From Bacteroidaceae bacterium (GTDB taxonomy: Bacteria > Bacillota > Clostridia > Lachnospirales > Lachnospiraceae), in assembly GCA_963589005.1 (NCBI GenBank), contig CAVAJR010000003.1, positions 21,379 to 85,378 on the forward strand: a stretch of DNA of 64,000 bases, given 5' to 3'. Below the pieces are notes generated by a model. It was not told the origin of the DNA and searched no databases. It saw only the letters and a list, made by a program, of their open reading frames with translations. Made by a program: the position numbers and the translations under genes. Shown piece by piece: positions 1-64,000 of the stretch. The first letter of the stretch is position 1; every line of letters begins with the position of its first letter.

Positions 1-735
1 GTTAAGACAGATCATCATATTGTAGGCGATGCCAAGGAAGTTCTTAAGATGCTTATCGAGAGAATGGAACAGTACGACCACAAGGAGTGGAAGGATTATG
101 TATTCTCATATCCGGTAGAGACAGAATATGATGAGGTTGCCAATATGCTTACACCTAAGCAGATCCTGTCTTCAATAGCCAGATTAGTACCTCAGGATAC
201 CATTGTTGCTACTGACGTAGGACAGCATCAGATGTGGGCTATTCAGCATTTTCATTTTGATTATGCCGGTCAGCTTCTTACATCGGGCGGATTTGGAACC
301 ATGGGATTCGGTCTGGGAGCAGCAATCGGTGCAGCTGTCGGTAATCCTGATAAGACGGTTATTCATGTTACAGGCGACGGAAGCTTCAGAATGAACTGCA
401 ATGAGCTTGCGACAGAGGAACATTATAATCTGCCGATCATTACATTTATATTTAACAACAGTACATTGGGAATGGTCAGACAGTGGCAGACACTTATCTA
501 TGACAAACACTACTCACAGACGACTCTTGACAGAGGTCCGGATTTCGTTAAGCTGGCTGAAGCTTACGGACTCAACGGAAGGAGAGCATCTAATGTTGAA
601 GAACTTGAAGCAGCTATAAAAGATGCTGTTGCATCAAACAAGGGAACTGTTATAGACTGTATCATTGACACTGATGAGATGGTTCGCCCAATGGTAGGCG
701 GAGGAAGTCCTATCACGGATTTCATTATCAGTTAA
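1..735 (+). CDS. ilvB: acetolactate synthase large subunit, C-terminal TPP-binding part (5' end lies upstream of the window)
   Basis: Frame +1 is open from nt 1 (VKTDHHIVGDAKEVLK precedes the first Met at 49). TPP-binding motifs GFGTMGFGLGAAIGA and GDGSFRMN are present. ilvN and ilvC follow directly. Confidence 0.85.
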   Translation, partial: VKTDHHIVGDAKEVLKMLIERMEQYDHKEWKDYVFSYPVETEYDEVANMLTPKQILSSIARLVPQDTIVATDVGQHQMWAIQHFHFDYAGQLLTSGGFGTMGFGLGAAIGAAVGNPDKTVIHVTGDGSFRMNCNELATEEHYNLPIITFIFNNSTLGMVRQWQTLIYDKHYSQTTLDRGPDFVKLAEAYGLNGRRASNVEELEAAIKDAVASNKGTVIDCIIDTDEMVRPMVGGGSPITDFIIS

Positions 736-747
736 GGAGGTAGAAGA

Positions 748-2299
<1,552 letters not shown>

Positions 2300-2306
2300 T
2301 AAAGAT

Positions 2307-2343
2307 ATCCTATGTACCTTAAGATGATTAAGGTACATAGGAT
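2307..2343 (+). terminator. 15-bp perfect hairpin after ilvC (weak U-tract)
   Basis: ATCCTATGTACCTTA (2307-2321) pairs with TAAGGTACATAGGAT (2329-2343) and is followed by TTTATACT. It starts 8 nt after the ilvC stop. Confidence 0.5.
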
Positions 2344-2421
2344 TTATACTGTAAAGAGAAGTTAGAGCAGCGGTTAGCCCGTCCAATGTCTGCATAGATA
2401 TATGACTGAATATGCCTGTCT

Positions 2422-2450
2422 GTGCAAGCGCTGATCGGGACTTTTATAAT
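2422..2450 (+). promoter_or_regulatory. possible sigma-A promoter for ilvD
   Basis: GTGCAA (2422-2427), a 17-nt spacer, then TATAAT (2445-2450), about 38 nt upstream of the ilvD ATG. Confidence 0.3.
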
Positions 2451-2487
2451 AGATAGTACAACGATTAATGAGAAATGAGGAAAACTA

Positions 2488-4149
2488 ATGATTTCAGATA
2501 ATGCGAAAAAAGGCGTTGAGAGAACTCCGAATAAGAGCTTGATGTATGCTCTGGGCTTGACAGATGAAGAGATTAACCGCCCATTGATTGGTATTGTAAG
2601 TTCACATAATGAAATTGTTCCCGGACATATGCACCTGGATAAAATCTGTGATGCTGTAAAGGCCGGCGTAAGAATGGCTGGCGGTACACCTATCATGTTC
2701 CCTGCAATTGCTGTATGCGATGGTATTGCCATGGGACATATCGGCATGAAGTATTCTCTTGTAACAAGAGATCTTATTGCTGATTCAACAGAAGCTATGG
2801 TTATAGCTCATCAGTTTGATGGTCTTGTTATGATCCCTAACTGTGACAAGAATGTTCCGGGCCTTCTGATGGCAGCTGCAAGACTTAACATTCCTACAAT
2901 ATTCTGCAGCGGCGGTCCGATGCTGGCAGGTCACCTTAAGGACGGCAGACGTACATGCCTCAGCCACATGTTCGAGGCAGTTGGTGCATATCATGCAGGC
3001 ACTCTTGATGAGGCAGGCGTTGATGAATATACCAAGAATGCATGTCCGTCCTGCGGTTCGTGCTCAGGTATGTATACTGCTAATTCAATGAACTGCTTAT
3101 GCGAAGCTATCGGTATGGCACTTCCTGGAAATGGAACAATTCCGGCACCGCTGTCAGCAAGGATCAGATTTGCTAAGCAGGCAGGCATGCAGATCATGGA
3201 ACTGGTTAATAAGAACATTAAGCCACGCGATATCATGACTCCGGCAGCATTTGAAAATGCTGATACAGTTGATATGGCACTGGGCTGCTCAACTAATACT
3301 ATGCTTCATCTTCCTGCGATCGCACATGAGACAGGCATGGAATTAAGCCTTGATATGTCTAATGAAATCAGCGAGAGAACCCCTAACCTGTGTCATCTTG
3401 CACCGGCAGGTGATACATTCATGGAGGATCTTGACCGTGCAGGCGGTGTATATGCCGTAATGAAGGAGCTTACTAAGAAGGATCTGTTGAATCTGGATGT
3501 TATGACAGTAACAGGCAAGACCATGAGAGAGAACCTGGCAAATGTTCAGAATCTCAATCCGGAGATCATCAGACCTATTGAGAATCCGTTCTCACAGTCA
3601 GGCGGCATTGCAGTTCTTAAGGGCAATCTGGCTCCTGACGGCAGCGTTGTTAAGAAATCAGCAGTTGATCCTAAGATGATGGTTCATGAAGGACCTGCCA
3701 GAGTATTTAATTCAGAAGAAGAAGCTATTGAAGCAATCTATAATAAGAAGATCAATCCTGGCGATGTTGTAGTTATCCGTTATGAAGGACCTAAGGGAGG
3801 TCCGGGCATGAGAGAGATGCTTAATCCGACTTCTGCTATCATTGGCATGGGACTGGGTGACAGCGTAGCCCTTATTACGGACGGACGTTTCTCAGGCGCT
3901 ACACGTGGTGCAGCTATCGGACATGTATCACCGGAGGCAGCTTCAGGCGGTAATATCGGTCTTGTTAATGAAGGCGATATTATTTCTATTGACATTCCTA
4001 ACTGCAAGCTGGAAGTTAAGGTTACAGATGCAGAATTAGAAGCAAGACGTGCTAAATGGGTATGCCCTGAACCTAAGATCAAGACAGGTTATGCTGCAAG
4101 ATATGCTAAGCTTGTTACATCTGCAGACAAGGGCGCTATACTGCAGTAA
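2488..4149 (+). CDS. ilvD: dihydroxy-acid dehydratase
   Basis: 553 aa with IlvD/Edd family motifs CDKNVPG and [27 protein letters not shown] lies upstream. Confidence 0.95.
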
Positions 4150-4214
4150 ATTATAAATGTGTTTGTTTTCATGCAGCGGCTGCTGAAGAACATGACAGAG
4201 TAATGGCTTTATAC

Positions 4215-4314
4215 GTACCAGTGCCGGGACGGCGCAGCCACTGCAAGAAAACAATCAGCGAAGGCGTTTTCGAGCAGTGGCTGCACCGAGGCTCACGGCG
4301 AGGTTCACGGCACG
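4215..4314 (+). repeat. palindromic intergenic repeat, copy 1 (long form)
   Basis: Perfect 11-bp arms GCAGCCACTGC (4234-4244) and GCAGTGGCTGC (4274-4284) with extended imperfect outer pairing. The same element recurs inverted at 6192-6274 and in short form at 52221-52286. Confidence 0.8.
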
Positions 4315-4392
4315 TTGTAAGTGAAGCTATCTATGAACTAAAACAGCGCAGCTGCTGTTTGGAACAATTCATGATTGAAGGAGGACTAGCCC

Positions 4393-5655
4393 ATGGCTAT
4401 GACAATGACTCAGAAAATAATGGCTGCACATGCAGGTCTTGACAGCGTCCAAGCTGGAGATCTTATTGAAGCTAAGTTGGACCTTGTTCTGGGTAATGAT
4501 GTTACAACACCTGTTGCAATTGGAGTATTCAAGGGCGCAGGATTTACTAAAGTATTTGATAAAGATAAGATTGCTATAGTATTAGACCACTATACACCAT
4601 GTAAGGATATAAAATCAGCACAGCTGTGTGCAACAGCAAGGGAATTTGCTAATGAGCAGCAGATCACCAATTTCTTCGATGTAGGATGCGTTGGTATTGA
4701 GCATGCACTTCTTCCTGAAAAAGGTCTTGTGGGACCGGGAGATATGGTTATCGGTGCTGACTCTCATACATGCACTTACGGAGCATTGGGAGCATTTTCG
4801 ACAGGCGTTGGCTCTACGGATATGGCAGCAGGCATGGCAGCAGGCGAGAATTGGTTCAAGGTTCCGGAGGCTATTAAGATAGTTCTTAAAGGCAAGCTGC
4901 AGAAATATGTTACAGGCAAGGATGTTATACTTCATCTCATCGGTTTAATAGGTGTAGACGGAGCTTTATATAAATCTATGGAATTTACAGGAGAGGGCGT
5001 TGCGTCCCTCAGCATGGATGACCGTTTTACTATCGCTAATATGGCCATTGAAGCCGGCGGCAAGAATGGAATCTTTCCTGTAGACGAGAAGACTCTGGAA
5101 TATTGTAAAGGCAGATTTAATCGGGAGATTAAGATATATGAGGCAGATCCTGATGCGGTTTATGAGAGAGAAGTCGTTATTGACCTGGATACTCTCGAAC
5201 CTACAGTATCCCTTCCGCATCTTCCGTCAAATACTAAAACAGCCAGAGAAGTAGCAGGAATGAAGATAGATCAGGTAGTGATCGGTTCATGTACAAATGG
5301 CCGTATTACGGATATGAGGGCAGCTGCAAGCATCTTAAAGGGACGCAAGGTTGCCAAGGGCATACGCTGTATCGTTATTCCGGCAACACAGGATGTATAT
5401 CTGCAATGTATTAAGGAAGGCCTTACAGAGATCTTCATTGAGGCAGGCTGTGCTGTTTCTACGCCTACATGCGGTCCGTGTTTGGGCGGACATATGGGCG
5501 TCATGAGTGAAAATGAGAGAGCAGTTACGACTACTAACAGAAACTTTGTAGGACGTATGGGACATACATCAAGCGAGGTAATACTTGCAAGCCCTTATGT
5601 AGCTGCAGCTTCAGCCGTTGCAGGTGCAGTAGCATTGCCGGAAGACTTGAAATAA
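4393..5655 (+). CDS. leuC: 3-isopropylmalate dehydratase large subunit
   Basis: Aconitase-family motifs [16 protein letters not shown] and [20 protein letters not shown] at 4377-4385. Confidence 0.95.
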
Positions 5656-5674
5656 GAGAAAGGTTGGTATAAAT

Positions 5675-6166
5675 ATGGCACACGGAACAGCTTTTAAATA
5701 TGGTGACAATGTTGATACTGACGTTATCATTCCTGCCAGATATCTGAACAATCCTGCAGAAGAAGAACTGGCAAAACATTGTATGGAAGACATAGATAAA
5801 GATTTTGTAAATAAGGTCCACAAGGGGGACATTATGATAGGCGGTTATAACTTCGGATGCGGTTCATCCCGTGAACATGCACCGCTTGCTATCAGGGCCT
5901 CAGGTATTTCATGCGTTATTGCCAAAAGCTTTGCCAGAATATTCTACAGAAATTCCATCAATATTGGTTTTCCTATTCTTGAATGTCCGGAAGCTTGTGA
6001 CAAAATAAATGCAGGAGACGTTGTTTCAGTTGATTTCTCCAGCGGCATAATCAAGGATGAAACAACAGGCGAGCAGTTCAAGGCTGCGGCATTTCCGCCG
6101 TTTATTGAGAATATTATTGCAAATGGCGGTCTGCTCAGCTACCTGAAGACTAAGATTCAGGCATGA
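5675..6166 (+). CDS. leuD: 3-isopropylmalate dehydratase small subunit
   Basis: Motif [13 protein letters not shown]. 163 aa, starting 19 nt after leuC. Confidence 0.95.
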
Positions 6167-6191
6167 CCCTGAATGAAGACTAAAGATCTGC

Positions 6192-6274
6192 GTGTCGTGA
6201 ATCTCGGCGTGCAGCCACTGTGAGAAAACGCCTTCGCTTATTGTTTCCTCACAGTGGCTGTGCCGTTCCGACAT
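6192..6274 (-). repeat. palindromic intergenic repeat, copy 2 (inverted relative to copy 1)
   Basis: Perfect 13-bp arms CAGCCACTGTGAG (6212-6224) and CTCACAGTGGCTG (6248-6260). The loop GAAAACGCCTTCGCTTATTGTTTCC is the reverse complement of the copy 1 loop. Confidence 0.8.
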
Positions 6275-6336
6275 GCATACATTCATACAATGGCTGACTA
6301 TTCAAAGTAATAAAATCAGACAGGAGATAAAGTAAT

Positions 6337-7404
6337 ATGAACTACAATATAGCATTGGTTAAGGGTGACGGAATCGGCCCTGAGATAGTTGACAGTGCGG
6401 TAAGGGTACTGGAAGTTATTGGCAAAAAATATGGACATACATTTAACTGTACGCCATATCTGGCAGGCGGATGTGCAATTGATGCAACAGGTAAGCCGCT
6501 CCCAGAAGAGACTGTTCAGGGCTGTATTAACAGTGACAGCGTACTCTTAGGCGCAGTGGGCGGCCCTAAGTGGGATAAGCTGCCGGGGGATATCAGACCT
6601 GAGAAGGCCTTGCTGGGATTAAGAAAGGCACTGGGACTATTTACTAACTTAAGACCTGCTAAGATCTATGATGCGCTGGCAGATGCCTGCACATTAAGAC
6701 CGGATATTGTAGCTAATGGATTTGATCTTGTAATAGTAAGAGAGCTTACAGGCGGCATCTATTTCGGCGAGAGAGGAAGGCGAGAAGGTCAGTACGGACC
6801 GGAAGCCTACGACACAGAGGCCTACAGCGTAATGGAGATCGAACGTATAGCCAGAGTTGCATTTGAAACAGCCATGAAGCGCCGCAAGAAACTGGTAAGC
6901 ATCGATAAGGCCAATGTTCTTGAAACTTCCAGACTGTGGAGAGAGACGGTCCACCGTATCGGCGAGGAATATCCGGAGGTTCAGCTCAGCGATATGCTGG
7001 TGGATAATGCAGCTATGCAGCTGGTAAGGAATCCTTCAGAATTTGATGTTATTGTAACATCCAATATGTTTGGAGACATTCTCTCTGATGAAGCTTCACA
7101 GATCACAGGTTCCATCGGACTTCTTGCTTCATCCTCAATGGGCAGCAGCAAATGCGGCTTATACGAGCCTATCCACGGTTCGGCACCTGATATTGCAGGC
7201 AAGGGAATTGCCAACCCTATTGCAACTATTCTTTCGGCAGGAATGATGCTCAGATATTCATTCGGACTCGAAAAGGAAGCAGATGCAATTGAAAAGGCAG
7301 TAAACGATACTCTTATCGCCGGTCTTAGAACTGCTGATATATCTAACGGCGGAGAGTATATTTCTACAACACAGATGACTGACGAAATTATATCCAGATT
7401 ATAA
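6337..7404 (+). CDS. leuB: 3-isopropylmalate dehydrogenase
   Basis: Motifs NMFGDILSDEAS and GSAPDIAGKGIANP. 355 aa. Confidence 0.95.
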   Translation: MNYNIALVKGDGIGPEIVDSAVRVLEVIGKKYGHTFNCTPYLAGGCAIDATGKPLPEETVQGCINSDSVLLGAVGGPKWDKLPGDIRPEKALLGLRKALGLFTNLRPAKIYDALADACTLRPDIVANGFDLVIVRELTGGIYFGERGRREGQYGPEAYDTEAYSVMEIERIARVAFETAMKRRKKLVSIDKANVLETSRLWRETVHRIGEEYPEVQLSDMLVDNAAMQLVRNPSEFDVIVTSNMFGDILSDEASQITGSIGLLASSSMGSSKCGLYEPIHGSAPDIAGKGIANPIATILSAGMMLRYSFGLEKEADAIEKAVNDTLIAGLRTADISNGGEYISTTQMTDEIISRL

Positions 7405-7418
7405 TCGGAGGAACAGAA

Positions 7419-9116
7419 TTGAAAGGATACGAGAAATACATCCCATTTGTACCGCAGCCTATTCAGAACAGAACCTGGCCGGATAATCAGATCACCAAGG
7501 CACCTATATGGTGTTCTGTGGATCTGCGTGACGGCAATCAGGCACTTATTGATCCTATGAATATGCAGGAAAAACTTGAGATGTTCCATATACTGGTGGA
7601 CGAGATCGGTGTAAAGGAAGTAGAGATAGGTTTTCCCAGTGCTTCGGATACAGATTATGAGATATGCCGTGAACTGATAGAAGGGGGACACATTCCTGAT
7701 GATGTAACGATTCAGGTATTGGTTCAGGCAAGAGAACACCTTATTAAGAAAACATTTGAGGCGATCAAGGGCGCTAAGCATGTTATATTGCATTTCTACA
7801 ATTCCACATCAACACTTCAGAGAGAAGTTGTGTTCGGAACGGACGTAGAGGGCGTTAAGAAGATAGCAGTTGATGCAGCTGAATTGATTTATGAGATGGC
7901 ACAGCCTGTGATTAAGAGCGGTGTGGATTTCAGATATCAATACTCTCCTGAATCATTCATGGGAACAGAAATGGATGCAGCAGCAGAGATCTGTGCAGCT
8001 GTGCTTGATGCATTGCATGCCGATGAACAGCATAAGGTTATTCTGAATCTTCCTACAACAGTTGAGAATTGCATGCCGAACCAATTTGCTGATGAACTGG
8101 AATATTTCACAAGGGTGCTTCCTGGCAGAGAGCGGGCCATTATTTCATTGCATCCGCATAATGACAGGGGCTGCGGCGTTGCAACAGCAGAGGCAGGGCT
8201 TCTGGCAGGTGCAGAGCGCATAGAAGCCTGCTTATTCGGTAACGGAGAACGCACAGGTAATGTGGACATGATCACATTGGCTATGAACATGTATATCCAG
8301 GGAATTGATCCGGAGCTTGATTTCAGCCATATGGATAAGATCCGTGATATGTATGAACGCTGTACCAAAATGCGTGTGCCGGAGCGTCAGCCGTATGCAG
8401 GCGATCTGGTATTTACAGCATTTTCAGGCAGTCATCAGGATGCGATCAATAAGGGATTCAACTACATGCATGATCACAAGACTGATAAGTGGATGGTACC
8501 ATATCTTCCTATTGATCCTACAGATCTGGGTCGGGAATACGAGCCTGTTCGTATTAACAGCCAGAGCGGTAAGGGCGGAGCGGCCTTTATCATGAATCAT
8601 AAGTTCGGATTTGATATGCCTAAGGCTATGCATGGAGAATTTGGCGCCGTGGTTCAGACTGAGACAGACAGAGTCGGAACAGAGATCAAGGCTGATGATA
8701 TTATGGCTTTGTTTGAGAAGGAATATCTTCTGATCGATAAGCCGTATAAGCTGGTTAAACACGTGTTCCATGAAGAAACAGTAGACGGTCACAGCGTTGT
8801 TAATTTCTTCGGAACTATCTCACATACGACACATGCCGGAGCTGAAACTTTATTTAATGTACAGGGCGAAGGAAATGGTCCTATTGATGCATTCTTCAAT
8901 GCAATAAAGGGTGAGAAGATGAATATGTTAAGCTTCGTTGACTACAAGTCTCATGCCCTTACTAAGGGATCAGACTCACAGTCAGTTGCATATATTCAGC
9001 TCAGAAGTCCTGAAGGCAGGGATTACTTCGGTGTGGGCTTAAGTCACAACATTAATTTAGCACCGTTGAAGGCAATCGTTTGTGCGATCAACAGGTACAA
9101 GAAAGACAATCAGTAA
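7419..9116 (+). CDS. leuA: 2-isopropylmalate synthase, long (type 2) form
   Basis: Motifs PIWCSVDLRDGNQ and HPHNDRGCG. 565 aa. TTG start at 7419, 6 nt after GGAGGA (7407-7412). Confidence 0.9.
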   Translation: MKGYEKYIPFVPQPIQNRTWPDNQITKAPIWCSVDLRDGNQALIDPMNMQEKLEMFHILVDEIGVKEVEIGFPSASDTDYEICRELIEGGHIPDDVTIQVLVQAREHLIKKTFEAIKGAKHVILHFYNSTSTLQREVVFGTDVEGVKKIAVDAAELIYEMAQPVIKSGVDFRYQYSPESFMGTEMDAAAEICAAVLDALHADEQHKVILNLPTTVENCMPNQFADELEYFTRVLPGRERAIISLHPHNDRGCGVATAEAGLLAGAERIEACLFGNGERTGNVDMITLAMNMYIQGIDPELDFSHMDKIRDMYERCTKMRVPERQPYAGDLVFTAFSGSHQDAINKGFNYMHDHKTDKWMVPYLPIDPTDLGREYEPVRINSQSGKGGAAFIMNHKFGFDMPKAMHGEFGAVVQTETDRVGTEIKADDIMALFEKEYLLIDKPYKLVKHVFHEETVDGHSVVNFFGTISHTTHAGAETLFNVQGEGNGPIDAFFNAIKGEKMNMLSFVDYKSHALTKGSDSQSVAYIQLRSPEGRDYFGVGLSHNINLAPLKAIVCAINRYKKDNQ

Positions 9117-9155
9117 TAAAATTTAAAATAAAATAATGTATTTTAAAGAAAAAAG

Positions 9156-9190
9156 GCAGAGAGCTTATCACAAGGCTTTCTGCTCTTTTT
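9156..9190 (+). terminator. rho-independent terminator of the leu operon
   Basis: GCAGAGAGC (9156-9164) pairs with GCTTTCTGC (9175-9183, one G-U pair), followed by TCTTTTT. Confidence 0.75.
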
Positions 9191-9592
9191 ATACAGCGGT
9201 GTACTTTTAAAGTGCACAAAAATAATCTATTTATTCAAGAAATATATTGCAATATGCACAACATAATGCTATATATGAGACATAGATATTAAGCAAGTTA
9301 CATCGCGTAGATACAGCATATCTCATTCTAAAAGTAAACATGCTTTAAATTTTTTTTAGTTTAGGATTCTTTATCTTTAATATCTAATAGTGTCTTATTA
9401 GTTAGTTTTCATTTTTGCATTTTGATAATTTTGATTAATGTTTTAATTCGGCTAGCTAGGGGGTGAGGATGACATGAAATTTATTTGAGATAATTACATT
9501 GGTGTCCTTAATCCGTAATTAGCCAAGGCTGTTAAAAACAGCATTGGTTAATATATAAGTGCAATTTTTTTTGATTTTGGAGGAGCTTGCGT

Positions 9593-10651
9593 ATGAATAA
9601 AATCCTAGTGTCTTTTGTAATACTGTGCTGTTTGATGATGCTTGGCGCATGTGGAACAGCGGATGTTACTGATAAAGGTTTAGAATCAACAGATTTGGCA
9701 GATACCACAGAAGAGAATCGGACTGAAGATAGTAAATGGAGTCAAACGAGGGTGGAAAAGTCTATATCTGAATGGCTAAATGTTAATGCGGATATAATTG
9801 TGCCCGAAAATTTTGCTGGTGCCGCTGACAGATACGAAATAGAACTGGTTGATTTTAATGCTGAAGATGTCTTTGAGGCATTTGAACTTGATCCGGAAGA
9901 TTTCACCAGCCCTAATGAGAGTACGTATTTTAATGATGATTTTGGCATCACCATAGGAACGACATATTTTAGCTTTTATACAGCATCTGGAGATAAATTA
10001 GAAAGCCTCTATTTTGGCGACGAGTATCGCAGTTCCCCAAATGAGTTAAACTTCGAAAGTCCTGAAAGTGCTGCAGAAGCTGTGCTTAATTTCATCACAG
10101 AAAAATTGAAAATGGATTATAATTTTGCCATTGAAGAGTCGTTTGTTATTGACCAGGAGTCTGAAAAATTATTCAATGATGCACATAGAGAAAGTATAGA
10201 TTTGAAAACAGGCGAGGTGGTTGGAGATCAGACATTTTTTGATGATATTGATGGGGCATATTGCTTGAAATTTGTGCAGGTAATTGATGACATATCTATA
10301 GAGCCGGATACGATGGAGAAAAACGGAATATGGATGCCGGGTTTCACAATGAAGTGTATATATTCTGAAAATGGCATAGAATATTTAAATATGGATGCCC
10401 CGATTAATGTGACCAATAAACTTGGAGCCGTAAATGTTATAGATATTGATACTGTATTAAATAAACTGACAGAAAAATTCGATAATCTGATAATGACGAC
10501 AAAATATGAAGTGTCATCGATACAGCTTGAGTATAAATCAACTACAGATATGAAGCTGATTCCTGTATGGAAGGTTACGATGTGGAACGATGAATATGGT
10601 TATGACTATCAAGTATGGTTCGATGCTGAGACAGGAATTGAGATAGTATAA
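9593..10651 (+). CDS. hypothetical lipoprotein
   Basis: Signal peptide with lipobox LMMLGA-C (Cys20 counted from ATG 9593). GGAGGAG RBS at 9579-9585. Acidic N-terminal linker and no catalytic motif recognised. The C-terminal YQVWFDAETGIEIV weakly resembles PepSY-type ends. Confidence 0.7.
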   Translation: MNKILVSFVILCCLMMLGACGTADVTDKGLESTDLADTTEENRTEDSKWSQTRVEKSISEWLNVNADIIVPENFAGAADRYEIELVDFNAEDVFEAFELDPEDFTSPNESTYFNDDFGITIGTTYFSFYTASGDKLESLYFGDEYRSSPNELNFESPESAAEAVLNFITEKLKMDYNFAIEESFVIDQESEKLFNDAHRESIDLKTGEVVGDQTFFDDIDGAYCLKFVQVIDDISIEPDTMEKNGIWMPGFTMKCIYSENGIEYLNMDAPINVTNKLGAVNVIDIDTVLNKLTEKFDNLIMTTKYEVSSIQLEYKSTTDMKLIPVWKVTMWNDEYGYDYQVWFDAETGIEIV

Positions 10652-10662
10652 GAGAGGATGAG

Positions 10663-11466
10663 ATGGCGATGCTGAAGGTATTAAAGACAGATATAAATAG
10701 GGTATTTTTATCTAAAAACTTTTATTTCGCTATAGTAGGTATGCTGCTAGTTAACATGCTGAATATTTGGGATGAATTGATGCTTCACAGTCCGTATTGG
10801 CAGAGTACATCAGTTATTTACTTTTTTGTGTATAGGCATGGTCTGGGAGGAATATCCATCATATCTCTGGTACTCATTGTGATGCCAAATGCACTTTCGT
10901 TTTCTGAGGATTTTAATACTGGGTTTGTGAAAAATCTATATGTAAGAGAGGGCAGGACGAAATACGCATTGTCTAAGATTATCACAACCTTTGTTGCAAC
11001 ATTTATCGCTGTGTTTGTTTCATATGTGATATTCATTTTGTTACTAGACACATTTATGCCGTTATTTCCTGCGGCTGATAGAATAGAACATTTCAGGAAT
11101 AAGATATTCTTATTTTCTCTTGCTGAACAAAATTCACTGATATTTTTTGCTTTACATATAATCCTGGAGTGTGTGTCTTCTGCATTTTTGTCATTGTTGA
11201 CATTGGCAGTTTCGTTAGTTGTTAAAAATAAGTATGTACTGTATTGCATACCTGTTATGGCTGCGAAGATGTGCGAATTCTTGAGCAGTGCGCTTAGAGT
11301 ACCCCGTTTTCTGAATTGGAATCTGTTTAGAAGCAGAGCATTGATCGGAGTATTTGAGAATGAATCAACAGATTATGTGGCAACGGTAATGTATTTTGTA
11401 ATAGCCTCAGTCATTGCAGGAACCATCTTTTTATTAGGAGTAAGGAAGAGGGTGGAGTATGCATAG
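10663..11466 (+). CDS. ABC-2 type (LanE/LanG-like) integral membrane permease
   Basis: 267 aa with about six hydrophobic spans. It lies 11 nt after the lipoprotein gene and overlaps the next gene. Confidence 0.6.
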   Translation: MAMLKVLKTDINRVFLSKNFYFAIVGMLLVNMLNIWDELMLHSPYWQSTSVIYFFVYRHGLGGISIISLVLIVMPNALSFSEDFNTGFVKNLYVREGRTKYALSKIITTFVATFIAVFVSYVIFILLLDTFMPLFPAADRIEHFRNKIFLFSLAEQNSLIFFALHIILECVSSAFLSLLTLAVSLVVKNKYVLYCIPVMAAKMCEFLSSALRVPRFLNWNLFRSRALIGVFENESTDYVATVMYFVIASVIAGTIFLLGVRKRVEYA

Positions 11467-12319
11467 CATAAGACAGTCGTGGATCATATGCAGAGATAGT
11501 CTATATAGGACGGGATGTAACTGTAAATTATATGTAGCATTATTTCTGATGGCGGTTCTCTTCTATCAAATTATAGCACCGGTCAGAGAGTTTTCTGAGA
11601 CAGTAGGAATTAAGGTAAATGGTTGGCTGTATCCATTCCTTACAATGGATAAGTTTATCCAAGTAGTAATCATTGTGGCGCTTGCGTTTGTGTTAAGCGA
11701 CAATCCCTTTGATGACGGTGTAAATGAGTGGCTGATACTCAGAACGGGAAGAAAAAACTGGATCGTAGGGAAAATCGGTTATACTTTTATGGTTTCACTA
11801 TTGATGAGCATAATATGCTTCTTGATGAGCGCTTTGATGCTTATACCACAGTTGCAGTTTGAAAATAAGTGGGGCAAGGTTCTTGGAACGCTGGCGCAGA
11901 CGAATGCATCAGCCACAGCAGGGACATTACAACCAGATTATCAGCTGCAGGTTAGTTTAAATCCTATAGCTGCATGTTTGTATAGTATTTTAATGACATT
12001 TGCCGTGATGTTTCTGACAGGGATGCTTATATTGCTGTTTAATATGATATTTGATAAGGCAATTGGGCAGCTGATTGGCTTTGGAATAGCTTTTATGGCT
12101 ATGTTTGCTCCAAATTTTTCGAATTTATTTGCAGCTTATTATTTTTCGCCTGCCAGCTGGCTGGATATATCGTTTATTACAAATAGAGAATTAACAAAAT
12201 ATCCGTCAGCATCATATATTGCAATATTCTTGTCAGCAGCAATCGCTATTACAATAGTATGTTCTGTGCTGGTCGCAATAAACAGCAATAAGGTAATAAA
12301 AAAGAATCCGAGGGTATGA
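11459..12319 (+). CDS. ABC-2 type integral membrane permease (second subunit)
   Basis: 286 aa, multi-span and hydrophobic. It overlaps both neighbouring genes (ATGCATAG and ATGA junctions), which suggests translational coupling. Confidence 0.6.
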   Translation: MHSIRQSWIICRDSLYRTGCNCKLYVALFLMAVLFYQIIAPVREFSETVGIKVNGWLYPFLTMDKFIQVVIIVALAFVLSDNPFDDGVNEWLILRTGRKNWIVGKIGYTFMVSLLMSIICFLMSALMLIPQLQFENKWGKVLGTLAQTNASATAGTLQPDYQLQVSLNPIAACLYSILMTFAVMFLTGMLILLFNMIFDKAIGQLIGFGIAFMAMFAPNFSNLFAAYYFSPASWLDISFITNRELTKYPSASYIAIFLSAAIAITIVCSVLVAINSNKVIKKNPRV

Positions 12320-12954
12320 AAATGATTAACATAAATGAAGTATCTAAGAGCTTTAAGGGTCAGAAGGTGCTGGATAGTGTTACTCTGACTGTTCCCCGCG
12401 GGACGGTATGCGGGATAATTGGAAGAAACGGAAGCGGCAAGTCGGTGCTGTTTAAGTGTATCTGCGGTTTGTGCAAACCTGATGCGGGAACTATATATGT
12501 GAGAAATAAACAGATTGGCAAGGATACAGATGTAATTAAGAATGCTGGGGTGATCATTGAGACTCCTGGGTTTCTGCCAAATTTTAGCGGATATCGTAAC
12601 TTGAAGTTTCTGATGGATCTCGAACAGAAAAACACAAAAGAAATTGTAATAAAAGCGATTGAGAAGGTGGGTCTGGATCCTCACAGTAGGAAAAAGGTCG
12701 GCGGATACTCATTAGGTATGAAACAGAGATTGGCCATCGCACAGGCAGTTATGTCAGATCCTGAGATACTTATCCTGGATGAGCCGATGAATGGTCTGGA
12801 CAAAGAAGGACTTCAGGACATGCGAAAACTTTTCTTAGAACTAAAAGCTTCAGGTAAGACCATCCTGATATCCAGTCATAATCCTGATGATATAGCCATA
12901 TTATGTGATGACGTATATGAAATGGAAAATGGCAAAATCACCAAGGTAAGCTGA
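12316..12954 (+). CDS. ABC transporter ATP-binding protein (single NBD, 212 aa)
   Basis: Walker A GRNGSGKS, signature YSLGMKQR, Walker B ILILDEP, H-loop SSHN. Confidence 0.9.
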   Translation: MKMININEVSKSFKGQKVLDSVTLTVPRGTVCGIIGRNGSGKSVLFKCICGLCKPDAGTIYVRNKQIGKDTDVIKNAGVIIETPGFLPNFSGYRNLKFLMDLEQKNTKEIVIKAIEKVGLDPHSRKKVGGYSLGMKQRLAIAQAVMSDPEILILDEPMNGLDKEGLQDMRKLFLELKASGKTILISSHNPDDIAILCDDVYEMENGKITKVS

Positions 12955-13046
12955 TACGCATGAAAAGATAAATAAACTTTGATTATTCAAGGTGAAAGTT
13001 AACTTTTCGCTTTTGTCTGCAAAAAATACGATATCATAAAAAATGA

Positions 13047-13075
13047 TTGACAAGGTCGGCTAAATAGAGTAAACT
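13047..13075 (+). promoter_or_regulatory. sigma-A promoter of tRNA-Gly copy 1
   Basis: TTGACA (13047-13052), a 17-nt spacer, then TAAACT (13070-13075), about 25 nt before the tRNA. Confidence 0.55.
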
Positions 13076-13099
13076 ACTCGTGTTGTGCAGAGCACATCT

Positions 13100-13172
13100 G
13101 CGATAGTGGCGTAGTTGGTAACGCGCGACCTTGCCAAGGTCGAGACCGCGGGTTCGAGCCCCGTCTATCGCT
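13100..13172 (+). tRNA. tRNA-Gly (anticodon GCC), copy 1
   Basis: Acceptor GCGATAG/CTATCGC, anticodon arm CGACC-TTGCCAA-GGTCG, T-arm GCGGG-TTCGAGC-CCCGT. CCA is not encoded. Confidence 0.9.
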
Positions 13173-13179
13173 TCACGAG

Positions 13180-13208
13180 AGCTATCGTATATCTACGGTA
13201 GCTTTTTT
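13180..13208 (+). terminator. terminator after tRNA-Gly copy 1
   Basis: AGCTATCGTA (13180-13189) pairs with TACGGTAGCT (13194-13203), followed by TTTTTT. Confidence 0.75.
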
Positions 13209-13428
13209 GCATATAAAGAAAACAAATAATATGGCAATAGCATTTGTACAAAAGGGTCTGTAAGGCTCTTTTTCTTTTTTACAAAAGGGGTATAATATTA
13301 ACAAAACGGATATTTCAATATAGAGTATAACATTAACGCTCCGGGTGTGTTGGTCGTGTTATTGATGCATACTGCGGTCTTGCACGCAGCCCGCCGGGCG
13401 GTTAAATATTACAGACAGGAGGCATAAT

Positions 13429-14331
13429 ATGAGTTCAAAAGTATATTCAGAAATCAAGAGAATTCCGGATGGAATGGCAACCGGCAAATTGACAGAAGGA
13501 TGCCTCGTTTTAGAGGGCGGAGCCTTCAGAGGAGTATATTCTCAGGGTGTAACGGATCTGCTCATGCAGAAGGATATTAATCTTCAATGTGTTATAGGTG
13601 TTAGTGCAGGGGCGATGTCTGGTGCAGGATATGTGGCAGGACAGATCGGAAGGTCAGCCAGAATAACTATCGGACAAAGACATAATCCTGATTATGTAGG
13701 ACTTAAGGCCTCGTTAAAATCAAGAAGTCTTATAAGACTTGATTATCTATTGAAGGACTATAATAAAATAGAGCCTCTGCGTATGGACAGATTACAATCT
13801 GATGACAGAAGGTTTGTAGTTGTTGCTACCAATCTTAATACCGGAACAGCCGCTTATTTTGAAAAGGATAATTGCAGTGATATCATCACAGCTATAAAGG
13901 CCTCTGCTTCCATGCCTGTTATTTCTCCTATTGTACGCCTTGATGGTGAGCCATACTTAGATGGCGGATGCAGTGCCAAGATCCCATATCAGTGGGCGCT
14001 TCATGAGGGATACAAGAAGGTGGTGATCGTTCGAACAAGAGAACGGGGATATAGAAAGAAAGTTAAAAAGGACAGGCTTGCAGCAGGTATGTACAGCAAA
14101 TATCCTAATTTTGTAGAAGCTCTGGAAAAATGTGATGCTGCATACAACAAGCTGTGCGATGATATAGAAGAGCAGGAGAAGTTAGGACGAGTATTTACAA
14201 TATATCCGTCTGAACATGTTACAGTTAAGCGTGTTGAGCCGGATGTTGAGAAGCTGGGACATCTGTACTGGCTGGGATATTATGATATGCTTAATAAGTT
14301 AAAGGAATTAAAAGAGTATCTGGAAAAGTAA
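13429..14331 (+). CDS. patatin-like phospholipase family protein
   Basis: Oxyanion motif GGAFRG, nucleophile elbow GVSAG (GxSxG), catalytic Asp motif LDGG. AGGAGG RBS. 300 aa. Confidence 0.85.
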   Translation: MSSKVYSEIKRIPDGMATGKLTEGCLVLEGGAFRGVYSQGVTDLLMQKDINLQCVIGVSAGAMSGAGYVAGQIGRSARITIGQRHNPDYVGLKASLKSRSLIRLDYLLKDYNKIEPLRMDRLQSDDRRFVVVATNLNTGTAAYFEKDNCSDIITAIKASASMPVISPIVRLDGEPYLDGGCSAKIPYQWALHEGYKKVVIVRTRERGYRKKVKKDRLAAGMYSKYPNFVEALEKCDAAYNKLCDDIEEQEKLGRVFTIYPSEHVTVKRVEPDVEKLGHLYWLGYYDMLNKLKELKEYLEK

Positions 14332-14339
14332 AATTCTTG

Positions 14340-14368
14340 TTGACAATAACTTCAGGTTATAGTATAAA
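14340..14368 (+). promoter_or_regulatory. sigma-A promoter of tRNA-Gly copy 2
   Basis: TTGACA (14340-14345), a 17-nt spacer, then TATAAA (14363-14368). Confidence 0.6.
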
Positions 14369-14394
14369 TTTAACTGTGCTTAGATAAGTGCTCT

Positions 14395-14467
14395 GCGATA
14401 GTGGCGTAGTTGGTAACGCGCGACCTTGCCAAGGTCGAGACCGCGGGTTCGAGCCCCGTCTATCGCT
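14395..14467 (+). tRNA. tRNA-Gly (anticodon GCC), copy 2, identical to copy 1
   Basis: The same 73 nt as 13100-13172, with different flanking sequence. Confidence 0.9.
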
Positions 14468-14476
14468 TCAATGAAA

Positions 14477-14505
14477 CTGTTATGTGTATGCATAGCAGCT
14501 TTTTT
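14477..14505 (+). terminator. terminator after tRNA-Gly copy 2
   Basis: CTGTTATG (14477-14484) pairs with CATAGCAG (14491-14498), followed by CTTTTTT. Confidence 0.6.
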
Positions 14506-14510
14506 GGTGC

Positions 14511-14667
14511 AATTATTCAGAGCCACGCCGCATTCGCAAAATCGCTGCTGCGCAGCTTTACTTTTGCTCATGTGGCGTTCTCGCCACATGAATTTATAAA
14601 AAAATTGACTTACCCGTGCAAGCACGATAAGTCGATTTTTTATAAATTCGCGTGGCTCTGAATAATT
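14511..14667. repeat. 157-bp non-coding element with perfect 18-bp terminal inverted repeats (MITE-like)
   Basis: AATTATTCAGAGCCACGC (14511-14528) versus GCGTGGCTCTGAATAATT (14650-14667). Nested palindromes: 14569-14590 (CATGTGGCG/CGCCACATG) and 14591-14603 versus 14636-14648 (AATTTATAAAAAA/TTTTTTATAAATT). Confidence 0.7.
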
Positions 14668-14670
14668 GCA

Positions 14671-14697
14671 TAAAAAAGGAACCCTTTCGGATTCCTT
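14671..14697 (-). terminator. terminator of rpmB
   Basis: On the minus strand AAGGAATCC/GGGTTCCTT forms a hairpin (one mismatch) followed by TTTTTTA. It lies 13 nt after the rpmB stop. Confidence 0.65.
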
Positions 14698-14709
14698 TAA
14701 TACTGCTCA

Positions 14710-14895
14710 TTAAGCTCTTTCGACTTTACCACTTCTTAAGCAGGAAGTACAAACATGTAATGTTCTTGCTCCGCCAGAAGTTTTAACTCTAACTGACTTG
14801 ATGTTAGACTTCCAAATCTTGTTTGATCTTCTGTGTGAATGGCTGACAGCATTACCGAAATGCACGCCTTTACCACAAATATCACATTTTGCCAT
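14710..14895 (-). CDS. rpmB: 50S ribosomal protein L28
   Basis: MAKCDICGKGVHFGNAVSHSHRRSNKIWKSNI..., 61 aa. GGAGGTG RBS. Divergent from yloV-recG, as is usual in Firmicutes. Confidence 0.95.
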   Translation of the reverse strand: MAKCDICGKGVHFGNAVSHSHRRSNKIWKSNIKSVRVKTSGGARTLHVCTSCLRSGKVERA

Positions 14896-15080
14896 TTCAT
14901 TGCACCTCCTTCGAGAGTTACTTTCGCTTTACGCACAAGCCACATTCTAACAGATAACTTTTTTAATTGCAAGATGTTTTTGAATGTAAGCCGTCGGAAA
15001 TTTTAAAAACAAATTCCGTTGATGAATTTTAATCTGCAGTCTCGGCAAGTCCGGACGATTCTCAAACAATTTATAGCATG

Positions 15081-15109
15081 TTGAACTTTCATTGCATTTG
15101 GGATAATAT
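15081..15109 (+). promoter_or_regulatory. possible sigma-A promoter for yloV-recG
   Basis: TTGAAC (15081-15086), a 17-nt spacer, then TAATAT (15104-15109). Confidence 0.4.
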
Positions 15110-15219
15110 GTGTTTTGGTGGATTTGCTGGTTTTAATAATGCGTTATGATAATGCGCAATCATTTAAGCTAAGTAAATCGTAATAAATCAATGACCTACG
15201 TACAGAAGGAGAATTACTC

Positions 15220-16914
15220 TTGAATAATATAATTGATGCAAATACGCTGGAGAGGATGTTTCTTGCAGGAACGAAATATCTGGAGAATAAGAAGGAATGG
15301 ATCAATGAACTGAACGTTTTCCCGGTTCCTGACGGAGATACCGGCACTAATATGATGATGACGCTTATGTCAGCGGTAAATGAACTGCAGCAGCTGAAAA
15401 AGGATGTGAAGCTGAGTGATATCGGAAGTAAGATATCATCAGGCACGTTAAGAGGAGCAAGGGGCAATTCAGGCGTTATTATGTCACAGCTGTGCAGAGG
15501 ATTTGCCAATGGCATCGAAAATCTTGAAACTATAGATAAGAATGCATTGGTAATTGCTATGGAGAAGGCTGTAGCTGCAGCTTATAAGGCAGTAATGAAT
15601 CCTAAGGAAGGTACGATCCTTACAGTTGCATCTGCTGCTGCAGATAAGGCCAGATCTCTGGTCACTGAGGATTTAAGTATGCAGGCCTATCTTGCTGAGA
15701 TCAGAAGATATGCAGAATATATTCTTACCCAGACTCCGGATATGCTGCCTGTATTAAAAGAGGCCGGTGTAGTTGACTCTGGCGGACAGGGTCTGGTTGA
15801 ATTCTTCAGAGGAGCATATGATGCATTCTGCGGTAAGGAAATCAATCTTACATTTGGTCAGGCAGGCAGTTCAAAGTCAATGTCAGTAATTGACACTTCC
15901 AACATTTCAACAGCAGATATAAAGTTTGGATATTGCACGGAATTTATAATAGAATTATCCGGAGAATACACTTTGTCAGATGATGAGGCATTTAAACATT
16001 ATCTTGCATCGATTGGCGATTCCATCGTATGTGTTGGCATGGATGATATTGTAAAGGTTCATGTTCATACTGACCATCCGGGAGAGGTTATAGAGAAGGC
16101 ACTTACATACGGCGAGCTTACCAGCCTTAAGATTGACAATATGCGTATAGAGCATCACGAGAAGGTCATTATGGAGGCTGACAAGGCTCTGGCATTGGAG
16201 ACTGAGAAGAAAATGTCAGAAGCTGCGGACAGCAAAAAGGTTAAGAAACAGTTAAAACCGTTGGGATTCGTAGCTGTAAGCAGCGGCGATGGATTAGCTG
16301 AGATATTTAAGAGTCTTAAGGTTGACTATATCATTGAGGGCGGTCAGACGATGAATCCCAGCACTAATGATATAATTAACGCGGTTAATGCTGTTGATGC
16401 CGAAAGCGTGATAATCCTTCCTAACAATGGCAATATCATTATGGCTGCTAATCAGGCAAGGCTGATGTGCGAGGACAAATATGTATATGTGGTACCTACA
16501 AATACTATCTGCCAGGGAATAAATGCCATGATCAATCTCGTGCCGTCGCTTGATGCAGAGGGTAATGTCCAGATCATGACTGAGGCTGCGGAGGAGATCA
16601 AAAGCGGAGAAGTAACATATGCGATCCGTACAACAGATGTTAACGGAATGCATATCGAAAAGGGCGATTACATGGGCATAGGAGATGGCAGTGTGCTGGC
16701 AGTATCTGAGAACAAGATCAAGGCAGCAGCTAACATGATAAATGCCATGTCTGACGAAGAAACAGAGATTGTCACTATCTATTATGGTGAGAGTTCAAAT
16801 GAAGAGGAAGCCCGCGAACTGGCAGATATAGTTGAAGAAACACTTCCTGATGCAGATATAGAGATCGTATATGGCGGGCAGAATGTATATGATTTCTTTG
16901 TATCAGTAGAGTAA
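15220..16914 (+). CDS. yloV: DAK2-domain fusion protein (YloV family)
   Basis: DAK2 motif PVPDGDTGTNM plus a C-terminal DegV-like half. TTG start behind GAAGGAGA. Conserved position upstream of recG. Confidence 0.85.
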   Translation: MNNIIDANTLERMFLAGTKYLENKKEWINELNVFPVPDGDTGTNMMMTLMSAVNELQQLKKDVKLSDIGSKISSGTLRGARGNSGVIMSQLCRGFANGIENLETIDKNALVIAMEKAVAAAYKAVMNPKEGTILTVASAAADKARSLVTEDLSMQAYLAEIRRYAEYILTQTPDMLPVLKEAGVVDSGGQGLVEFFRGAYDAFCGKEINLTFGQAGSSKSMSVIDTSNISTADIKFGYCTEFIIELSGEYTLSDDEAFKHYLASIGDSIVCVGMDDIVKVHVHTDHPGEVIEKALTYGELTSLKIDNMRIEHHEKVIMEADKALALETEKKMSEAADSKKVKKQLKPLGFVAVSSGDGLAEIFKSLKVDYIIEGGQTMNPSTNDIINAVNAVDAESVIILPNNGNIIMAANQARLMCEDKYVYVVPTNTICQGINAMINLVPSLDAEGNVQIMTEAAEEIKSGEVTYAIRTTDVNGMHIEKGDYMGIGDGSVLAVSENKIKAAANMINAMSDEETEIVTIYYGESSNEEEARELADIVEETLPDADIEIVYGGQNVYDFFVSVE

Positions 16915-16919
16915 ATGAT

Positions 16920-18971
16920 ATGAGATTAACGCAGCTGAAAGGAATAGGAGAGAAGACGGAAGCGGCATTTGTTAATGCAGGTATTCTGAATGTAACGGAT
17001 CTGCTGTTTTTCTTCCCGAGAGATTATGAGCTGTTCTGTCCTCCGGAGACGATCTGCGAGATAGGAATGAAGAGCTTCGTTACGCTGCGGGGAACATTTG
17101 CACAGGGAGTTTTTGAGAGAAAAACACCTAAGATTAGCATACTGCAGGCGACTTTTAAGGACGAAGTAGGCGATTCCATAAGGACTGCGTGGTTTAATGC
17201 ACCATTCATAAAGAAAAAAATTGTTCCCGGAGTGCCATATATCATAAGAGGTCGAGTAAGCCGCAAATATGGCACCAACCAGATCGATCAGCCCAAGGTA
17301 TATACACTTGCAGAATATGATCAGATCCAGGGAAGTCTGCAGCCTGTATATTCGATACCCAAGGGCTTATCCAATAATATTATCTCAAAAGCAGTAAGTC
17401 AGGCACTGGAAACACAGGATTTTCTGCTGACAGATGTCGAGGATTTTATACCAAAATCAGTAAGAAAAAAATACAATCTGTCAAGGCGCAGCAGTGCCGT
17501 TAAAAATATGCATTTTCCGGCTGATCAGCAGACTTTCGCTGATGCAATATCAAGAATGTCCTTCGAGGAGATTTTTCTTTTTATCTATCTGATGAAAATG
17601 TCCGGCGGCAGGGAAACTGAAAAAAGCAAAATAGTAATAAATGCCTCAGATATGACTAAGGCATTTATTGACAGGCTGCCTTTTAAACTCACGGATGCGC
17701 AAAACAAAGTTATCGACGAAATCGGGCATGATATGTCCTGCGGAATGGTAATGAATCGTCTGATACAAGGAGATGTGGGCTCGGGTAAGACCATAGTTGC
17801 ATTGATTGCACTCATGAATGCAGCATTTGCCGGATATCAGGGAGCAATGATGGCGCCTACAGAAGTGTTGGCGGCGCAGCATTACGAGACAATAACAACG
17901 CTGTTTAAACAAAATGACATAAATCTGAATGCAGCTCTGCTGACAGGTTCAATGACAGCTCTTGAGAAGAGAGTGGTCTATGATGCACTCAAAAATGGCA
18001 AAATTGATATATTGATAGGCACCCATGCGCTTATTCAGGAGAAGGTCAGATTCAATAATCTTGGACTGATAATTACGGATGAGCAGCATAGATTCGGGCT
18101 GAGACAGAGACAGGCATTTGCTGATAAAGGCAATGGCAACATACCTCATATGCTTGTTATGAGTGCTACACCGATTCCGCGAACACTGGCTCTTATTATT
18201 TACGGAAATATGAATGTCAGCGTTATCGACCAGGTGCCGGCCAGCAGAAAGCCCATCAAGAATGCAGTTGTGGATGATTCATTCCATGCCAATGCATATA
18301 AGTTCATAACTAATCAGGTAAAGGCGGGACATCAGGCATATATAATCTGTCCTTTGGTGGAATATTCTGAGGGTCTTGATGCTGCAAATGTTGAGGATTA
18401 CACTCAGCTGCTGCGCGAGGTACTGGATCCGTCTATACGGATAGGCAAGCTTACAGGTCCTATGCCTACCGGCAGGAAAAACGAAATAATGAGCAAGTTT
18501 GCAGCAGGGGAAATAGATGTGCTTGTATCCACGACAGTTATAGAGGTGGGTGTGGATGTTCCAAATGCAACGGTAATGATGATTGAAGATGCCAACAGGT
18601 TCGGACTGGCAACGCTGCACCAGTTAAGAGGACGTGTAGGCAGAGGCAAGGATCAGAGCTATTGCATATTTGTATCTAATAATAAGTCAGAGGAAGCTAT
18701 GGAAAGGCTGAGAATCCTTAATGACTCTAATAACGGATTCGAGATTGCAGCTAAGGATCTGGAAATGAGAGGCCCCGGGGAATTCCTGGGGATCAGGCAA
18801 AGCGGAGCATTGTCGTTTAAGTACTTTGACGTATTCAGGGATGCACAGCTGGCGGCAAAAGCATCAGAGGCTGCAGATGACATAATAAGCGGGCGCATAG
18901 CAATAACTGATGAGGAGCGGGCATTATTAGACGAGAAAAGACAGGCGCTTCAGGGTAGCATATTGTTGTAA
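16920..18971 (+). CDS. recG: ATP-dependent DNA helicase RecG
   Basis: Walker A GDVGSGKT, DEQH box (ITDEQHRFG), QLRGRVGRG. 683 aa. Confidence 0.95.
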   Translation: MRLTQLKGIGEKTEAAFVNAGILNVTDLLFFFPRDYELFCPPETICEIGMKSFVTLRGTFAQGVFERKTPKISILQATFKDEVGDSIRTAWFNAPFIKKKIVPGVPYIIRGRVSRKYGTNQIDQPKVYTLAEYDQIQGSLQPVYSIPKGLSNNIISKAVSQALETQDFLLTDVEDFIPKSVRKKYNLSRRSSAVKNMHFPADQQTFADAISRMSFEEIFLFIYLMKMSGGRETEKSKIVINASDMTKAFIDRLPFKLTDAQNKVIDEIGHDMSCGMVMNRLIQGDVGSGKTIVALIALMNAAFAGYQGAMMAPTEVLAAQHYETITTLFKQNDINLNAALLTGSMTALEKRVVYDALKNGKIDILIGTHALIQEKVRFNNLGLIITDEQHRFGLRQRQAFADKGNGNIPHMLVMSATPIPRTLALIIYGNMNVSVIDQVPASRKPIKNAVVDDSFHANAYKFITNQVKAGHQAYIICPLVEYSEGLDAANVEDYTQLLREVLDPSIRIGKLTGPMPTGRKNEIMSKFAAGEIDVLVSTTVIEVGVDVPNATVMMIEDANRFGLATLHQLRGRVGRGKDQSYCIFVSNNKSEEAMERLRILNDSNNGFEIAAKDLEMRGPGEFLGIRQSGALSFKYFDVFRDAQLAAKASEAADDIISGRIAITDEERALLDEKRQALQGSILL

Positions 18972-19022
18972 ACTGTGCTAACATAAAAAATCAGATATTG
19001 AAAAAGAAAGCGAGTTTTATAT

Positions 19023-20027
19023 ATGAATATAGTAGTATTGTGCGGCGGCGTCAGTTCTGAAAGAGAGATTTCTCTTCGCACATCAACTAAGGTATCGGGC
19101 GCACTCAGAGAATGCGGACATAATGTTATAATGATGGATGTGTTCTTCGGAGCTGAAGAAGAACCGGAATTTGACAATAAACAAAATTATGCAGAAACTG
19201 CAGATACATTAAGATCAAAGAATTCATTGATCACACCGGAACTTATAAGAAAAACCGGTTTATTCGGACAAAATGTTATTGAAACCTGCAAAAAGGCTGA
19301 CATAGTATTTATCGGACTTCACGGAGAAAATGGTGAGGATGGAAGAGTTCAGGCGGTATTTGAAAAGGAAGGCATAAAATACACAGGTTCAGATCCTGCC
19401 AGCTCAGCAATTGCCATGAGCAAGGAAGAGACGAAGAAGTTGGTATCTCCCTACATTCGTATGCCTAAGGGCATTGTGGCACATAGGGGAGCACAAAACA
19501 GCAGAGAGATTCCTGCTCCGTGCGTAATAAAACCAAGCAACGGCGGCTCTTCTGTGGGTGTTATGATAGTTAAGGACGATGCAGAATATGACAAGGCGTT
19601 GGAGGAATGCTTCAAATATGACGATACCGTTCTGATTGAGGAATATATTGAAGGACGAGAGCTGACCCAGGGAGTATTAGACGGCAAGGCTCTTCCACCG
19701 GTTGAGATATGTCCTGACAAGGATACCTGGTATGATTATAGCAATAAATACAACGGAAAGACTAAAGAAGTATGCCCGGCACAGATACCACAGGAGGTTC
19801 TGGCTGAAATGTCAGAAAAGTCTGTAAGATTCGGCCAGATAGTAGGTCTTTCGGTATATTACAGAATAGATTATCTGCTGGATGCAGAGGGGAAATTATA
19901 TGCACTTGAAGCTAATTCCCTTCCGGGAATGACGGATACATCCCTTGTGCCGCAGGAGGCAGCAGCTATAGGAATGAGTTATCCGGAACTGTGCAATAAA
20001 ATCATAGAAATATCATTAAACAAATAA
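19023..20027 (+). CDS. ddl: D-alanine--D-alanine ligase
   Basis: ATP-grasp protein with FIGLHGENGEDGRVQ and EANSLPGMT. Directly upstream of murF. Confidence 0.9.
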   Translation: MNIVVLCGGVSSEREISLRTSTKVSGALRECGHNVIMMDVFFGAEEEPEFDNKQNYAETADTLRSKNSLITPELIRKTGLFGQNVIETCKKADIVFIGLHGENGEDGRVQAVFEKEGIKYTGSDPASSAIAMSKEETKKLVSPYIRMPKGIVAHRGAQNSREIPAPCVIKPSNGGSSVGVMIVKDDAEYDKALEECFKYDDTVLIEEYIEGRELTQGVLDGKALPPVEICPDKDTWYDYSNKYNGKTKEVCPAQIPQEVLAEMSEKSVRFGQIVGLSVYYRIDYLLDAEGKLYALEANSLPGMTDTSLVPQEAAAIGMSYPELCNKIIEISLNK

Positions 20028-20048
20028 TTGGAAAAGTCGAGGTGTATA

Positions 20049-21431
20049 ATGAAAAATATTACACTAAAAATTATTCAGAGCGTTACAGGCGGACAGCTGT
20101 ATAATGCCAAGGGGGTTATGGATGTTGAGATTTCAGCTATTGTTCAGGACAGCAGAAAAATAGTTGATAATTGCTTATTCCTCTGCATTAAGGGAGAGAA
20201 GGTAGACGGACATTCATACGCCAAGCAGGTACTGGAAAACGGTGCACTGTGCGTTCTGTGCGAAAGGAACATGCCGGAACTTACAGGGCCGTATCTTGTT
20301 GTAGATTCTGTACTTAAGGCAACACAGGCCATAGCAGAATATTACAGAAAAGGTCTTGATATTAAAGTGGTAGGTGTTACCGGAAGTGTAGGCAAAACCA
20401 GCACTAAGGAATTCATATCCGCTGTCTTGAGTAAAAGGTACAGGGTACATAAAACAAAGGGCAATTATAATAATCAGTGGGGAGTGCCGTTTACAATATT
20501 CGGAATCGATGAGACTTCACAGGTGGCAGTAATAGAAATGGGAATTTCTGATATGGGTGAGATGGATGAACTTGCCCGTATGGCTCGTCCTGATGTCGCT
20601 GTCATTACCTGTATAGGAGAGAGTCATCTGGAATTTTTCAAAACAAGAGACGGAATATTGCAGGCTAAAAGTGAAATATTCAATTATATGAAGCCTAATG
20701 GCGCTATTATTCTTAATGGCGATGATGATAAGCTGGCGGCGGTTAAGACTATTAAGGGAATTAAACCGGAATTTTACGGACTTACTGCCATGAATGATAT
20801 TTCGGCGGAAAATATTGATGATAAAGGTCTGGAAGGATCTGACTTCAATCTTGTTATACGTGACGGCGGCGGCAAGATGTCGCTGAGGGTATCGGTACCG
20901 GTTCCGGGACAACATAATATCTATAATGCATTGGCGGCTGCCAGTGTAGGACTTAAGATGGGAATATCACCTCTTGAGATAAGGGCAGCTCTTGCTGAAA
21001 TGAAGAATGCCGAAGGCCGTGGAAATATCATTAATACAGGCAAATACATGATACTTGATGACTGCTATAATGCGGCGCCGCGATCTGTGGAATCATCCAT
21101 CGATCTTCTGATGAAGATGCCGGGACGTAAGGTGGCAATCCTGGGCGATATGCTGGAATTAGGAGATAATTCTGACAAATTCCACTTCAGGGTAGGACAG
21201 TATGCAGGCAAGGCCGGAGTGGATGTTTTGATATGCGTTGGAAGCAGTTCGGAAAAGACCTTCATGGGCGCTAAAATGACAACGGACAAGCAGGTAGAGC
21301 TGATGAGAAATGCCGGAGAGTGTATACAGTCGCTTCCGAGCATCCTGCATGATGGGGATTCTATACTGGTCAAGGCATCGAATGCAATGAAGTTTCCAAC
21401 CATTGTTGCAGCAATTAAGGAAATGAAATGA
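20049..21431 (+). CDS. murF: UDP-MurNAc-tripeptide--D-alanyl-D-alanine ligase
   Basis: Mur ligase P-loop GVTGSVGKTSTKE. I chose ATG 20049 behind GAGGTG (20039-20044) rather than the ORF-track TTG 20028. Confidence 0.9.
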   Translation: MKNITLKIIQSVTGGQLYNAKGVMDVEISAIVQDSRKIVDNCLFLCIKGEKVDGHSYAKQVLENGALCVLCERNMPELTGPYLVVDSVLKATQAIAEYYRKGLDIKVVGVTGSVGKTSTKEFISAVLSKRYRVHKTKGNYNNQWGVPFTIFGIDETSQVAVIEMGISDMGEMDELARMARPDVAVITCIGESHLEFFKTRDGILQAKSEIFNYMKPNGAIILNGDDDKLAAVKTIKGIKPEFYGLTAMNDISAENIDDKGLEGSDFNLVIRDGGGKMSLRVSVPVPGQHNIYNALAAASVGLKMGISPLEIRAALAEMKNAEGRGNIINTGKYMILDDCYNAAPRSVESSIDLLMKMPGRKVAILGDMLELGDNSDKFHFRVGQYAGKAGVDVLICVGSSSEKTFMGAKMTTDKQVELMRNAGECIQSLPSILHDGDSILVKASNAMKFPTIVAAIKEMK

Positions 21432-22510
21432 AGGTAATTACCAGACCATTAGAAGTAATACCGGAATATAATTTGAGAAGCATTTGCTCTCTGGAGGAGA
21501 TGCTTCTTTTTGATATAGAAACAACAGGCTTGAAGAAGGAAACAACTCAGCTGTATCTGGTTGGATGTGCGTATTATTCCAATGGTACATGGTATGCAAG
21601 ACAGTGGCTCACAGAAAACACATCAGATGAATTAAGAGTTCTGGAGGAGTTCTGCGAGTTTGCTTCGCATTACAGAACATTGGTGCATTTTAACGGCGAC
21701 GGATTCGATATTCCGTATATGCAATTTAAAGCAGATTATTACATGACGGGGTTTGATTTCGGAAGATTTAACAGCTTCGATATTCTGAAAAATGCCAGAA
21801 AATCCAAGAAGCTGTTGAGCCTTCAGAGTATGTCACAGAAATCAATTGAGATATTTCTGGGGATCAACAGAGATGACCAGTTAAACGGAGGACTTCTGAT
21901 ACCTGTTTATTATGACTATGAGAAGAGCAGGTCTGCTCAGCTTGAACATCTGCTGCTGCTTCATAATTTTGATGATATTCAGGGAATGCTTAAGATTTTG
22001 CCAATCCTTACATATACCGATGTTTTAAGTGGCGGGTATGAATTTCTATCGGCCGGTGAGGCCCGCGATACAGCGATATTGGAATATAGGATTACGGATC
22101 CTGTTCCTGTATATTGCGAGAAACTGGTGGATGCTAATGGGGATATATTGGTATGCATGGACAGGGATCTGCTTCAGATAAATATGAAAATATATACAGA
22201 GACAGGCAGGATTCCTCTGGCAAATGTCTGCGATTATTATTATCTGCCTGAGGAGGATATTGTCGTTCATAAGGATGTAGGACAATTTTTGGACAGATCT
22301 AAGCGGGTAAAGGCTACAAAGAAAAATTGCTTCCTTAAGAAGGACGGAAGGTTCATACCTCAGATAAATGCAATATTTACTCCTGCATTTCAACTGGCAG
22401 AGGATAAAAAACGGATGTATGCAGATTGGGATGAGCTGGAAAAGGGCTGCGATAAGAGTCTTATGAAGGAATTATCCTCCGGAATTTTGCATTTCATTTC
22501 AGGTTGTTAA
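21428..22510 (+). CDS. RNase H-like (YprB-type predicted exonuclease) domain protein
   Basis: LLFDIETTGL and HFNGDGFDIPYM resemble DEDD-like RNase H-fold motifs. The start overlaps the murF stop (ATGA). Confidence 0.6.
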   Translation: MKVITRPLEVIPEYNLRSICSLEEMLLFDIETTGLKKETTQLYLVGCAYYSNGTWYARQWLTENTSDELRVLEEFCEFASHYRTLVHFNGDGFDIPYMQFKADYYMTGFDFGRFNSFDILKNARKSKKLLSLQSMSQKSIEIFLGINRDDQLNGGLLIPVYYDYEKSRSAQLEHLLLLHNFDDIQGMLKILPILTYTDVLSGGYEFLSAGEARDTAILEYRITDPVPVYCEKLVDANGDILVCMDRDLLQINMKIYTETGRIPLANVCDYYYLPEEDIVVHKDVGQFLDRSKRVKATKKNCFLKKDGRFIPQINAIFTPAFQLAEDKKRMYADWDELEKGCDKSLMKELSSGILHFISGC

Positions 22511-22583
22511 TTATAATTTGATACTGTATAATGAAAAGCTGAAACAAAACCTGTGCTCGTATATAGGAAATGGAGGAAGTGGC

Positions 22584-23009
22584 TTGAATATACTATACTG
22601 CCTTACGCCGAAGAGTGAAGTCGACTTTATCTATGATGATGCGTCACTTAATAAAGCTATACAGATATTTGAAAGAAATAATTTTTTTATATTGCCTTTA
22701 ATTAATAAAAAAGGCCGTTTTATCGGAACCATATCGACAGCAGATATTTTGGGCTGCATAAAGGAGAATTTTGATCTGTCTATCAAGGCATCTGCAGAAT
22801 TTCCTGTAAGAAGTGTAAAAAGGATCAAGGAATACAAAGCTGTAAACGGCGGCACCACATCTATGGAAGAGATAGTTGATGTTGCTTTAGATCAGAACTT
22901 CGTTCCTGTTGTTGATGATGATTATAACTTTATCGGTATTATCACAAGAAAAACAATAATGAACTGGATGTACAATAAGGTGCAGGCTGCAGTTCATACA
23001 GAAGAATAA
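22584..23009 (+). CDS. CBS-domain pair protein
   Basis: Two CBS-like repeats (...[22 protein letters not shown]..., ...[21 protein letters not shown]...). TTG 22584 sits 6 nt after GGAGGA (22572-22577). The ORF-track start at TTG 22518 has no RBS. Confidence 0.6.
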
Positions 23010-23035
23010 AAACGATTGATCGGGAGGAAATGATT

Positions 23036-24262
23036 ATGTCAGAAAATGTTTATGATATTCTCGAAGAAAGAGGATTCATCGCTCAGTGTACACATCCTGA
23101 GGAACTACGGGAATTACTTGGTAAGGAAAAGGTAAAATTCTATATAGGATTTGACGCTACAGCGGATTCACTTACAGCCGGTCACTTCCTTACGATTATG
23201 GCCATGATGCATATGCAGAGAGCCGGTCATGTTCCTGTAGCCTTATTAGGCGGCGGAACAACCATGGTTGGAGATCCTTCCGGCAAGAGCGATATGCGTA
23301 AAATGATGACCAAGGAAACAATTGATCACAATGTTGCCAGATTTAAAGAGCAGATCAGCCGCTTCCTCGATACATCAGAAGGCAAGATGATATTTGCAAA
23401 TAATGCGGATTGGCTTTTAAATCTTAATTATGTTGAATTTTTAAGAGAAGTAGGTGTTCATTTCTCAGTTAACAGAATGCTTACAGCTGAGTGCTATAAG
23501 CAGAGAATGGAAAAGGGACTTACTTTCTTCGAGTTCAACTACATGATCATGCAGTCATATGACTTCCTGAAGCTGAACCAGATGTATGACGTTTGTCTGC
23601 AGATGGGCGGCGATGACCAGTGGAGCAATATCATCGGCGGCGTTGAACTTATCAGAAGAAAAGAGCAAAAACCTGCATACGGACTCACATTTACACTTCT
23701 TACCACATCAGAAGGCGTTAAGATGGGTAAGACTGTAAAGGGCGCATTATGGCTTGATCCGATGAAGACTACACCATACGAATTCTACCAGTACTGGAGA
23801 AACATAGAAGATGTTAAGGTTGAAGAATGTCTGGGACTTCTTACTTTCCTTCCTATGGATGAGGTCAGAAGACTGGGGACTCTTGAAGGTGCTGAGATCA
23901 ACAAGGCCAAGGAAGTATTGGCATACGAGATCACTAAGATCGTTCATGGTGAGGAAGAAGCTGATAAGGCACAGCAGGCCGCAAGAGAGGTATTTGCTGG
24001 TTCTGGTATTCATGAGAATATGCCTACATACGAATATGATAAGGCAGCATTTGAAGCAGCTGATGTTATCCAGGGACTTGTTGACACAGGCATGTGCAAG
24101 ACTCGTTCAGAGGGCAGACGTCTTGTAGAAGGCGGCGGCGTTCTGGTCGGCAATGACAAGGTTGAGGATATCAAGAGCAAATTATCAGATTATCCTATGA
24201 CAGACGGATGCATTGTTCTTAAGAAGGGCAAGAAGAAATCTGTCAAGATTGTTGTTAAATAA
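23036..24262 (+). CDS. tyrS: tyrosine--tRNA ligase
   Basis: HIGH-type TAGHF region, KMSKS-type KMGKT, and a C-terminal S4 domain. ATG 23036 is 8 nt after GGAGG. ATG 23030 is an alternative start. Confidence 0.9.
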
Positions 24263-24284
24263 TATATCGGAGGCAATATAAACA

Positions 24285-26906
24285 ATGCATAAAGCATATG
24301 GTGTTAATGAATTAAGAACGATGTACCTGAACTTCTTCGAGAGCAAGGGTCATCTTGTAATGAAGAGCTTTTCATTGGTTCCTCATAATGATAAGAGCCT
24401 TCTGCTTATCAATGCAGGTATGGCTCCTCTTAAACCTTATTTTACGGGACAGGAGATTCCGCCAAGAACAAGAGTAACAACATGCCAGAAATGTATCAGA
24501 ACAGGTGATATCGAAAATGTTGGCAAGACAGCCCGTCACGGTACCTTCTTCGAGATGCTGGGTAATTTCTCGTTCGGTGATTATTTTAAACGAGAGGCGC
24601 TTAACTGGACCTGGGAATTCTTGACAGAACACGTAGGTCTTGAACCGGACAGATTATATCCTTCAGTTTACCTTGAGGATGATGAAGCATTTGACATCTG
24701 GAACAAAGAAATCGGAATTCCGGCAGAGCGCATCTCACGTTTCGGCAAGGAAGATAACTTCTGGGAGCATGGCGCAGGTCCTTGCGGTCCTTGCTCAGAG
24801 GTATATTATGACCGTGGCGAGAAGTATGGCTGCGGTAAGCCTGACTGCAAGGTGGGCTGTGACTGTGACAGATACATGGAGGTATGGAATGATGTATTTA
24901 CACAGTTTGACGGCGACGGCAAGGGCGGCTATACAGAGCTGGAGCATAAAAATATTGATACAGGCATGGGTCTGGAACGTCTGGCAGTTGTATCACAGGA
25001 GGTTGATTCCATATTTGATGTAGATACAATATGTGCTATCAGAGACAAGGTATGTGAGGCAGCCGGAATCAAGTATCATACAGATGAGAAGAAGGATATA
25101 TCCATCAGACTTATTACTGACCACATCAGGTCTGCAACATTTATGATCTCCGATGGCATTAACGCATCTAATGAAGGCCGTGGATATGTATTAAGACGTC
25201 TTATCAGAAGAGCAGCCCGCCACATCAGAATGCTGGGTATCCCGGATCATTTCATGCCGATTCTTGCAGAAACCGTAATCGAATGTTCCAAGGATGCATA
25301 TCCGGAGCTGGATGAGAAGAAGGCAATGATTCTCAAGACATTATCTGATGAAGAGAGCAGATTCTATAATACTCTTGATCAGGGCATGAAGAAATTAAAC
25401 GAAATGCTGGAAGCATGCAAGCAGGAGGGCAAGACACAGCTGTCAGGCAGTGATGCATTTAAGCTCTATGACACCTACGGATTCCCGCTGGATCTGACTA
25501 ATGATGTTCTGGAGGAACAGGGCATGACGGCAGATGAAGAAGGATATAATGCAGAAATGCAAAAGCAGCGTGAAACAGCGCGTAATTCAAGAAAGAAAAC
25601 AAATTACATGGGTGCTGATGCAACTGTATACGAGCAGCTGCCGCAGACCCTTACTACAGAATTTACCGGATATGATACCCTTGAAGACAAGTCGCAGATC
25701 ACGGCTCTTACAACAGAAGAGGCAGTGGTTGAGACATTAGCAGAAGGAGATGTTGGAACTATCGTAGTATCGAATACTCCATTTTATGCAACTAAGGGCG
25801 GTCAGGAAGCTGACAAGGGTATCATTTATACAGATACGGCCGAATTCAAGGTAGAAGATGTTATCAGTCTGGCAAATGGCGTAACAGGACACATAGGAGT
25901 TGTAACTAAGGGACAGTTCGTTCAGGGAGACAAGGTATCTCTTAAGGTATGTGAATTGAACAGAACTGCAACAGGCAAGAACCATAGTGCAACACATCTG
26001 CTTCAGGCTGCATTAAGAAGGGTATTAGGCGATCATGTTGAACAGGCAGGTTCTAATGTTAATGCAGACAGACTGAGATTCGACTTTACACATTTCTCCG
26101 GTCTTTCAACTGAGGAGATCAAGAAGGTTGAAGAAATTGTAAATGAAAAGATTGCTGAAGCACTTCCTGTTGTTACAGATGTAATGAGCATTGATGAAGC
26201 TAAGAAAACAGGAGCCATGGCTCTGTTCGGTGAGAAATACGGTGACAAGGTCCGTGTTGTAAACATGGGCGATTTCTCCAAGGAACTGTGCGGCGGTACT
26301 CATGTAAGCAATACAGGTGTGATCGGTTCATTTAAGATTATTTCAGAGGGGTCGGTTGCTTCCGGTGTAAGACGTATCGAGGCTCTTACAGGTCAGGGAG
26401 TTTTAGATTATTATGAAAATCTTGAGTCAACTCTTAATGATGCAGCTGCTAAGGCTAAGGTAGCACCGGACAAATTACCGCAGAAGGTTGATGAGCTGCA
26501 GGCTCAGATCAAGGAACTTCAGTCCGAGATCGAGAAGATGAAGAGTGAAGCTGCCAAGAAATCTCTGGGTGAGATAGAAGTTCAGAAGATAGGGGACATT
26601 AATCTTGTAGCCAGAAAACTCAGCGGTCTTGATATGAATCAGTTAAGAGAGCTGGGAGACCAGATCAAGGAGCAGATAGGCGAGGGCGTAGTAGTTCTTG
26701 CATCTGATACAGATGGCAAGGTCAACCTGATCGTAACAGCAACAGAAGGCGCTATTGCCAAGGGAGCACATGCAGGAAATATAATTAAGCAGATCGCTCC
26801 TCTGGTAGGCGGCGGTGGCGGCGGTCGTCCTAATATGGCTCAGGCCGGCGGCAAGGATCCGGCAGGTATTGATGCCCTTCTTGAGAAAGTTAAGGATCTG
26901 CTGTAA
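24285..26906 (+). CDS. alaS: alanine--tRNA ligase
   Basis: 873 aa. Class II core, editing-domain HSATHLL and CGGTH, C-terminal GGGGGG DHHA1 region. Confidence 0.95.
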   Translation: MHKAYGVNELRTMYLNFFESKGHLVMKSFSLVPHNDKSLLLINAGMAPLKPYFTGQEIPPRTRVTTCQKCIRTGDIENVGKTARHGTFFEMLGNFSFGDYFKREALNWTWEFLTEHVGLEPDRLYPSVYLEDDEAFDIWNKEIGIPAERISRFGKEDNFWEHGAGPCGPCSEVYYDRGEKYGCGKPDCKVGCDCDRYMEVWNDVFTQFDGDGKGGYTELEHKNIDTGMGLERLAVVSQEVDSIFDVDTICAIRDKVCEAAGIKYHTDEKKDISIRLITDHIRSATFMISDGINASNEGRGYVLRRLIRRAARHIRMLGIPDHFMPILAETVIECSKDAYPELDEKKAMILKTLSDEESRFYNTLDQGMKKLNEMLEACKQEGKTQLSGSDAFKLYDTYGFPLDLTNDVLEEQGMTADEEGYNAEMQKQRETARNSRKKTNYMGADATVYEQLPQTLTTEFTGYDTLEDKSQITALTTEEAVVETLAEGDVGTIVVSNTPFYATKGGQEADKGIIYTDTAEFKVEDVISLANGVTGHIGVVTKGQFVQGDKVSLKVCELNRTATGKNHSATHLLQAALRRVLGDHVEQAGSNVNADRLRFDFTHFSGLSTEEIKKVEEIVNEKIAEALPVVTDVMSIDEAKKTGAMALFGEKYGDKVRVVNMGDFSKELCGGTHVSNTGVIGSFKIISEGSVASGVRRIEALTGQGVLDYYENLESTLNDAAAKAKVAPDKLPQKVDELQAQIKELQSEIEKMKSEAAKKSLGEIEVQKIGDINLVARKLSGLDMNQLRELGDQIKEQIGEGVVVLASDTDGKVNLIVTATEGAIAKGAHAGNIIKQIAPLVGGGGGGRPNMAQAGGKDPAGIDALLEKVKDLL

Positions 26907-27872
26907 ATGAAGATTTATGAATTTGGCAAAACGTCAGATGGTAAGATAATTAACGCGTATATTATTGAGAATCTCAACGGTATACGCGTTGAATTTCTTA
27001 ATTATGGCTGTATATTGAGACAATTCTGGGTGCCTAAATCGGATGATTCGTATGTAAATATTGTATACGGCCTGGACTCAGTTGCAGATTATGAAAATGA
27101 CAGATGCTGCTTCGGAGCACTGATCGGAAGAAGTGCTGGTCTGATTAAAAATTCAGAGATATCAATAAATGAAAATAAGTATAAGTTAGCTGCCAATTAC
27201 GGCTCGGATTATCTGAATGGCAGTTTAAGCAAGAAGGTGTTCGAGGTCCATGATCTTCCTGCCAAAACACTTGATGAGGCCAGCAAGGGAATTGTTTTTA
27301 CTTACAGAAGTCCTGACGGTGAAGATGGTTTTCCGGGAAATGTTGATATAAAAGTTACATATTTGCTGGACGATAATGATGTATTACATATGACATATGA
27401 GGCAGTATCTGACCAGGACACAATATTGAATCTGACGAACAGCAGCTATTTTTATTTGGGGGCAGATCAGAAGGTCTCAGTTAATGCGAAAAGATTTGCA
27501 AATGCAGGTAATGAGGTCAAGACATCCGACATAAAGAAGGTTGCGGAGTATCCGAAAATGGATCTGAGAACTTCTAAGGATCTTGATGATAACGCCCCTG
27601 AAGCAGGATATTTTGATCAATATTATTGTTTTGAGGAAAGAGATTATCCGGCATGGAAACCGGATGTACAGATAAAGGCAGAAGGACGAGGCATAACCAT
27701 GGAAATCAGGACTTCAGAAAATGCAGTCAGAATTTTTTCGGGAAATACTGTGGGTATTGCTATTGAACCGCAGACATTGCCGTGTTATGCTGAATATACG
27801 AAAAATCCGGGGTTGATTTTAGAAAAAAATAAAGCCCGGATCTGGAAAAGTTCGTATAAAATTATTGTGTAA
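26907..27872 (+). CDS. aldose 1-epimerase (galactose mutarotase-like) family protein
   Basis: FPGNVDIKVTYLL and LNLTNSSYFYL resemble mutarotase motifs. The start abuts the alaS stop. Confidence 0.7.
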   Translation: MKIYEFGKTSDGKIINAYIIENLNGIRVEFLNYGCILRQFWVPKSDDSYVNIVYGLDSVADYENDRCCFGALIGRSAGLIKNSEISINENKYKLAANYGSDYLNGSLSKKVFEVHDLPAKTLDEASKGIVFTYRSPDGEDGFPGNVDIKVTYLLDDNDVLHMTYEAVSDQDTILNLTNSSYFYLGADQKVSVNAKRFANAGNEVKTSDIKKVAEYPKMDLRTSKDLDDNAPEAGYFDQYYCFEERDYPAWKPDVQIKAEGRGITMEIRTSENAVRIFSGNTVGIAIEPQTLPCYAEYTKNPGLILEKNKARIWKSSYKIIV

Positions 27873-27947
27873 ATTCAATGATTGTTATTTGAAAAAATCA
27901 GTTTATTTGTTATTATAAAAACCCAATAAAAAATGTGAGGTACCCCT

Positions 27948-29546
27948 ATGCGTTGTAGAACTTGCGGATGTGAAGTAGATGATGATAAGGCTTTTTGCCC
28001 TAGCTGTGGTGCAACTATGAAGGTAACAGCCGATTATGATTATATTCAGGCAGAAATTGCCAATAAGGTAGACAGAGTGTTTAATGAGGAAGAAGGCAGC
28101 GAAGAATCCGGCCAGAAGGCAGGACTCGACATACCGGATCTGAACAAGATCATAGATACTGATGATACAGAAAATGAAGTAACGGAAGATATTGAGTCCG
28201 AATATGAAGACGGTGCTGATGAGAATGCGGATGATATTCAGGAGGAAGAGACAGAACAGCCTGAGAGAAAACATCGCGTAAAACCAGCTAAAAAATCCGG
28301 CAGAAATCGTAAGAAGTTAAGTGACGAGGAGCATGAAGACAGCATTTTCGATCATGACAATGACGATTATGATGATGAAGTTGATGATATAGATGACGAC
28401 TATGATTATGATGATGAGATAGAGGAAGAGACAGTAAGACAGCCGAGACGCAGCAATAAGCCACGCGATGGTCGTCCGTCTGAGAGAAATCCTAAACAGC
28501 GCCAGTCAAGACAGCAGCCTGCAAGAGGAAGCAGAGCAAGAACTGCCCGCAGGTCTTATGACAGGGGACCGGATAACCAGACTTCCGGTAAGATATTCAC
28601 TATCCTGATCATCTTTGTAATAATAGCTGCTACAGCAATCGGCGTTATGTATATTCTGGGAGTATTTGACGGAAAATCAAATCAGTCAGGCAGCTCACAG
28701 GTATCGGAAACATCTACGCTTACAGCTAATGTTGTAAACGGAAGCACATATACTGCTCCGTATGAGGTTACTATCAGTGATGCATTAGGCGGCCTTATTT
28801 ATTATACATTAGACGGAAGTGAACCGACTGAAAGTTCAAGAGCTTATACAGGTGCATTCAGCCTGACAGCAGCTGATGTTCAGGTAACATATCCGAATGT
28901 AACATTAAGAGCAGCAGCATTTGATAAGGGCGGCGAGAAGACAGGAGAACTGTCAGTTGCATTTAAGCTGGAAGGAGATGTAAATGTAGCAGAAGGCAAC
29001 AATGTTTCTGATACAGGTGCCGAGGCAGCTGCTGTATCAGCACCGCAGGTAACACCTGCATCTGGTGAGTACACAGATGATGCTGATATCGAGGTTACGG
29101 CTGAAGGCGGAGCATCCATTTACTATACGTTGGATGGAACAACACCTACAGAGAACTCAACAGAGTATACCGGAACCATCAAGATGCCGCCGGAGACAAG
29201 TACTTTCAAGGCAATTGCCGTTAAAAATGGAGTTACAAGTGATGTAACAACATGCGAATATACACTTACTGTTAATTATGATGTTTCTCCGCAGCAGGCA
29301 TTGACTAATGTGCTCATGGCAACGGATGCAATCCTTGACAATGATCTGAACACGGAAGACGGATATGCTAAGATGCAGAACATCGGTGTATATGAGATTG
29401 ACGGATATCAATATTACATAGTACGTGTAGATTTCTATACAACTGACGGAACACTTACAAGTTCACAGTATGATGCTGTCGGTGTAAATTATGGCGGTGT
29501 ATCAGGAGCAACGCCATCCGGCAACACGTTTACGGTTGATGAATGA
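27948..29546 (+). CDS. zinc-ribbon / single-pass membrane protein with extracellular chitobiase-C (Fn3-associated)-like repeats
   Basis: N-terminal CxxC...CxxC (MRCRTCGCEVDDDKAFCPSCG), then a poly-acidic and a poly-basic tract, TM segment IFTILIIFVIIAATAIGVMYILGV, and two YYTLDG(S/T)xPTExSxxYTG repeats. Confidence 0.65.
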   Translation: MRCRTCGCEVDDDKAFCPSCGATMKVTADYDYIQAEIANKVDRVFNEEEGSEESGQKAGLDIPDLNKIIDTDDTENEVTEDIESEYEDGADENADDIQEEETEQPERKHRVKPAKKSGRNRKKLSDEEHEDSIFDHDNDDYDDEVDDIDDDYDYDDEIEEETVRQPRRSNKPRDGRPSERNPKQRQSRQQPARGSRARTARRSYDRGPDNQTSGKIFTILIIFVIIAATAIGVMYILGVFDGKSNQSGSSQVSETSTLTANVVNGSTYTAPYEVTISDALGGLIYYTLDGSEPTESSRAYTGAFSLTAADVQVTYPNVTLRAAAFDKGGEKTGELSVAFKLEGDVNVAEGNNVSDTGAEAAAVSAPQVTPASGEYTDDADIEVTAEGGASIYYTLDGTTPTENSTEYTGTIKMPPETSTFKAIAVKNGVTSDVTTCEYTLTVNYDVSPQQALTNVLMATDAILDNDLNTEDGYAKMQNIGVYEIDGYQYYIVRVDFYTTDGTLTSSQYDAVGVNYGGVSGATPSGNTFTVDE

Positions 29547-30019
29547 TTAAGATAGTAGCCGTCGGCAAGATAAAAGAGAAATTCTTCTCAGATGCGATTG
29601 CTGAATATTCTAAGAGATTAGGTGCTTATACTAAGCTGCAGATTATTCAGGTGCCTGATGAGAAGTGCCCGGACGCAGCGCCGGAAGCGGTCCTTCTGCA
29701 GATTAAGAGCAGAGAGGGCAAACACATCCTTGAAAATTTAGCTGATAAGGATTACGTGATCACTTTAGAAATAAATGGCAGAAAGCTAAGCTCTGAGGCT
29801 TTGGCAGATCATATGCAGATGCTTCGAAATACATGTCATTCGGATATAGCATTTGTAATAGGCGGCTCATTAGGACTTAGCCAAGAGGTATCGGCAAGAG
29901 CAGATTACAGGCTCAGCTTCTCTGACATGACATTTCCGCACCAGTTAATGAGGGTGATATTACTGGAACAGATATACAGATCATTTAAGATATCCAGAAA
30001 TGAACCTTATCATAAATAA
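29543..30019 (+). CDS. rlmH: 23S rRNA (pseudouridine1915-N3)-methyltransferase
   Basis: SPOUT-family protein of 158 aa (MIKIVAVGKIKE..., FVIGGSLGLS, FPHQLMRVILLEQIYR). Confidence 0.9.
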   Translation: MIKIVAVGKIKEKFFSDAIAEYSKRLGAYTKLQIIQVPDEKCPDAAPEAVLLQIKSREGKHILENLADKDYVITLEINGRKLSSEALADHMQMLRNTCHSDIAFVIGGSLGLSQEVSARADYRLSFSDMTFPHQLMRVILLEQIYRSFKISRNEPYHK

Positions 30020-30077
30020 ACTGGTTAACAAGAAGAGCATTATGAATTTAAATTTGACGCGTTAACTGTATATTGAT

Positions 30078-30110
30078 AACAGGGTGCCCAAACAGCACCC
30101 TGTTATTGTG
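30078..30110 (+). terminator. hairpin terminator after rlmH (weak U-tract)
   Basis: AACAGGGTGC (30078-30087) pairs with GCACCCTGTT (30095-30104), followed by ATTGTG. Confidence 0.5.
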
Positions 30111-30127
30111 TGTAAAAGAGGAATATT

Positions 30128-30550
30128 ATGGTTAAGATTACTAGAAGAACGCAACTAAGAGAGACAGCATTTCTGATTTTGTTCAGGGCCAATTGTTATT
30201 GTTTGACTGAAATGCCGGCACAGATCAAGAGCTTTTTCGTAGGTGAAGATGAATACAAGGAAGATGAGATCGCATATATAACCAACAGAGTTTTGGCAGT
30301 TTGTGAGAAGATACCTGAGATTGATGAACAGCTGGACAGATTCAGCATTGGCTGGAAGACCAAACGTATGAATCAGGCGGATCTTACGGCTCTCAGATTG
30401 GCATATTATGAGATCGTTTATGACGCTGATGTCCCAAATGCCGCTGCCATCAATGAGGCCGTGGAGCTTGCTAAAAATTACGGAACGGATAATTCAAGTT
30501 CGTTTGTAAATGGTATTTTAGCTAAGGTAGCCCAAAATGCAGACAAATAA
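30128..30550 (+). CDS. nusB: transcription antitermination factor NusB
   Basis: 140 aa. RETAFLILF at the N-terminus and NEAVELAKNYG..SSSFVNGIL. First gene of the conserved nusB-xseA-xseB-ispA-dxs block. Confidence 0.85.
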   Translation: MVKITRRTQLRETAFLILFRANCYCLTEMPAQIKSFFVGEDEYKEDEIAYITNRVLAVCEKIPEIDEQLDRFSIGWKTKRMNQADLTALRLAYYEIVYDADVPNAAAINEAVELAKNYGTDNSSSFVNGILAKVAQNADK

Positions 30551-31763
30551 AAATGTATATTCAGTTCAGCAGATCAATTCATATATCAAAAGATTATTTG
30601 AAGAGGATTTTATACTGAAAAATGTATATGTTAAGGGTGAAATCTCCAATTGCAAATATCATTATTCAGGACATATATATTTCTCGCTGAAGGATGCCTC
30701 CGGCACAATCGCAGGGGTTATGTTTGCATCTAATGCATCAAGCCTTAAATTCCGTCTGGAGGACGGAATGCAGGTAGTTGTATATGGCAATGTATCCGTA
30801 TATGAAAGAGATGGCAGATATCAATTATATGCCAGAAGAATTGAAAACGAGGGTCTGGGTGAGTTATACAAAAAGTACGAAGAACTAAGAATAAGACTGG
30901 AAGAGTCAGGGATGTTCGATCCTTGCTATAAGAAGGCAATTCCGAAATATTCAATGAAGATAGGCGTTGTTACAGCACAAACAGGGGCTGTTATACGAGA
31001 TATTTACAATGTTGCTTCCAGACGAAATCCATATTGCCAGATATATCTGTATCCGGCGCAGGTTCAGGGAATCGGGGCGTCTCAGACAATATGCGAGGGC
31101 ATAAGAGTTTTAGACGAAATGAACCTGGATGCTATTATAGTCGGACGCGGCGGCGGATCTATTGAAGATCTGTGGGCGTTTAACGAAGAAAATGTTGCCA
31201 GGGCAATATTTGATGCCAGGACTCCTATAATATCTGCAGTAGGACACGAAACGGATACAACAATTGCCGATTGGGCTGCAGACCTTCGTGCACCTACGCC
31301 ATCTGCGGCAGCCGAGCTGGCGGTTTTTGATTATCAGAGATTTGCAGATGATCTGAACGATTATATATACAGAATGCAATATGCCTTAAGCAATAAAGTA
31401 AGGCACTATGCAGCTAAAGCAGAAAATTATAAGCTTAGGCTGGACAAGCTGTCACCGCAGAATCAGATCATTCAGAAACAGCAATATCTGGCAGATCTTA
31501 CATCCGGTATGGAAGAAGTAATGAAGAACAGATTGTCCTGCAGCCGAGAACAGTTAATAACATTAACTGAGAGGTTGGAGGGTTTATCCCCGCTTAAGAG
31601 ACTGTCAGAAGGATATTCATTTGTAACTGATATGAACGGGCATGCTGTAAGATCAGTAGTTCAGGTTAAAGCAGGCGATAAACTGCAGATTAATGTATCT
31701 GATGGTATTATTAATGCAGAGGCTGATGAAGTTAAGAGCATAAACAGGTGCCGGGATTTCTGA
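30537..31763 (+). CDS. xseA: exodeoxyribonuclease VII large subunit
   Basis: N-terminal OB fold (VYVKGEISNCKYHYSGHIYFSLKD) and GRGGGSIEDLW. Confidence 0.9.
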   Translation: MQTNKNVYSVQQINSYIKRLFEEDFILKNVYVKGEISNCKYHYSGHIYFSLKDASGTIAGVMFASNASSLKFRLEDGMQVVVYGNVSVYERDGRYQLYARRIENEGLGELYKKYEELRIRLEESGMFDPCYKKAIPKYSMKIGVVTAQTGAVIRDIYNVASRRNPYCQIYLYPAQVQGIGASQTICEGIRVLDEMNLDAIIVGRGGGSIEDLWAFNEENVARAIFDARTPIISAVGHETDTTIADWAADLRAPTPSAAAELAVFDYQRFADDLNDYIYRMQYALSNKVRHYAAKAENYKLRLDKLSPQNQIIQKQQYLADLTSGMEEVMKNRLSCSREQLITLTERLEGLSPLKRLSEGYSFVTDMNGHAVRSVVQVKAGDKLQINVSDGIINAEADEVKSINRCRDF

Positions 31764-31903
31764 CGCAGAGGCTATATTTCTTCTGTATTATTGAAAAAGG
31801 CAAGGAATGTGGTGAAGTTAATTTAAAACCGTTATACCGAAATGCTCAAATAGACCGGAGCTCTTCCAAAGCGTATATATATAGTAGAAGCGAGTGTGCA
31901 ACT

Positions 31904-32107
31904 ATGAAAAATGAAAATAAAGAAATTTCAATTGAGCAGTCTTTTGATGAATTGGAGACAATCGTAGATAAAATGCAATCAGAGGAGTTATCCCTTGAGG
32001 AAACATTTGCATTATATAAAAAAGGATTGTCTCTGGTTGAGAGCTGCAACAAGAAGATTGATAAGATTCAATGTGATATTCACAAGATCACTGCAGGTGA
32101 AGAATAA
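31904..32107 (+). CDS. xseB: exodeoxyribonuclease VII small subunit
   Basis: The 67-aa helical protein SIEQSFDELETIVDKMQSEELSLEETFALYKKG is typical XseB. The start is ATG 31904. The ORF is also open upstream to GTG 31748. Confidence 0.8.
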   Translation: MKNENKEISIEQSFDELETIVDKMQSEELSLEETFALYKKGLSLVESCNKKIDKIQCDIHKITAGEE

Positions 32108-33021
32108 TGGACAAGTTGATTCTTAAGAAACATATAGAAGAGATTAATGACATTATATATAAGTTTCTGCCTGATGGAGACGAATATAATGCAGAGCTGG
32201 TGAAGGCTGTGAATTATTCTGTCAAGGCAGGGGGCAAGAGGCTGCGTCCCATGTTTGTCCTGGAAACTTATAAAATGTTCAGCGCAGATAATAATGCCGA
32301 ATCGGAGATACTCCATGCGTTTATGTCAGCGATAGAATTCATACATACATATTCGCTGGTACATGACGACCTTCCGGCAATGGATAATGATGAATACAGA
32401 AGAGGTCAGCTTACAACCCATGCACAGTTCGGTGAGGCCGCAGGAATTCTGGCAGGAGATGCACTTCTTAACTGGGCATACGAGGTGCTGCTTAATGCAA
32501 TAACAAGCTGCAGTGATGGTGAAGAGATGACAGCCGCAGCCAGAGCAGCGCAGGTGCTTGCTTCCAAGGCAGGCATAAAAGGCATGGTAGGCGGGCAGTC
32601 GGTGGATGTATATGCTGACAAGCATTATGAATTCAAAGTGGATGAAAAATGCCTTGAGTACATATATAACAATAAAACTTCTGCGCTTATAGAGGCATCA
32701 TTTATGATGGGTGCTATCCTGGGACGTGCCGATGACGAGGATGTCAGGGCTGTTGAGAAAATGGCAGGATATATCGGCATGGCATTTCAGATCCAGGATG
32801 ACATACTGGATGTTGTGGGCAGTCAGGAGATATTAGGAAAACCTGTCGGAAGTGATGAGAAAAACAACAAACAGACATATGTCAATATATATGGTCTTGA
32901 TGCAGCAAGAAAAGCTGTAAAGGACTATACATCTGAGGCACTTGGAATATTTGACAGCCTCGGAATGAAGAATACATTTTTAAGGGAGTTAATCGTCGAG
33001 CTTATCGACAGAGAGAAATAA
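32107..33021 (+). CDS. ispA: polyprenyl (farnesyl/geranylgeranyl) diphosphate synthase
   Basis: First and second Asp-rich motifs LVHDDLPAMDNDEYRRG and FQIQDDILD. Confidence 0.9.
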   Translation: MDKLILKKHIEEINDIIYKFLPDGDEYNAELVKAVNYSVKAGGKRLRPMFVLETYKMFSADNNAESEILHAFMSAIEFIHTYSLVHDDLPAMDNDEYRRGQLTTHAQFGEAAGILAGDALLNWAYEVLLNAITSCSDGEEMTAAARAAQVLASKAGIKGMVGGQSVDVYADKHYEFKVDEKCLEYIYNNKTSALIEASFMMGAILGRADDEDVRAVEKMAGYIGMAFQIQDDILDVVGSQEILGKPVGSDEKNNKQTYVNIYGLDAARKAVKDYTSEALGIFDSLGMKNTFLRELIVELIDREK

Positions 33022-34898
33022 TGGATTTTCCTATTTTAGATACAATAAACAGACCAGAGGATCTCAAAGATCTGACTGACGAGCAGTTATGCGAGTTAGC
33101 ATATGAAATCCGCAGATTTCTGGTACTTAAGGTTAGTAAGACGGGAGGACATCTTGCATCTAACCTGGGAGTGGTTGAACTGACACTGGCGCTTCTTTTA
33201 TGTACAGAGCTGCCGAAGGATAAAATTGTTTGGGATGTAGGACATCAGTCTTATGTATATAAGATTTTAACGGGACGAAGGGATGACTTCGATCATCTGA
33301 GGGAATACGGAGGCTTAAGCGGCTTTCCCAAGAGAAGAGAATCAGAATATGACGCATTTAATACAGGCCACTCGTCGACATCTATTTCAGCAGCTCTTGG
33401 TATAGCTGAAGCATTTGAAATAGATCATAATGACGCCAGCGTTATAGCTGTGATCGGCGACGGCTCATTAACAGGCGGATTGGCATTCGAAGCACTTAAT
33501 AATGCGTCTAAGATCAAGCGTAATCTTATTATTATCTTGAATGATAATGAGATGTCTATTTCGAAGAATGTAGGTGGATTATCAGCTTATCTGTCAGGAC
33601 TTAGGGCAGGCAAGAGATACAACAATTTGAAATTAAGAGTTGTAGATGTGCTGGAGAAAATCCCCAGATTCGGAGACAGGGCTATTAAGCATATTAAGAA
33701 GACTAAGAGCAGTCTAAAGCAGCTGATAGTTCCGGGAATTATATTCGAGGACATGGGTCTTACTTATCTGGGGCCATTTGACGGACATGATATCAGCAGC
33801 CTGAGAAATATAATTACTGAGGCTAAACAGATAGATCATCCTGTTGTTATCCATGTGAAAACAGTCAAGGGCAAGGGATATCTTCCGGCAGAGCAGCATC
33901 CTGACAAATTCCATGGAATATCGCCCTTCGATCCTGCAACCGGAGAACTTGTAAATAAATCCTCAGGGAAAACATATACAAATTATTTTTCGGATGCAAT
34001 TGTACACCTGGCTCAAAAGGATCCGAAGATAATTGCTATTACAGCAGCGATGCCTGACGGAACAGGATTAAGCAAATTTAAAGAATATTTTCCTAAGAGA
34101 TTCTTCGATGTAGGTATAGCTGAAGAACATGCCGTAACATTTGCCGCAGGAATGGCATCAGTGGGATACAAGCCATTTGTAGCTATATATTCCTCATTCC
34201 TGCAGAGGGCATTTGATCAGGTAATGCATGATGTCTGTCTTCAGAATCTCCCGGTTACCTTCTGCATAGACAGAGCGGGGCTGGTAGGTCAGGACGGCGA
34301 GACGCATCAGGGAATATTCGATATCTCATACTTAAGTACCATTCCTAATATGAATATCATTGCGCCTAAGAATGGACAGGAATTAATAGATGCAGTTAAT
34401 TTTGCGGCCGGATTCAATGCTCCCCTGGCCATCAGATATCCAAGGGGCGCAGCTAAGGAAGTCCTCGAAGAGTTCAGGGAGCCTATTATATTCGGACGCA
34501 GTGAGGGCATATATCTGGAAAAGGATATAGCGATCATATCTGTAGGAAGCATGATGACCACAGCATTGGAAGTAAGATCAAGGCTTAAGGGCAAAGGCCT
34601 TAATGTTACCCTTATAAATGCAAGGTTTGTTAAACCTATTGACGAGGATCTTATAAATGATCTGCTCGCCGACCATAAGGTAATAATTACGCTTGAGGAA
34701 AATGTGATCATCGGCGGATACGGAATGGCAGTGCTTCGTCATGTAAACAGCATAAATGCGAATATTAAAGTAATAAATATAGCCATTCCGAATATGTATG
34801 TGGAGCAGGGCAGCCCTGATATTCAATATAAGGAATGCAGAATAGATGCAGATTCTATCTGCAGACGTCTTGAAAAGGAATTAAAGCAATTACAATGA
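33021..34898 (+). CDS. dxs: 1-deoxy-D-xylulose-5-phosphate synthase
   Basis: GHSSTSISAALG and the TPP motif GDGSLTGGLAFEALNN. 625 aa. Confidence 0.95.
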   Translation: MDFPILDTINRPEDLKDLTDEQLCELAYEIRRFLVLKVSKTGGHLASNLGVVELTLALLLCTELPKDKIVWDVGHQSYVYKILTGRRDDFDHLREYGGLSGFPKRRESEYDAFNTGHSSTSISAALGIAEAFEIDHNDASVIAVIGDGSLTGGLAFEALNNASKIKRNLIIILNDNEMSISKNVGGLSAYLSGLRAGKRYNNLKLRVVDVLEKIPRFGDRAIKHIKKTKSSLKQLIVPGIIFEDMGLTYLGPFDGHDISSLRNIITEAKQIDHPVVIHVKTVKGKGYLPAEQHPDKFHGISPFDPATGELVNKSSGKTYTNYFSDAIVHLAQKDPKIIAITAAMPDGTGLSKFKEYFPKRFFDVGIAEEHAVTFAAGMASVGYKPFVAIYSSFLQRAFDQVMHDVCLQNLPVTFCIDRAGLVGQDGETHQGIFDISYLSTIPNMNIIAPKNGQELIDAVNFAAGFNAPLAIRYPRGAAKEVLEEFREPIIFGRSEGIYLEKDIAIISVGSMMTTALEVRSRLKGKGLNVTLINARFVKPIDEDLINDLLADHKVIITLEENVIIGGYGMAVLRHVNSINANIKVINIAIPNMYVEQGSPDIQYKECRIDADSICRRLEKELKQLQ

Positions 34899-35695
34899 AA
34901 AAAAGACTGGATGTGCTTCTTACTGAATTAAATCCTGAACTTACAAGAACTAAGGCTCAGACTATAATAATGAGCGGCATAGTATATGTTAACAATCAGA
35001 AGGAAACCAAGGCTGGATCCATGTTCCCGGAGGATGCCTTGATCGAGGTAAGAGGCGAGACACTTAAGTACGTAAGCAGAGGAGGATTAAAACTGGAGAA
35101 AGCGATGGAATGTTTTCCGGTAAGTCCTTCCGGCAGGATATGCATGGACATAGGCTCATCTACAGGAGGATTTACAGACTGCATGCTGCAAAATGGTGCA
35201 GTTAAGGTATATTCCGTAGACGTTGGCAAGGGTCTGCTTCATTACAAGCTCAGAAATGATCCGAGGGTAGTTGTAATGGAGAAGACAAATATCCGTTATC
35301 TAAAGCCCGAGGAGGTTCCGGAGAAGATAAATTTCGCCAGCGTAGATGTATCATTTATTTCACTTACACTTATCCTTCCGGCCGCTCTTGAGCTTCTTGA
35401 TGAGCATAAGGAAATGGTAATGCTGATTAAGCCGCAGTTTGAAGCAGGAAGAGAGAAGGTCGGCAAAAAGGGCGTAGTGAGAGACCCGGCAGTTCATGAA
35501 GAGGTTATTGAAAAAATATATGATTTCGCAGACAGCCAGGGACTTAAGATCATGGGATTGGATTTTTCACCGGTGAAGGGACCTGAGGGCAACATAGAAT
35601 ATCTCATTTATGTTAACGCCGATGGCGGCACATCTATATCGAAGGATATTATCCCTGAGGTCGTTAAGGCGGCACATGATAAATTAGACAAATAA
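34895..35695 (+). CDS. tlyA: TlyA-family rRNA (cytidine-2'-O)-methyltransferase
   Basis: S4 domain (RLDVLLTE), VSRGGLKLEKA, SAM motif DIGSSTGGFTDC. Confidence 0.85.
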   Translation: MKKRLDVLLTELNPELTRTKAQTIIMSGIVYVNNQKETKAGSMFPEDALIEVRGETLKYVSRGGLKLEKAMECFPVSPSGRICMDIGSSTGGFTDCMLQNGAVKVYSVDVGKGLLHYKLRNDPRVVVMEKTNIRYLKPEEVPEKINFASVDVSFISLTLILPAALELLDEHKEMVMLIKPQFEAGREKVGKKGVVRDPAVHEEVIEKIYDFADSQGLKIMGLDFSPVKGPEGNIEYLIYVNADGGTSISKDIIPEVVKAAHDKLDK

Positions 35696-35696
35696 T

Positions 35697-36554
35697 ATGA
35701 AAAGATTTGTACTTATTACCAATATAACAAAGGATCCGACGGGCAAACTTACCGACCAGGCCAGGCAGATCATTGAATCAAATGGCGGAATCTGCGAAGC
35801 ATGTCTTTTTAACGGCAAGAACAGCAAGAATGCGTATAGCCGCATAAATCCTAAATTAGTACCAAGGGATACAGACCTGGTGATCTCACTGGGCGGCGAT
35901 GGCTCACTCCTGCATACAGCTAAGGACCTGATTGACCTTAATATTCCTATAATGGGCATTAATCTGGGAACATTGGGATATCTTACTGAGATGGATCTTA
36001 CGGGCTTTCGCGAGGAATTTAAGAATATCATGGGCGGTGCCTGCCATATAGAAGAACGCATGCTGCTTAAAGGCTCAATTATAAGAGATGAGAAGATCAT
36101 AAAAGAAGACATAGCCATAAATGATATAGTTCTTAACAGGTTAGGAACCATGAGTATTATAAAATTCGATGTCATGGTCAATAACAGATTTCTTAATTCT
36201 TACAATGCTGACGGATATATCGTATGTTCGCCTACAGGATCAACAGGATACAACCTGTCGGCAGGGGGTCCTGTAGCACATCCTGTTTCAGAAGTTATTA
36301 TTACAACACCTATCTGCGAGCATACGCTTAATTCCAGAAGCGTTGTATTTTCGGCAGACGCACAGATAGATATCATAGTAAGGCAGAAGGAAGATGAAGA
36401 GAAGCAGATCAAGGCAATATCATTTGACGGAGGTAATGCGATCGCATTGAAGAACGGCGATATAGTACGCATTACTGCAGCTGATAAGAAAATGCTGAAT
36501 CTGCGATTGGATAAATTAAGCTTTGTTGAACATCTGGGTAAGAAAATGAGATAA
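35697..36554 (+). CDS. nadK: NAD kinase
   Basis: GGDGSLL motif and ADGYIVCSPTGSTGYNLSAGGP. Confidence 0.9.
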   Translation: MKRFVLITNITKDPTGKLTDQARQIIESNGGICEACLFNGKNSKNAYSRINPKLVPRDTDLVISLGGDGSLLHTAKDLIDLNIPIMGINLGTLGYLTEMDLTGFREEFKNIMGGACHIEERMLLKGSIIRDEKIIKEDIAINDIVLNRLGTMSIIKFDVMVNNRFLNSYNADGYIVCSPTGSTGYNLSAGGPVAHPVSEVIITTPICEHTLNSRSVVFSADAQIDIIVRQKEDEEKQIKAISFDGGNAIALKNGDIVRITAADKKMLNLRLDKLSFVEHLGKKMR

Positions 36555-36570
36555 ATGAGAGGAAAGTGAT

Positions 36571-38103
36571 ATGAAAAAACCAGTTGTATTAATGATATTA
36601 GACGGTTATGGACTGGGTCCTGTTTATGAAGGCAATGCTATCGCTAAGGCACATACTCCTGTCATGGACAGATTGATGAAGGAATATCCATTTGTTAAGG
36701 GACAAGCCTCAGGATTGGCGGTAGGACTGCCAGAAGGTCAGATGGGCAATTCTGAAGTCGGACATCTTAATATGGGTGCCGGAAGGATCGTATATCAGGA
36801 TCTTACAAGAATTACCAAGTCAATTGAAGACGGTGATTTTTTCGAAAAGCCTGAGCTCCTGGAAGCAATTAAGAATTGCAAGGATAACGGAACTGACCTT
36901 CATATATATGGTCTTATGTCAGATGGCGGGGTGCACAGCGATATACGACATCTGTATGCACTTCTTAAAATGTGCAAGATGAATGGTCTGGACAGAGTTT
37001 ATGTTCATTGCTTTATGGACGGCCGAGACACATCACCTACATCCGGAGTCGGATATATTAAGAACTTGATGAAGGTTATGTCAGAGCAAACAGGTCAGAT
37101 CGCAACAATTACAGGCAGATATTATGCGATGGACAGGGATAATCGCTGGGAGCGTGTAGAACGGGCGTATAATGCTCTTGTCAATGGTGTTGGCAATTGT
37201 GAAACAGATCCGGTTGAGGCTATTGAGAAATCATATGCTGCAGGCATAAATGATGAATTTATCGAGCCAATCGTTATAACTAGGGATGGCCAACCTACAG
37301 CAACTATTAAGGATGGAGATTCAATTATATTTATCAATTTCAGACCTGACAGAGCCAGAGAGATCACAAGAACCTTCTGTATGGACGAGTTTGACGGATT
37401 TGCCAGAGGGGACAGGATCAAAACCTTCTATGTCTGCTTCACGGAATACGATGTTACCATTCCTAATAAGCATATTGTATTTAAAGAAGAAGAGATTGAA
37501 AATACTCTGGGCGAATACCTGGCCAAATGTGGTCTTAAGCAGGCCAGAATAGCCGAAACAGAGAAGTATGCCCACGTTACATTCTTCTTCAATGGAGGTG
37601 TTGAGAAGCCAAATGAAGGTGAGGATCGTTTCCTTGTGGCATCACCTAAGGTGGCAACATATGACCTGCAGCCTGAGATGAGCGCTCAGTCGGTTTGCGA
37701 TATATTAGTTGATAAGATCAAATGCGGCGAATATGATGTCATCATTATCAACTTCGCCAACCCTGATATGGTAGGACATACCGGAATAGAAGCGGCTGTG
37801 ATCAAGGCAATTGAAACGGTTGATTCAATGGTAGAGAGGGCCGTAGAAGCTGTTAAGGAAGTGGACGGAGTCATATTCTTATGCGCCGACCATGGAAATG
37901 CTGAGGAACTCATTGATTATAAGACAGGCGAGCCATGGACAGCGCATACAACTAATCCTGTTCCCTTTATTCTTATCAATGGCCCTAAAGGCTGGAAATT
38001 AAGAGAGGGCGGAAGACTATGCGACATTGCTCCGACCTTGCTTGAACTTCTGGGATTGAAGCAGCCTAAGGAGATGACAGGTGAGAGTCTGATCGTGAAG
38101 TGA
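36571..38103 (+). CDS. gpmI: 2,3-bisphosphoglycerate-independent phosphoglycerate mutase
   Basis: MGNSEVGHLNMGAGR, NFANPDMVGHTG, ADHGNAE. 510 aa. Confidence 0.95.
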   Translation: MKKPVVLMILDGYGLGPVYEGNAIAKAHTPVMDRLMKEYPFVKGQASGLAVGLPEGQMGNSEVGHLNMGAGRIVYQDLTRITKSIEDGDFFEKPELLEAIKNCKDNGTDLHIYGLMSDGGVHSDIRHLYALLKMCKMNGLDRVYVHCFMDGRDTSPTSGVGYIKNLMKVMSEQTGQIATITGRYYAMDRDNRWERVERAYNALVNGVGNCETDPVEAIEKSYAAGINDEFIEPIVITRDGQPTATIKDGDSIIFINFRPDRAREITRTFCMDEFDGFARGDRIKTFYVCFTEYDVTIPNKHIVFKEEEIENTLGEYLAKCGLKQARIAETEKYAHVTFFFNGGVEKPNEGEDRFLVASPKVATYDLQPEMSAQSVCDILVDKIKCGEYDVIIINFANPDMVGHTGIEAAVIKAIETVDSMVERAVEAVKEVDGVIFLCADHGNAEELIDYKTGEPWTAHTTNPVPFILINGPKGWKLREGGRLCDIAPTLLELLGLKQPKEMTGESLIVK

Positions 38104-38270
38104 ATATAAAAGTTATTTCGGTAAATTGACGGGTCACTTAACCGGATGAATTTTAAAATAAGTCTCAGAAATGAAAGTGTTTCACGCCTGCTTTTGGCAA
38201 CTAATCCGGTTTTGAAAGTTACGAAATCATTAAATTTAAGCAGAAATTGACGCAAAATAAAAAATGCTTA

Positions 38271-38299
38271 TTGCCTATAGACGGTGGTTGTGATATAAA
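38271..38299 (+). promoter_or_regulatory. extended -10 promoter for secG
   Basis: TTGCCT (38271-38276), a 17-nt spacer ending in TGA, then TATAAA (38294-38299). Confidence 0.45.
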
Positions 38300-38333
38300 T
38301 ATTCTGTTGATTTCTGTTTGGGAGGTAATAGTT

Positions 38334-38576
38334 TTGTTTTATACAATAGCAACGATCATAATTTCGATCATAAGCGTTATTTTAATAGTAGCAATAGTTC
38401 TGCAGCAGGGCAAGAGCGCCGGACTGTCAAGCTCACTTGCAGGTTCATCAGAAACATTCTGGGTCAAGAGCAAGTCAAAAACAAAAGAGGGTAAGCTTGA
38501 GAAGATTACTACAGTGGCAGGAATAATATTCTTTATATTAGCAATCCTCCTGAATGTAGGAATGTTCACAAAATAA
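38334..38576 (+). CDS. secG: preprotein translocase subunit SecG
   Basis: 80 aa with two TM segments and LQQGKSAGLSSSLAG. TTG 38334 is 8 nt after GGGAGG (38320-38325). The ORF-track start at 38247 is an upstream extension. Confidence 0.8.
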   Translation: MFYTIATIIISIISVILIVAIVLQQGKSAGLSSSLAGSSETFWVKSKSKTKEGKLEKITTVAGIIFFILAILLNVGMFTK

Positions 38577-38586
38577 TGTATTTTGA

Positions 38587-38616
38587 AAGCACTCTCAGCA
38601 GAGAGTGCTTAATTTA
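38587..38616 (+). terminator. hairpin after secG
   Basis: AAGCACTCTC (38587-38596), loop AGCA, GAGAGTGCTT (38601-38610), followed by AATTTA. Confidence 0.55.
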
Positions 38617-38739
38617 TGTAACAGGAACACAGTCCTGCTGCATAAGTTAAGCATACTGGAAAGATACAGTAAATGTCAGACAATTGTCGAATTTCTTTTA
38701 GTACTCATAGATACAGGCTGTTAGATTATTAGGAAAAGT

Positions 38740-39210
38740 ATGGGAAAAGATTATTCAAAACTTATAGCGAATAATAAAAAGGCATACCACGATTATTTCG
38801 TAGAGGAAACATATGAGGCTGGTCTGGCTCTTGCAGGTACAGAAGTTAAGTCATTACGTATGGGCAAATGCAGCATCAAGGAATCCTTCATACGAATTAA
38901 GGATGGCGAGGCCATCATTTATGGTATGAATATTTCCCCATATGAAAAGGGCAACATTTTTAACAGAGATCCGCTGCGTACACGTAAGCTCTTACTTCAT
39001 AAGAATGAGATACGCAAGCTGAATCAGAAGGTAATGGAGCAAGGCATGGCCATAGTTCCGTTGCAAGTATACTTCAAAGGTAACCTGTGCAAGCTTCAAT
39101 TCGGTTTATGCAAAGGTAAGAAATTGTATGATAAGCGGGCTGATATAGCTAAAAAAGATCAGCGGCGTGAGGCAGAGAGGGATTACAAGGTTCGTAATCT
39201 GAAGGGCTGA
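38740..39210 (+). CDS. smpB: SsrA-binding protein
   Basis: NKKAYHDYF...GTEVKSLR...LLLHK, 156 aa, directly upstream of the tmRNA. Confidence 0.95.
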   Translation: MGKDYSKLIANNKKAYHDYFVEETYEAGLALAGTEVKSLRMGKCSIKESFIRIKDGEAIIYGMNISPYEKGNIFNRDPLRTRKLLLHKNEIRKLNQKVMEQGMAIVPLQVYFKGNLCKLQFGLCKGKKLYDKRADIAKKDQRREAERDYKVRNLKG

Positions 39211-39288
39211 GAGATTCGCTGATTTTATAAAAAGAAGGATGTCTGTCATACAGCTAAGTGATGTAAGACAGCTTTCAGGAACATATGC

Positions 39289-39636
39289 GGGGCTGTAAAG
39301 GTTTCGACGGGGTTTCAGAAGTAGGATAAGCCACTGGTAGCGGGTAACTACCTTAAAAGATCCAAATTAAATTTAAACGCTAACAATAATAAATTAGCTT
39401 TAGCTGCCTAAGTGCAGCTCGTCGGCCCGGTATCGTCCGTTGTATTGGTTCACCGGCGTCATCCAGACGGAAAACTCTTATGCTTAAGCTTTGCAGCATA
39501 AGAAAACTCATGAAGCTACCTTGCATGAAAGTCTGTCGTTGGGGATTTATGTAAGGGAATAAAATTTCAGCGACTGTAGTGGAAGAAAGTCTTATGGACG
39601 GGATTTCGGACAGGGGTTCGATTCCCCTCAGCTCCA
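39289..39636 (+). ncRNA. ssrA: transfer-messenger RNA (tmRNA)
   Basis: 5' GGGGCTG pairs with 3' CAGCTCC plus A. T-arm GGTTCGATTCCCC. The tag frame GCT AAC AAT AAT AAA TTA GCT TTA GCT GCC TAA (39379-39411) encodes ANNNKLALAA. CCA is not encoded. Confidence 0.9.
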
Positions 39637-39641
39637 TCATA

Positions 39642-39680
39642 AGTCCACCGTAATTTTGATAGAATTACGGTGGACTTTTC
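39642..39680 (+). terminator. terminator of ssrA
   Basis: Perfect 14-bp stem AGTCCACCGTAATT / AATTACGGTGGACT followed by TTTTC. Confidence 0.85.
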
Positions 39681-39757
39681 TATTTCTGGCTTGTTTCGTT
39701 CCAGTTTAGAAATGAATAGTATATTATTGCAATTATTGAAAGGAGTCGGATAAAAAT

Positions 39758-41587
39758 ATGAAAGAAGTTAAGTCACCGAAAAAACCCCTAATTTATTATT
39801 ACGGTATTGTTTTAATGGTTATTCTGGTTTTCAACATGGTCATCTCTCCGTTACTTGAAAATTCCAGAGTAGAAGAGGTTGATTATGGAACCTTTATGCA
39901 GATGATAGAGGATAAGAATATCGGTAGCGTAGAGGTTGATGATTCCGAGATCGTGTTCACCGACAAGGACAATACCCAAATCTATAAGACTGGCGAAATG
40001 AACGACCCAACGTTGACCGAGCGACTGTATGCATCAGGAGCTAAATTTACTCGAAATATTGAAGAAAGCATGTCGCCGATACTTAGCTTTTTTCTGACAT
40101 TTATTTTGCCAATCTTGATCTTTGCCGCTCTCGGACAGTATATGGCAAAAAAAATGATATCCCAGGCGGGCGGTCCAAATGCGCTGACGTTCGGTATGGG
40201 AAAAAGCAATGCCAAAATCTATGTTCCGTCTACGGACGGCATCCGTTTTGATGATGTCGCCGGTGAGGATGAAGCAAAAGAGAACCTCGCTGAGATTGTA
40301 GATTATCTTCATAATCCCAAGAAGTATTCTGATGTAGGTGCATCCATGCCCAAGGGCGTATTGCTTGTAGGACCTCCGGGTACCGGCAAAACGATGCTGG
40401 CCAAGGCTGTTGCCGGTGAAGCCGGTGTGCCGTTTTTCTCCATGTCCGGTTCGGAATTTGTCGAGATGTTTGTTGGTATGGGTGCATCGAAAGTACGTGA
40501 CCTCTTCAAGCAGGCCAAGGAAAAAGCTCCATGTATCGTCTTCATTGATGAGATTGACGCCATTGGCAAAAAGCGTGACGGTCAGGTCGGCGGAAATGAT
40601 GAACGTGAGCAGACACTTAATCAGCTTCTGACTGAGATGGACGGCTTTGAAGGCAACAATGGTGTTATTATTCTGGCAGCAACAAACCGCCCGGAATCCC
40701 TTGATCCTGCGCTGACTCGTCCCGGCCGTTTTGACCGCCGTGTTCCTGTAGAACTGCCTGACCTTGCAGGTCGTGAAGCCATACTCAAAGTTCACGCAAA
40801 GAAGATCAAAACAGCGGAGAATGTGGATTTTCATACTATAGCTCGTATGGCATCCGGCACTTCCGGCGCAGAGCTTGCCAATATCATCAATGAGGCGGCC
40901 CTTCGTGCCGTACGCAGCGGACGTACGGTTGTAGAACAGGCAGATCTGGAGGAAAGCATTGAGGTTGTCATCGCCGGCTATCAGAAGAAAAATGCCATTA
41001 TGACCGACGAAGAAAAGAAGATCGTTGCCTACCACGAGATCGGTCATGCACTGGTCGCTGCTTTACAGACTGCCTCTGCTCCGGTACAGAAGATTACCAT
41101 TATTCCAAGAACTTCAGGCGCACTTGGCTACACCATGCAGGTTGAACAAAATGATAAGGTTCTGATGACGAAGGAAGAATTGGAAAATAAGATTGCTACA
41201 TTAACTGGCGGACGTGCGGCAGAAGAAACTGTCTTCGGACAGATCACTACCGGCGCATCCAATGACATTGAGCAGGCGACAAAACTCGCCCGTGCGATGA
41301 TCACCCGATATGGCATGACAGATGAATTCGATATGGTTGCGATGGAAACGGTAAGTAACCAGTATCTTGGCGGAGATACCTCGCTTGCCTGCTCAGCGGA
41401 CACACAGAAGGAGATTGACCAGAAGGTAGTGGAGACTGTTAAAAAGCAACATGAAAAAGCTCGACGCCTGCTTGCAGACAATCGCAAGAAATTAGATGAA
41501 CTTGCAAACTATCTCTACGATAAAGAGACTATTACTGGCAGCGAATTTATGAATATTCTGAATAGAAAGGATGGGAATGCGGTATGA
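39758..41587 (+). CDS. ftsH: ATP-dependent zinc metalloprotease FtsH (probably a paralogue)
   Basis: Two N-terminal TM segments, Walker A GPPGTGKT, Walker [12 protein letters not shown] region, Zn motif HEIGHA. Composition and Arg codon choice differ from the flanking genes. Confidence 0.9.
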
Positions 41588-42135
41588 AAAGAAAAAACAG
41601 CCTAGGATGGAGCGAATTGATCGTTGGCTTGCTTCTGATCTTGCTTGGCATTCTGACCTTTATTCGCCCGGAAAGTATGCTGACGGGAGCGGTTGTAATT
41701 TATGGTGTGATCGCCATTGTGATGGGCATTGAGGATATTGTAGTTTATGCCCGTCTATCTCGTTTTACCGGTTTTGGTCCGATGCTGTCGTTGATCTCCG
41801 GAATTTTAAGTGTTATGTGCGGTGTAATGCTGGTTGCCAATCCCGATGTCGGCAAATGGGCACTGACAGTTCTCCTTCCAATCTGGTTTATCGCACACTG
41901 TATTTCGGAATTGACACGAACGAATCTGATACGCCTGATTGGTAATCCGTTTTATTACTACTTTTCGATGATCCTGAACGTTCTCGGGCTTGTGCTAGGT
42001 TTAGTGATGATATTCAGTCCGGCGCTTTCCTTTGTGACGATCAGAGCAATCTGTTACATGGTAGCGATATATTTGATCCTGTTTGGCATTGAAAGCATTA
42101 TTTCGGCCTTCGCCCGCAGAAACTCTGACTGGTAA
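41584..42135 (+). CDS. HdeD/DUF308-family multi-pass membrane protein
   Basis: 183 aa with six hydrophobic spans in repeated pairs (LLLILLGILTFIRP...). The start overlaps the ftsH stop (ATGA). Confidence 0.6.
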   Translation: MKRKNSLGWSELIVGLLLILLGILTFIRPESMLTGAVVIYGVIAIVMGIEDIVVYARLSRFTGFGPMLSLISGILSVMCGVMLVANPDVGKWALTVLLPIWFIAHCISELTRTNLIRLIGNPFYYYFSMILNVLGLVLGLVMIFSPALSFVTIRAICYMVAIYLILFGIESIISAFARRNSDW

Positions 42136-42330
42136 TACAGAGCAGATACAGCGAAGAGCTTCATTTTACGTATCGCATCATAATTGTTCAGATGAATAAG
42201 GTTGTAATATATTTTCGATGATTCAGAAGAATTTGGGCAAGTGGTTTAAAATTTCTCTGTTTGCAGTTAAAATAAAATGGTATCGAATATTAGATAATAT
42301 TACAGCAGTTTCTGATGCAGAAAGAGAGAA

Positions 42331-44025
42331 ATGATAATGATAGATATCAAAGCAAAACCGTTTTATCTTGATGATGAAGGCGTAAAATGGGTAGAAGAAA
42401 CTAAGAAAAATATGTCATTAGAGGAGAAGATCGGACAGCTATTTGTACCTGTCGGATATTCTGCTGAACCTGAATACCTGCAGCATGAGATGCTGGATCA
42501 TCATGTGGGAGGGATTTTATATCGCAGCGGCAACGGTAAAGAAACACAGGACGGTCACCGGTGGCTGCAAGAGAGAAGTAAGATCCCTATGTTTATAGCT
42601 GCTAATCTTGAGACAGGCGGGGACGGTATCGCAACGGATGGAACATCATTTGCCAGGCAGATGGAAGTGGCTGCAACTAAGGATCCGACTCAGGCATACA
42701 GGCTGGGCAAGATAGCGTGTTCCGAGGGTAAGGCTGTAGGATGCAATTGGGCATTGGCACCTGTTGTTGATATAGACAGAAATTGGAGAAATCCCATCAC
42801 CAATGTGCGTACATACGGAGACGATCCGGATTTTATACTTGAATGTGCATTGCAATATAAAAGGGCAGCTGATGAGGAAGGCCTGGCAGTTGCAATTAAG
42901 CATTTCCCGGGAGACGGCTGCGATGAAGTGGATCAGCACATACTTATAAGCGTCAATGACTTATCCTGCGAGGAGTGGAATCGGACATATGGCAAGATAT
43001 ACAAGGGCTTGATCGATGATGGGGCATTGACAGTAATGGCAGGGCATATCGCACAGCCTGCTTATCAGCGGCATTTTAATCCGGAGTTTCCGGACAAATT
43101 GATACCTGCAACATTGAGTCCTGAACTGCTGCAGGGACTGTTAAGAGGAAGATTAGGATTTAACGGACTTATCAGCACGGACTCTACCTGCATGCTGGGA
43201 TTTACTGTAGCTATGAAGCGTGAAACAGCTGTCCCTTATTCTATTGAGGCAGGATGCGATGTATTCTTGTTTAATAAAGACGTTCATGAAGATTACCAGT
43301 TTATGATGGAGGGATATAAGAAGGGAATATTATCAGAGAAGAGACTTGACGAGGCTGTAACCAGGATACTGGCTGCCAAGGCTTCATTGGGACTTCATAA
43401 GAAATCAAAAGATAAGATCGTTCCTGAACAGAGTGCACTTGAAATATTAAGAAATGAAACCCATGAAGCATGGGCCAGAGAGTGTGCTGATAAGTCAGTT
43501 ACGCTTGTGAAAAATAATGAAAATCTGCTGCCTATTTCCCCTGATAAGACTAAGCGTGTGCTGCTGGAAATTCTGGGAAACTACCCGTCCAGTGAACGTA
43601 TTAAAGCAAAATGGCAGACAATGCTGGAAAATGAAGGCTTCGATGTTACGGTATATGAGAAGGAAGATTTCTCCTCCGTGCCTGATTTTTCGGTCAGGAA
43701 TTTCATCAGCCGTTATGATATGGTGCTATATATCGGCAACATGGAGAATATGTCTAATCAGGTTACCAACCGATATCAGTGGTATACATTCTGGGGCAAC
43801 GGTGACAACTGCCCGTGGTTTACAGCAGAGGTACCAGTAATATACGTAAGTCTGGCCAATCCGTATTCACTTGTGGATGTACCGCAGATACAAACATATA
43901 TTAATTGCTATTCTAATAATGATTATGTCATAGATGCCTGCATGGAGAAGCTGATGGGAAGGTCAGAATTCAAGGGAACCAGCCCGACAGATCCGTTCTG
44001 CGGCAAGGAATATCTGAAATATTAA
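42331..44025 (+). CDS. glycoside hydrolase family 3 protein (beta-glucosidase / beta-N-acetylhexosaminidase type)
   Basis: GH3 N-terminal domain motif KHFPGDG and the probable nucleophile region GLISTDS. No signal peptide. Confidence 0.8.
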   Translation: MIMIDIKAKPFYLDDEGVKWVEETKKNMSLEEKIGQLFVPVGYSAEPEYLQHEMLDHHVGGILYRSGNGKETQDGHRWLQERSKIPMFIAANLETGGDGIATDGTSFARQMEVAATKDPTQAYRLGKIACSEGKAVGCNWALAPVVDIDRNWRNPITNVRTYGDDPDFILECALQYKRAADEEGLAVAIKHFPGDGCDEVDQHILISVNDLSCEEWNRTYGKIYKGLIDDGALTVMAGHIAQPAYQRHFNPEFPDKLIPATLSPELLQGLLRGRLGFNGLISTDSTCMLGFTVAMKRETAVPYSIEAGCDVFLFNKDVHEDYQFMMEGYKKGILSEKRLDEAVTRILAAKASLGLHKKSKDKIVPEQSALEILRNETHEAWARECADKSVTLVKNNENLLPISPDKTKRVLLEILGNYPSSERIKAKWQTMLENEGFDVTVYEKEDFSSVPDFSVRNFISRYDMVLYIGNMENMSNQVTNRYQWYTFWGNGDNCPWFTAEVPVIYVSLANPYSLVDVPQIQTYINCYSNNDYVIDACMEKLMGRSEFKGTSPTDPFCGKEYLKY

Positions 44026-44036
44026 GGAGAACATAC

Positions 44037-46844
44037 ATGAGAATTGATGATATCAAGGTCAATGGTATAACGAATCCTGTAGGTTTCAGTCTGGATCATA
44101 TCAAGCTGTCATGGAAGGTTAGAGACAGCATATCTGAAAGGGCGGCAAATGTTACAATTACAGTAAGCACAGCAGAAGACTTTTCAGATTGCATCTGGGA
44201 GAAATCAGCAGCAGACCTTAATAGCATAGGTCAGCAGATAGATATCTGTGCAGAGCCTTATACCAGATATTATTGCAAAATTGTTGTAACAGGCAATAAG
44301 GGTGACATGGCTGAGGGCAGGACTTATTTTGAACGCGGCAAGGGAAGCTGTCCGTGGACAGGCAAGTTTATAAGTACGGCAGCCGATGATTTGTATCATC
44401 CTGTGTTTGAGAAAACTTTCGAGTGTAGGAAGGCGGTTACAAGAGCCAGACTGTATGTAACAGGTCTTGGTCTATACGAGGCCTATGTTAATGGCATAAA
44501 GGCCGGTGATGAGCTACTGGCTCCGTTTTGCAATGATTACAGAGATAACATACAATATCAGACTTATGATGTGACGGAAAGCATTGCAGCAGGCTCTGAG
44601 AATTCTATCGGAATATTCTGCGGAAATGGCTGGTATAAGGGACGATTGGGATTCGATGGTCAGTCGCAGAATTTTGGAGGCAGATTCGCAGCTGTCGCAG
44701 AACTTCATATATGGTATACCGACGGAAGTAAGGATGTAATCGCAACTGATGAGACCTGGACATACCGTGGAAGCGATATTGAAATGAGTGATCTGTATGA
44801 TGGTGAGACACTTAACAGATTGTTGTGGTCAGACAAGGACAATTCTGATAAGTCGGTGGAAGTGATAACCCATGATACAGGCACGACGCAAGGGGAAATA
44901 GAGCTGACAACCAAGCATCTTGTTGAAAGAATCAGCCTGCCGCTTGTTATAAAGGAAAAACTTGCAGTTAAGGAGATAATCCATACACCGGCTGACGAAA
45001 CCGTACTTGATATGGGTCAGAACATGGTGGGATTTATAGAATTTAATTCAGAGTTGCCGGAAGGAAGCAGGGTTGTATTCGATTTTGGTGAGGTTTTGCA
45101 GCAGGGCAATTTCTATAATGGCAACTATAGGTCTGCTAAGGCAAGATTTGAATATGTCTCAGATGGAAGAGAAGAACATGTAAGGGCACACTTCACATTC
45201 TTCGGATTTCGCTATGTAAGGGTTACTGGCTGGCCCGGAGAGATTGATGCATCCAACTTCAAGGGATGTGTTATTTATTCAGATCTTGAGACAACATCAT
45301 ATTTTAATTCTTCTTCAGGGAAGCTCAACCGTCTGGCACAGAACTGCATGTGGGGTCAGAAGTCGAATTTCCTTGATATGCCGACTGATTGCCCGCAGCG
45401 AGATGAGAGACTGGGATGGACGGGAGATGCGCAGGTATTTGCTCCTACGGCATGTTATAACATGGACACAAGAGCATTTTACCGCAATTTTCTGGCGGAT
45501 CTGCGTGTCGAGCAATTAAGACTGGATGGGGCGATTCCTAATTATATTCCGAATCTAGGAGGAAATGCCGGAAGTGCCAGTGTATGGGGAGATGTGGCGA
45601 CATTCCTTCCGATGACATTATATCAGCACTACGGTGATAAGGACGAGTTAAGACAATTTTATCCGTTGATGAAGGACTGGGTTGACTGGATTATGCGCGG
45701 CGATGAGGCAAATGGCGACGACAACCTATGGAATTTCGGTTTCCATTTCGGAGACTGGCTGGCGCAGGACGGAATTACGTCTCAGAGCATGAAGGGCGGC
45801 ACAGATGATACATTAATAGCGTCTCTTTATTATTACGAATCTGTGAGCAAGGCAGCAGAGGCAGCAGAAATACTGGGCAACAATGAAGATGCACAACATT
45901 ACCGGGTCAAGGCTGATAAGATAAGGACAGCAATACTTGACGAATTCTGCTCACCTAACGGACGCCTTGCAGCAGATACACAGACATCGTATCTTATGTG
46001 CCTTAATTTCGGTATATACCGTGATAAGGAGAAAATAATAAGTGCTCTTAAAGAGCGGATCAGGAAGGACTGTTACAAGATCAAGGGCGGATTTATCGGT
46101 GCTACAATGATGTGTCAGGTATTGGCTCAAAACGGCATGGAGGATATTGCAAGCTATATCTTATTTCAGGAAGGTTTTCCGGGCTGGATGCACTGTATTG
46201 ATCTGGGGGCAACTACTATCTGGGAGAGATGGAATTCCGTACTTGATGACGGCAGCATAAGCGGTACAGGAATGAATTCGCTTAATCATTATTCCTATGG
46301 CTCTGTAATGGAATATGTATATCGCTATATGGCAGGAATAAGCCAGGCTCAGCCAGGATTTAAGAGAGTACGCTTCGCACCGCAGCTTAATAATAAACTG
46401 GAGTTCATTGAATATAGCTATGACTGTGTAAGCGGTACATATACATCTGCATGGAAAATAAATGAAGATGGTACAGTTACAGTGAAATTCGGCGTTCCAT
46501 TTGGCTGCAGTGCATCAGCATTGCTTCCGGATGCAGCTGATGACCAATATAAATCAGTCATGGAGCTTGCACCGGGTGAACATGAATTTACATATAAAAC
46601 CAATCGCGATTATCGCAAGGCATATACTATGGACTCGAGACTTGAAGAGCTGCAGAATGATCCTCGTGCAATCAGGATTCTGGAGCAGAAACTGCCGATA
46701 GCTGCAGGACTTATTCGAAGCCAGGATGCTGAGAATCTGAATCATAGCCTTGGGGAATTGCAATATATGTTCTTCATGGGGTTTAACCCGGAGATGGTAC
46801 AGAAGGCAGCAGCGGAGATTATGAAGCTGGATGTCATGAGATAA
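44037..46844 (+). CDS. alpha-L-rhamnosidase (GH78)
   Basis: 935 aa. DCPQRDERLGWTGDAQVF and the six-hairpin-domain pattern typical of bacterial GH78. Starts 11 nt after the GH3 gene. Confidence 0.85.
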   Translation: MRIDDIKVNGITNPVGFSLDHIKLSWKVRDSISERAANVTITVSTAEDFSDCIWEKSAADLNSIGQQIDICAEPYTRYYCKIVVTGNKGDMAEGRTYFERGKGSCPWTGKFISTAADDLYHPVFEKTFECRKAVTRARLYVTGLGLYEAYVNGIKAGDELLAPFCNDYRDNIQYQTYDVTESIAAGSENSIGIFCGNGWYKGRLGFDGQSQNFGGRFAAVAELHIWYTDGSKDVIATDETWTYRGSDIEMSDLYDGETLNRLLWSDKDNSDKSVEVITHDTGTTQGEIELTTKHLVERISLPLVIKEKLAVKEIIHTPADETVLDMGQNMVGFIEFNSELPEGSRVVFDFGEVLQQGNFYNGNYRSAKARFEYVSDGREEHVRAHFTFFGFRYVRVTGWPGEIDASNFKGCVIYSDLETTSYFNSSSGKLNRLAQNCMWGQKSNFLDMPTDCPQRDERLGWTGDAQVFAPTACYNMDTRAFYRNFLADLRVEQLRLDGAIPNYIPNLGGNAGSASVWGDVATFLPMTLYQHYGDKDELRQFYPLMKDWVDWIMRGDEANGDDNLWNFGFHFGDWLAQDGITSQSMKGGTDDTLIASLYYYESVSKAAEAAEILGNNEDAQHYRVKADKIRTAILDEFCSPNGRLAADTQTSYLMCLNFGIYRDKEKIISALKERIRKDCYKIKGGFIGATMMCQVLAQNGMEDIASYILFQEGFPGWMHCIDLGATTIWERWNSVLDDGSISGTGMNSLNHYSYGSVMEYVYRYMAGISQAQPGFKRVRFAPQLNNKLEFIEYSYDCVSGTYTSAWKINEDGTVTVKFGVPFGCSASALLPDAADDQYKSVMELAPGEHEFTYKTNRDYRKAYTMDSRLEELQNDPRAIRILEQKLPIAAGLIRSQDAENLNHSLGELQYMFFMGFNPEMVQKAAAEIMKLDVMR

Positions 46845-46996
46845 GACGATGAAGGCACGAAGGATTTCGGCATTGCATCGTGAACTAGGGCATACAACAC
46901 TGAAAAAATTTCGATGACTTTTATGCAATGGATGTGTATTACCGGCGCGACAGCAATCTTGCGCTATTTAAACTTATATGAGAAAGGTGACGGTAT

Positions 46997-47632
46997 ATGA
47001 AAGCATTTATTTTTGATCTGGACGGCGTGATCGTATTTACTGATCAATTTCATTATCAGGCATGGAAGAAGATGGCTGATGATATAGGCATATATTTTGA
47101 TGAAACGATTAATAATCGCCTGCGGGGAGTAAGCAGGGCGGAGAGTCTGGAGATCATTCTTGAAAGATATGAAGGAGAGCCATTGTCACAGGAGAAAAAG
47201 GCGGAGCTTATGGAGCGCAAGAATAATACATACAGAGAACTTCTTGCAACCATGACACCGGCAGATGTTAAGGATGAAGTAAGAGACACATTGGCGAAAC
47301 TTAGAAACAGAGGATATAAGCTGGCTATCGGTTCATCAAGTAAAAATGCCAGATTTATTCTGGAACAGGTTGGATTAACAGATGCATTTGACGCCATTTC
47401 AGACGGAACCAACATAAGTAAGTCGAAACCTGATCCGGAGGTATTCCTCAAAGCTGCACAATTTCTGGGAGTAGAACCTATGGAGTGCTGGGTTGTAGAA
47501 GATGCATATGCAGGGATAGATGCTGCCAAAAATGCCGGCATGAAGGCTGTCGGAATTGGTGATGCAGCAGGTTATGAGAAGGCAGATGAGAAGATAGACA
47601 GCCTTGGAGAGTTGCTATCCATTTGCCGATAA
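46997..47632 (+). CDS. pgmB: beta-phosphoglucomutase (HAD superfamily)
   Basis: FIFDLDGVI nucleophile motif, LRGVSRAESLEIIL, GSSSKNA, VEDAYAGIDAAKNAGM. Confidence 0.8.
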   Translation: MKAFIFDLDGVIVFTDQFHYQAWKKMADDIGIYFDETINNRLRGVSRAESLEIILERYEGEPLSQEKKAELMERKNNTYRELLATMTPADVKDEVRDTLAKLRNRGYKLAIGSSSKNARFILEQVGLTDAFDAISDGTNISKSKPDPEVFLKAAQFLGVEPMECWVVEDAYAGIDAAKNAGMKAVGIGDAAGYEKADEKIDSLGELLSICR

Positions 47633-47660
47633 GAAGACAAAAAATCATTGGTGAAACAAG

Positions 47661-47699
47661 CAAGCCCCATGATGAAATTTATATTCATCACGGGGCTTG
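47661..47699. terminator. 15-bp hairpin between the convergent pgmB and esterase genes
   Basis: CAAGCCCCATGATGA (47661-47675) pairs with TCATCACGGGGCTTG (47685-47699) with one mismatch. Confidence 0.5.
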
Positions 47700-47813
47700 A
47701 TCTTAGGAGTAAATCTAAATTATAGATTCAATGCACAGGTGAAAGACTCAGAAAGTCAGCCATGCATATGAATGATGTATAATGATATACGGTAGACGTT
47801 TGTGAGGACAGCA

Positions 47814-49466
47814 TTAATTAGATTCGCCGACAGGAATCAGAGCGAATAACTCGTCTTCGTGGTGATAACGCATAGAGCTTGTTACACCGTTGGTATCATC
47901 GAATACCATGATCGCATCTGTGTCGCTGGTCCATGGCTCCCATGTAAGTTCCTCTGTGCTTGGGCTACCTGTTCTTGCAAATGCAGCTAATGCGTCGCTC
48001 ATCTGTTTTGACAGAGCCTCGAACTTAGCAGTCTCGCCGCTTACCCATGCAGGCATCTTGCTTACATTGCTGAACCATAACGGAACATCACCTGCTGTAT
48101 GGATAGGAACGATTCCGCCGAAGAATGGATATGAAGCAGCCTGGATTGAGGTATAAACAGTGCCGCCGTAGCTTTCCATAGCCTCGCACATCGGGATTGC
48201 AGACATGCCGGCAGTACGATTGTTGATATAGAGAACCTCACCAACATTGTGTCCGGGATATGCTTCCTTGAAGGCCTCGATGATCTTAGCTGCCAGGTCA
48301 GCATCGCCATATTTTTCTGTCAATGAAGTCAATACAGATTCTTCTGTCATCATAGACAGGTCGTTGCTTTCAATCAGTTCCTTAGTTGCTGTAGCGAAGA
48401 TCTGATTGCCGATGTTTGTTGTAAATTCGCCTAATACATTGCTTGCTATAAGAGGAATATCCTTAGACATCTCATATGTGCCAGTAGGGATATAATCACC
48501 GTCTACAGTAGGGCCGGCCTTATATCCTGCCTCATTATAAGCAGCATAGAGTGTTTCGTAATCGATAGTTTCGATGTCTTTGATATTTTCTTCAGTAATG
48601 CCGAGAAGATCCAGAACTTCCGCAGCCTTAGCCTGAGTATCTTCTGTTGTCTGAGATACAGCAACGCTGCCGCCTGACCATATAACAGCCTTGTGGAATA
48701 ATCCCTGAGCCGCAGGTGTTGACATGAGAGTAGTAACCTTGCTGCCGCCGCCTGACTGTCCGATGATAGTTACATTGTTAGGATCGCCGCCGAAATATTC
48801 AGCATTGTCGCGTACCCATTCAAGGGCAAATACTAAGTCAGCGATACCGAGGTTGCCTGAATTAGCATATTCCTCACCGTATGCTGAGAGATCGAAATAA
48901 CCTAATACATTGAGACGATGATTTGCACTGATGAATACAACATCTTCTGCCTTGGCAAAATTAGCTCCGTCATAGAGGGTCTTCTCTAATGAACCGCCTG
49001 TTGTATAACCGCCGCCGTGAATCCAGAATATTACAGGCTTAAGTTCGCCGCCCTTGTTGTCAAGATTGGTTGTCCATACATTTAAGTTGAGCATTTTTTC
49101 TTCATTTTCAACCATTTCAGTCGAATAAGCCATGAAGTCAAATGTTTCCATGGTTGTCTTATTCTGTGGGCATACCTCACCCTGCATCAGGCAAGTCTTG
49201 TATCCTTCCCATGCGTCCGGAGCCTCAGGCATATGGAAACGAGTTGCCTTGGCATATGGAATTCCATAGAAGGAATCAACACCGTTCTCGCAATATCCCA
49301 TAATATTGCCATTGGTCGTTGTTGCATAAGTACGAGTAGTTACCAGTTCTTCAGATGCTGCATTTTCAGCTCCTGCTTCACTTGCAGATACTGCAAATGG
49401 CAGAGCGCAGACGGACATTCCGCCTATTAATGCAAGAGTTAAAAGCTTAGTCATAATCTTTTTCAT
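47814..49466 (-). CDS. secreted type-B carboxylesterase/lipase family protein
   Basis: N-terminal signal peptide (MKKIMTKLLTLALIGGMSVCALPFAVSA), oxyanion region WIHGGGY, nucleophile elbow GQSGG. AGGAGG RBS. Confidence 0.85.
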   Translation of the reverse strand: MKKIMTKLLTLALIGGMSVCALPFAVSASEAGAENAASEELVTTRTYATTTNGNIMGYCENGVDSFYGIPYAKATRFHMPEAPDAWEGYKTCLMQGEVCPQNKTTMETFDFMAYSTEMVENEEKMLNLNVWTTNLDNKGGELKPVIFWIHGGGYTTGGSLEKTLYDGANFAKAEDVVFISANHRLNVLGYFDLSAYGEEYANSGNLGIADLVFALEWVRDNAEYFGGDPNNVTIIGQSGGGSKVTTLMSTPAAQGLFHKAVIWSGGSVAVSQTTEDTQAKAAEVLDLLGITEENIKDIETIDYETLYAAYNEAGYKAGPTVDGDYIPTGTYEMSKDIPLIASNVLGEFTTNIGNQIFATATKELIESNDLSMMTEESVLTSLTEKYGDADLAAKIIEAFKEAYPGHNVGEVLYINNRTAGMSAIPMCEAMESYGGTVYTSIQAASYPFFGGIVPIHTAGDVPLWFSNVSKMPAWVSGETAKFEALSKQMSDALAAFARTGSPSTEELTWEPWTSDTDAIMVFDDTNGVTSSMRYHHEDELFALIPVGESN

Positions 49467-49707
49467 AAAATTTCCTCCTGTTTTTATGTTATGTATAATG
49501 ATAATGATAAAATGCTTTTATACAATGCCAGAAGGTATTGATATGCAGGCTTAAGTATGCCAATTAAAATTTGAAAAAATAAGAAAAACCATCATAACAA
49601 TAAAGAATTGCATGTTCCATACAAAATAATATGATTACAGGGGCTGCTGTGTTAAAATTATGAGGCGGAGATGCAATATTATGTATGTAGTTAGAGGAAA
49701 ATACAAA

Positions 49708-52185
49708 ATGCCCGACAGTAAGGTAGTTTTTAATATAAATTTATCACCGATTGAGATCTCTTTATTTCAGCTGTCTTCTCAGCTTCCGGCCTGGGAGTCT
49801 GAGTTACAGCTGATTTTTATAAGTGAAGGTCAGGTGCACTTTCGAGTTGATAACAGCACATACCATTTGAGGGAGAAGGATATTATTATAATCGCACCGA
49901 TGGAGGTATATTCCTTCTCGGAGGGAGACGGTATTGCTGCATGCTTTAAAATCGACATCAACAAAATATCTGATATTGTAAATGAATATAAGCTTCCTGA
50001 TTTTCAGGCAATTTACTTTAAAAAATCGAGAAATGAAACAGATATACAGATGCGTCAGTATATGGCAAATATTTTAATGCGTGTTGTCAAGAAACAAAAT
50101 GCGACTGGTTCGCTTGCAAATATTGCCGACTGCATGAATCTGTTAACGCTGCTGTCAGAACAATTTAAGCATAAAAAAAATAATGCTCCCAAGGCAGGAC
50201 AGGCGCCTGTTCTGAATGCAATATCATTTATCGCACAGAATTTTAATAAGAATATTTCCGTAAGGGATGCAGCGAATGCCTGCCAATATTCGGTATCATA
50301 TTTTTCCAAAATGTTTGCCGATTATATGGGATGCACATTTCTTGAGTATCTTACCTCTGCCAGACTCAGGGAAGCTGAAAAGCTTCTGGACAGTGGTATC
50401 AGCATGTCGGAAATAGCGCAAAGATGCGGATTTGCAGATTACAGAGCTTTATACAGAGCTTATCAGAAAAAATATAATATAACGCTGACGGAAGGTAAAA
50501 AGAGAAAATCTCATGAGAAGTCGTACAGGTTTAACAAGGAAGTAAATATATCCGACGAAGCAGGCCAATATCTGGCAAAATGTCTGCAGCAGCTGCAGGA
50601 CCAGTCTGCTGTTATTCCTACCCAATATGTAAAACTTCCTGAAGTATCTGTCGAAAATATCATAAGACCGTTTCAGCATACCTGGCAGGAAACTGTAGGA
50701 AGCGGTCTGGCAAGCATTATGCTTCAGACCGATAAGCAGGATACAATAAGGCAGCTGCAAAATGATATAGGATACAAAAATGTCATTATTATGGGAATAC
50801 TCAGTGATTCCATGAGAGTGGTTTACCAAAAGGAACATGGAGAGATCAGATATTATTTTGGCAACTGTGATAAGGTTCTGGATTTTGTCCTGGACTTAAA
50901 TATGCGGCCGATCATACAGCTGGGATTTATGCCTGAACTTCTGGCACGGGATAAGAAAAATTGCCCGTTGGGAAGGTTGAATATAGTTAGTCTTCCTGAA
51001 AACATGGATCAATGGGAACAGCTGCTGCGGGCTTTCTTTGAGCATATAATTCTCAGATATGGTCTGCAGACAGTCAGAAATTGGGGATTTTCACCATGGA
51101 GTAAGCCGGAAGTTGTTGAGCTGCCGTTTGGATTTGCAGATGTCAGGGAATATTTTGAATTTTATTACTGTTCGTATAGGGTGGTCAAATCATACGGATC
51201 GGACATACAGTTTGCCAGTCCAGCTTTCTTGATCGCTTCCTGTGGCAAACCTTGGATCAAGGAATTCTTCTATCATTGCAAAAAGAATGATTGTATGCCT
51301 GACAGCCTGAATTTTGATTTTTATCCGGCGATAAAGGCCAATAGAGATATTAATGATAAGGGTTCTGACAGAAGCTATAATGAAGTAGTTAATGAGCTGC
51401 AGTATAATGCGGAGCCTGATTTTATGCGGGATGCGCTGACGAGCATCTCGAAGCTGTGCAAGGATTGCAAGCTGCCATATGAAAAGGCCGGGCTGGAGGA
51501 ATGGAATTTCAGTGTATCACAAAGAGAGCGTGTACATGATACCTGCTATATGGCCAGCTTCATTGCCAAAAATGTATTGGAATGCTGGGATAAGTTTTCA
51601 TATATGAGCTTTTGGACCTGTGCAGATTCAGAGGCGCAGGTGGATATAAATGAGCAGCTGTTTCACGGAGGCATGGGCATGATTGCCGGCGGAAATCTGA
51701 AGAAGCCCTCCTGTTATGCATTTGCTTTTTTAGCTAAACTGGGCGATATGCTTATATCTCAGGGAGACGGATATATTGTTACTGCTAAAAATCAGAACAT
51801 ACAGGTGCTTTTTTATAATTATTGCCATTATTCGGAGCTGTTTGCCAATGCAAGCAGAGATTATCCGTCTCAGATGAATGCATATGAGGCTTTCAGAGAA
51901 CAGTCCCGCAAATACATATCGCTTACGCTGACAGATCTTAGCTTCCGGGAATATATGCTGACTGCTCACAGATTGAATCGTGAACACGGAAGCGTATATG
52001 ATAAGTGGCTAGAAATGGGAGGACAAGAGCCGACAGCGCAGGATGAATTTGAATATCTGCGGGGAATTTCCCAGCCCTATCTGCATAAGCAGAGGGCAGC
52101 AATAAAAAATGGCAGGTATCAGATCGATGTGCAATTAGAACCCTTTGAATTATATTTGATGGAATTTAAACCTATTTTGTCGTGA
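49708..52185 (+). CDS. AraC-family regulator fused to a GH39-like (beta-xylosidase fold) C-terminal domain, paralogue 1
   Basis: Cupin-like N-terminus, AraC HTH (SVSYFSKMFADYMGCTFLEYLTSARLREAEKLL). The C-terminal ~500 aa carry GH39-like blocks RPIIQLGFMPELLA, LEEWN, FHGGMGMI and KKPSCYAF. ATG 49708 sits behind AGAGGA. The ORF is also open from 49660. Confidence 0.75.
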   Translation: MPDSKVVFNINLSPIEISLFQLSSQLPAWESELQLIFISEGQVHFRVDNSTYHLREKDIIIIAPMEVYSFSEGDGIAACFKIDINKISDIVNEYKLPDFQAIYFKKSRNETDIQMRQYMANILMRVVKKQNATGSLANIADCMNLLTLLSEQFKHKKNNAPKAGQAPVLNAISFIAQNFNKNISVRDAANACQYSVSYFSKMFADYMGCTFLEYLTSARLREAEKLLDSGISMSEIAQRCGFADYRALYRAYQKKYNITLTEGKKRKSHEKSYRFNKEVNISDEAGQYLAKCLQQLQDQSAVIPTQYVKLPEVSVENIIRPFQHTWQETVGSGLASIMLQTDKQDTIRQLQNDIGYKNVIIMGILSDSMRVVYQKEHGEIRYYFGNCDKVLDFVLDLNMRPIIQLGFMPELLARDKKNCPLGRLNIVSLPENMDQWEQLLRAFFEHIILRYGLQTVRNWGFSPWSKPEVVELPFGFADVREYFEFYYCSYRVVKSYGSDIQFASPAFLIASCGKPWIKEFFYHCKKNDCMPDSLNFDFYPAIKANRDINDKGSDRSYNEVVNELQYNAEPDFMRDALTSISKLCKDCKLPYEKAGLEEWNFSVSQRERVHDTCYMASFIAKNVLECWDKFSYMSFWTCADSEAQVDINEQLFHGGMGMIAGGNLKKPSCYAFAFLAKLGDMLISQGDGYIVTAKNQNIQVLFYNYCHYSELFANASRDYPSQMNAYEAFREQSRKYISLTLTDLSFREYMLTAHRLNREHGSVYDKWLEMGGQEPTAQDEFEYLRGISQPYLHKQRAAIKNGRYQIDVQLEPFELYLMEFKPILS

Positions 52186-52220
52186 TGAAAAATATGAAGC
52201 AAAATTGGAATCGCCGGTTA

Positions 52221-52286
52221 TCGTGAACCTCGGCATGCAGCCACTATTCGAAAACCTCTAAACAGTGGCTGCACCGTCCCGGTACC
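52221..52286 (-). repeat. palindromic intergenic repeat, copy 3 (short form)
   Basis: Arms TGCAGCCACT (52236-52245) and AGTGGCTGCA (52264-52273). The flanks TCGTGAACCTCGGCA and CCGTCCCGGTACC match copies 1 and 2. Confidence 0.75.
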
Positions 52287-52308
52287 TGGCAATTCTTGCT
52301 TTAGTGAG

Positions 52309-54705
52309 GTGTATATGAACGATAATAAAGATTTCGGCTGCAGCCTTGAATTTTTTAATAATTATGGTTTGACGCATGAAGCAAGCAGAACAGAGCTTAT
52401 CTATTTGCTTGAGGGAAATGCCCGGATCACTGTTTCAGACAACAGTTATAGAATGAAAAAGGATGATCTGATCCTTGTAAATTATGGTCAGAATTATTCA
52501 TGGCAGCAGGAGAAGGATACATTTATCTGCGTCATTGGCATTTCCAACAAAACGATAAGAGAAGAGGGCGGAGCGCTTAATGTAAGCTTCAGATGCAATT
52601 CAGCAGCAGCTCAGGATGCAGATTATAAAGAAATAAAAAAAATAATAAGCGACCTGATAGTAGAATATACCGAGGATTATTACAAACTTACATTCAGGAA
52701 AAAGGCCATATTTTTCAGCCTGCTTGATGTTTTATTTAACAGATATATATCAGAGGGAAGCATTATATCCGATGTTTTGTCAACAGATGAGCAATTTATT
52801 AAGATAGTTGAATATATTAATGAAAATTATAACAAGCATTTGCTTCTTAGTAATGTGGCAGGAGAAATTTTCATGTCAGATTCGGCATTTTCCAGATATT
52901 TTAAGAAGCATGCGGGAGTTAATTATTCTGAATATCTAACTAATGTAAGACTGCATAAGGCTGCGATGCAGCTGCTTCAGACAGAGAATACGCTTACGCA
53001 GATCGCTCTTGATAATGGATTTGCTGACCTGGCGATGTTCAGTAAGTCCTTTAAAAAATATTACATGGTATCGCCGTCTGAATATAAGAGAACCCAAACG
53101 GACAAAAAGCAAGGAAGGATGCCTGAGCAGTCTGGCATAAATGAAATACGGGAATATCATAGCCGGCTTGTCAGATTTGTAGACGAAAGAAAAAACAAAA
53201 ATGTCAGCGGCATCTTAAAAAAGCATGTATCTGTAAATACATCTGTTTTTGAAAAATATAACAAAATATGGAATATTGCAATTAATATCGGCGAAGCAAG
53301 CGATCTGCTGATGGCGGATATGCAGAAAAATGTAATAAAACTGAAAAAGGATCTGGGTTTTGGATATGTCCGCATTGTCAATATATTCGGATGGAATATG
53401 CATATCAGACAAGACAGACAGCATAGAAGACTTAGCTTTGATCTGCTTGACAATGTGATTGATTTTATGCTTGATAATGAGATCAGGCCGATTCTTGAAT
53501 TCGGAGATAAGCCGAGGCGTTTAACTCTTGATATTGATAGAATAATCCCGCTTGAAAACGGCAGGCCGGTATTCGAGTCTGCGGTTGAGGCCAGATGGCT
53601 TATTGAGGAATTTATAGAGCATATTGAAAAAAGGTACGGAAGAGATGAAACAGAAAAATGGATATTTGAATTCTGGTATGATAAACGTGACAGGAACCTG
53701 AGCGAGGATGATTATCTTGATATGTTTGACATGGCATATCATGCCGTCAAATCTCATATGCCGGGGGCACAGCTGGGCGGCTGCGGTCTGGAACTGGGAG
53801 CAGATGTGTCAGCATTGCTAGGCAAATGGCATAACAGCCATGAAAGGCCAGATTTTATCTCAGCTGCAGCATTTCCTTATATCTCTCAAATCGATGAACT
53901 GAATTATGCAAATGAGAACAAGATACGTTCTACAGATATTCATTTTATGTATAATGAGCTGCAGAAATTAAAGGCAAGTCTTACAGCTGCAGGAATGAAT
54001 AATGTGCCTGTTATGCTGACGGAGTGGAATCTGTGCATGTCGGATCGTAATTTCTATAATGATTCCTGTGCTAAGGCTGCGCAGATGCTAATGAATATGA
54101 CGGAGTGCATTAATGAAATGCAGCTGGGAGCATATCTGTTTGGTACGGATCTTAATTCGAGATATTATGATACATCTGCTGATTTTTATGGCGGAGCAGG
54201 TCTTTTAACTAAGAATATGCTGACTAAGCCTTCCTTCTATGCAGTACAGTTTATGGGACGTTTGGGAAATGTCCTTTTGCAGCATGGCGATGGGTATATT
54301 GTTACGAGAACTGAAAAGGGCGAATTTATAATACTCATGTTTAATTATAAAAAATTCAATTATAACTATTATACACGCAGAGAAAATGAAATAAGGGCAG
54401 AGGATCTGCATAGGTTATTTTCTGATGACGACCCGATAAAAATTGAATTGGAATTAAGCGGTATATCTAATGGACAATATCAGGTAAAGACAGAAAATCT
54501 GGGAATAAACAGCGGAGGATTTATATCAGCATGGACGGATCTGGGGGAGTCGTCGGTGCTGGATAAGTCGGAAATAGAATATTTAAAACGCATCAGTGTA
54601 CCTAAGATCAGGATAAGAAGACAAAATGCTCAGGGAGGTCGGCTTGTTGTTTCGGAAATATTGGAAGCGCATGATATCAGATTTATAAAAATAAAGAAGT
54701 TATAA
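52309..54705 (+). CDS. AraC-family regulator fused to a GH39-like C-terminal domain, paralogue 2
   Basis: Same architecture as paralogue 1 (HTH: SDSAFSRYFKKHAGVNYSEYLTNVRLHKAAMQLL; GH39-like: RPILEFGDKPRRL, LTEWN, FYGGAGLL, TKPSFYAV). The start is GTG 52309 or ATG 52315. Confidence 0.75.
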   Translation: MYMNDNKDFGCSLEFFNNYGLTHEASRTELIYLLEGNARITVSDNSYRMKKDDLILVNYGQNYSWQQEKDTFICVIGISNKTIREEGGALNVSFRCNSAAAQDADYKEIKKIISDLIVEYTEDYYKLTFRKKAIFFSLLDVLFNRYISEGSIISDVLSTDEQFIKIVEYINENYNKHLLLSNVAGEIFMSDSAFSRYFKKHAGVNYSEYLTNVRLHKAAMQLLQTENTLTQIALDNGFADLAMFSKSFKKYYMVSPSEYKRTQTDKKQGRMPEQSGINEIREYHSRLVRFVDERKNKNVSGILKKHVSVNTSVFEKYNKIWNIAINIGEASDLLMADMQKNVIKLKKDLGFGYVRIVNIFGWNMHIRQDRQHRRLSFDLLDNVIDFMLDNEIRPILEFGDKPRRLTLDIDRIIPLENGRPVFESAVEARWLIEEFIEHIEKRYGRDETEKWIFEFWYDKRDRNLSEDDYLDMFDMAYHAVKSHMPGAQLGGCGLELGADVSALLGKWHNSHERPDFISAAAFPYISQIDELNYANENKIRSTDIHFMYNELQKLKASLTAAGMNNVPVMLTEWNLCMSDRNFYNDSCAKAAQMLMNMTECINEMQLGAYLFGTDLNSRYYDTSADFYGGAGLLTKNMLTKPSFYAVQFMGRLGNVLLQHGDGYIVTRTEKGEFIILMFNYKKFNYNYYTRRENEIRAEDLHRLFSDDDPIKIELELSGISNGQYQVKTENLGINSGGFISAWTDLGESSVLDKSEIEYLKRISVPKIRIRRQNAQGGRLVVSEILEAHDIRFIKIKKL

Positions 54706-54722
54706 TAAAAGTAATATGTTCA

Positions 54723-54768
54723 CAGGCATCAATATATGACAAGCTCGTATATTGATGCCTGATTTTTA
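54723..54768 (+). terminator. rho-independent terminator after AraC paralogue 2
   Basis: Perfect 14-bp stem CAGGCATCAATATA / TATATTGATGCCTG followed by ATTTTTAT. Confidence 0.85.
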
Positions 54769-54774
54769 TGTAAA

Positions 54775-54831
54775 GAAATGACAAGAAATGACAAGAACCT
54801 AAAAGAAGCAAAACAACATATTAGCTATAAT
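54775..54831 (+). promoter_or_regulatory. tandem 10-bp direct repeat plus TATAAT box (candidate activator-dependent promoter)
   Basis: GAAATGACAA occurs twice (54775-54784 and 54785-54794). TATAAT lies at 54826-54831 with no recognisable -35 (AAGAAG). Confidence 0.4.
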
Positions 54832-54919
54832 ACGGTGGACGAAGTATGCATTTGTATGCGTCTTAGGATGGTAGGATGCAGGTTGCAGCAAAATTCATAT
54901 GCACGATAGGAGGTTGATT

Positions 54920-55354
54920 ATGGGATTTGCTATGCGCATGCCTCTAAATGGGGAGATCATAAAACGAGATTCAGTAAAGAGCATGTTTATTAATGGGAAA
55001 AACAACGGCATAAGCTTTGATGTACAGCTGGCTTACTACAGAGGACATTATTTGTCAGATATTGACCAGCTGGAACTGTGGATTGACGGGCAGCAGATTG
55101 CTAAGGAAGCAATAACATTTGAACTCAATGGCAAGGAAATGCCTGTGTATAAATTATCATGGGCTGTTACAGAATTCTGGAGCCAGGTAGTGCCTGCAAC
55201 CATCAGAGCTATTATTCCGGGAGGACTGGACAAGGGCGAACATACAATTGAGCTGAAGCTTATGCTGAGAGTGCCATATATGAATATAGGCCCTGGACAT
55301 ACATATATGCCGTTAGATGCCGGTGATAAGATTCAGATATCAGTCACAGAGTAA
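54920..55354 (+). CDS. small (144 aa) protein, candidate beta subunit of a C-glycoside deglycosidase-like enzyme (DUF6379-like)
   Basis: ATG 54920 is 6 nt after AGGAGG (54908-54913). The gene ends 12 nt before a xylose-isomerase-like TIM-barrel gene. The size and the pattern ISFDVQLAYYRGHYLSDIDQLELWIDG...GEHTIELKLMLRVPYM fit my recollection of this family. The homology is not verified. Confidence 0.5.
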   Translation: MGFAMRMPLNGEIIKRDSVKSMFINGKNNGISFDVQLAYYRGHYLSDIDQLELWIDGQQIAKEAITFELNGKEMPVYKLSWAVTEFWSQVVPATIRAIIPGGLDKGEHTIELKLMLRVPYMNIGPGHTYMPLDAGDKIQISVTE

Positions 55355-55366
55355 GGAGGAGTGAAG

Positions 55367-56347
55367 ATGGGTATTAAGCTTGGAGCAACATTATTTTGCT
55401 ACGGAACCGAATATGCAAGATATCAATATGATTTTGAAGAATGTGTGAAGCAGGCTGCATTGGCAGGGGCTGAAGGATATGAGATAGTCGGAACACAGAT
55501 GCTTCCTTCCTATCCTAATGTAAGTGATGAGTTCCTGGGACTTGTAGAGAAGCTGCGAATAAAATATGGCATAGGTCCTGTGTGTTATGGTGCGAACAAT
55601 GACAGAGGCATGAGAATTGACAGAGACCTTACTGACGATGAGATGCTGGCAGATGCGATCATTGATCTTAAGGCTGCCAATAAATTAGGCTGCAAGGTAA
55701 TGCGTGTTCAATATATGATGTCACCGGCAGCATTTGCAAGGCTTGCACCATATGCAGAGCTTTTTGATGTAAAGTGCGGCATCGAAATTCATAATCCGGA
55801 GACTCCTCTGTCAGAAAATATGAAGAGATACATTGAAGTAATTAAAAATACAGGCTCTGAATATCTGGGATTTGTACCAGATTTTGGATATTTGGCAGTA
55901 GAACCGAACAAACCTAAGTGGGACAGAGCACTGGCGTTGGGAGTCAAGGAAGAACATCTTCTCATGGCTAAACAGATGAAATTGGACGGAGTACCTCAGG
56001 ACGAAGCAGCTGAAAAACTGATGCAGGCTGGGGCACATCCAGCGATTATGGAAACTCTCGCAGGAATGTATGGATTTGTTCAATTCAGATCGAGAAAGGA
56101 ACTGCCAAGGCTGTTAAATGAATTGAAGGAAATACTGCCATACTCATTTGAAATGCACGGTAAATTCCACTATCTGGACGAAAACTGTGTTGAGGCAAGT
56201 ATCCCTTATGAAGAGATATTTGCATTTCTGAAGGAAAATAAATACGACGGATATGTTATATCTGAATACGAAGACGAGATGTATTGCGGCGGAACGGAAT
56301 TTACCAAGAGACATCTGGCTATGGGAAGGAGACTGTTGGGACTGTAA
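55367..56347 (+). CDS. sugar phosphate isomerase/epimerase (xylose-isomerase-like TIM barrel), candidate catalytic subunit of a C-glycoside deglycosidase-like enzyme
   Basis: E-D-H-E metal-ligand pattern of this fold: GIEIHNPE, VPDFGY, EMHGKFH, ISEYED. ATG 55367 is 7 nt after AGGAGGAG. Confidence 0.7.
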   Translation: MGIKLGATLFCYGTEYARYQYDFEECVKQAALAGAEGYEIVGTQMLPSYPNVSDEFLGLVEKLRIKYGIGPVCYGANNDRGMRIDRDLTDDEMLADAIIDLKAANKLGCKVMRVQYMMSPAAFARLAPYAELFDVKCGIEIHNPETPLSENMKRYIEVIKNTGSEYLGFVPDFGYLAVEPNKPKWDRALALGVKEEHLLMAKQMKLDGVPQDEAAEKLMQAGAHPAIMETLAGMYGFVQFRSRKELPRLLNELKEILPYSFEMHGKFHYLDENCVEASIPYEEIFAFLKENKYDGYVISEYEDEMYCGGTEFTKRHLAMGRRLLGL

Positions 56348-56348
56348 G

Positions 56349-57269
56349 ATGAAGATATTAGGATTAAATTTTGGCAAAGTAAAAGGTAACTGCAAATATT
56401 TTCTGGAGGCAGCACTTGAAGCTGCAAGGACAGCTGCTCCTGATGCGGAAATTGAGGTTATTGATACAATTAAACTTAAGATCGGAAGATGCATTGGCTG
56501 CGGCGGATGTTCGAGAGCTCTTGAAGCCGGCAAACCTATTGCCTGCGTAGTGAAGGATGACTATGAAAAACTTTCCGATAAGGTTTTGGATGCGGATGCT
56601 ATTATAGTTGCGGCACCTGTATATGTATTAGCTCCTGTGGGTCAGCTGAAGAATTTTATTGACAGATTCGGTCCGGCACACGATATGGCTTATATGATGT
56701 TCGAAAATGAATTGAGAAGAGATAACGGCGGCGAGCTGCTGGCTGAACGTAATTTCAAGCGTCATTATGTTTCATATATCTCAGTAGGCGGAGCAACTAC
56801 AGACCATTGGGTATCGATGGGTCTTGCAGGAATGCAGCTGTTTGGAATGAGTCTTAATATGAAGCAGGTGGATATGGTAAATGTAACGGGTGCATATATA
56901 CCGCCTATGAGAGAAGGATTTGCCCAAGACTGCAGAAAACTGGGCACAAGAACGGCAAATGCTGTAGGCAAAGCTTATAAGGACATAGCATGGGAGTCAG
57001 ATCCGGGAGTCTGTCCGGCATGCCATTGCTCAATCATGATGATGAATAATACTGCAACGGTATGCTGTCCGGTATGCGGTATTCACGGAACAGTTTCTGT
57101 TATGGACGGCGGGCTTAAGTATGAATTTTCAGAAGAAGAAATAGGCCGCAGCAGAATGAATCTTGCCGGAGTGATCGAACATCAGGCGGAAATAGGAAGA
57201 CGCGACAGATATGGCGATAAATATGATGAATATGTCAGAAAACTTTCGCAAATAGCAGCTGAAAAATAA
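56349..57269 (+). CDS. flavodoxin-fold FMN reductase / iron-sulfur flavoprotein-like protein with a C-terminal Cys-knuckle domain
   Basis: MKILGLNFG...ADAIIVAAPVYVLAPVGQLKNFIDR (FMN_red-like). CIGCGGC...C cluster motif (56490-56510 and onward). C-terminal CPACHC...CCPVCG. The start is 1 nt after the upstream stop. Confidence 0.65.
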   Translation: MKILGLNFGKVKGNCKYFLEAALEAARTAAPDAEIEVIDTIKLKIGRCIGCGGCSRALEAGKPIACVVKDDYEKLSDKVLDADAIIVAAPVYVLAPVGQLKNFIDRFGPAHDMAYMMFENELRRDNGGELLAERNFKRHYVSYISVGGATTDHWVSMGLAGMQLFGMSLNMKQVDMVNVTGAYIPPMREGFAQDCRKLGTRTANAVGKAYKDIAWESDPGVCPACHCSIMMMNNTATVCCPVCGIHGTVSVMDGGLKYEFSEEEIGRSRMNLAGVIEHQAEIGRRDRYGDKYDEYVRKLSQIAAEK

Positions 57270-57424
57270 CAGAGTTTAGTTTAAAATAAATCTTGGGGTA
57301 ATTATTATATATTAACTGTTAATGTGCTGACAGCTGTTAGTTATTATATAGGGCTGTCCGAAGGCCTGCAGCAGAAGATTAAACTGCAGCAGAAAATGGT
57401 TTGGGCAGCCTGATGGGGGAAGTT

Positions 57425-59053
57425 ATGAATAATAAATGGCAGGCATTGATCGCAGATGACGAGCAGAAGGTATGCCAGCTGATCCAATATCTGGTTCCGT
57501 GGGACGAACTTGGTATAAATGTTGTTGCAGCTGTGTCCAATGGTCTTGAGGCCATGGATGTCTTAAAAGAAAAACATATTGATATTCTGATCACGGATGC
57601 CCGTATGCCGGAATGCGACGGCATAGAGCTTATTAAGTGGTGCGCTCAGAATAATCTCAATGTTAAATCTATAGTAATAAGCGGATATAGGAATTTTGAA
57701 TATGCACATGGCGCCCTTAAATACGGAGTCAATGCATATTTGCTTAAGCCTATCAATCAAAATGAGTTAATAAGCAGCCTGAGAAATATAATAAAGGAAC
57801 TGCGAAGTGAAATACAGGTAAATGAGGAAAGCAAGAACACACAGCTTAGATTAACACAGAGTAAGGAAGCTCTCAGAAACCATTTTATAAGCAGTTATAT
57901 ATTTGACGGATTTCAATATTCAAAACAAAAGACAGGATTTGTTGACGAGATAAATCATGAATATCAGATGGAATTTAAGGAAGATAGCTACCAGGCTGTT
58001 ATGATAAAGATCGATCATGATCCTGATTTTGATATTCAGCTGGATAAGCTGCTTAATATTATTAAAAAAAATGCGGACGAATTCATGACCGGATTTGCCC
58101 ATGAATATGTAAGTGCTATTGCACATTCAGCCGTTGTTATGCTGTTAAATTATGACAGAGGACAAGGCGGTGAATTTCGAAATAAAACAGAAGAATTATT
58201 ACTTGCACTTGAAAAATGTATAGATGCATATGACAAGGTAACCTTGATGATAGGCGTCAGTGAGACAGAAGATACTATACAGAATATAGACAAGTGTATC
58301 GCTTTGGCAGGAGAAGCTGTTAAGTTCAGAATATCCAATCCTGTGAAAAAAATCATCTATTATGAAGAATGTGAATATGAGAATAAGGATATACACAGCA
58401 TAATCACGCCTGAGAGGACGGAAATGCTGGGCAGCTGCATTAGAAACGGCAACAAGGCTGAAGCAAGGAAAATTGTTTTTGATGTCAAATCACAGCTTCA
58501 CAGGATCAGAAATCTGAGCCCTGTAATAATATATGCAGCCATTTCTGAACTGGGCAAGATCTCACTCGGGATTCTTGAAAATACCGTAGAGGACCCTGAT
58601 ACATGTACGAGAACAAAAATAAAATTTTACGAGAGAATAGACAGTGTTTCTACAGAAGATGCATTATGGAATTCTCTTGATAAATTGTTTTTGGAATGTA
58701 TGAGACTTATGGACCAGGAGATGGTTAACCAGCAGACCAAACCTGTTAGGATAATAAAGGCGTATATTGAAGAAAATTTCAGCAAGGCAATAACTCTGGA
58801 AAGTGCGGCTGAGAAGGTTAATTTAACACCTAATTATATAAGTACGATATTTAAAAAAGAAACGGGAGTATCTTTTCTGGAATATCTGACATCTGTAAGA
58901 TTAGATAAGGCAACGGAAATGCTCAGAAAAAGTGATATGAGTATGAGTGAGATAGCCGAGGCTGTAGGCTATAATGATGTTAAACATTTTAGTAAACTCT
59001 GCAAGAAAACCCTGGGAATGAAGCCGTCTGAATATCGCAAATTATATTCGTAA
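57425..59053 (+). CDS. response regulator with C-terminal AraC-type HTH (YesN-like)
   Basis: REC domain (ALIADDE, phospho-acceptor Asp in ILITDARMP at 57596-57598, KP motif LLKPI). C-terminal AraC HTH (PNYISTIFKKETGVSFLEYLTSVRLDKATEMLR). Confidence 0.85.
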   Translation: MNNKWQALIADDEQKVCQLIQYLVPWDELGINVVAAVSNGLEAMDVLKEKHIDILITDARMPECDGIELIKWCAQNNLNVKSIVISGYRNFEYAHGALKYGVNAYLLKPINQNELISSLRNIIKELRSEIQVNEESKNTQLRLTQSKEALRNHFISSYIFDGFQYSKQKTGFVDEINHEYQMEFKEDSYQAVMIKIDHDPDFDIQLDKLLNIIKKNADEFMTGFAHEYVSAIAHSAVVMLLNYDRGQGGEFRNKTEELLLALEKCIDAYDKVTLMIGVSETEDTIQNIDKCIALAGEAVKFRISNPVKKIIYYEECEYENKDIHSIITPERTEMLGSCIRNGNKAEARKIVFDVKSQLHRIRNLSPVIIYAAISELGKISLGILENTVEDPDTCTRTKIKFYERIDSVSTEDALWNSLDKLFLECMRLMDQEMVNQQTKPVRIIKAYIEENFSKAITLESAAEKVNLTPNYISTIFKKETGVSFLEYLTSVRLDKATEMLRKSDMSMSEIAEAVGYNDVKHFSKLCKKTLGMKPSEYRKLYS

Positions 59054-59058
59054 ATAGC

Positions 59059-59865
59059 ATGTGGATCTATATATCAGCTGTATTGGCTGCATCAAACATA
59101 ATAACTGTTATTTTGATAATAGTGACTATAAGAAGGAAAAAGCTTCAGATGGAGCTTTTTATAAAAGAACGGGAAATTCTGGAAAATCAGATGGAAGTTG
59201 ATAAGAAGACAGCAGAAATCTCCAGTCTTCAGAGCCAGATAAACCCCCATTTTCTTTATAACACTCTGGAGGTTATAAGAAGTGAAGCCATCATGAATTC
59301 CGATCCCGAGGCGGCGGAAATGGCTGAAGCTCTTGCTAATTATTTCCGCTATAACATAAGCCGCAAGCAGGATATGGTAACAGTAGGCGAGGAATTAGAT
59401 AATGTGGCCAATTATATAAATATTCAAAAGCGAAGGTTCGGCGAGAGAATTTCATACATAGAAAGGTTTGATTCTGATGAAAATGAGATCAGGATGGCAA
59501 TTATTCCTAAGCTGACATTGCAGCCATTGGTGGAAAATGCCATATTCCACGGAATTGAGAAGAAGGCCGGCAATGGCACCGTAACAGTGTATATTGTTAC
59601 GACTACTCAAAGGCTTATCATCAGGGTAATAGATGATGGACCGGGCATGGATGCTAAAACTCTGGAAGAAGTAGAAAATAAGATAAAAGGAATCTCAGCC
59701 TCGGATACTAAGGACAATAATTCCAAGCACGGAGGAGTTGCTCTTGCTAATATCAATCAGCGAATTAAGATGATATTCGGTCAGGAATACGGATTGAGCA
59801 TTTCAGCATCATACGGTGTCGGAACGGAAGCTGAAATTGTCATGCCATATAAGGTAAAGGAATAG
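59059..59865 (+). CDS. minimal LytS/YesM-type sensor histidine kinase (one TM segment, no extracytoplasmic or HAMP domain)
   Basis: 268 aa. TM segment WIYISAVLAASNIITVILIIVTI, coiled coil, His_kinase H-box QINPHFLYNTL (His codon at 59248-59250), HATPase_c (LVENAIFHG, DDGPGM, GVALANI). Confidence 0.8.
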   Translation: MWIYISAVLAASNIITVILIIVTIRRKKLQMELFIKEREILENQMEVDKKTAEISSLQSQINPHFLYNTLEVIRSEAIMNSDPEAAEMAEALANYFRYNISRKQDMVTVGEELDNVANYINIQKRRFGERISYIERFDSDENEIRMAIIPKLTLQPLVENAIFHGIEKKAGNGTVTVYIVTTTQRLIIRVIDDGPGMDAKTLEEVENKIKGISASDTKDNNSKHGGVALANINQRIKMIFGQEYGLSISASYGVGTEAEIVMPYKVKE

Positions 59866-59868
59866 TAA

Positions 59869-61317
59869 ATGAAGAATGAAGTTCTCCGAATGGAACATAT
59901 ATCGGTAAAGAAAAGAAGCGGTCTTGCACTGTCTGATTTCAGATTAAATGTTTTTGAAGGAGATCTTGTTGCTGTATTTGGTTTCGAGGACAGCGGCGTA
60001 CAGGAATTAGGCGAGGTGATACTGGGCAATACATATAACGAGGGACGCATATTATATTGCGAACAGGAATTAAAATCTGACAAGGATAAATTATCAGAGC
60101 AAAGGGGTGTGTTTGTTATAGAAGACAATACATCAATAATGCCTGATTTTACAGTTGCCGAGAATCTGTTCTTTCGTGCTGCAGGAAGTTATTTCAGAAT
60201 AGTAGCCAATCCGAAGCAGCAGGAAACATTTGCCAGGGGAATACTTGCCAGGCTTGATGTTGCAATTGATGTAAGAAAGAAAGGAAAAGAACTTCGTTTT
60301 TACGAACGCTTTGTTTTAAGTCTGGCGAGAGCTTATGTTCAAAATGCCAGGCTTATTGTATTTATTGATCCTCCTAATCTGGCTGATATGGGGCACGGAA
60401 GAGAGATTATTGCTATTATTGATAAACTCAAGCAATCCGGAATATCGATTCTGTGGCTAGACAACCATATCCAGGGCATAGAAGAGATTGTAGATGGAAT
60501 ATTCGTTGTTCGAGACGGGAAAAATGCAAGGACATATTATCATGAAGATTTCTCATTAGAGAAAATAATCGGAATCGCTGAAAATAAGAGAAACGTCAAT
60601 ATAGCCGAAAGAGATACTAATAAGTCAAGCGGCGCCACATTGCTTGAAATGGTAAATGTATGCAGCAGACGTCTTGATAATCTTAATCTGTCGATAGAAG
60701 AGGGGCATATAAACGGGATAAATTCTAATGACCCGGAGCGGCTTAGTGAACTAAGAAATATTTTATGCGGTGAACTTCAGGAATATAAAGGACAGATGCT
60801 TCTCCGGGATAAGAGATATCATCCCGACAATTATAACGAGGCTGCAAAACAGGGCGTGCAATATGTGGATATAATGAAATTCGAGAAGCATGTTATATCG
60901 CAAATGAATGTTATCGATAATATGCTCTTACAGAGTTATTGGCTCAATAATAGTATATTCGGCTTTACACATAATCATCAGATCAAATACATGGAGACAG
61001 AATTAAGAAGGCGTCACAGACATTGGCATCTGGATAGCTGGGAGAATCTTGAGGTATGGCAGCAGAAAATACTTCTTATGGAAAGATTCTTGTTTCAGCC
61101 GGTGAAGATCTGCATTATTACGGAGCCGTTTATTAAATTTAACAGTGAAATGATAGAGAGTGCCTTGAAGGTATTTGACGAATTAATATCCAGAGGCAAA
61201 ACGATAGTGCTGCTTTCTATGAGCATTCATGATCTTATGACTGCCTGTGATGAAATAACCATAATAAACAAAGGTAAAAATGTGCTGACGATCGCCCGCG
61301 AGGATTGGCAAAAATAA
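59869..61317 (+). CDS. degenerate tandem-NBD ABC ATPase paralogue (CUT2 MglA/RbsA-like, predicted non-catalytic)
   Basis: Length and block order match a two-NBD sugar ABC ATPase. NBD1 Walker A is GFEDSGVQE (59980-60006) and Walker B is VFIDPP. NBD2 Walker A is GINSNDPERLSE, the signature is reduced to WQQK, and Walker B is ICIITEP. Confidence 0.7.
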   Translation: MKNEVLRMEHISVKKRSGLALSDFRLNVFEGDLVAVFGFEDSGVQELGEVILGNTYNEGRILYCEQELKSDKDKLSEQRGVFVIEDNTSIMPDFTVAENLFFRAAGSYFRIVANPKQQETFARGILARLDVAIDVRKKGKELRFYERFVLSLARAYVQNARLIVFIDPPNLADMGHGREIIAIIDKLKQSGISILWLDNHIQGIEEIVDGIFVVRDGKNARTYYHEDFSLEKIIGIAENKRNVNIAERDTNKSSGATLLEMVNVCSRRLDNLNLSIEEGHINGINSNDPERLSELRNILCGELQEYKGQMLLRDKRYHPDNYNEAAKQGVQYVDIMKFEKHVISQMNVIDNMLLQSYWLNNSIFGFTHNHQIKYMETELRRRHRHWHLDSWENLEVWQQKILLMERFLFQPVKICIITEPFIKFNSEMIESALKVFDELISRGKTIVLLSMSIHDLMTACDEITIINKGKNVLTIAREDWQK

Positions 61318-61327
61318 TGAAATAAGC

Positions 61328-61354
61328 GGGGATATTAAAAATACCCCCCTTTTT
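61328..61354 (+). terminator. terminator after the RR-HK-pseudoATPase operon
   Basis: GGGGATAT / ATACCCC stem (one bulged A) followed by CCTTTTT. Confidence 0.6.
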
Positions 61355-61513
61355 GTAGAAAAACCACCTTTTGGCATTATTGAACGTTTTTTATAATCTG
61401 ACCAAGTAATGAGCCAAGCGGGATATAAATATCGCAGCGGCAGGAAGCATGCATGGATGCGGCTTCTTAATTACAATAAAATAAGAGGGTGCTTTGATCA
61501 AAGGAGGAGCAGT

Positions 61514-62491
61514 ATGAAAAAGGTTTTAAGTGTATTACTTGCAGCAGTTTTGACATTATCAGTATTTGCTACTACGGCATTTGCAGATGAGGCTAAGACA
61601 GTTGAACCAAACGGAATGAAGGTTACAGCATTGTTCTTCAGTCTTGAAGGCGAATTCTTCCAGATGTTTGATGGTTTGTTAAGGGAAGAACTTGAGAGCA
61701 AGGGATATGAGTATGAGAGCCAGTCATCCAATCTGGATCCTATTACGATGTGTGAGCAGATTGAAAATGCAGCAATTTCAGGAACAGATCTTATCTGGAC
61801 ATGGGCAGTATCAGGCGAGGCGATCGCAGACACCTGCCACCGCGTTCGTGAAGATTACGGCGTAAAGATCTACAGCTTTGTTCAGTATCCGGGTGAAGGC
61901 AATGTTGATGTATTCCGCGGAACGGATGAAACAGAATGTGGACATAAGATTGCTGAAATGGCTATGGATTGGGCTGATGCTAAAGAATACAAAGAAGACG
62001 GTTCTATCAAGGCTCTTGTACTTGGAAACGAAGATTCAACACAGCAGAAGGAACGTTTTGAAGCAGTTCAGGAAAAGTTAGCAGAAGATCCGAGATTTGA
62101 GATCCTTGAAGCAGTTTCACTTGAGGCTTCTACTGTTGCAGCTCAGAATACATCTGAGAATATGTTCAACAAATACGACCATATTGATTGTGTGATCACA
62201 CCGGCCGGAGAGATGGCACTGGGAGTTGTTGCTTATACACATTCAGAGTCCAGCCCTGTTGATTTCAAGGATGTTGCCGTATTCGGAACAGAGCTTAATG
62301 AAGAAATAGCTAATTACATTAAGGACGGTTCTATTATCGGAACTATCATGAATGGCGGAGTACCTGCTGAAAATGTAAAGGCACAGGCAGAACAGATTGA
62401 TAAACTTCTTAAGGGTGAAGAAGTAGAAGCTTTCTCAGGCGTTGACCTTGCTAAGGTTACTATCGATAATTTGGAACAGTTTGGTTATTAA
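61514..62491 (+). CDS. periplasmic-binding-protein type I sugar-binding protein (RbsB/MglB-like)
   Basis: ATG 61514 is 6 nt after AGGAGGAG. Signal peptide MKKVLSVLLAAVLTLSVFATTAFA-DE has no lipobox Cys. Peripla_BP-like alternation (KVTALFFSL..., IKALVLGNEDS...). Confidence 0.8.
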   Translation: MKKVLSVLLAAVLTLSVFATTAFADEAKTVEPNGMKVTALFFSLEGEFFQMFDGLLREELESKGYEYESQSSNLDPITMCEQIENAAISGTDLIWTWAVSGEAIADTCHRVREDYGVKIYSFVQYPGEGNVDVFRGTDETECGHKIAEMAMDWADAKEYKEDGSIKALVLGNEDSTQQKERFEAVQEKLAEDPRFEILEAVSLEASTVAAQNTSENMFNKYDHIDCVITPAGEMALGVVAYTHSESSPVDFKDVAVFGTELNEEIANYIKDGSIIGTIMNGGVPAENVKAQAEQIDKLLKGEEVEAFSGVDLAKVTIDNLEQFGY

Positions 62492-62530
62492 TGAATAAGT
62501 TGATATCATGAATTCCTTACAAATGACAGA

Positions 62531-62554
62531 TCTGCCGGCTTTTATGCCGGCAGA
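62531..62554 (+). other. intercistronic 9-bp perfect stem-loop between the SBP and ATPase genes
   Basis: TCTGCCGGC (62531-62539), loop TTTTAT, GCCGGCAGA (62546-62554). No U-tract follows. Confidence 0.6.
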
Positions 62555-62582
62555 AATCCTATAAAGAAAGGTGAATTTTGAT

Positions 62583-64000
62583 ATGAGCAGCGAATCAGCA
62601 TTGCGACTTAATCATATAACCAAAAAATATCCCGGTGTTATCGCGCTGAATGATGTTTCATTTGAATTACTAAAAGGCGAGGTTCATGCCATAGTCGGAG
62701 AAAATGGCGCAGGCAAGTCAACACTTATTAAGTGCTTGTGCGGTGCGATCACTCCTGAGGAGGGCACAATAGAAATAGATGGACAGACATATAAAGGCAT
62801 GAACCCTAAACTGTCCAGAGAACATGGCGTTGAAGTTGTTTATCAGGAGTTAAACCTTATAGACGGACTTACAGTTGCTGAAAATGTATGCTTTGGAGCC
62901 AGGTATGGCAAACTGGTTAATTTTAAGCTTATTAACCAGAAAACCCAGGAGGTCTTTAAGAGGCTTAATGTGCATATTGATCCTAAAAAATTGGTTATGC
63001 ATCTGTCAACGGCGCAGCAGCAGCTGGTGGAGATAGCTAAGTCTGTCTCTAAGGATGTTAAGGTTCTTATCCTTGATGAGCCAACAGCACCGCTTACTAC
63101 GGACGATGTGGACATACTTTTTGATATTATCCGAATGCTTAAGGCCAAAGGCGTATCCATAGTTTATATTTCTCATAGGTTAGATGAAATATTTGAAATA
63201 GCTGATCGTGTAACGGTTATGAGAGATGGTCAGTATGTTACGACGCTTAATACTAAGGATACCAACAGAGATGAATTGATTAAATACATGGTAGGCCGTG
63301 AGCTGAAGGACATATATCCTGCCAATCCTTATGTTACAGATGAGCCGATGCTTGAACTTATCAATGTATGCGGTAACGGTGATAAGGATATCAGCCTTCA
63401 CATAAACAAGGGGGAAATTGTAGGTCTGGCAGGACTTGTGGGTGCAGGAAGAACAGAGCTTGCCAGAGTTCTCTTCGGTGCCGACAAGAAGGAATCAGGA
63501 ACCATCAAGCTGGATAAAAAGGAAGTACATATTTCTAATCCGGGTCAGGCTATCAAGTTGGGAATAGGTTTGATCCCTGAGGACAGAAAAAGACAGGGAA
63601 CTATCCTTAGTTATGGCATAGACTGGAATATAGCTCTTACACATTTGCCTAGAATATCCAAGGGTATAGTCGTACAGAATAAGATCGTACAGGAGGAGGC
63701 TGATGAATTCATTCAAAAGCTTAAGATAAAGACTCCGAGCAGAAAACAGTTAGTCAGAAACTTAAGCGGCGGCAATCAGCAAAAGGTTGTTTTGGCCCGT
63801 ACTCTGGTTAATGATTCGAAGCTGGTAATATTCGACGAACCTACGAGGGGTATTGATGTTGGCGCCAGAGCTGAGATCTATAATCTTATATCAGACCTGG
63901 CAGCCCAAGGGAAGGCAGTTTTAATGATCAGTTCTGATATGGAAGAGCTGATAGGCATGTCTGACAGAATATATGCACTGGCAGACGGCAGGATTACCGG
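62583..64000 (+). CDS. sugar ABC transporter ATP-binding protein, tandem NBD (CUT2, MglA/RbsA-like); 3' end outside the window
   Basis: Absent from the ORF track because there is no stop codon in the window. ATG 62583. Canonical Walker A GENGAGKST (62697-62723), Walker B LILDEPT, second NBD GLVGAGRTE, LSGGNQQK, FDEPTRGID. Confidence 0.9.
   Translation, partial: MSSESALRLNHITKKYPGVIALNDVSFELLKGEVHAIVGENGAGKSTLIKCLCGAITPEEGTIEIDGQTYKGMNPKLSREHGVEVVYQELNLIDGLTVAENVCFGARYGKLVNFKLINQKTQEVFKRLNVHIDPKKLVMHLSTAQQQLVEIAKSVSKDVKVLILDEPTAPLTTDDVDILFDIIRMLKAKGVSIVYISHRLDEIFEIADRVTVMRDGQYVTTLNTKDTNRDELIKYMVGRELKDIYPANPYVTDEPMLELINVCGNGDKDISLHINKGEIVGLAGLVGAGRTELARVLFGADKKESGTIKLDKKEVHISNPGQAIKLGIGLIPEDRKRQGTILSYGIDWNIALTHLPRISKGIVVQNKIVQEEADEFIQKLKIKTPSRKQLVRNLSGGNQQKVVLARTLVNDSKLVIFDEPTRGIDVGARAEIYNLISDLAAQGKAVLMISSDMEELIGMSDRIYALADGRIT

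Follow-up and report, generated by a model that had tools for sequence, protein, structure and literature searches.

Within the 64,000-nucleotide stretch of DNA analyzed here (the window), positions 59869 to 61317 of the + strand encode a 482-residue protein (dNBD) that is confirmed to be a doubly degenerate tandem-NBD paralogue of the ATPases of CUT2 sugar importers. This identification comes from motif alignments, Pfam and NCBIfam searches, an AF2 model, Foldseek and dN/dS analysis. The gene has an ATG start and an intact ORF, and it lies behind the genes for an AraC-type response regulator (RR) and a sensor-less histidine kinase (HK). We suggest, with a confidence that stops just short of an even chance, that dNBD is a non-catalytic CUT2 ATPase paralogue acting as the signal-input subunit of this kinase and probably reporting the state of the importer.

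The genuine CUT2 tandem ATPase of the same locus (62583 to 64000, + strand), in which all motifs are intact and which continues past the end of the window, was used as reference. In NBD1, Walker A is GFEDSGVQE in dNBD against GENGAGKST in the ATPase, the lysine being replaced by valine; the Q-loop is VIEDN against VVYQE, with the glutamine gone; the signature is LRFYERF against LSTAQQQ, Walker B is LIVFIDPP against VLILDEPT, and the H-loop is LDNH against ISHR. The corresponding pairs in NBD2 are SNDPERLSE and GLVGAGRTE (Walker A), LEVWQQK and LSGGNQQK (signature), ICIITEPF and LVIFDEPT (Walker B) and SMSI and SSDM (H-loop), and the segment PEDRKxxG of canonical ATPases is also missing. The alignment thus reproduces every motif quoted in the original prediction, which had described the catalytic motifs as degraded in both halves. 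It also reveals canonical CUT2 ATPases to be already asymmetric, with LSxxQQQ as signature 1 and GAGRTE in Walker A2. Because neither half retains a recognizable Walker A, Q-loop, signature, Walker B or H-loop, dNBD is predicted to be non-hydrolyzing, in agreement with the earlier expectation. Judged from its sequence, ATP hydrolysis by the protein is very unlikely, and neither binding nor hydrolysis of ATP is predicted for it.

The length and block order of CUT2 ATPases are kept, as had been claimed: like RbsA, XylG, MglA and AraG, which have about 480-500 aa, dNBD carries two NBDs per chain in equal block order, and its best sequence matches are CUT2 proteins. Unlike them, it has no catalytic residues and its gene resides in a kinase operon instead of a transporter operon. 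The Pfam profile ABC_tran (PF00005) matches dNBD with 42.5 bits (cut-off 25) and the ATPase at 62583 with 198 bits. Comparison with the NCBIfam models of XylG, AraG, RbsA, MglA and GguA, proposed with the original prediction for three of these proteins (MglA, RbsA and XylG), marks dNBD as homologous and far below the family cut-offs, with 123-140 bits against 689-828; the ATPase at 62583 reaches 449-539 bits even with its C-terminal part cut off at the edge of the window. An ordinary divergent transporter ATPase, still binding and hydrolyzing ATP through non-canonical residues, would have an intact fold such as this one and would fit the database names of dNBD relatives ('ATP-binding cassette domain-containing protein', 'ribose transport system ATP-binding protein', 'CUT2 family'). 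Such an enzyme is highly improbable considering that neither half has the Walker A Lys, the Q-loop Gln, the signature, the Walker B Asp/Glu or the H-loop His, that the NCBIfam scores lie 5-6 times under the cut-offs and that the same locus encodes a complete ATPase with all motifs, and we reject it on the conservation and motif data.

The predicted structure of dNBD (pLDDT 88.6, pTM 0.87) contains two head-to-tail copies of the NBD fold, each with a RecA-like core and a helical subdomain, in agreement with the Pfam and Foldseek results. The best PDB matches to the model are the tandem NBD chains 8s7v_K and 8wdb_D (TMq 0.74, E about 1e-24), the latter being ATP-bound Mtb DppD. A sequence search of the PDB for a solved CUT2 tandem ATPase on which interface residues could be mapped found none.

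The dNBD gene is under purifying selection. Relative to the 83%-identical orthologue in the syntenic locus L092, dN/dS is 0.042 for dNBD, 0.035 for the HK and 0.070 for the RR. At non-synonymous sites dNBD has evolved about 4.5 times faster than the true ATPase (dN 0.094 and 0.021, respectively), which together with the loss of all catalytic motifs is what a decaying, functionless duplicate on its way to a pseudogene would display. We give this reading only the slightest credence, and regard it as effectively ruled out, given the low dN/dS, full-length intact ORFs in relatives whose identity ranges between 91% and about 20%, a confident fold and a gene order that is fixed in about 20 loci of several orders and phyla.

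The dNBD gene closes a compact gene cluster. The RR (57401 to 59053, + strand; 550 aa) is of the YesN/CuaR type, with Pfam Response_reg and C-terminal HTH_18/HTH_AraC domains, and the HK (59059 to 59865, + strand; 268 aa) consists of His_kinase (PF06580) and HATPase_c domains preceded by a single N-terminal TM helix (residues 5-23), with the H-box about 40 residues further on. Only a few nucleotides separate the RR stop at 59053 from the HK start at 59059 and the HK stop at 59865 from the dNBD start at 59869, so that the adjoining ORFs, set apart from the transporter operon, bear out the predicted co-operonic arrangement. Just past the dNBD stop, an imperfect G+C hairpin with a T-run (61328 to 61358, + strand) is the probable terminator of the RR-HK-dNBD operon. 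The claim of a terminator between the two operons is thereby confirmed in part: L092 has kept both the hairpin and a TATAAT downstream of it, but the terminator scan lists the hairpin on the - strand only.

Pfam and the TM scan found no extracellular, HAMP or PAS domain in the HK, and the earlier description of the kinase as input-less therefore stands, one TM helix being followed directly by the catalytic domains. The best 120 homologues of the kinase are all of the same sensor-less type, with 180-372 aa and no extracellular domain, and most have one or two TM helices with loops of at most 17 aa. The kinase can thus not sense the outside on its own. A TM anchor is present in most partner kinases despite its poorly conserved sequence, which fits a membrane-associated signaling complex.

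The association of the three genes is a recurrent one. The original prediction had proposed a search of other genomes for co-occurrence of mini-kinases and degenerate NBDs; using genome contigs and exact-protein look-ups, and starting from either protein, we found the order AraC-type RR, short PF06580 kinase and dNBD in about 20 distinct loci, with abutting or overlapping ORFs in all but one. The search from the dNBD side recovered L001-L011, L033, L044 and L092/L093, where the end of the HK gene touches or overlaps the beginning of the dNBD gene, as well as L064, where the HK precedes dNBD and the RR is off the contig, and L036, where the same genes are rearranged. When kinases were picked by kinase similarity alone, all seven had a dNBD downstream and an RR upstream, the downstream proteins having 475-493 aa and a weak or no ABC_tran match (7/7). 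An RR of the same AraC type precedes the kinase in all related loci in which the RR is on the contig. The cassettes come from Lachnospiraceae, Oscillospiraceae, Clostridiaceae-like genomes, an Atribacteria-labelled contig and a Sphaerochaetaceae MAG. This synteny suggests that the kinase depends on the ABC-like dNBD.

Nearly all these loci also have, within about 10 kb of the RR-HK-dNBD genes, a full CUT2 importer equipped with an intact ATPase. In the window, the importer operon begins with a sugar-binding lipoprotein (SBP, Peripla_BP_4; 61514 to 62491, + strand) assigned by Pfam, sequence and comparison with L092. Its likely true start is the ATG at 61514, behind a AAAGGAGGAG ribosome-binding site, the mechanical ORF start being at 61409. 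In L092 the SBP gene is followed by a 492-aa ATPase and a single BPD_transp_2 permease gene (321 aa, positions 14163-15128 of L092). dNBD does not belong to this SBP-ATPase-permease operon, which has its separate intact ATPase. Apart from a further CUT2 transporter beginning at the edge of the locus, the syntenic stretch of L092 contains one SBP; since the loci show one SBP, the duplicated component is the NBD and not the SBP. The neighbors of the window module include C-glycoside deglycosidase, rhamnosidase and GH3 genes. A search for an operator shared by the deglycosidase and SBP promoters found ATGACAAG repeats only upstream of the deglycosidase genes.

We infer a physical complex between HK and dNBD, docking of dNBD on the permease and a flow of signal from importer to kinase. 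In the proposed mechanism, a substrate, which the neighboring genes make probable to be a flavonoid or C-glycoside-related sugar, would be bound by the lipoprotein SBP, which would then dock onto the BPD_transp_2 permease. On the cytoplasmic face of the permease, dNBD would replace or alternate with the true ATPase, its conformation or occupancy shifting with the state of the permease. The membrane-anchored HK, translated together with dNBD, would read this change and phosphorylate the AraC-type RR, switching on the transporter and catabolic operons. More broadly, and with somewhat less assurance, we tentatively propose that RR, sensor-less HK and dead tandem NBD constitute an unrecognized class of signaling module, in which dNBD would couple a receptor to the HK either at the NBD-docking site of the importer or with the HK dimer as surrogate 'transmembrane domain' partner, a conformational change of SBP and permease thereby being converted into kinase activity without ATP.

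Among the best 150 matches to a profile of the dNBD family, at least 97 representatives of clusters at 50% identity have neither DEP[TS] nor LSGG, and a fully canonical ATPase first turns up at rank 43. The segment LxxxLTVAENLF, which follows the Q-loop, matches canonical ATPases in its degree of conservation (N99 in 97% of the family), and its NBD2 equivalent is also retained (N351 in 100%). We take this segment to correspond to TIKENIIF508 of CFTR, a known contact with a transmembrane-domain coupling helix. Since the TVAEN segment has an important structural role in all NBDs, its retention is not proof of docking on the permease. The dNBDs are also mutually divergent, with a median identity of 23% among themselves against 48% among the cognate ATPases, which would not be expected of proteins that fit one conserved permease surface and counts against the proposal.

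A second reading makes dNBD a regulator of the transporter itself. In such a scheme it would be an output or feedback element that throttles uptake by displacing the true ATPase from the permease, and its place in the operon would reflect co-regulation only. The CUT2 tandem architecture and the post-Q-loop segments are kept as such a competitor would require, a catalytically dead subunit is a natural dominant-negative, and BceS throttles the ATPase activity of BceAB, making cross-talk in that direction possible (PMC10314905). We nevertheless consider this quite improbable: it leaves the input to sensor-less kinases unexplained, a simple decoy needs no translational coupling to a kinase in nearly every locus, and the absence of dNBD from CUT2 loci with putative full-length kinases (such as L039, L049 and L074) is not accounted for.

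The relation of dNBD to its possible partners was also assessed through identities and distance matrices. A dNBD that shares the permease with the ATPase of its own locus might be expected to resemble that ATPase most. Mean identity is 21.5% to the own-locus ATPase and 21.1% to non-cognate ones (permutation p = 0.07), and in the absence of excess similarity to the own-locus ATPase, a recent and repeated duplication of dNBD from the neighboring ATPase is ruled out. A mirror-tree comparison of six proteins from 12 loci gave correlations between all distance matrices (r 0.69-0.97), with partial correlations that are low and vary unstably. The fit of dNBD to the permease does not exceed its fit to the ATPase (partial r 0.04 for dNBD and permease given the ATPase), and its fit to RR and HK is slightly better. 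Two loci show no complete importer within 6 kb, namely L089, with IS110 downstream, and L091, which has an SBP only. These importer gaps, the lack of closeness to the own-locus ATPase and the lack of permease preference count against the proposed reading, although neither of the two comparisons is discriminating and the mirror trees do not single out kinase or permease as the partner.

Part of this evidence suits a cytoplasmic sensor, with dNBD binding the HK directly and an intracellular ligand, such as a nucleotide in members with a retained Walker A1 or an imported sugar or metabolite bound by the degenerate pockets, switching the kinase and leaving the transporter untouched. The tight translational coupling of HK and dNBD favors such a sensor, as do the weak mirror-tree preference for RR and HK over the permease with the ATPase controlled for, and the lack of a full importer nearby in loci L089 and L091. 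Moreover, the NBD1 Walker A lysine (G..G.GK[ST]) is retained in about 30 of the 97 degenerate representatives, several of which also keep the Walker B aspartate; in the dNBDs of L003, L009 and L011 this aspartate is present and the catalytic Glu is changed to N or D, an ATP-binding, non-hydrolyzing pattern. An N-terminal motif, M-K-x-E-x-L-R-x-E, is conserved and specific to the family, and lies on strand beta-1 beside the former adenine pocket. On the other side, the cytoplasmic sensor explains neither the membrane anchor of most partner kinases nor the CUT2 importer beside the module in nearly all loci, and a common nucleotide signal is unlikely, given that the Walker A lysine is lost in the window's clade and the NBD2 nucleotide pockets are gone in all family members. 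We know of no sugar-binding NBD, which counts against cytoplasmic sugar sensing by dNBD. On balance we judge a cytoplasmic sensor unlikely, if worth keeping in mind. For the preferred reading as an importer-reporting input subunit, the same retained lysines mean that some members may respond to nucleotide and not to the transporter, and, from the conservation of this residue in those representatives, the ancestral mechanism may have used nucleotide binding, which the window's clade would since have lost.

Transporter-coupled signaling is known mainly from Bce modules, Pst/PhoU, C4-dicarboxylate co-sensors and SBP-dependent three-component systems. In Bce modules an ABC transporter serves an intramembrane-sensing kinase, the kinase forming a complex with the transporter for flux sensing (PMC10314905, PMC11009047). 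In BceAB-BceS, NBD closure and kinking of the kinase stalk are mechanically coupled (PMC10314905), which is a precedent for the proposed role of dNBD. The window module resembles them in its clustered genes and in a kinase without extracellular sensor, with an ABC-derived input that synteny suggests. It differs in that Bce systems use the working transporter itself, with a catalytic BceA, and have no dedicated dead NBD. Furthermore, BceB is an FtsX-like permease with 10 TM helices and a large extracellular domain, whereas the L092 permease is of the BPD_transp_2 type; BceS combines two TM helices with a HAMP domain and acts with an OmpR-type regulator, whereas the window kinase has a PF06580 (LytS/YesM-type) core, no HAMP and an AraC-type partner, and kinases of its family have one or two TM helices. 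Finally, Bce is an exporter-like peptide-resistance system, in contrast to the SBP-served CUT2 sugar importer of the window.

Closer in several respects are the SBP-dependent three-component sugar systems, CuaD-CuaS-CuaR of Ruminiclostridium cellulolyticum and XylFII-LytS-YesN, in which CuaR has 538 aa and the kinase 627 aa, of which 267 aa form an extracellular domain, plus a HAMP (PMC10384115). Both CuaDSR and the window module have a YesN/AraC-type RR of about 540 aa, a kinase catalytic core that looks the same in type, a signaling operon of its own ahead of the operon for a sugar ABC importer, and a third component that is a paralogue of a transporter part, with a sensing role there and a proposed one here. 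In contrast to CuaDSR, where the duplicated part is the extracellular SBP, here it is the cytoplasmic NBD; the window kinase has no large extracellular domain between two TM helices and no HAMP, and no second SBP is encoded with HK and RR, one SBP being seen in both the window and L092. In the GraXSR-VraFG system of Staphylococcus aureus, the connection between an intramembrane kinase and an ABC transporter is reported to run through a cytosolic accessory protein (PMC4314665, PMC7951975), so that this system, like the dNBD module, has a soluble accessory protein beside a sensor-less kinase and an ABC transporter. GraX is not known to be a homologue of ABC NBDs, and its system differs further in a Bce-like transporter and an OmpR-type regulator.

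Transporter paralogues or ATPases that inform transcription control, as proposed here for dNBD, have further precedents. UhpC, acting for UhpB/UhpA, and yeast Snf3 and Rgt2 are non-transporting paralogues of membrane permeases that convey substrate status, whereas dNBD is an NBD paralogue. MalK-MalT and PstB-PhoU-PhoR exert control through catalytically active ATPases that are subunits of working transporters, which distinguishes MalK and PstB from dNBD.

A search of the literature and curated families on degenerate NBDs with kinases, C-glycoside clusters with two-component systems, three-component systems, intramembrane-sensing kinases and their accessory proteins, YesM/YesN and pseudoenzymes found no description of the RR-HK-dNBD module, which thus appears uncharacterized, as the original prediction had supposed. 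If the proposed role is correct, it would explain the input route of a large set of LytS/YesM-type kinases that lack a sensor, in Firmicutes of the gut and of anaerobic habitats, and would establish an ABC-NBD-derived pseudo-ATPase as a new class of component in transporter-coupled signaling. dNBD would be the first pseudo-NBD signal transducer, an NBD-level counterpart of the SBP-dependent three-component systems. Given that the module would control a C-glycoside deglycosidase/rhamnosidase/GH3 locus, it would also bear on the sensing of dietary flavonoid glycosides by gut bacteria. A systematic mis-annotation would be corrected as well, the ABC and ribose ATP-binding names of the family inflating transporter counts. 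The degree of degeneracy varies within the dNBD family, some members still having a Walker A/B pair and others none of the motifs, and this series may serve as a model for an enzyme domain becoming a conformational relay.

The degenerate tandem-NBD protein (dNBD) is encoded by an intact ORF of 482 residues with an ATG start (59869-61317, + strand). Upstream on the same strand lie a response regulator of 550 residues with a receiver domain and an AraC HTH (57401-59053) and a histidine kinase of 268 residues carrying the Pfam domains His_kinase PF06580 and HATPase_c (59059-59865). The three genes are separated by spacers of 5 nt and then 3 nt, with TAA-ATG directly after the kinase stop. The ABC_tran match of dNBD in Pfam is weak (42 bits versus 198 bits for the neighboring ATPase), and its nearest NCBIfam models, the CUT2 tandem ATPases XylG, AraG, RbsA, GguA and MglA, give 123-140 bits against cut-offs of 689-828; the ATPase at 62583, truncated by the window, reaches 449-539 bits on the NCBIfam CUT2 models. 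Pairwise and family alignments reproduced all the motif comparisons with the true ATPase made in the original prediction. The first half (NBD1) lacks the Walker A lysine, the Q-loop glutamine, the signature, the Walker B Asp-Glu and the H-loop histidine, and in the second (NBD2) a remnant QQK alone survives, all other motifs being gone. On every sequence measure dNBD falls outside both the functional ABC ATPases and the CUT2 equivalogs, yet its predicted fold is kept.

Using a word-based search we found 10 full-length relatives, every one degenerate, with identities reaching down to 25%. From a family-profile search of 1.84 billion representatives we considered the best 150 matches, among which 97 have neither DEP[TS] nor LSGG; the Walker A lysine is absent in 67 of these and kept in NBD1 in 30. 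A family-specific N-terminus, M-K-x-E-[IV]-L-R-x-E, is present in 87 of the best 150, and the first fully canonical ATPase appears at rank 43. When 111 family sequences were compared with 54 canonical ones, everything was found to be lost in NBD2, while in NBD1 the Walker A Lys survives in 59% and the Walker B Asp in 62%, the catalytic Glu, the Q-loop Gln and the H-loop His having been lost. These losses argue that the family is non-catalytic throughout; nucleotide binding in NBD1 may persist in some members and in the window's clade has probably disappeared too. The structural glycines are retained at canonical levels, as are the post-Q-loop segment LxxxLTVAENLF (N99, 97%) and its NBD2 counterpart (N351, 100%). 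Some high-scoring profile matches (P0199 and P0234, also P0216, P0226 and P0250) carry the N-terminal hallmark alongside ABC motifs that are complete or nearly so, and may be catalytically competent relatives near the point of recruitment.

An AlphaFold2 model based on a 53-sequence alignment (pLDDT 88.6, pTM 0.87) contains two complete NBDs. Its best PDB matches are single-chain tandem NBDs, namely 8s7v_K, the A2 component of the methyl-coenzyme M reductase activation complex, and M. tuberculosis DppD, whose ATP-bound state (8wdb_D, TMq 0.74) it resembles more than the apo state (0.62). Between the window and L092, the orthologous syntenic locus, dN/dS is 0.042 for dNBD (83% identity), 0.035 for the kinase and 0.070 for the regulator, similar ratios that are approximate because dS is saturated; in dN, dNBD exceeds the true ATPase about 4.5-fold. 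We conclude that dNBD is a folded protein under selection and part of a sizeable family.

Loci were collected from the dNBD side by exact-protein look-ups and a scan in which each species was represented by one genome, using tblastn and ORF calling. The order regulator, kinase, dNBD was found in L001/L002, L003, L004, L005/L006, L007, L008, L009, L010, L011, L033, L044 and L092/L093, with the kinase stop abutting or overlapping the dNBD start. In a Sphaerochaetaceae locus (L064) the kinase and then dNBD lie at a contig end, in L036 (8001-14657) a chemoreceptor gene (HAMP + MCPsignal, 712 aa) separates dNBD from the regulator-kinase pair, and in L007 (5306-6960) the regulator is in two ORFs, which may reflect a frameshift or an assembly error. 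From the kinase side, seven short kinases were chosen on kinase similarity alone (Konateibacter massiliensis, Clostridium sp. SYSU_GA19001, Proteiniclasticum ruminis, Oscillibacter valericigenes, an Atribacteria-labelled contig, Geosporobacter ferrireducens and Ca. Galacturonibacter soehngenii). Each of the seven is preceded by an AraC-type regulator and followed immediately by a protein of 475-493 residues with a weak or absent ABC_tran match. This association is strong evidence that the three genes form an obligate cassette. Motif, score, selection and synteny data contradict both the reading of dNBD as an ordinary ATPase, which is very improbable, and that of a decaying duplicate, which is slightly more so. 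Konateibacter massiliensis has the module at least twice in one genome: L085, with a 281-aa kinase beside C-glycoside deglycosidase genes, and L009, with a 347-aa kinase. The SBP gene of L009 overlaps the dNBD stop and is therefore probably co-transcribed with the signaling genes.

The window kinase has a core that looks functional: by eye, its translation shows the H-box QINPHF, the N box and the G boxes. Its 120 closest homologues all have 180-372 residues; 102 have one or two predicted TM helices, with loops of at most 17 residues, and by length and TM prediction none of the 120 has room for an extracellular domain. The window kinase is thus predicted to have no means of its own of sensing outside the cell. 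Two subtypes accompany different dNBD clades in the loci examined, one of 266-273 aa with a single TM helix, which includes the window clade and whose partner dNBDs lack the Walker A lysine, and another, at about 330-355 aa, in which two TM helices enclose a minimal loop.

Most loci have a complete CUT2 importer (Peripla_BP_4 SBP, intact tandem ATPase and BPD_transp_2 permease) next to the module; the Oscillibacter importer is about 9 kb off, on the opposite strand, and the exceptions are L089, with IS110 downstream, and L091, with the SBP only. The most economical model is a four-step relay in which the dead tandem NBD would dock at the NBD site of the importer permease, would track the movements driven there by SBP and substrate, and would relay them to the membrane-anchored kinase co-translated with it, the regulator subsequently activating the transporter and catabolic operons; we infer the steps from the dNBD-kinase complex onward. 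A membrane-proximal action is proposed because the kinases keep their TM anchor despite poor sequence conservation, because the module is linked to CUT2 importers, and because both halves retain their post-Q-loop segments; we take these to align with TIKENIIF508 of CFTR, a coupling-helix contact. Comparison of cognate-ATPase similarity and of mirror trees did not tell permease from kinase as the partner of dNBD. The family N-terminal motif and the two loci lacking a complete importer nearby (L089, L091) lean toward a sensor that is purely cytoplasmic and acts on the kinase, possibly nucleotide-responsive where Walker A and B are kept, a reading to which we give about one chance in four. That dNBD is a decoy throttling the transporter seems unlikely, since the source of the kinase input would be left unexplained. 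For the relay to the kinase, BceAB-BceS offers a precedent of a kinase reading NBD motion: when ATPγS closes BceA, the stalk of BceS kinks by 30 degrees as a coupled movement, and the ATPase of BceAB is throttled by BceS in return (PMC10314905).

The window module is neither a Bce module, from which its permease, kinase and regulator all differ in type, nor an SBP three-component system. The clostridial three-component systems pair a YesN/AraC-type regulator with a 627-aa kinase, whose 267-aa extracellular domain is the binding site of a second SBP (CuaD, XylFII) (PMC10384115). The window module shares this regulator type but lacks both the second SBP and the kinase extracellular domain; the locus shows one SBP and two NBD proteins, and the duplicated, repurposed transporter part is here the cytoplasmic NBD. 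By analogy, the module would work most like these two kinds of system and like transporter-paralogue sensors, of which UhpC is one, and we place it, as a proposed mechanism, with transporter-coupled two-component signaling. In public records the family goes by the names 'ATP-binding cassette domain-containing protein', 'putative ABC transporter ATP-binding protein', 'ribose transport system ATP-binding protein' or 'CUT2 family'. The suggestion that the arrangement is uncharacterized agrees with our full-text literature search, which returned no description of it, and with Pfam and NCBIfam, which hold no family-specific model.

The terminator expected after dNBD is partly confirmed as an imperfect hairpin with a T-run (61328-61358), which the terminator scan lists on the minus strand only; the hairpin and a following TATAAT (near 61393, in the spacer 61318-61513) are conserved in L092. 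The SBP gene most likely starts at ATG 61514, preceded by AAAGGAGGAG and opening with a lipoprotein-like signal peptide, MKKVLSVLLAAV; the mechanical ORF start at 61409 is probably too early. In L092 the importer operon extends with a single 321-aa permease gene.

The window is chromosomal, with the housekeeping genes ilvD, leuA, leuC, recG, alaS and dxs followed by a glycoside-utilization locus. This locus runs from GH3 (42331-44025) and a GH78 alpha-L-rhamnosidase (44037-46844) through a carboxylesterase (47814-49466, - strand) to two paralogous AraC-GH39 fusions of about 800-840 aa (49660-52185 and 52309-54705, +). The deglycosidase genes come next, the C-glycoside deglycosidase beta subunit (PF19906; 54899-55354, +) and its xylose-isomerase-like TIM-barrel partner (55361-56347, +), then an FMN_red-family protein (56253/56349-57269, +; start probably near 56349, judging by the 306-aa L092 protein), the module and the importer. 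The hydrolase, esterase and deglycosidase genes look like a flavonoid-glycoside utilization locus. L085, L086 and L092 likewise have the deglycosidase pair flanking the module, which makes a flavonoid C-glycoside or related sugar the likely signal. In L001, L004 and L092, FMN_red genes are located upstream of the regulator. Each fusion joins an AraC-type ligand-binding/cupin domain and HTH to a full-length GH39-like domain, which may be a glycosidase-derived sensor on a transcription factor. Such fusions also stand beside the module in L004, L086, L091 and L092, and an 804-aa ORF in L009 is probably another. Upstream of the deglycosidase operon, three copies of ATGACAAG (54735-54795, +) include the tandem pair AATGACAAGAAATGACAA, unique in the window (0 expected). 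The repeats are absent upstream of the SBP operon; in L092 they are conserved between diverged flanks. They are candidates for the operator of one of the three nearby AraC-type regulators.
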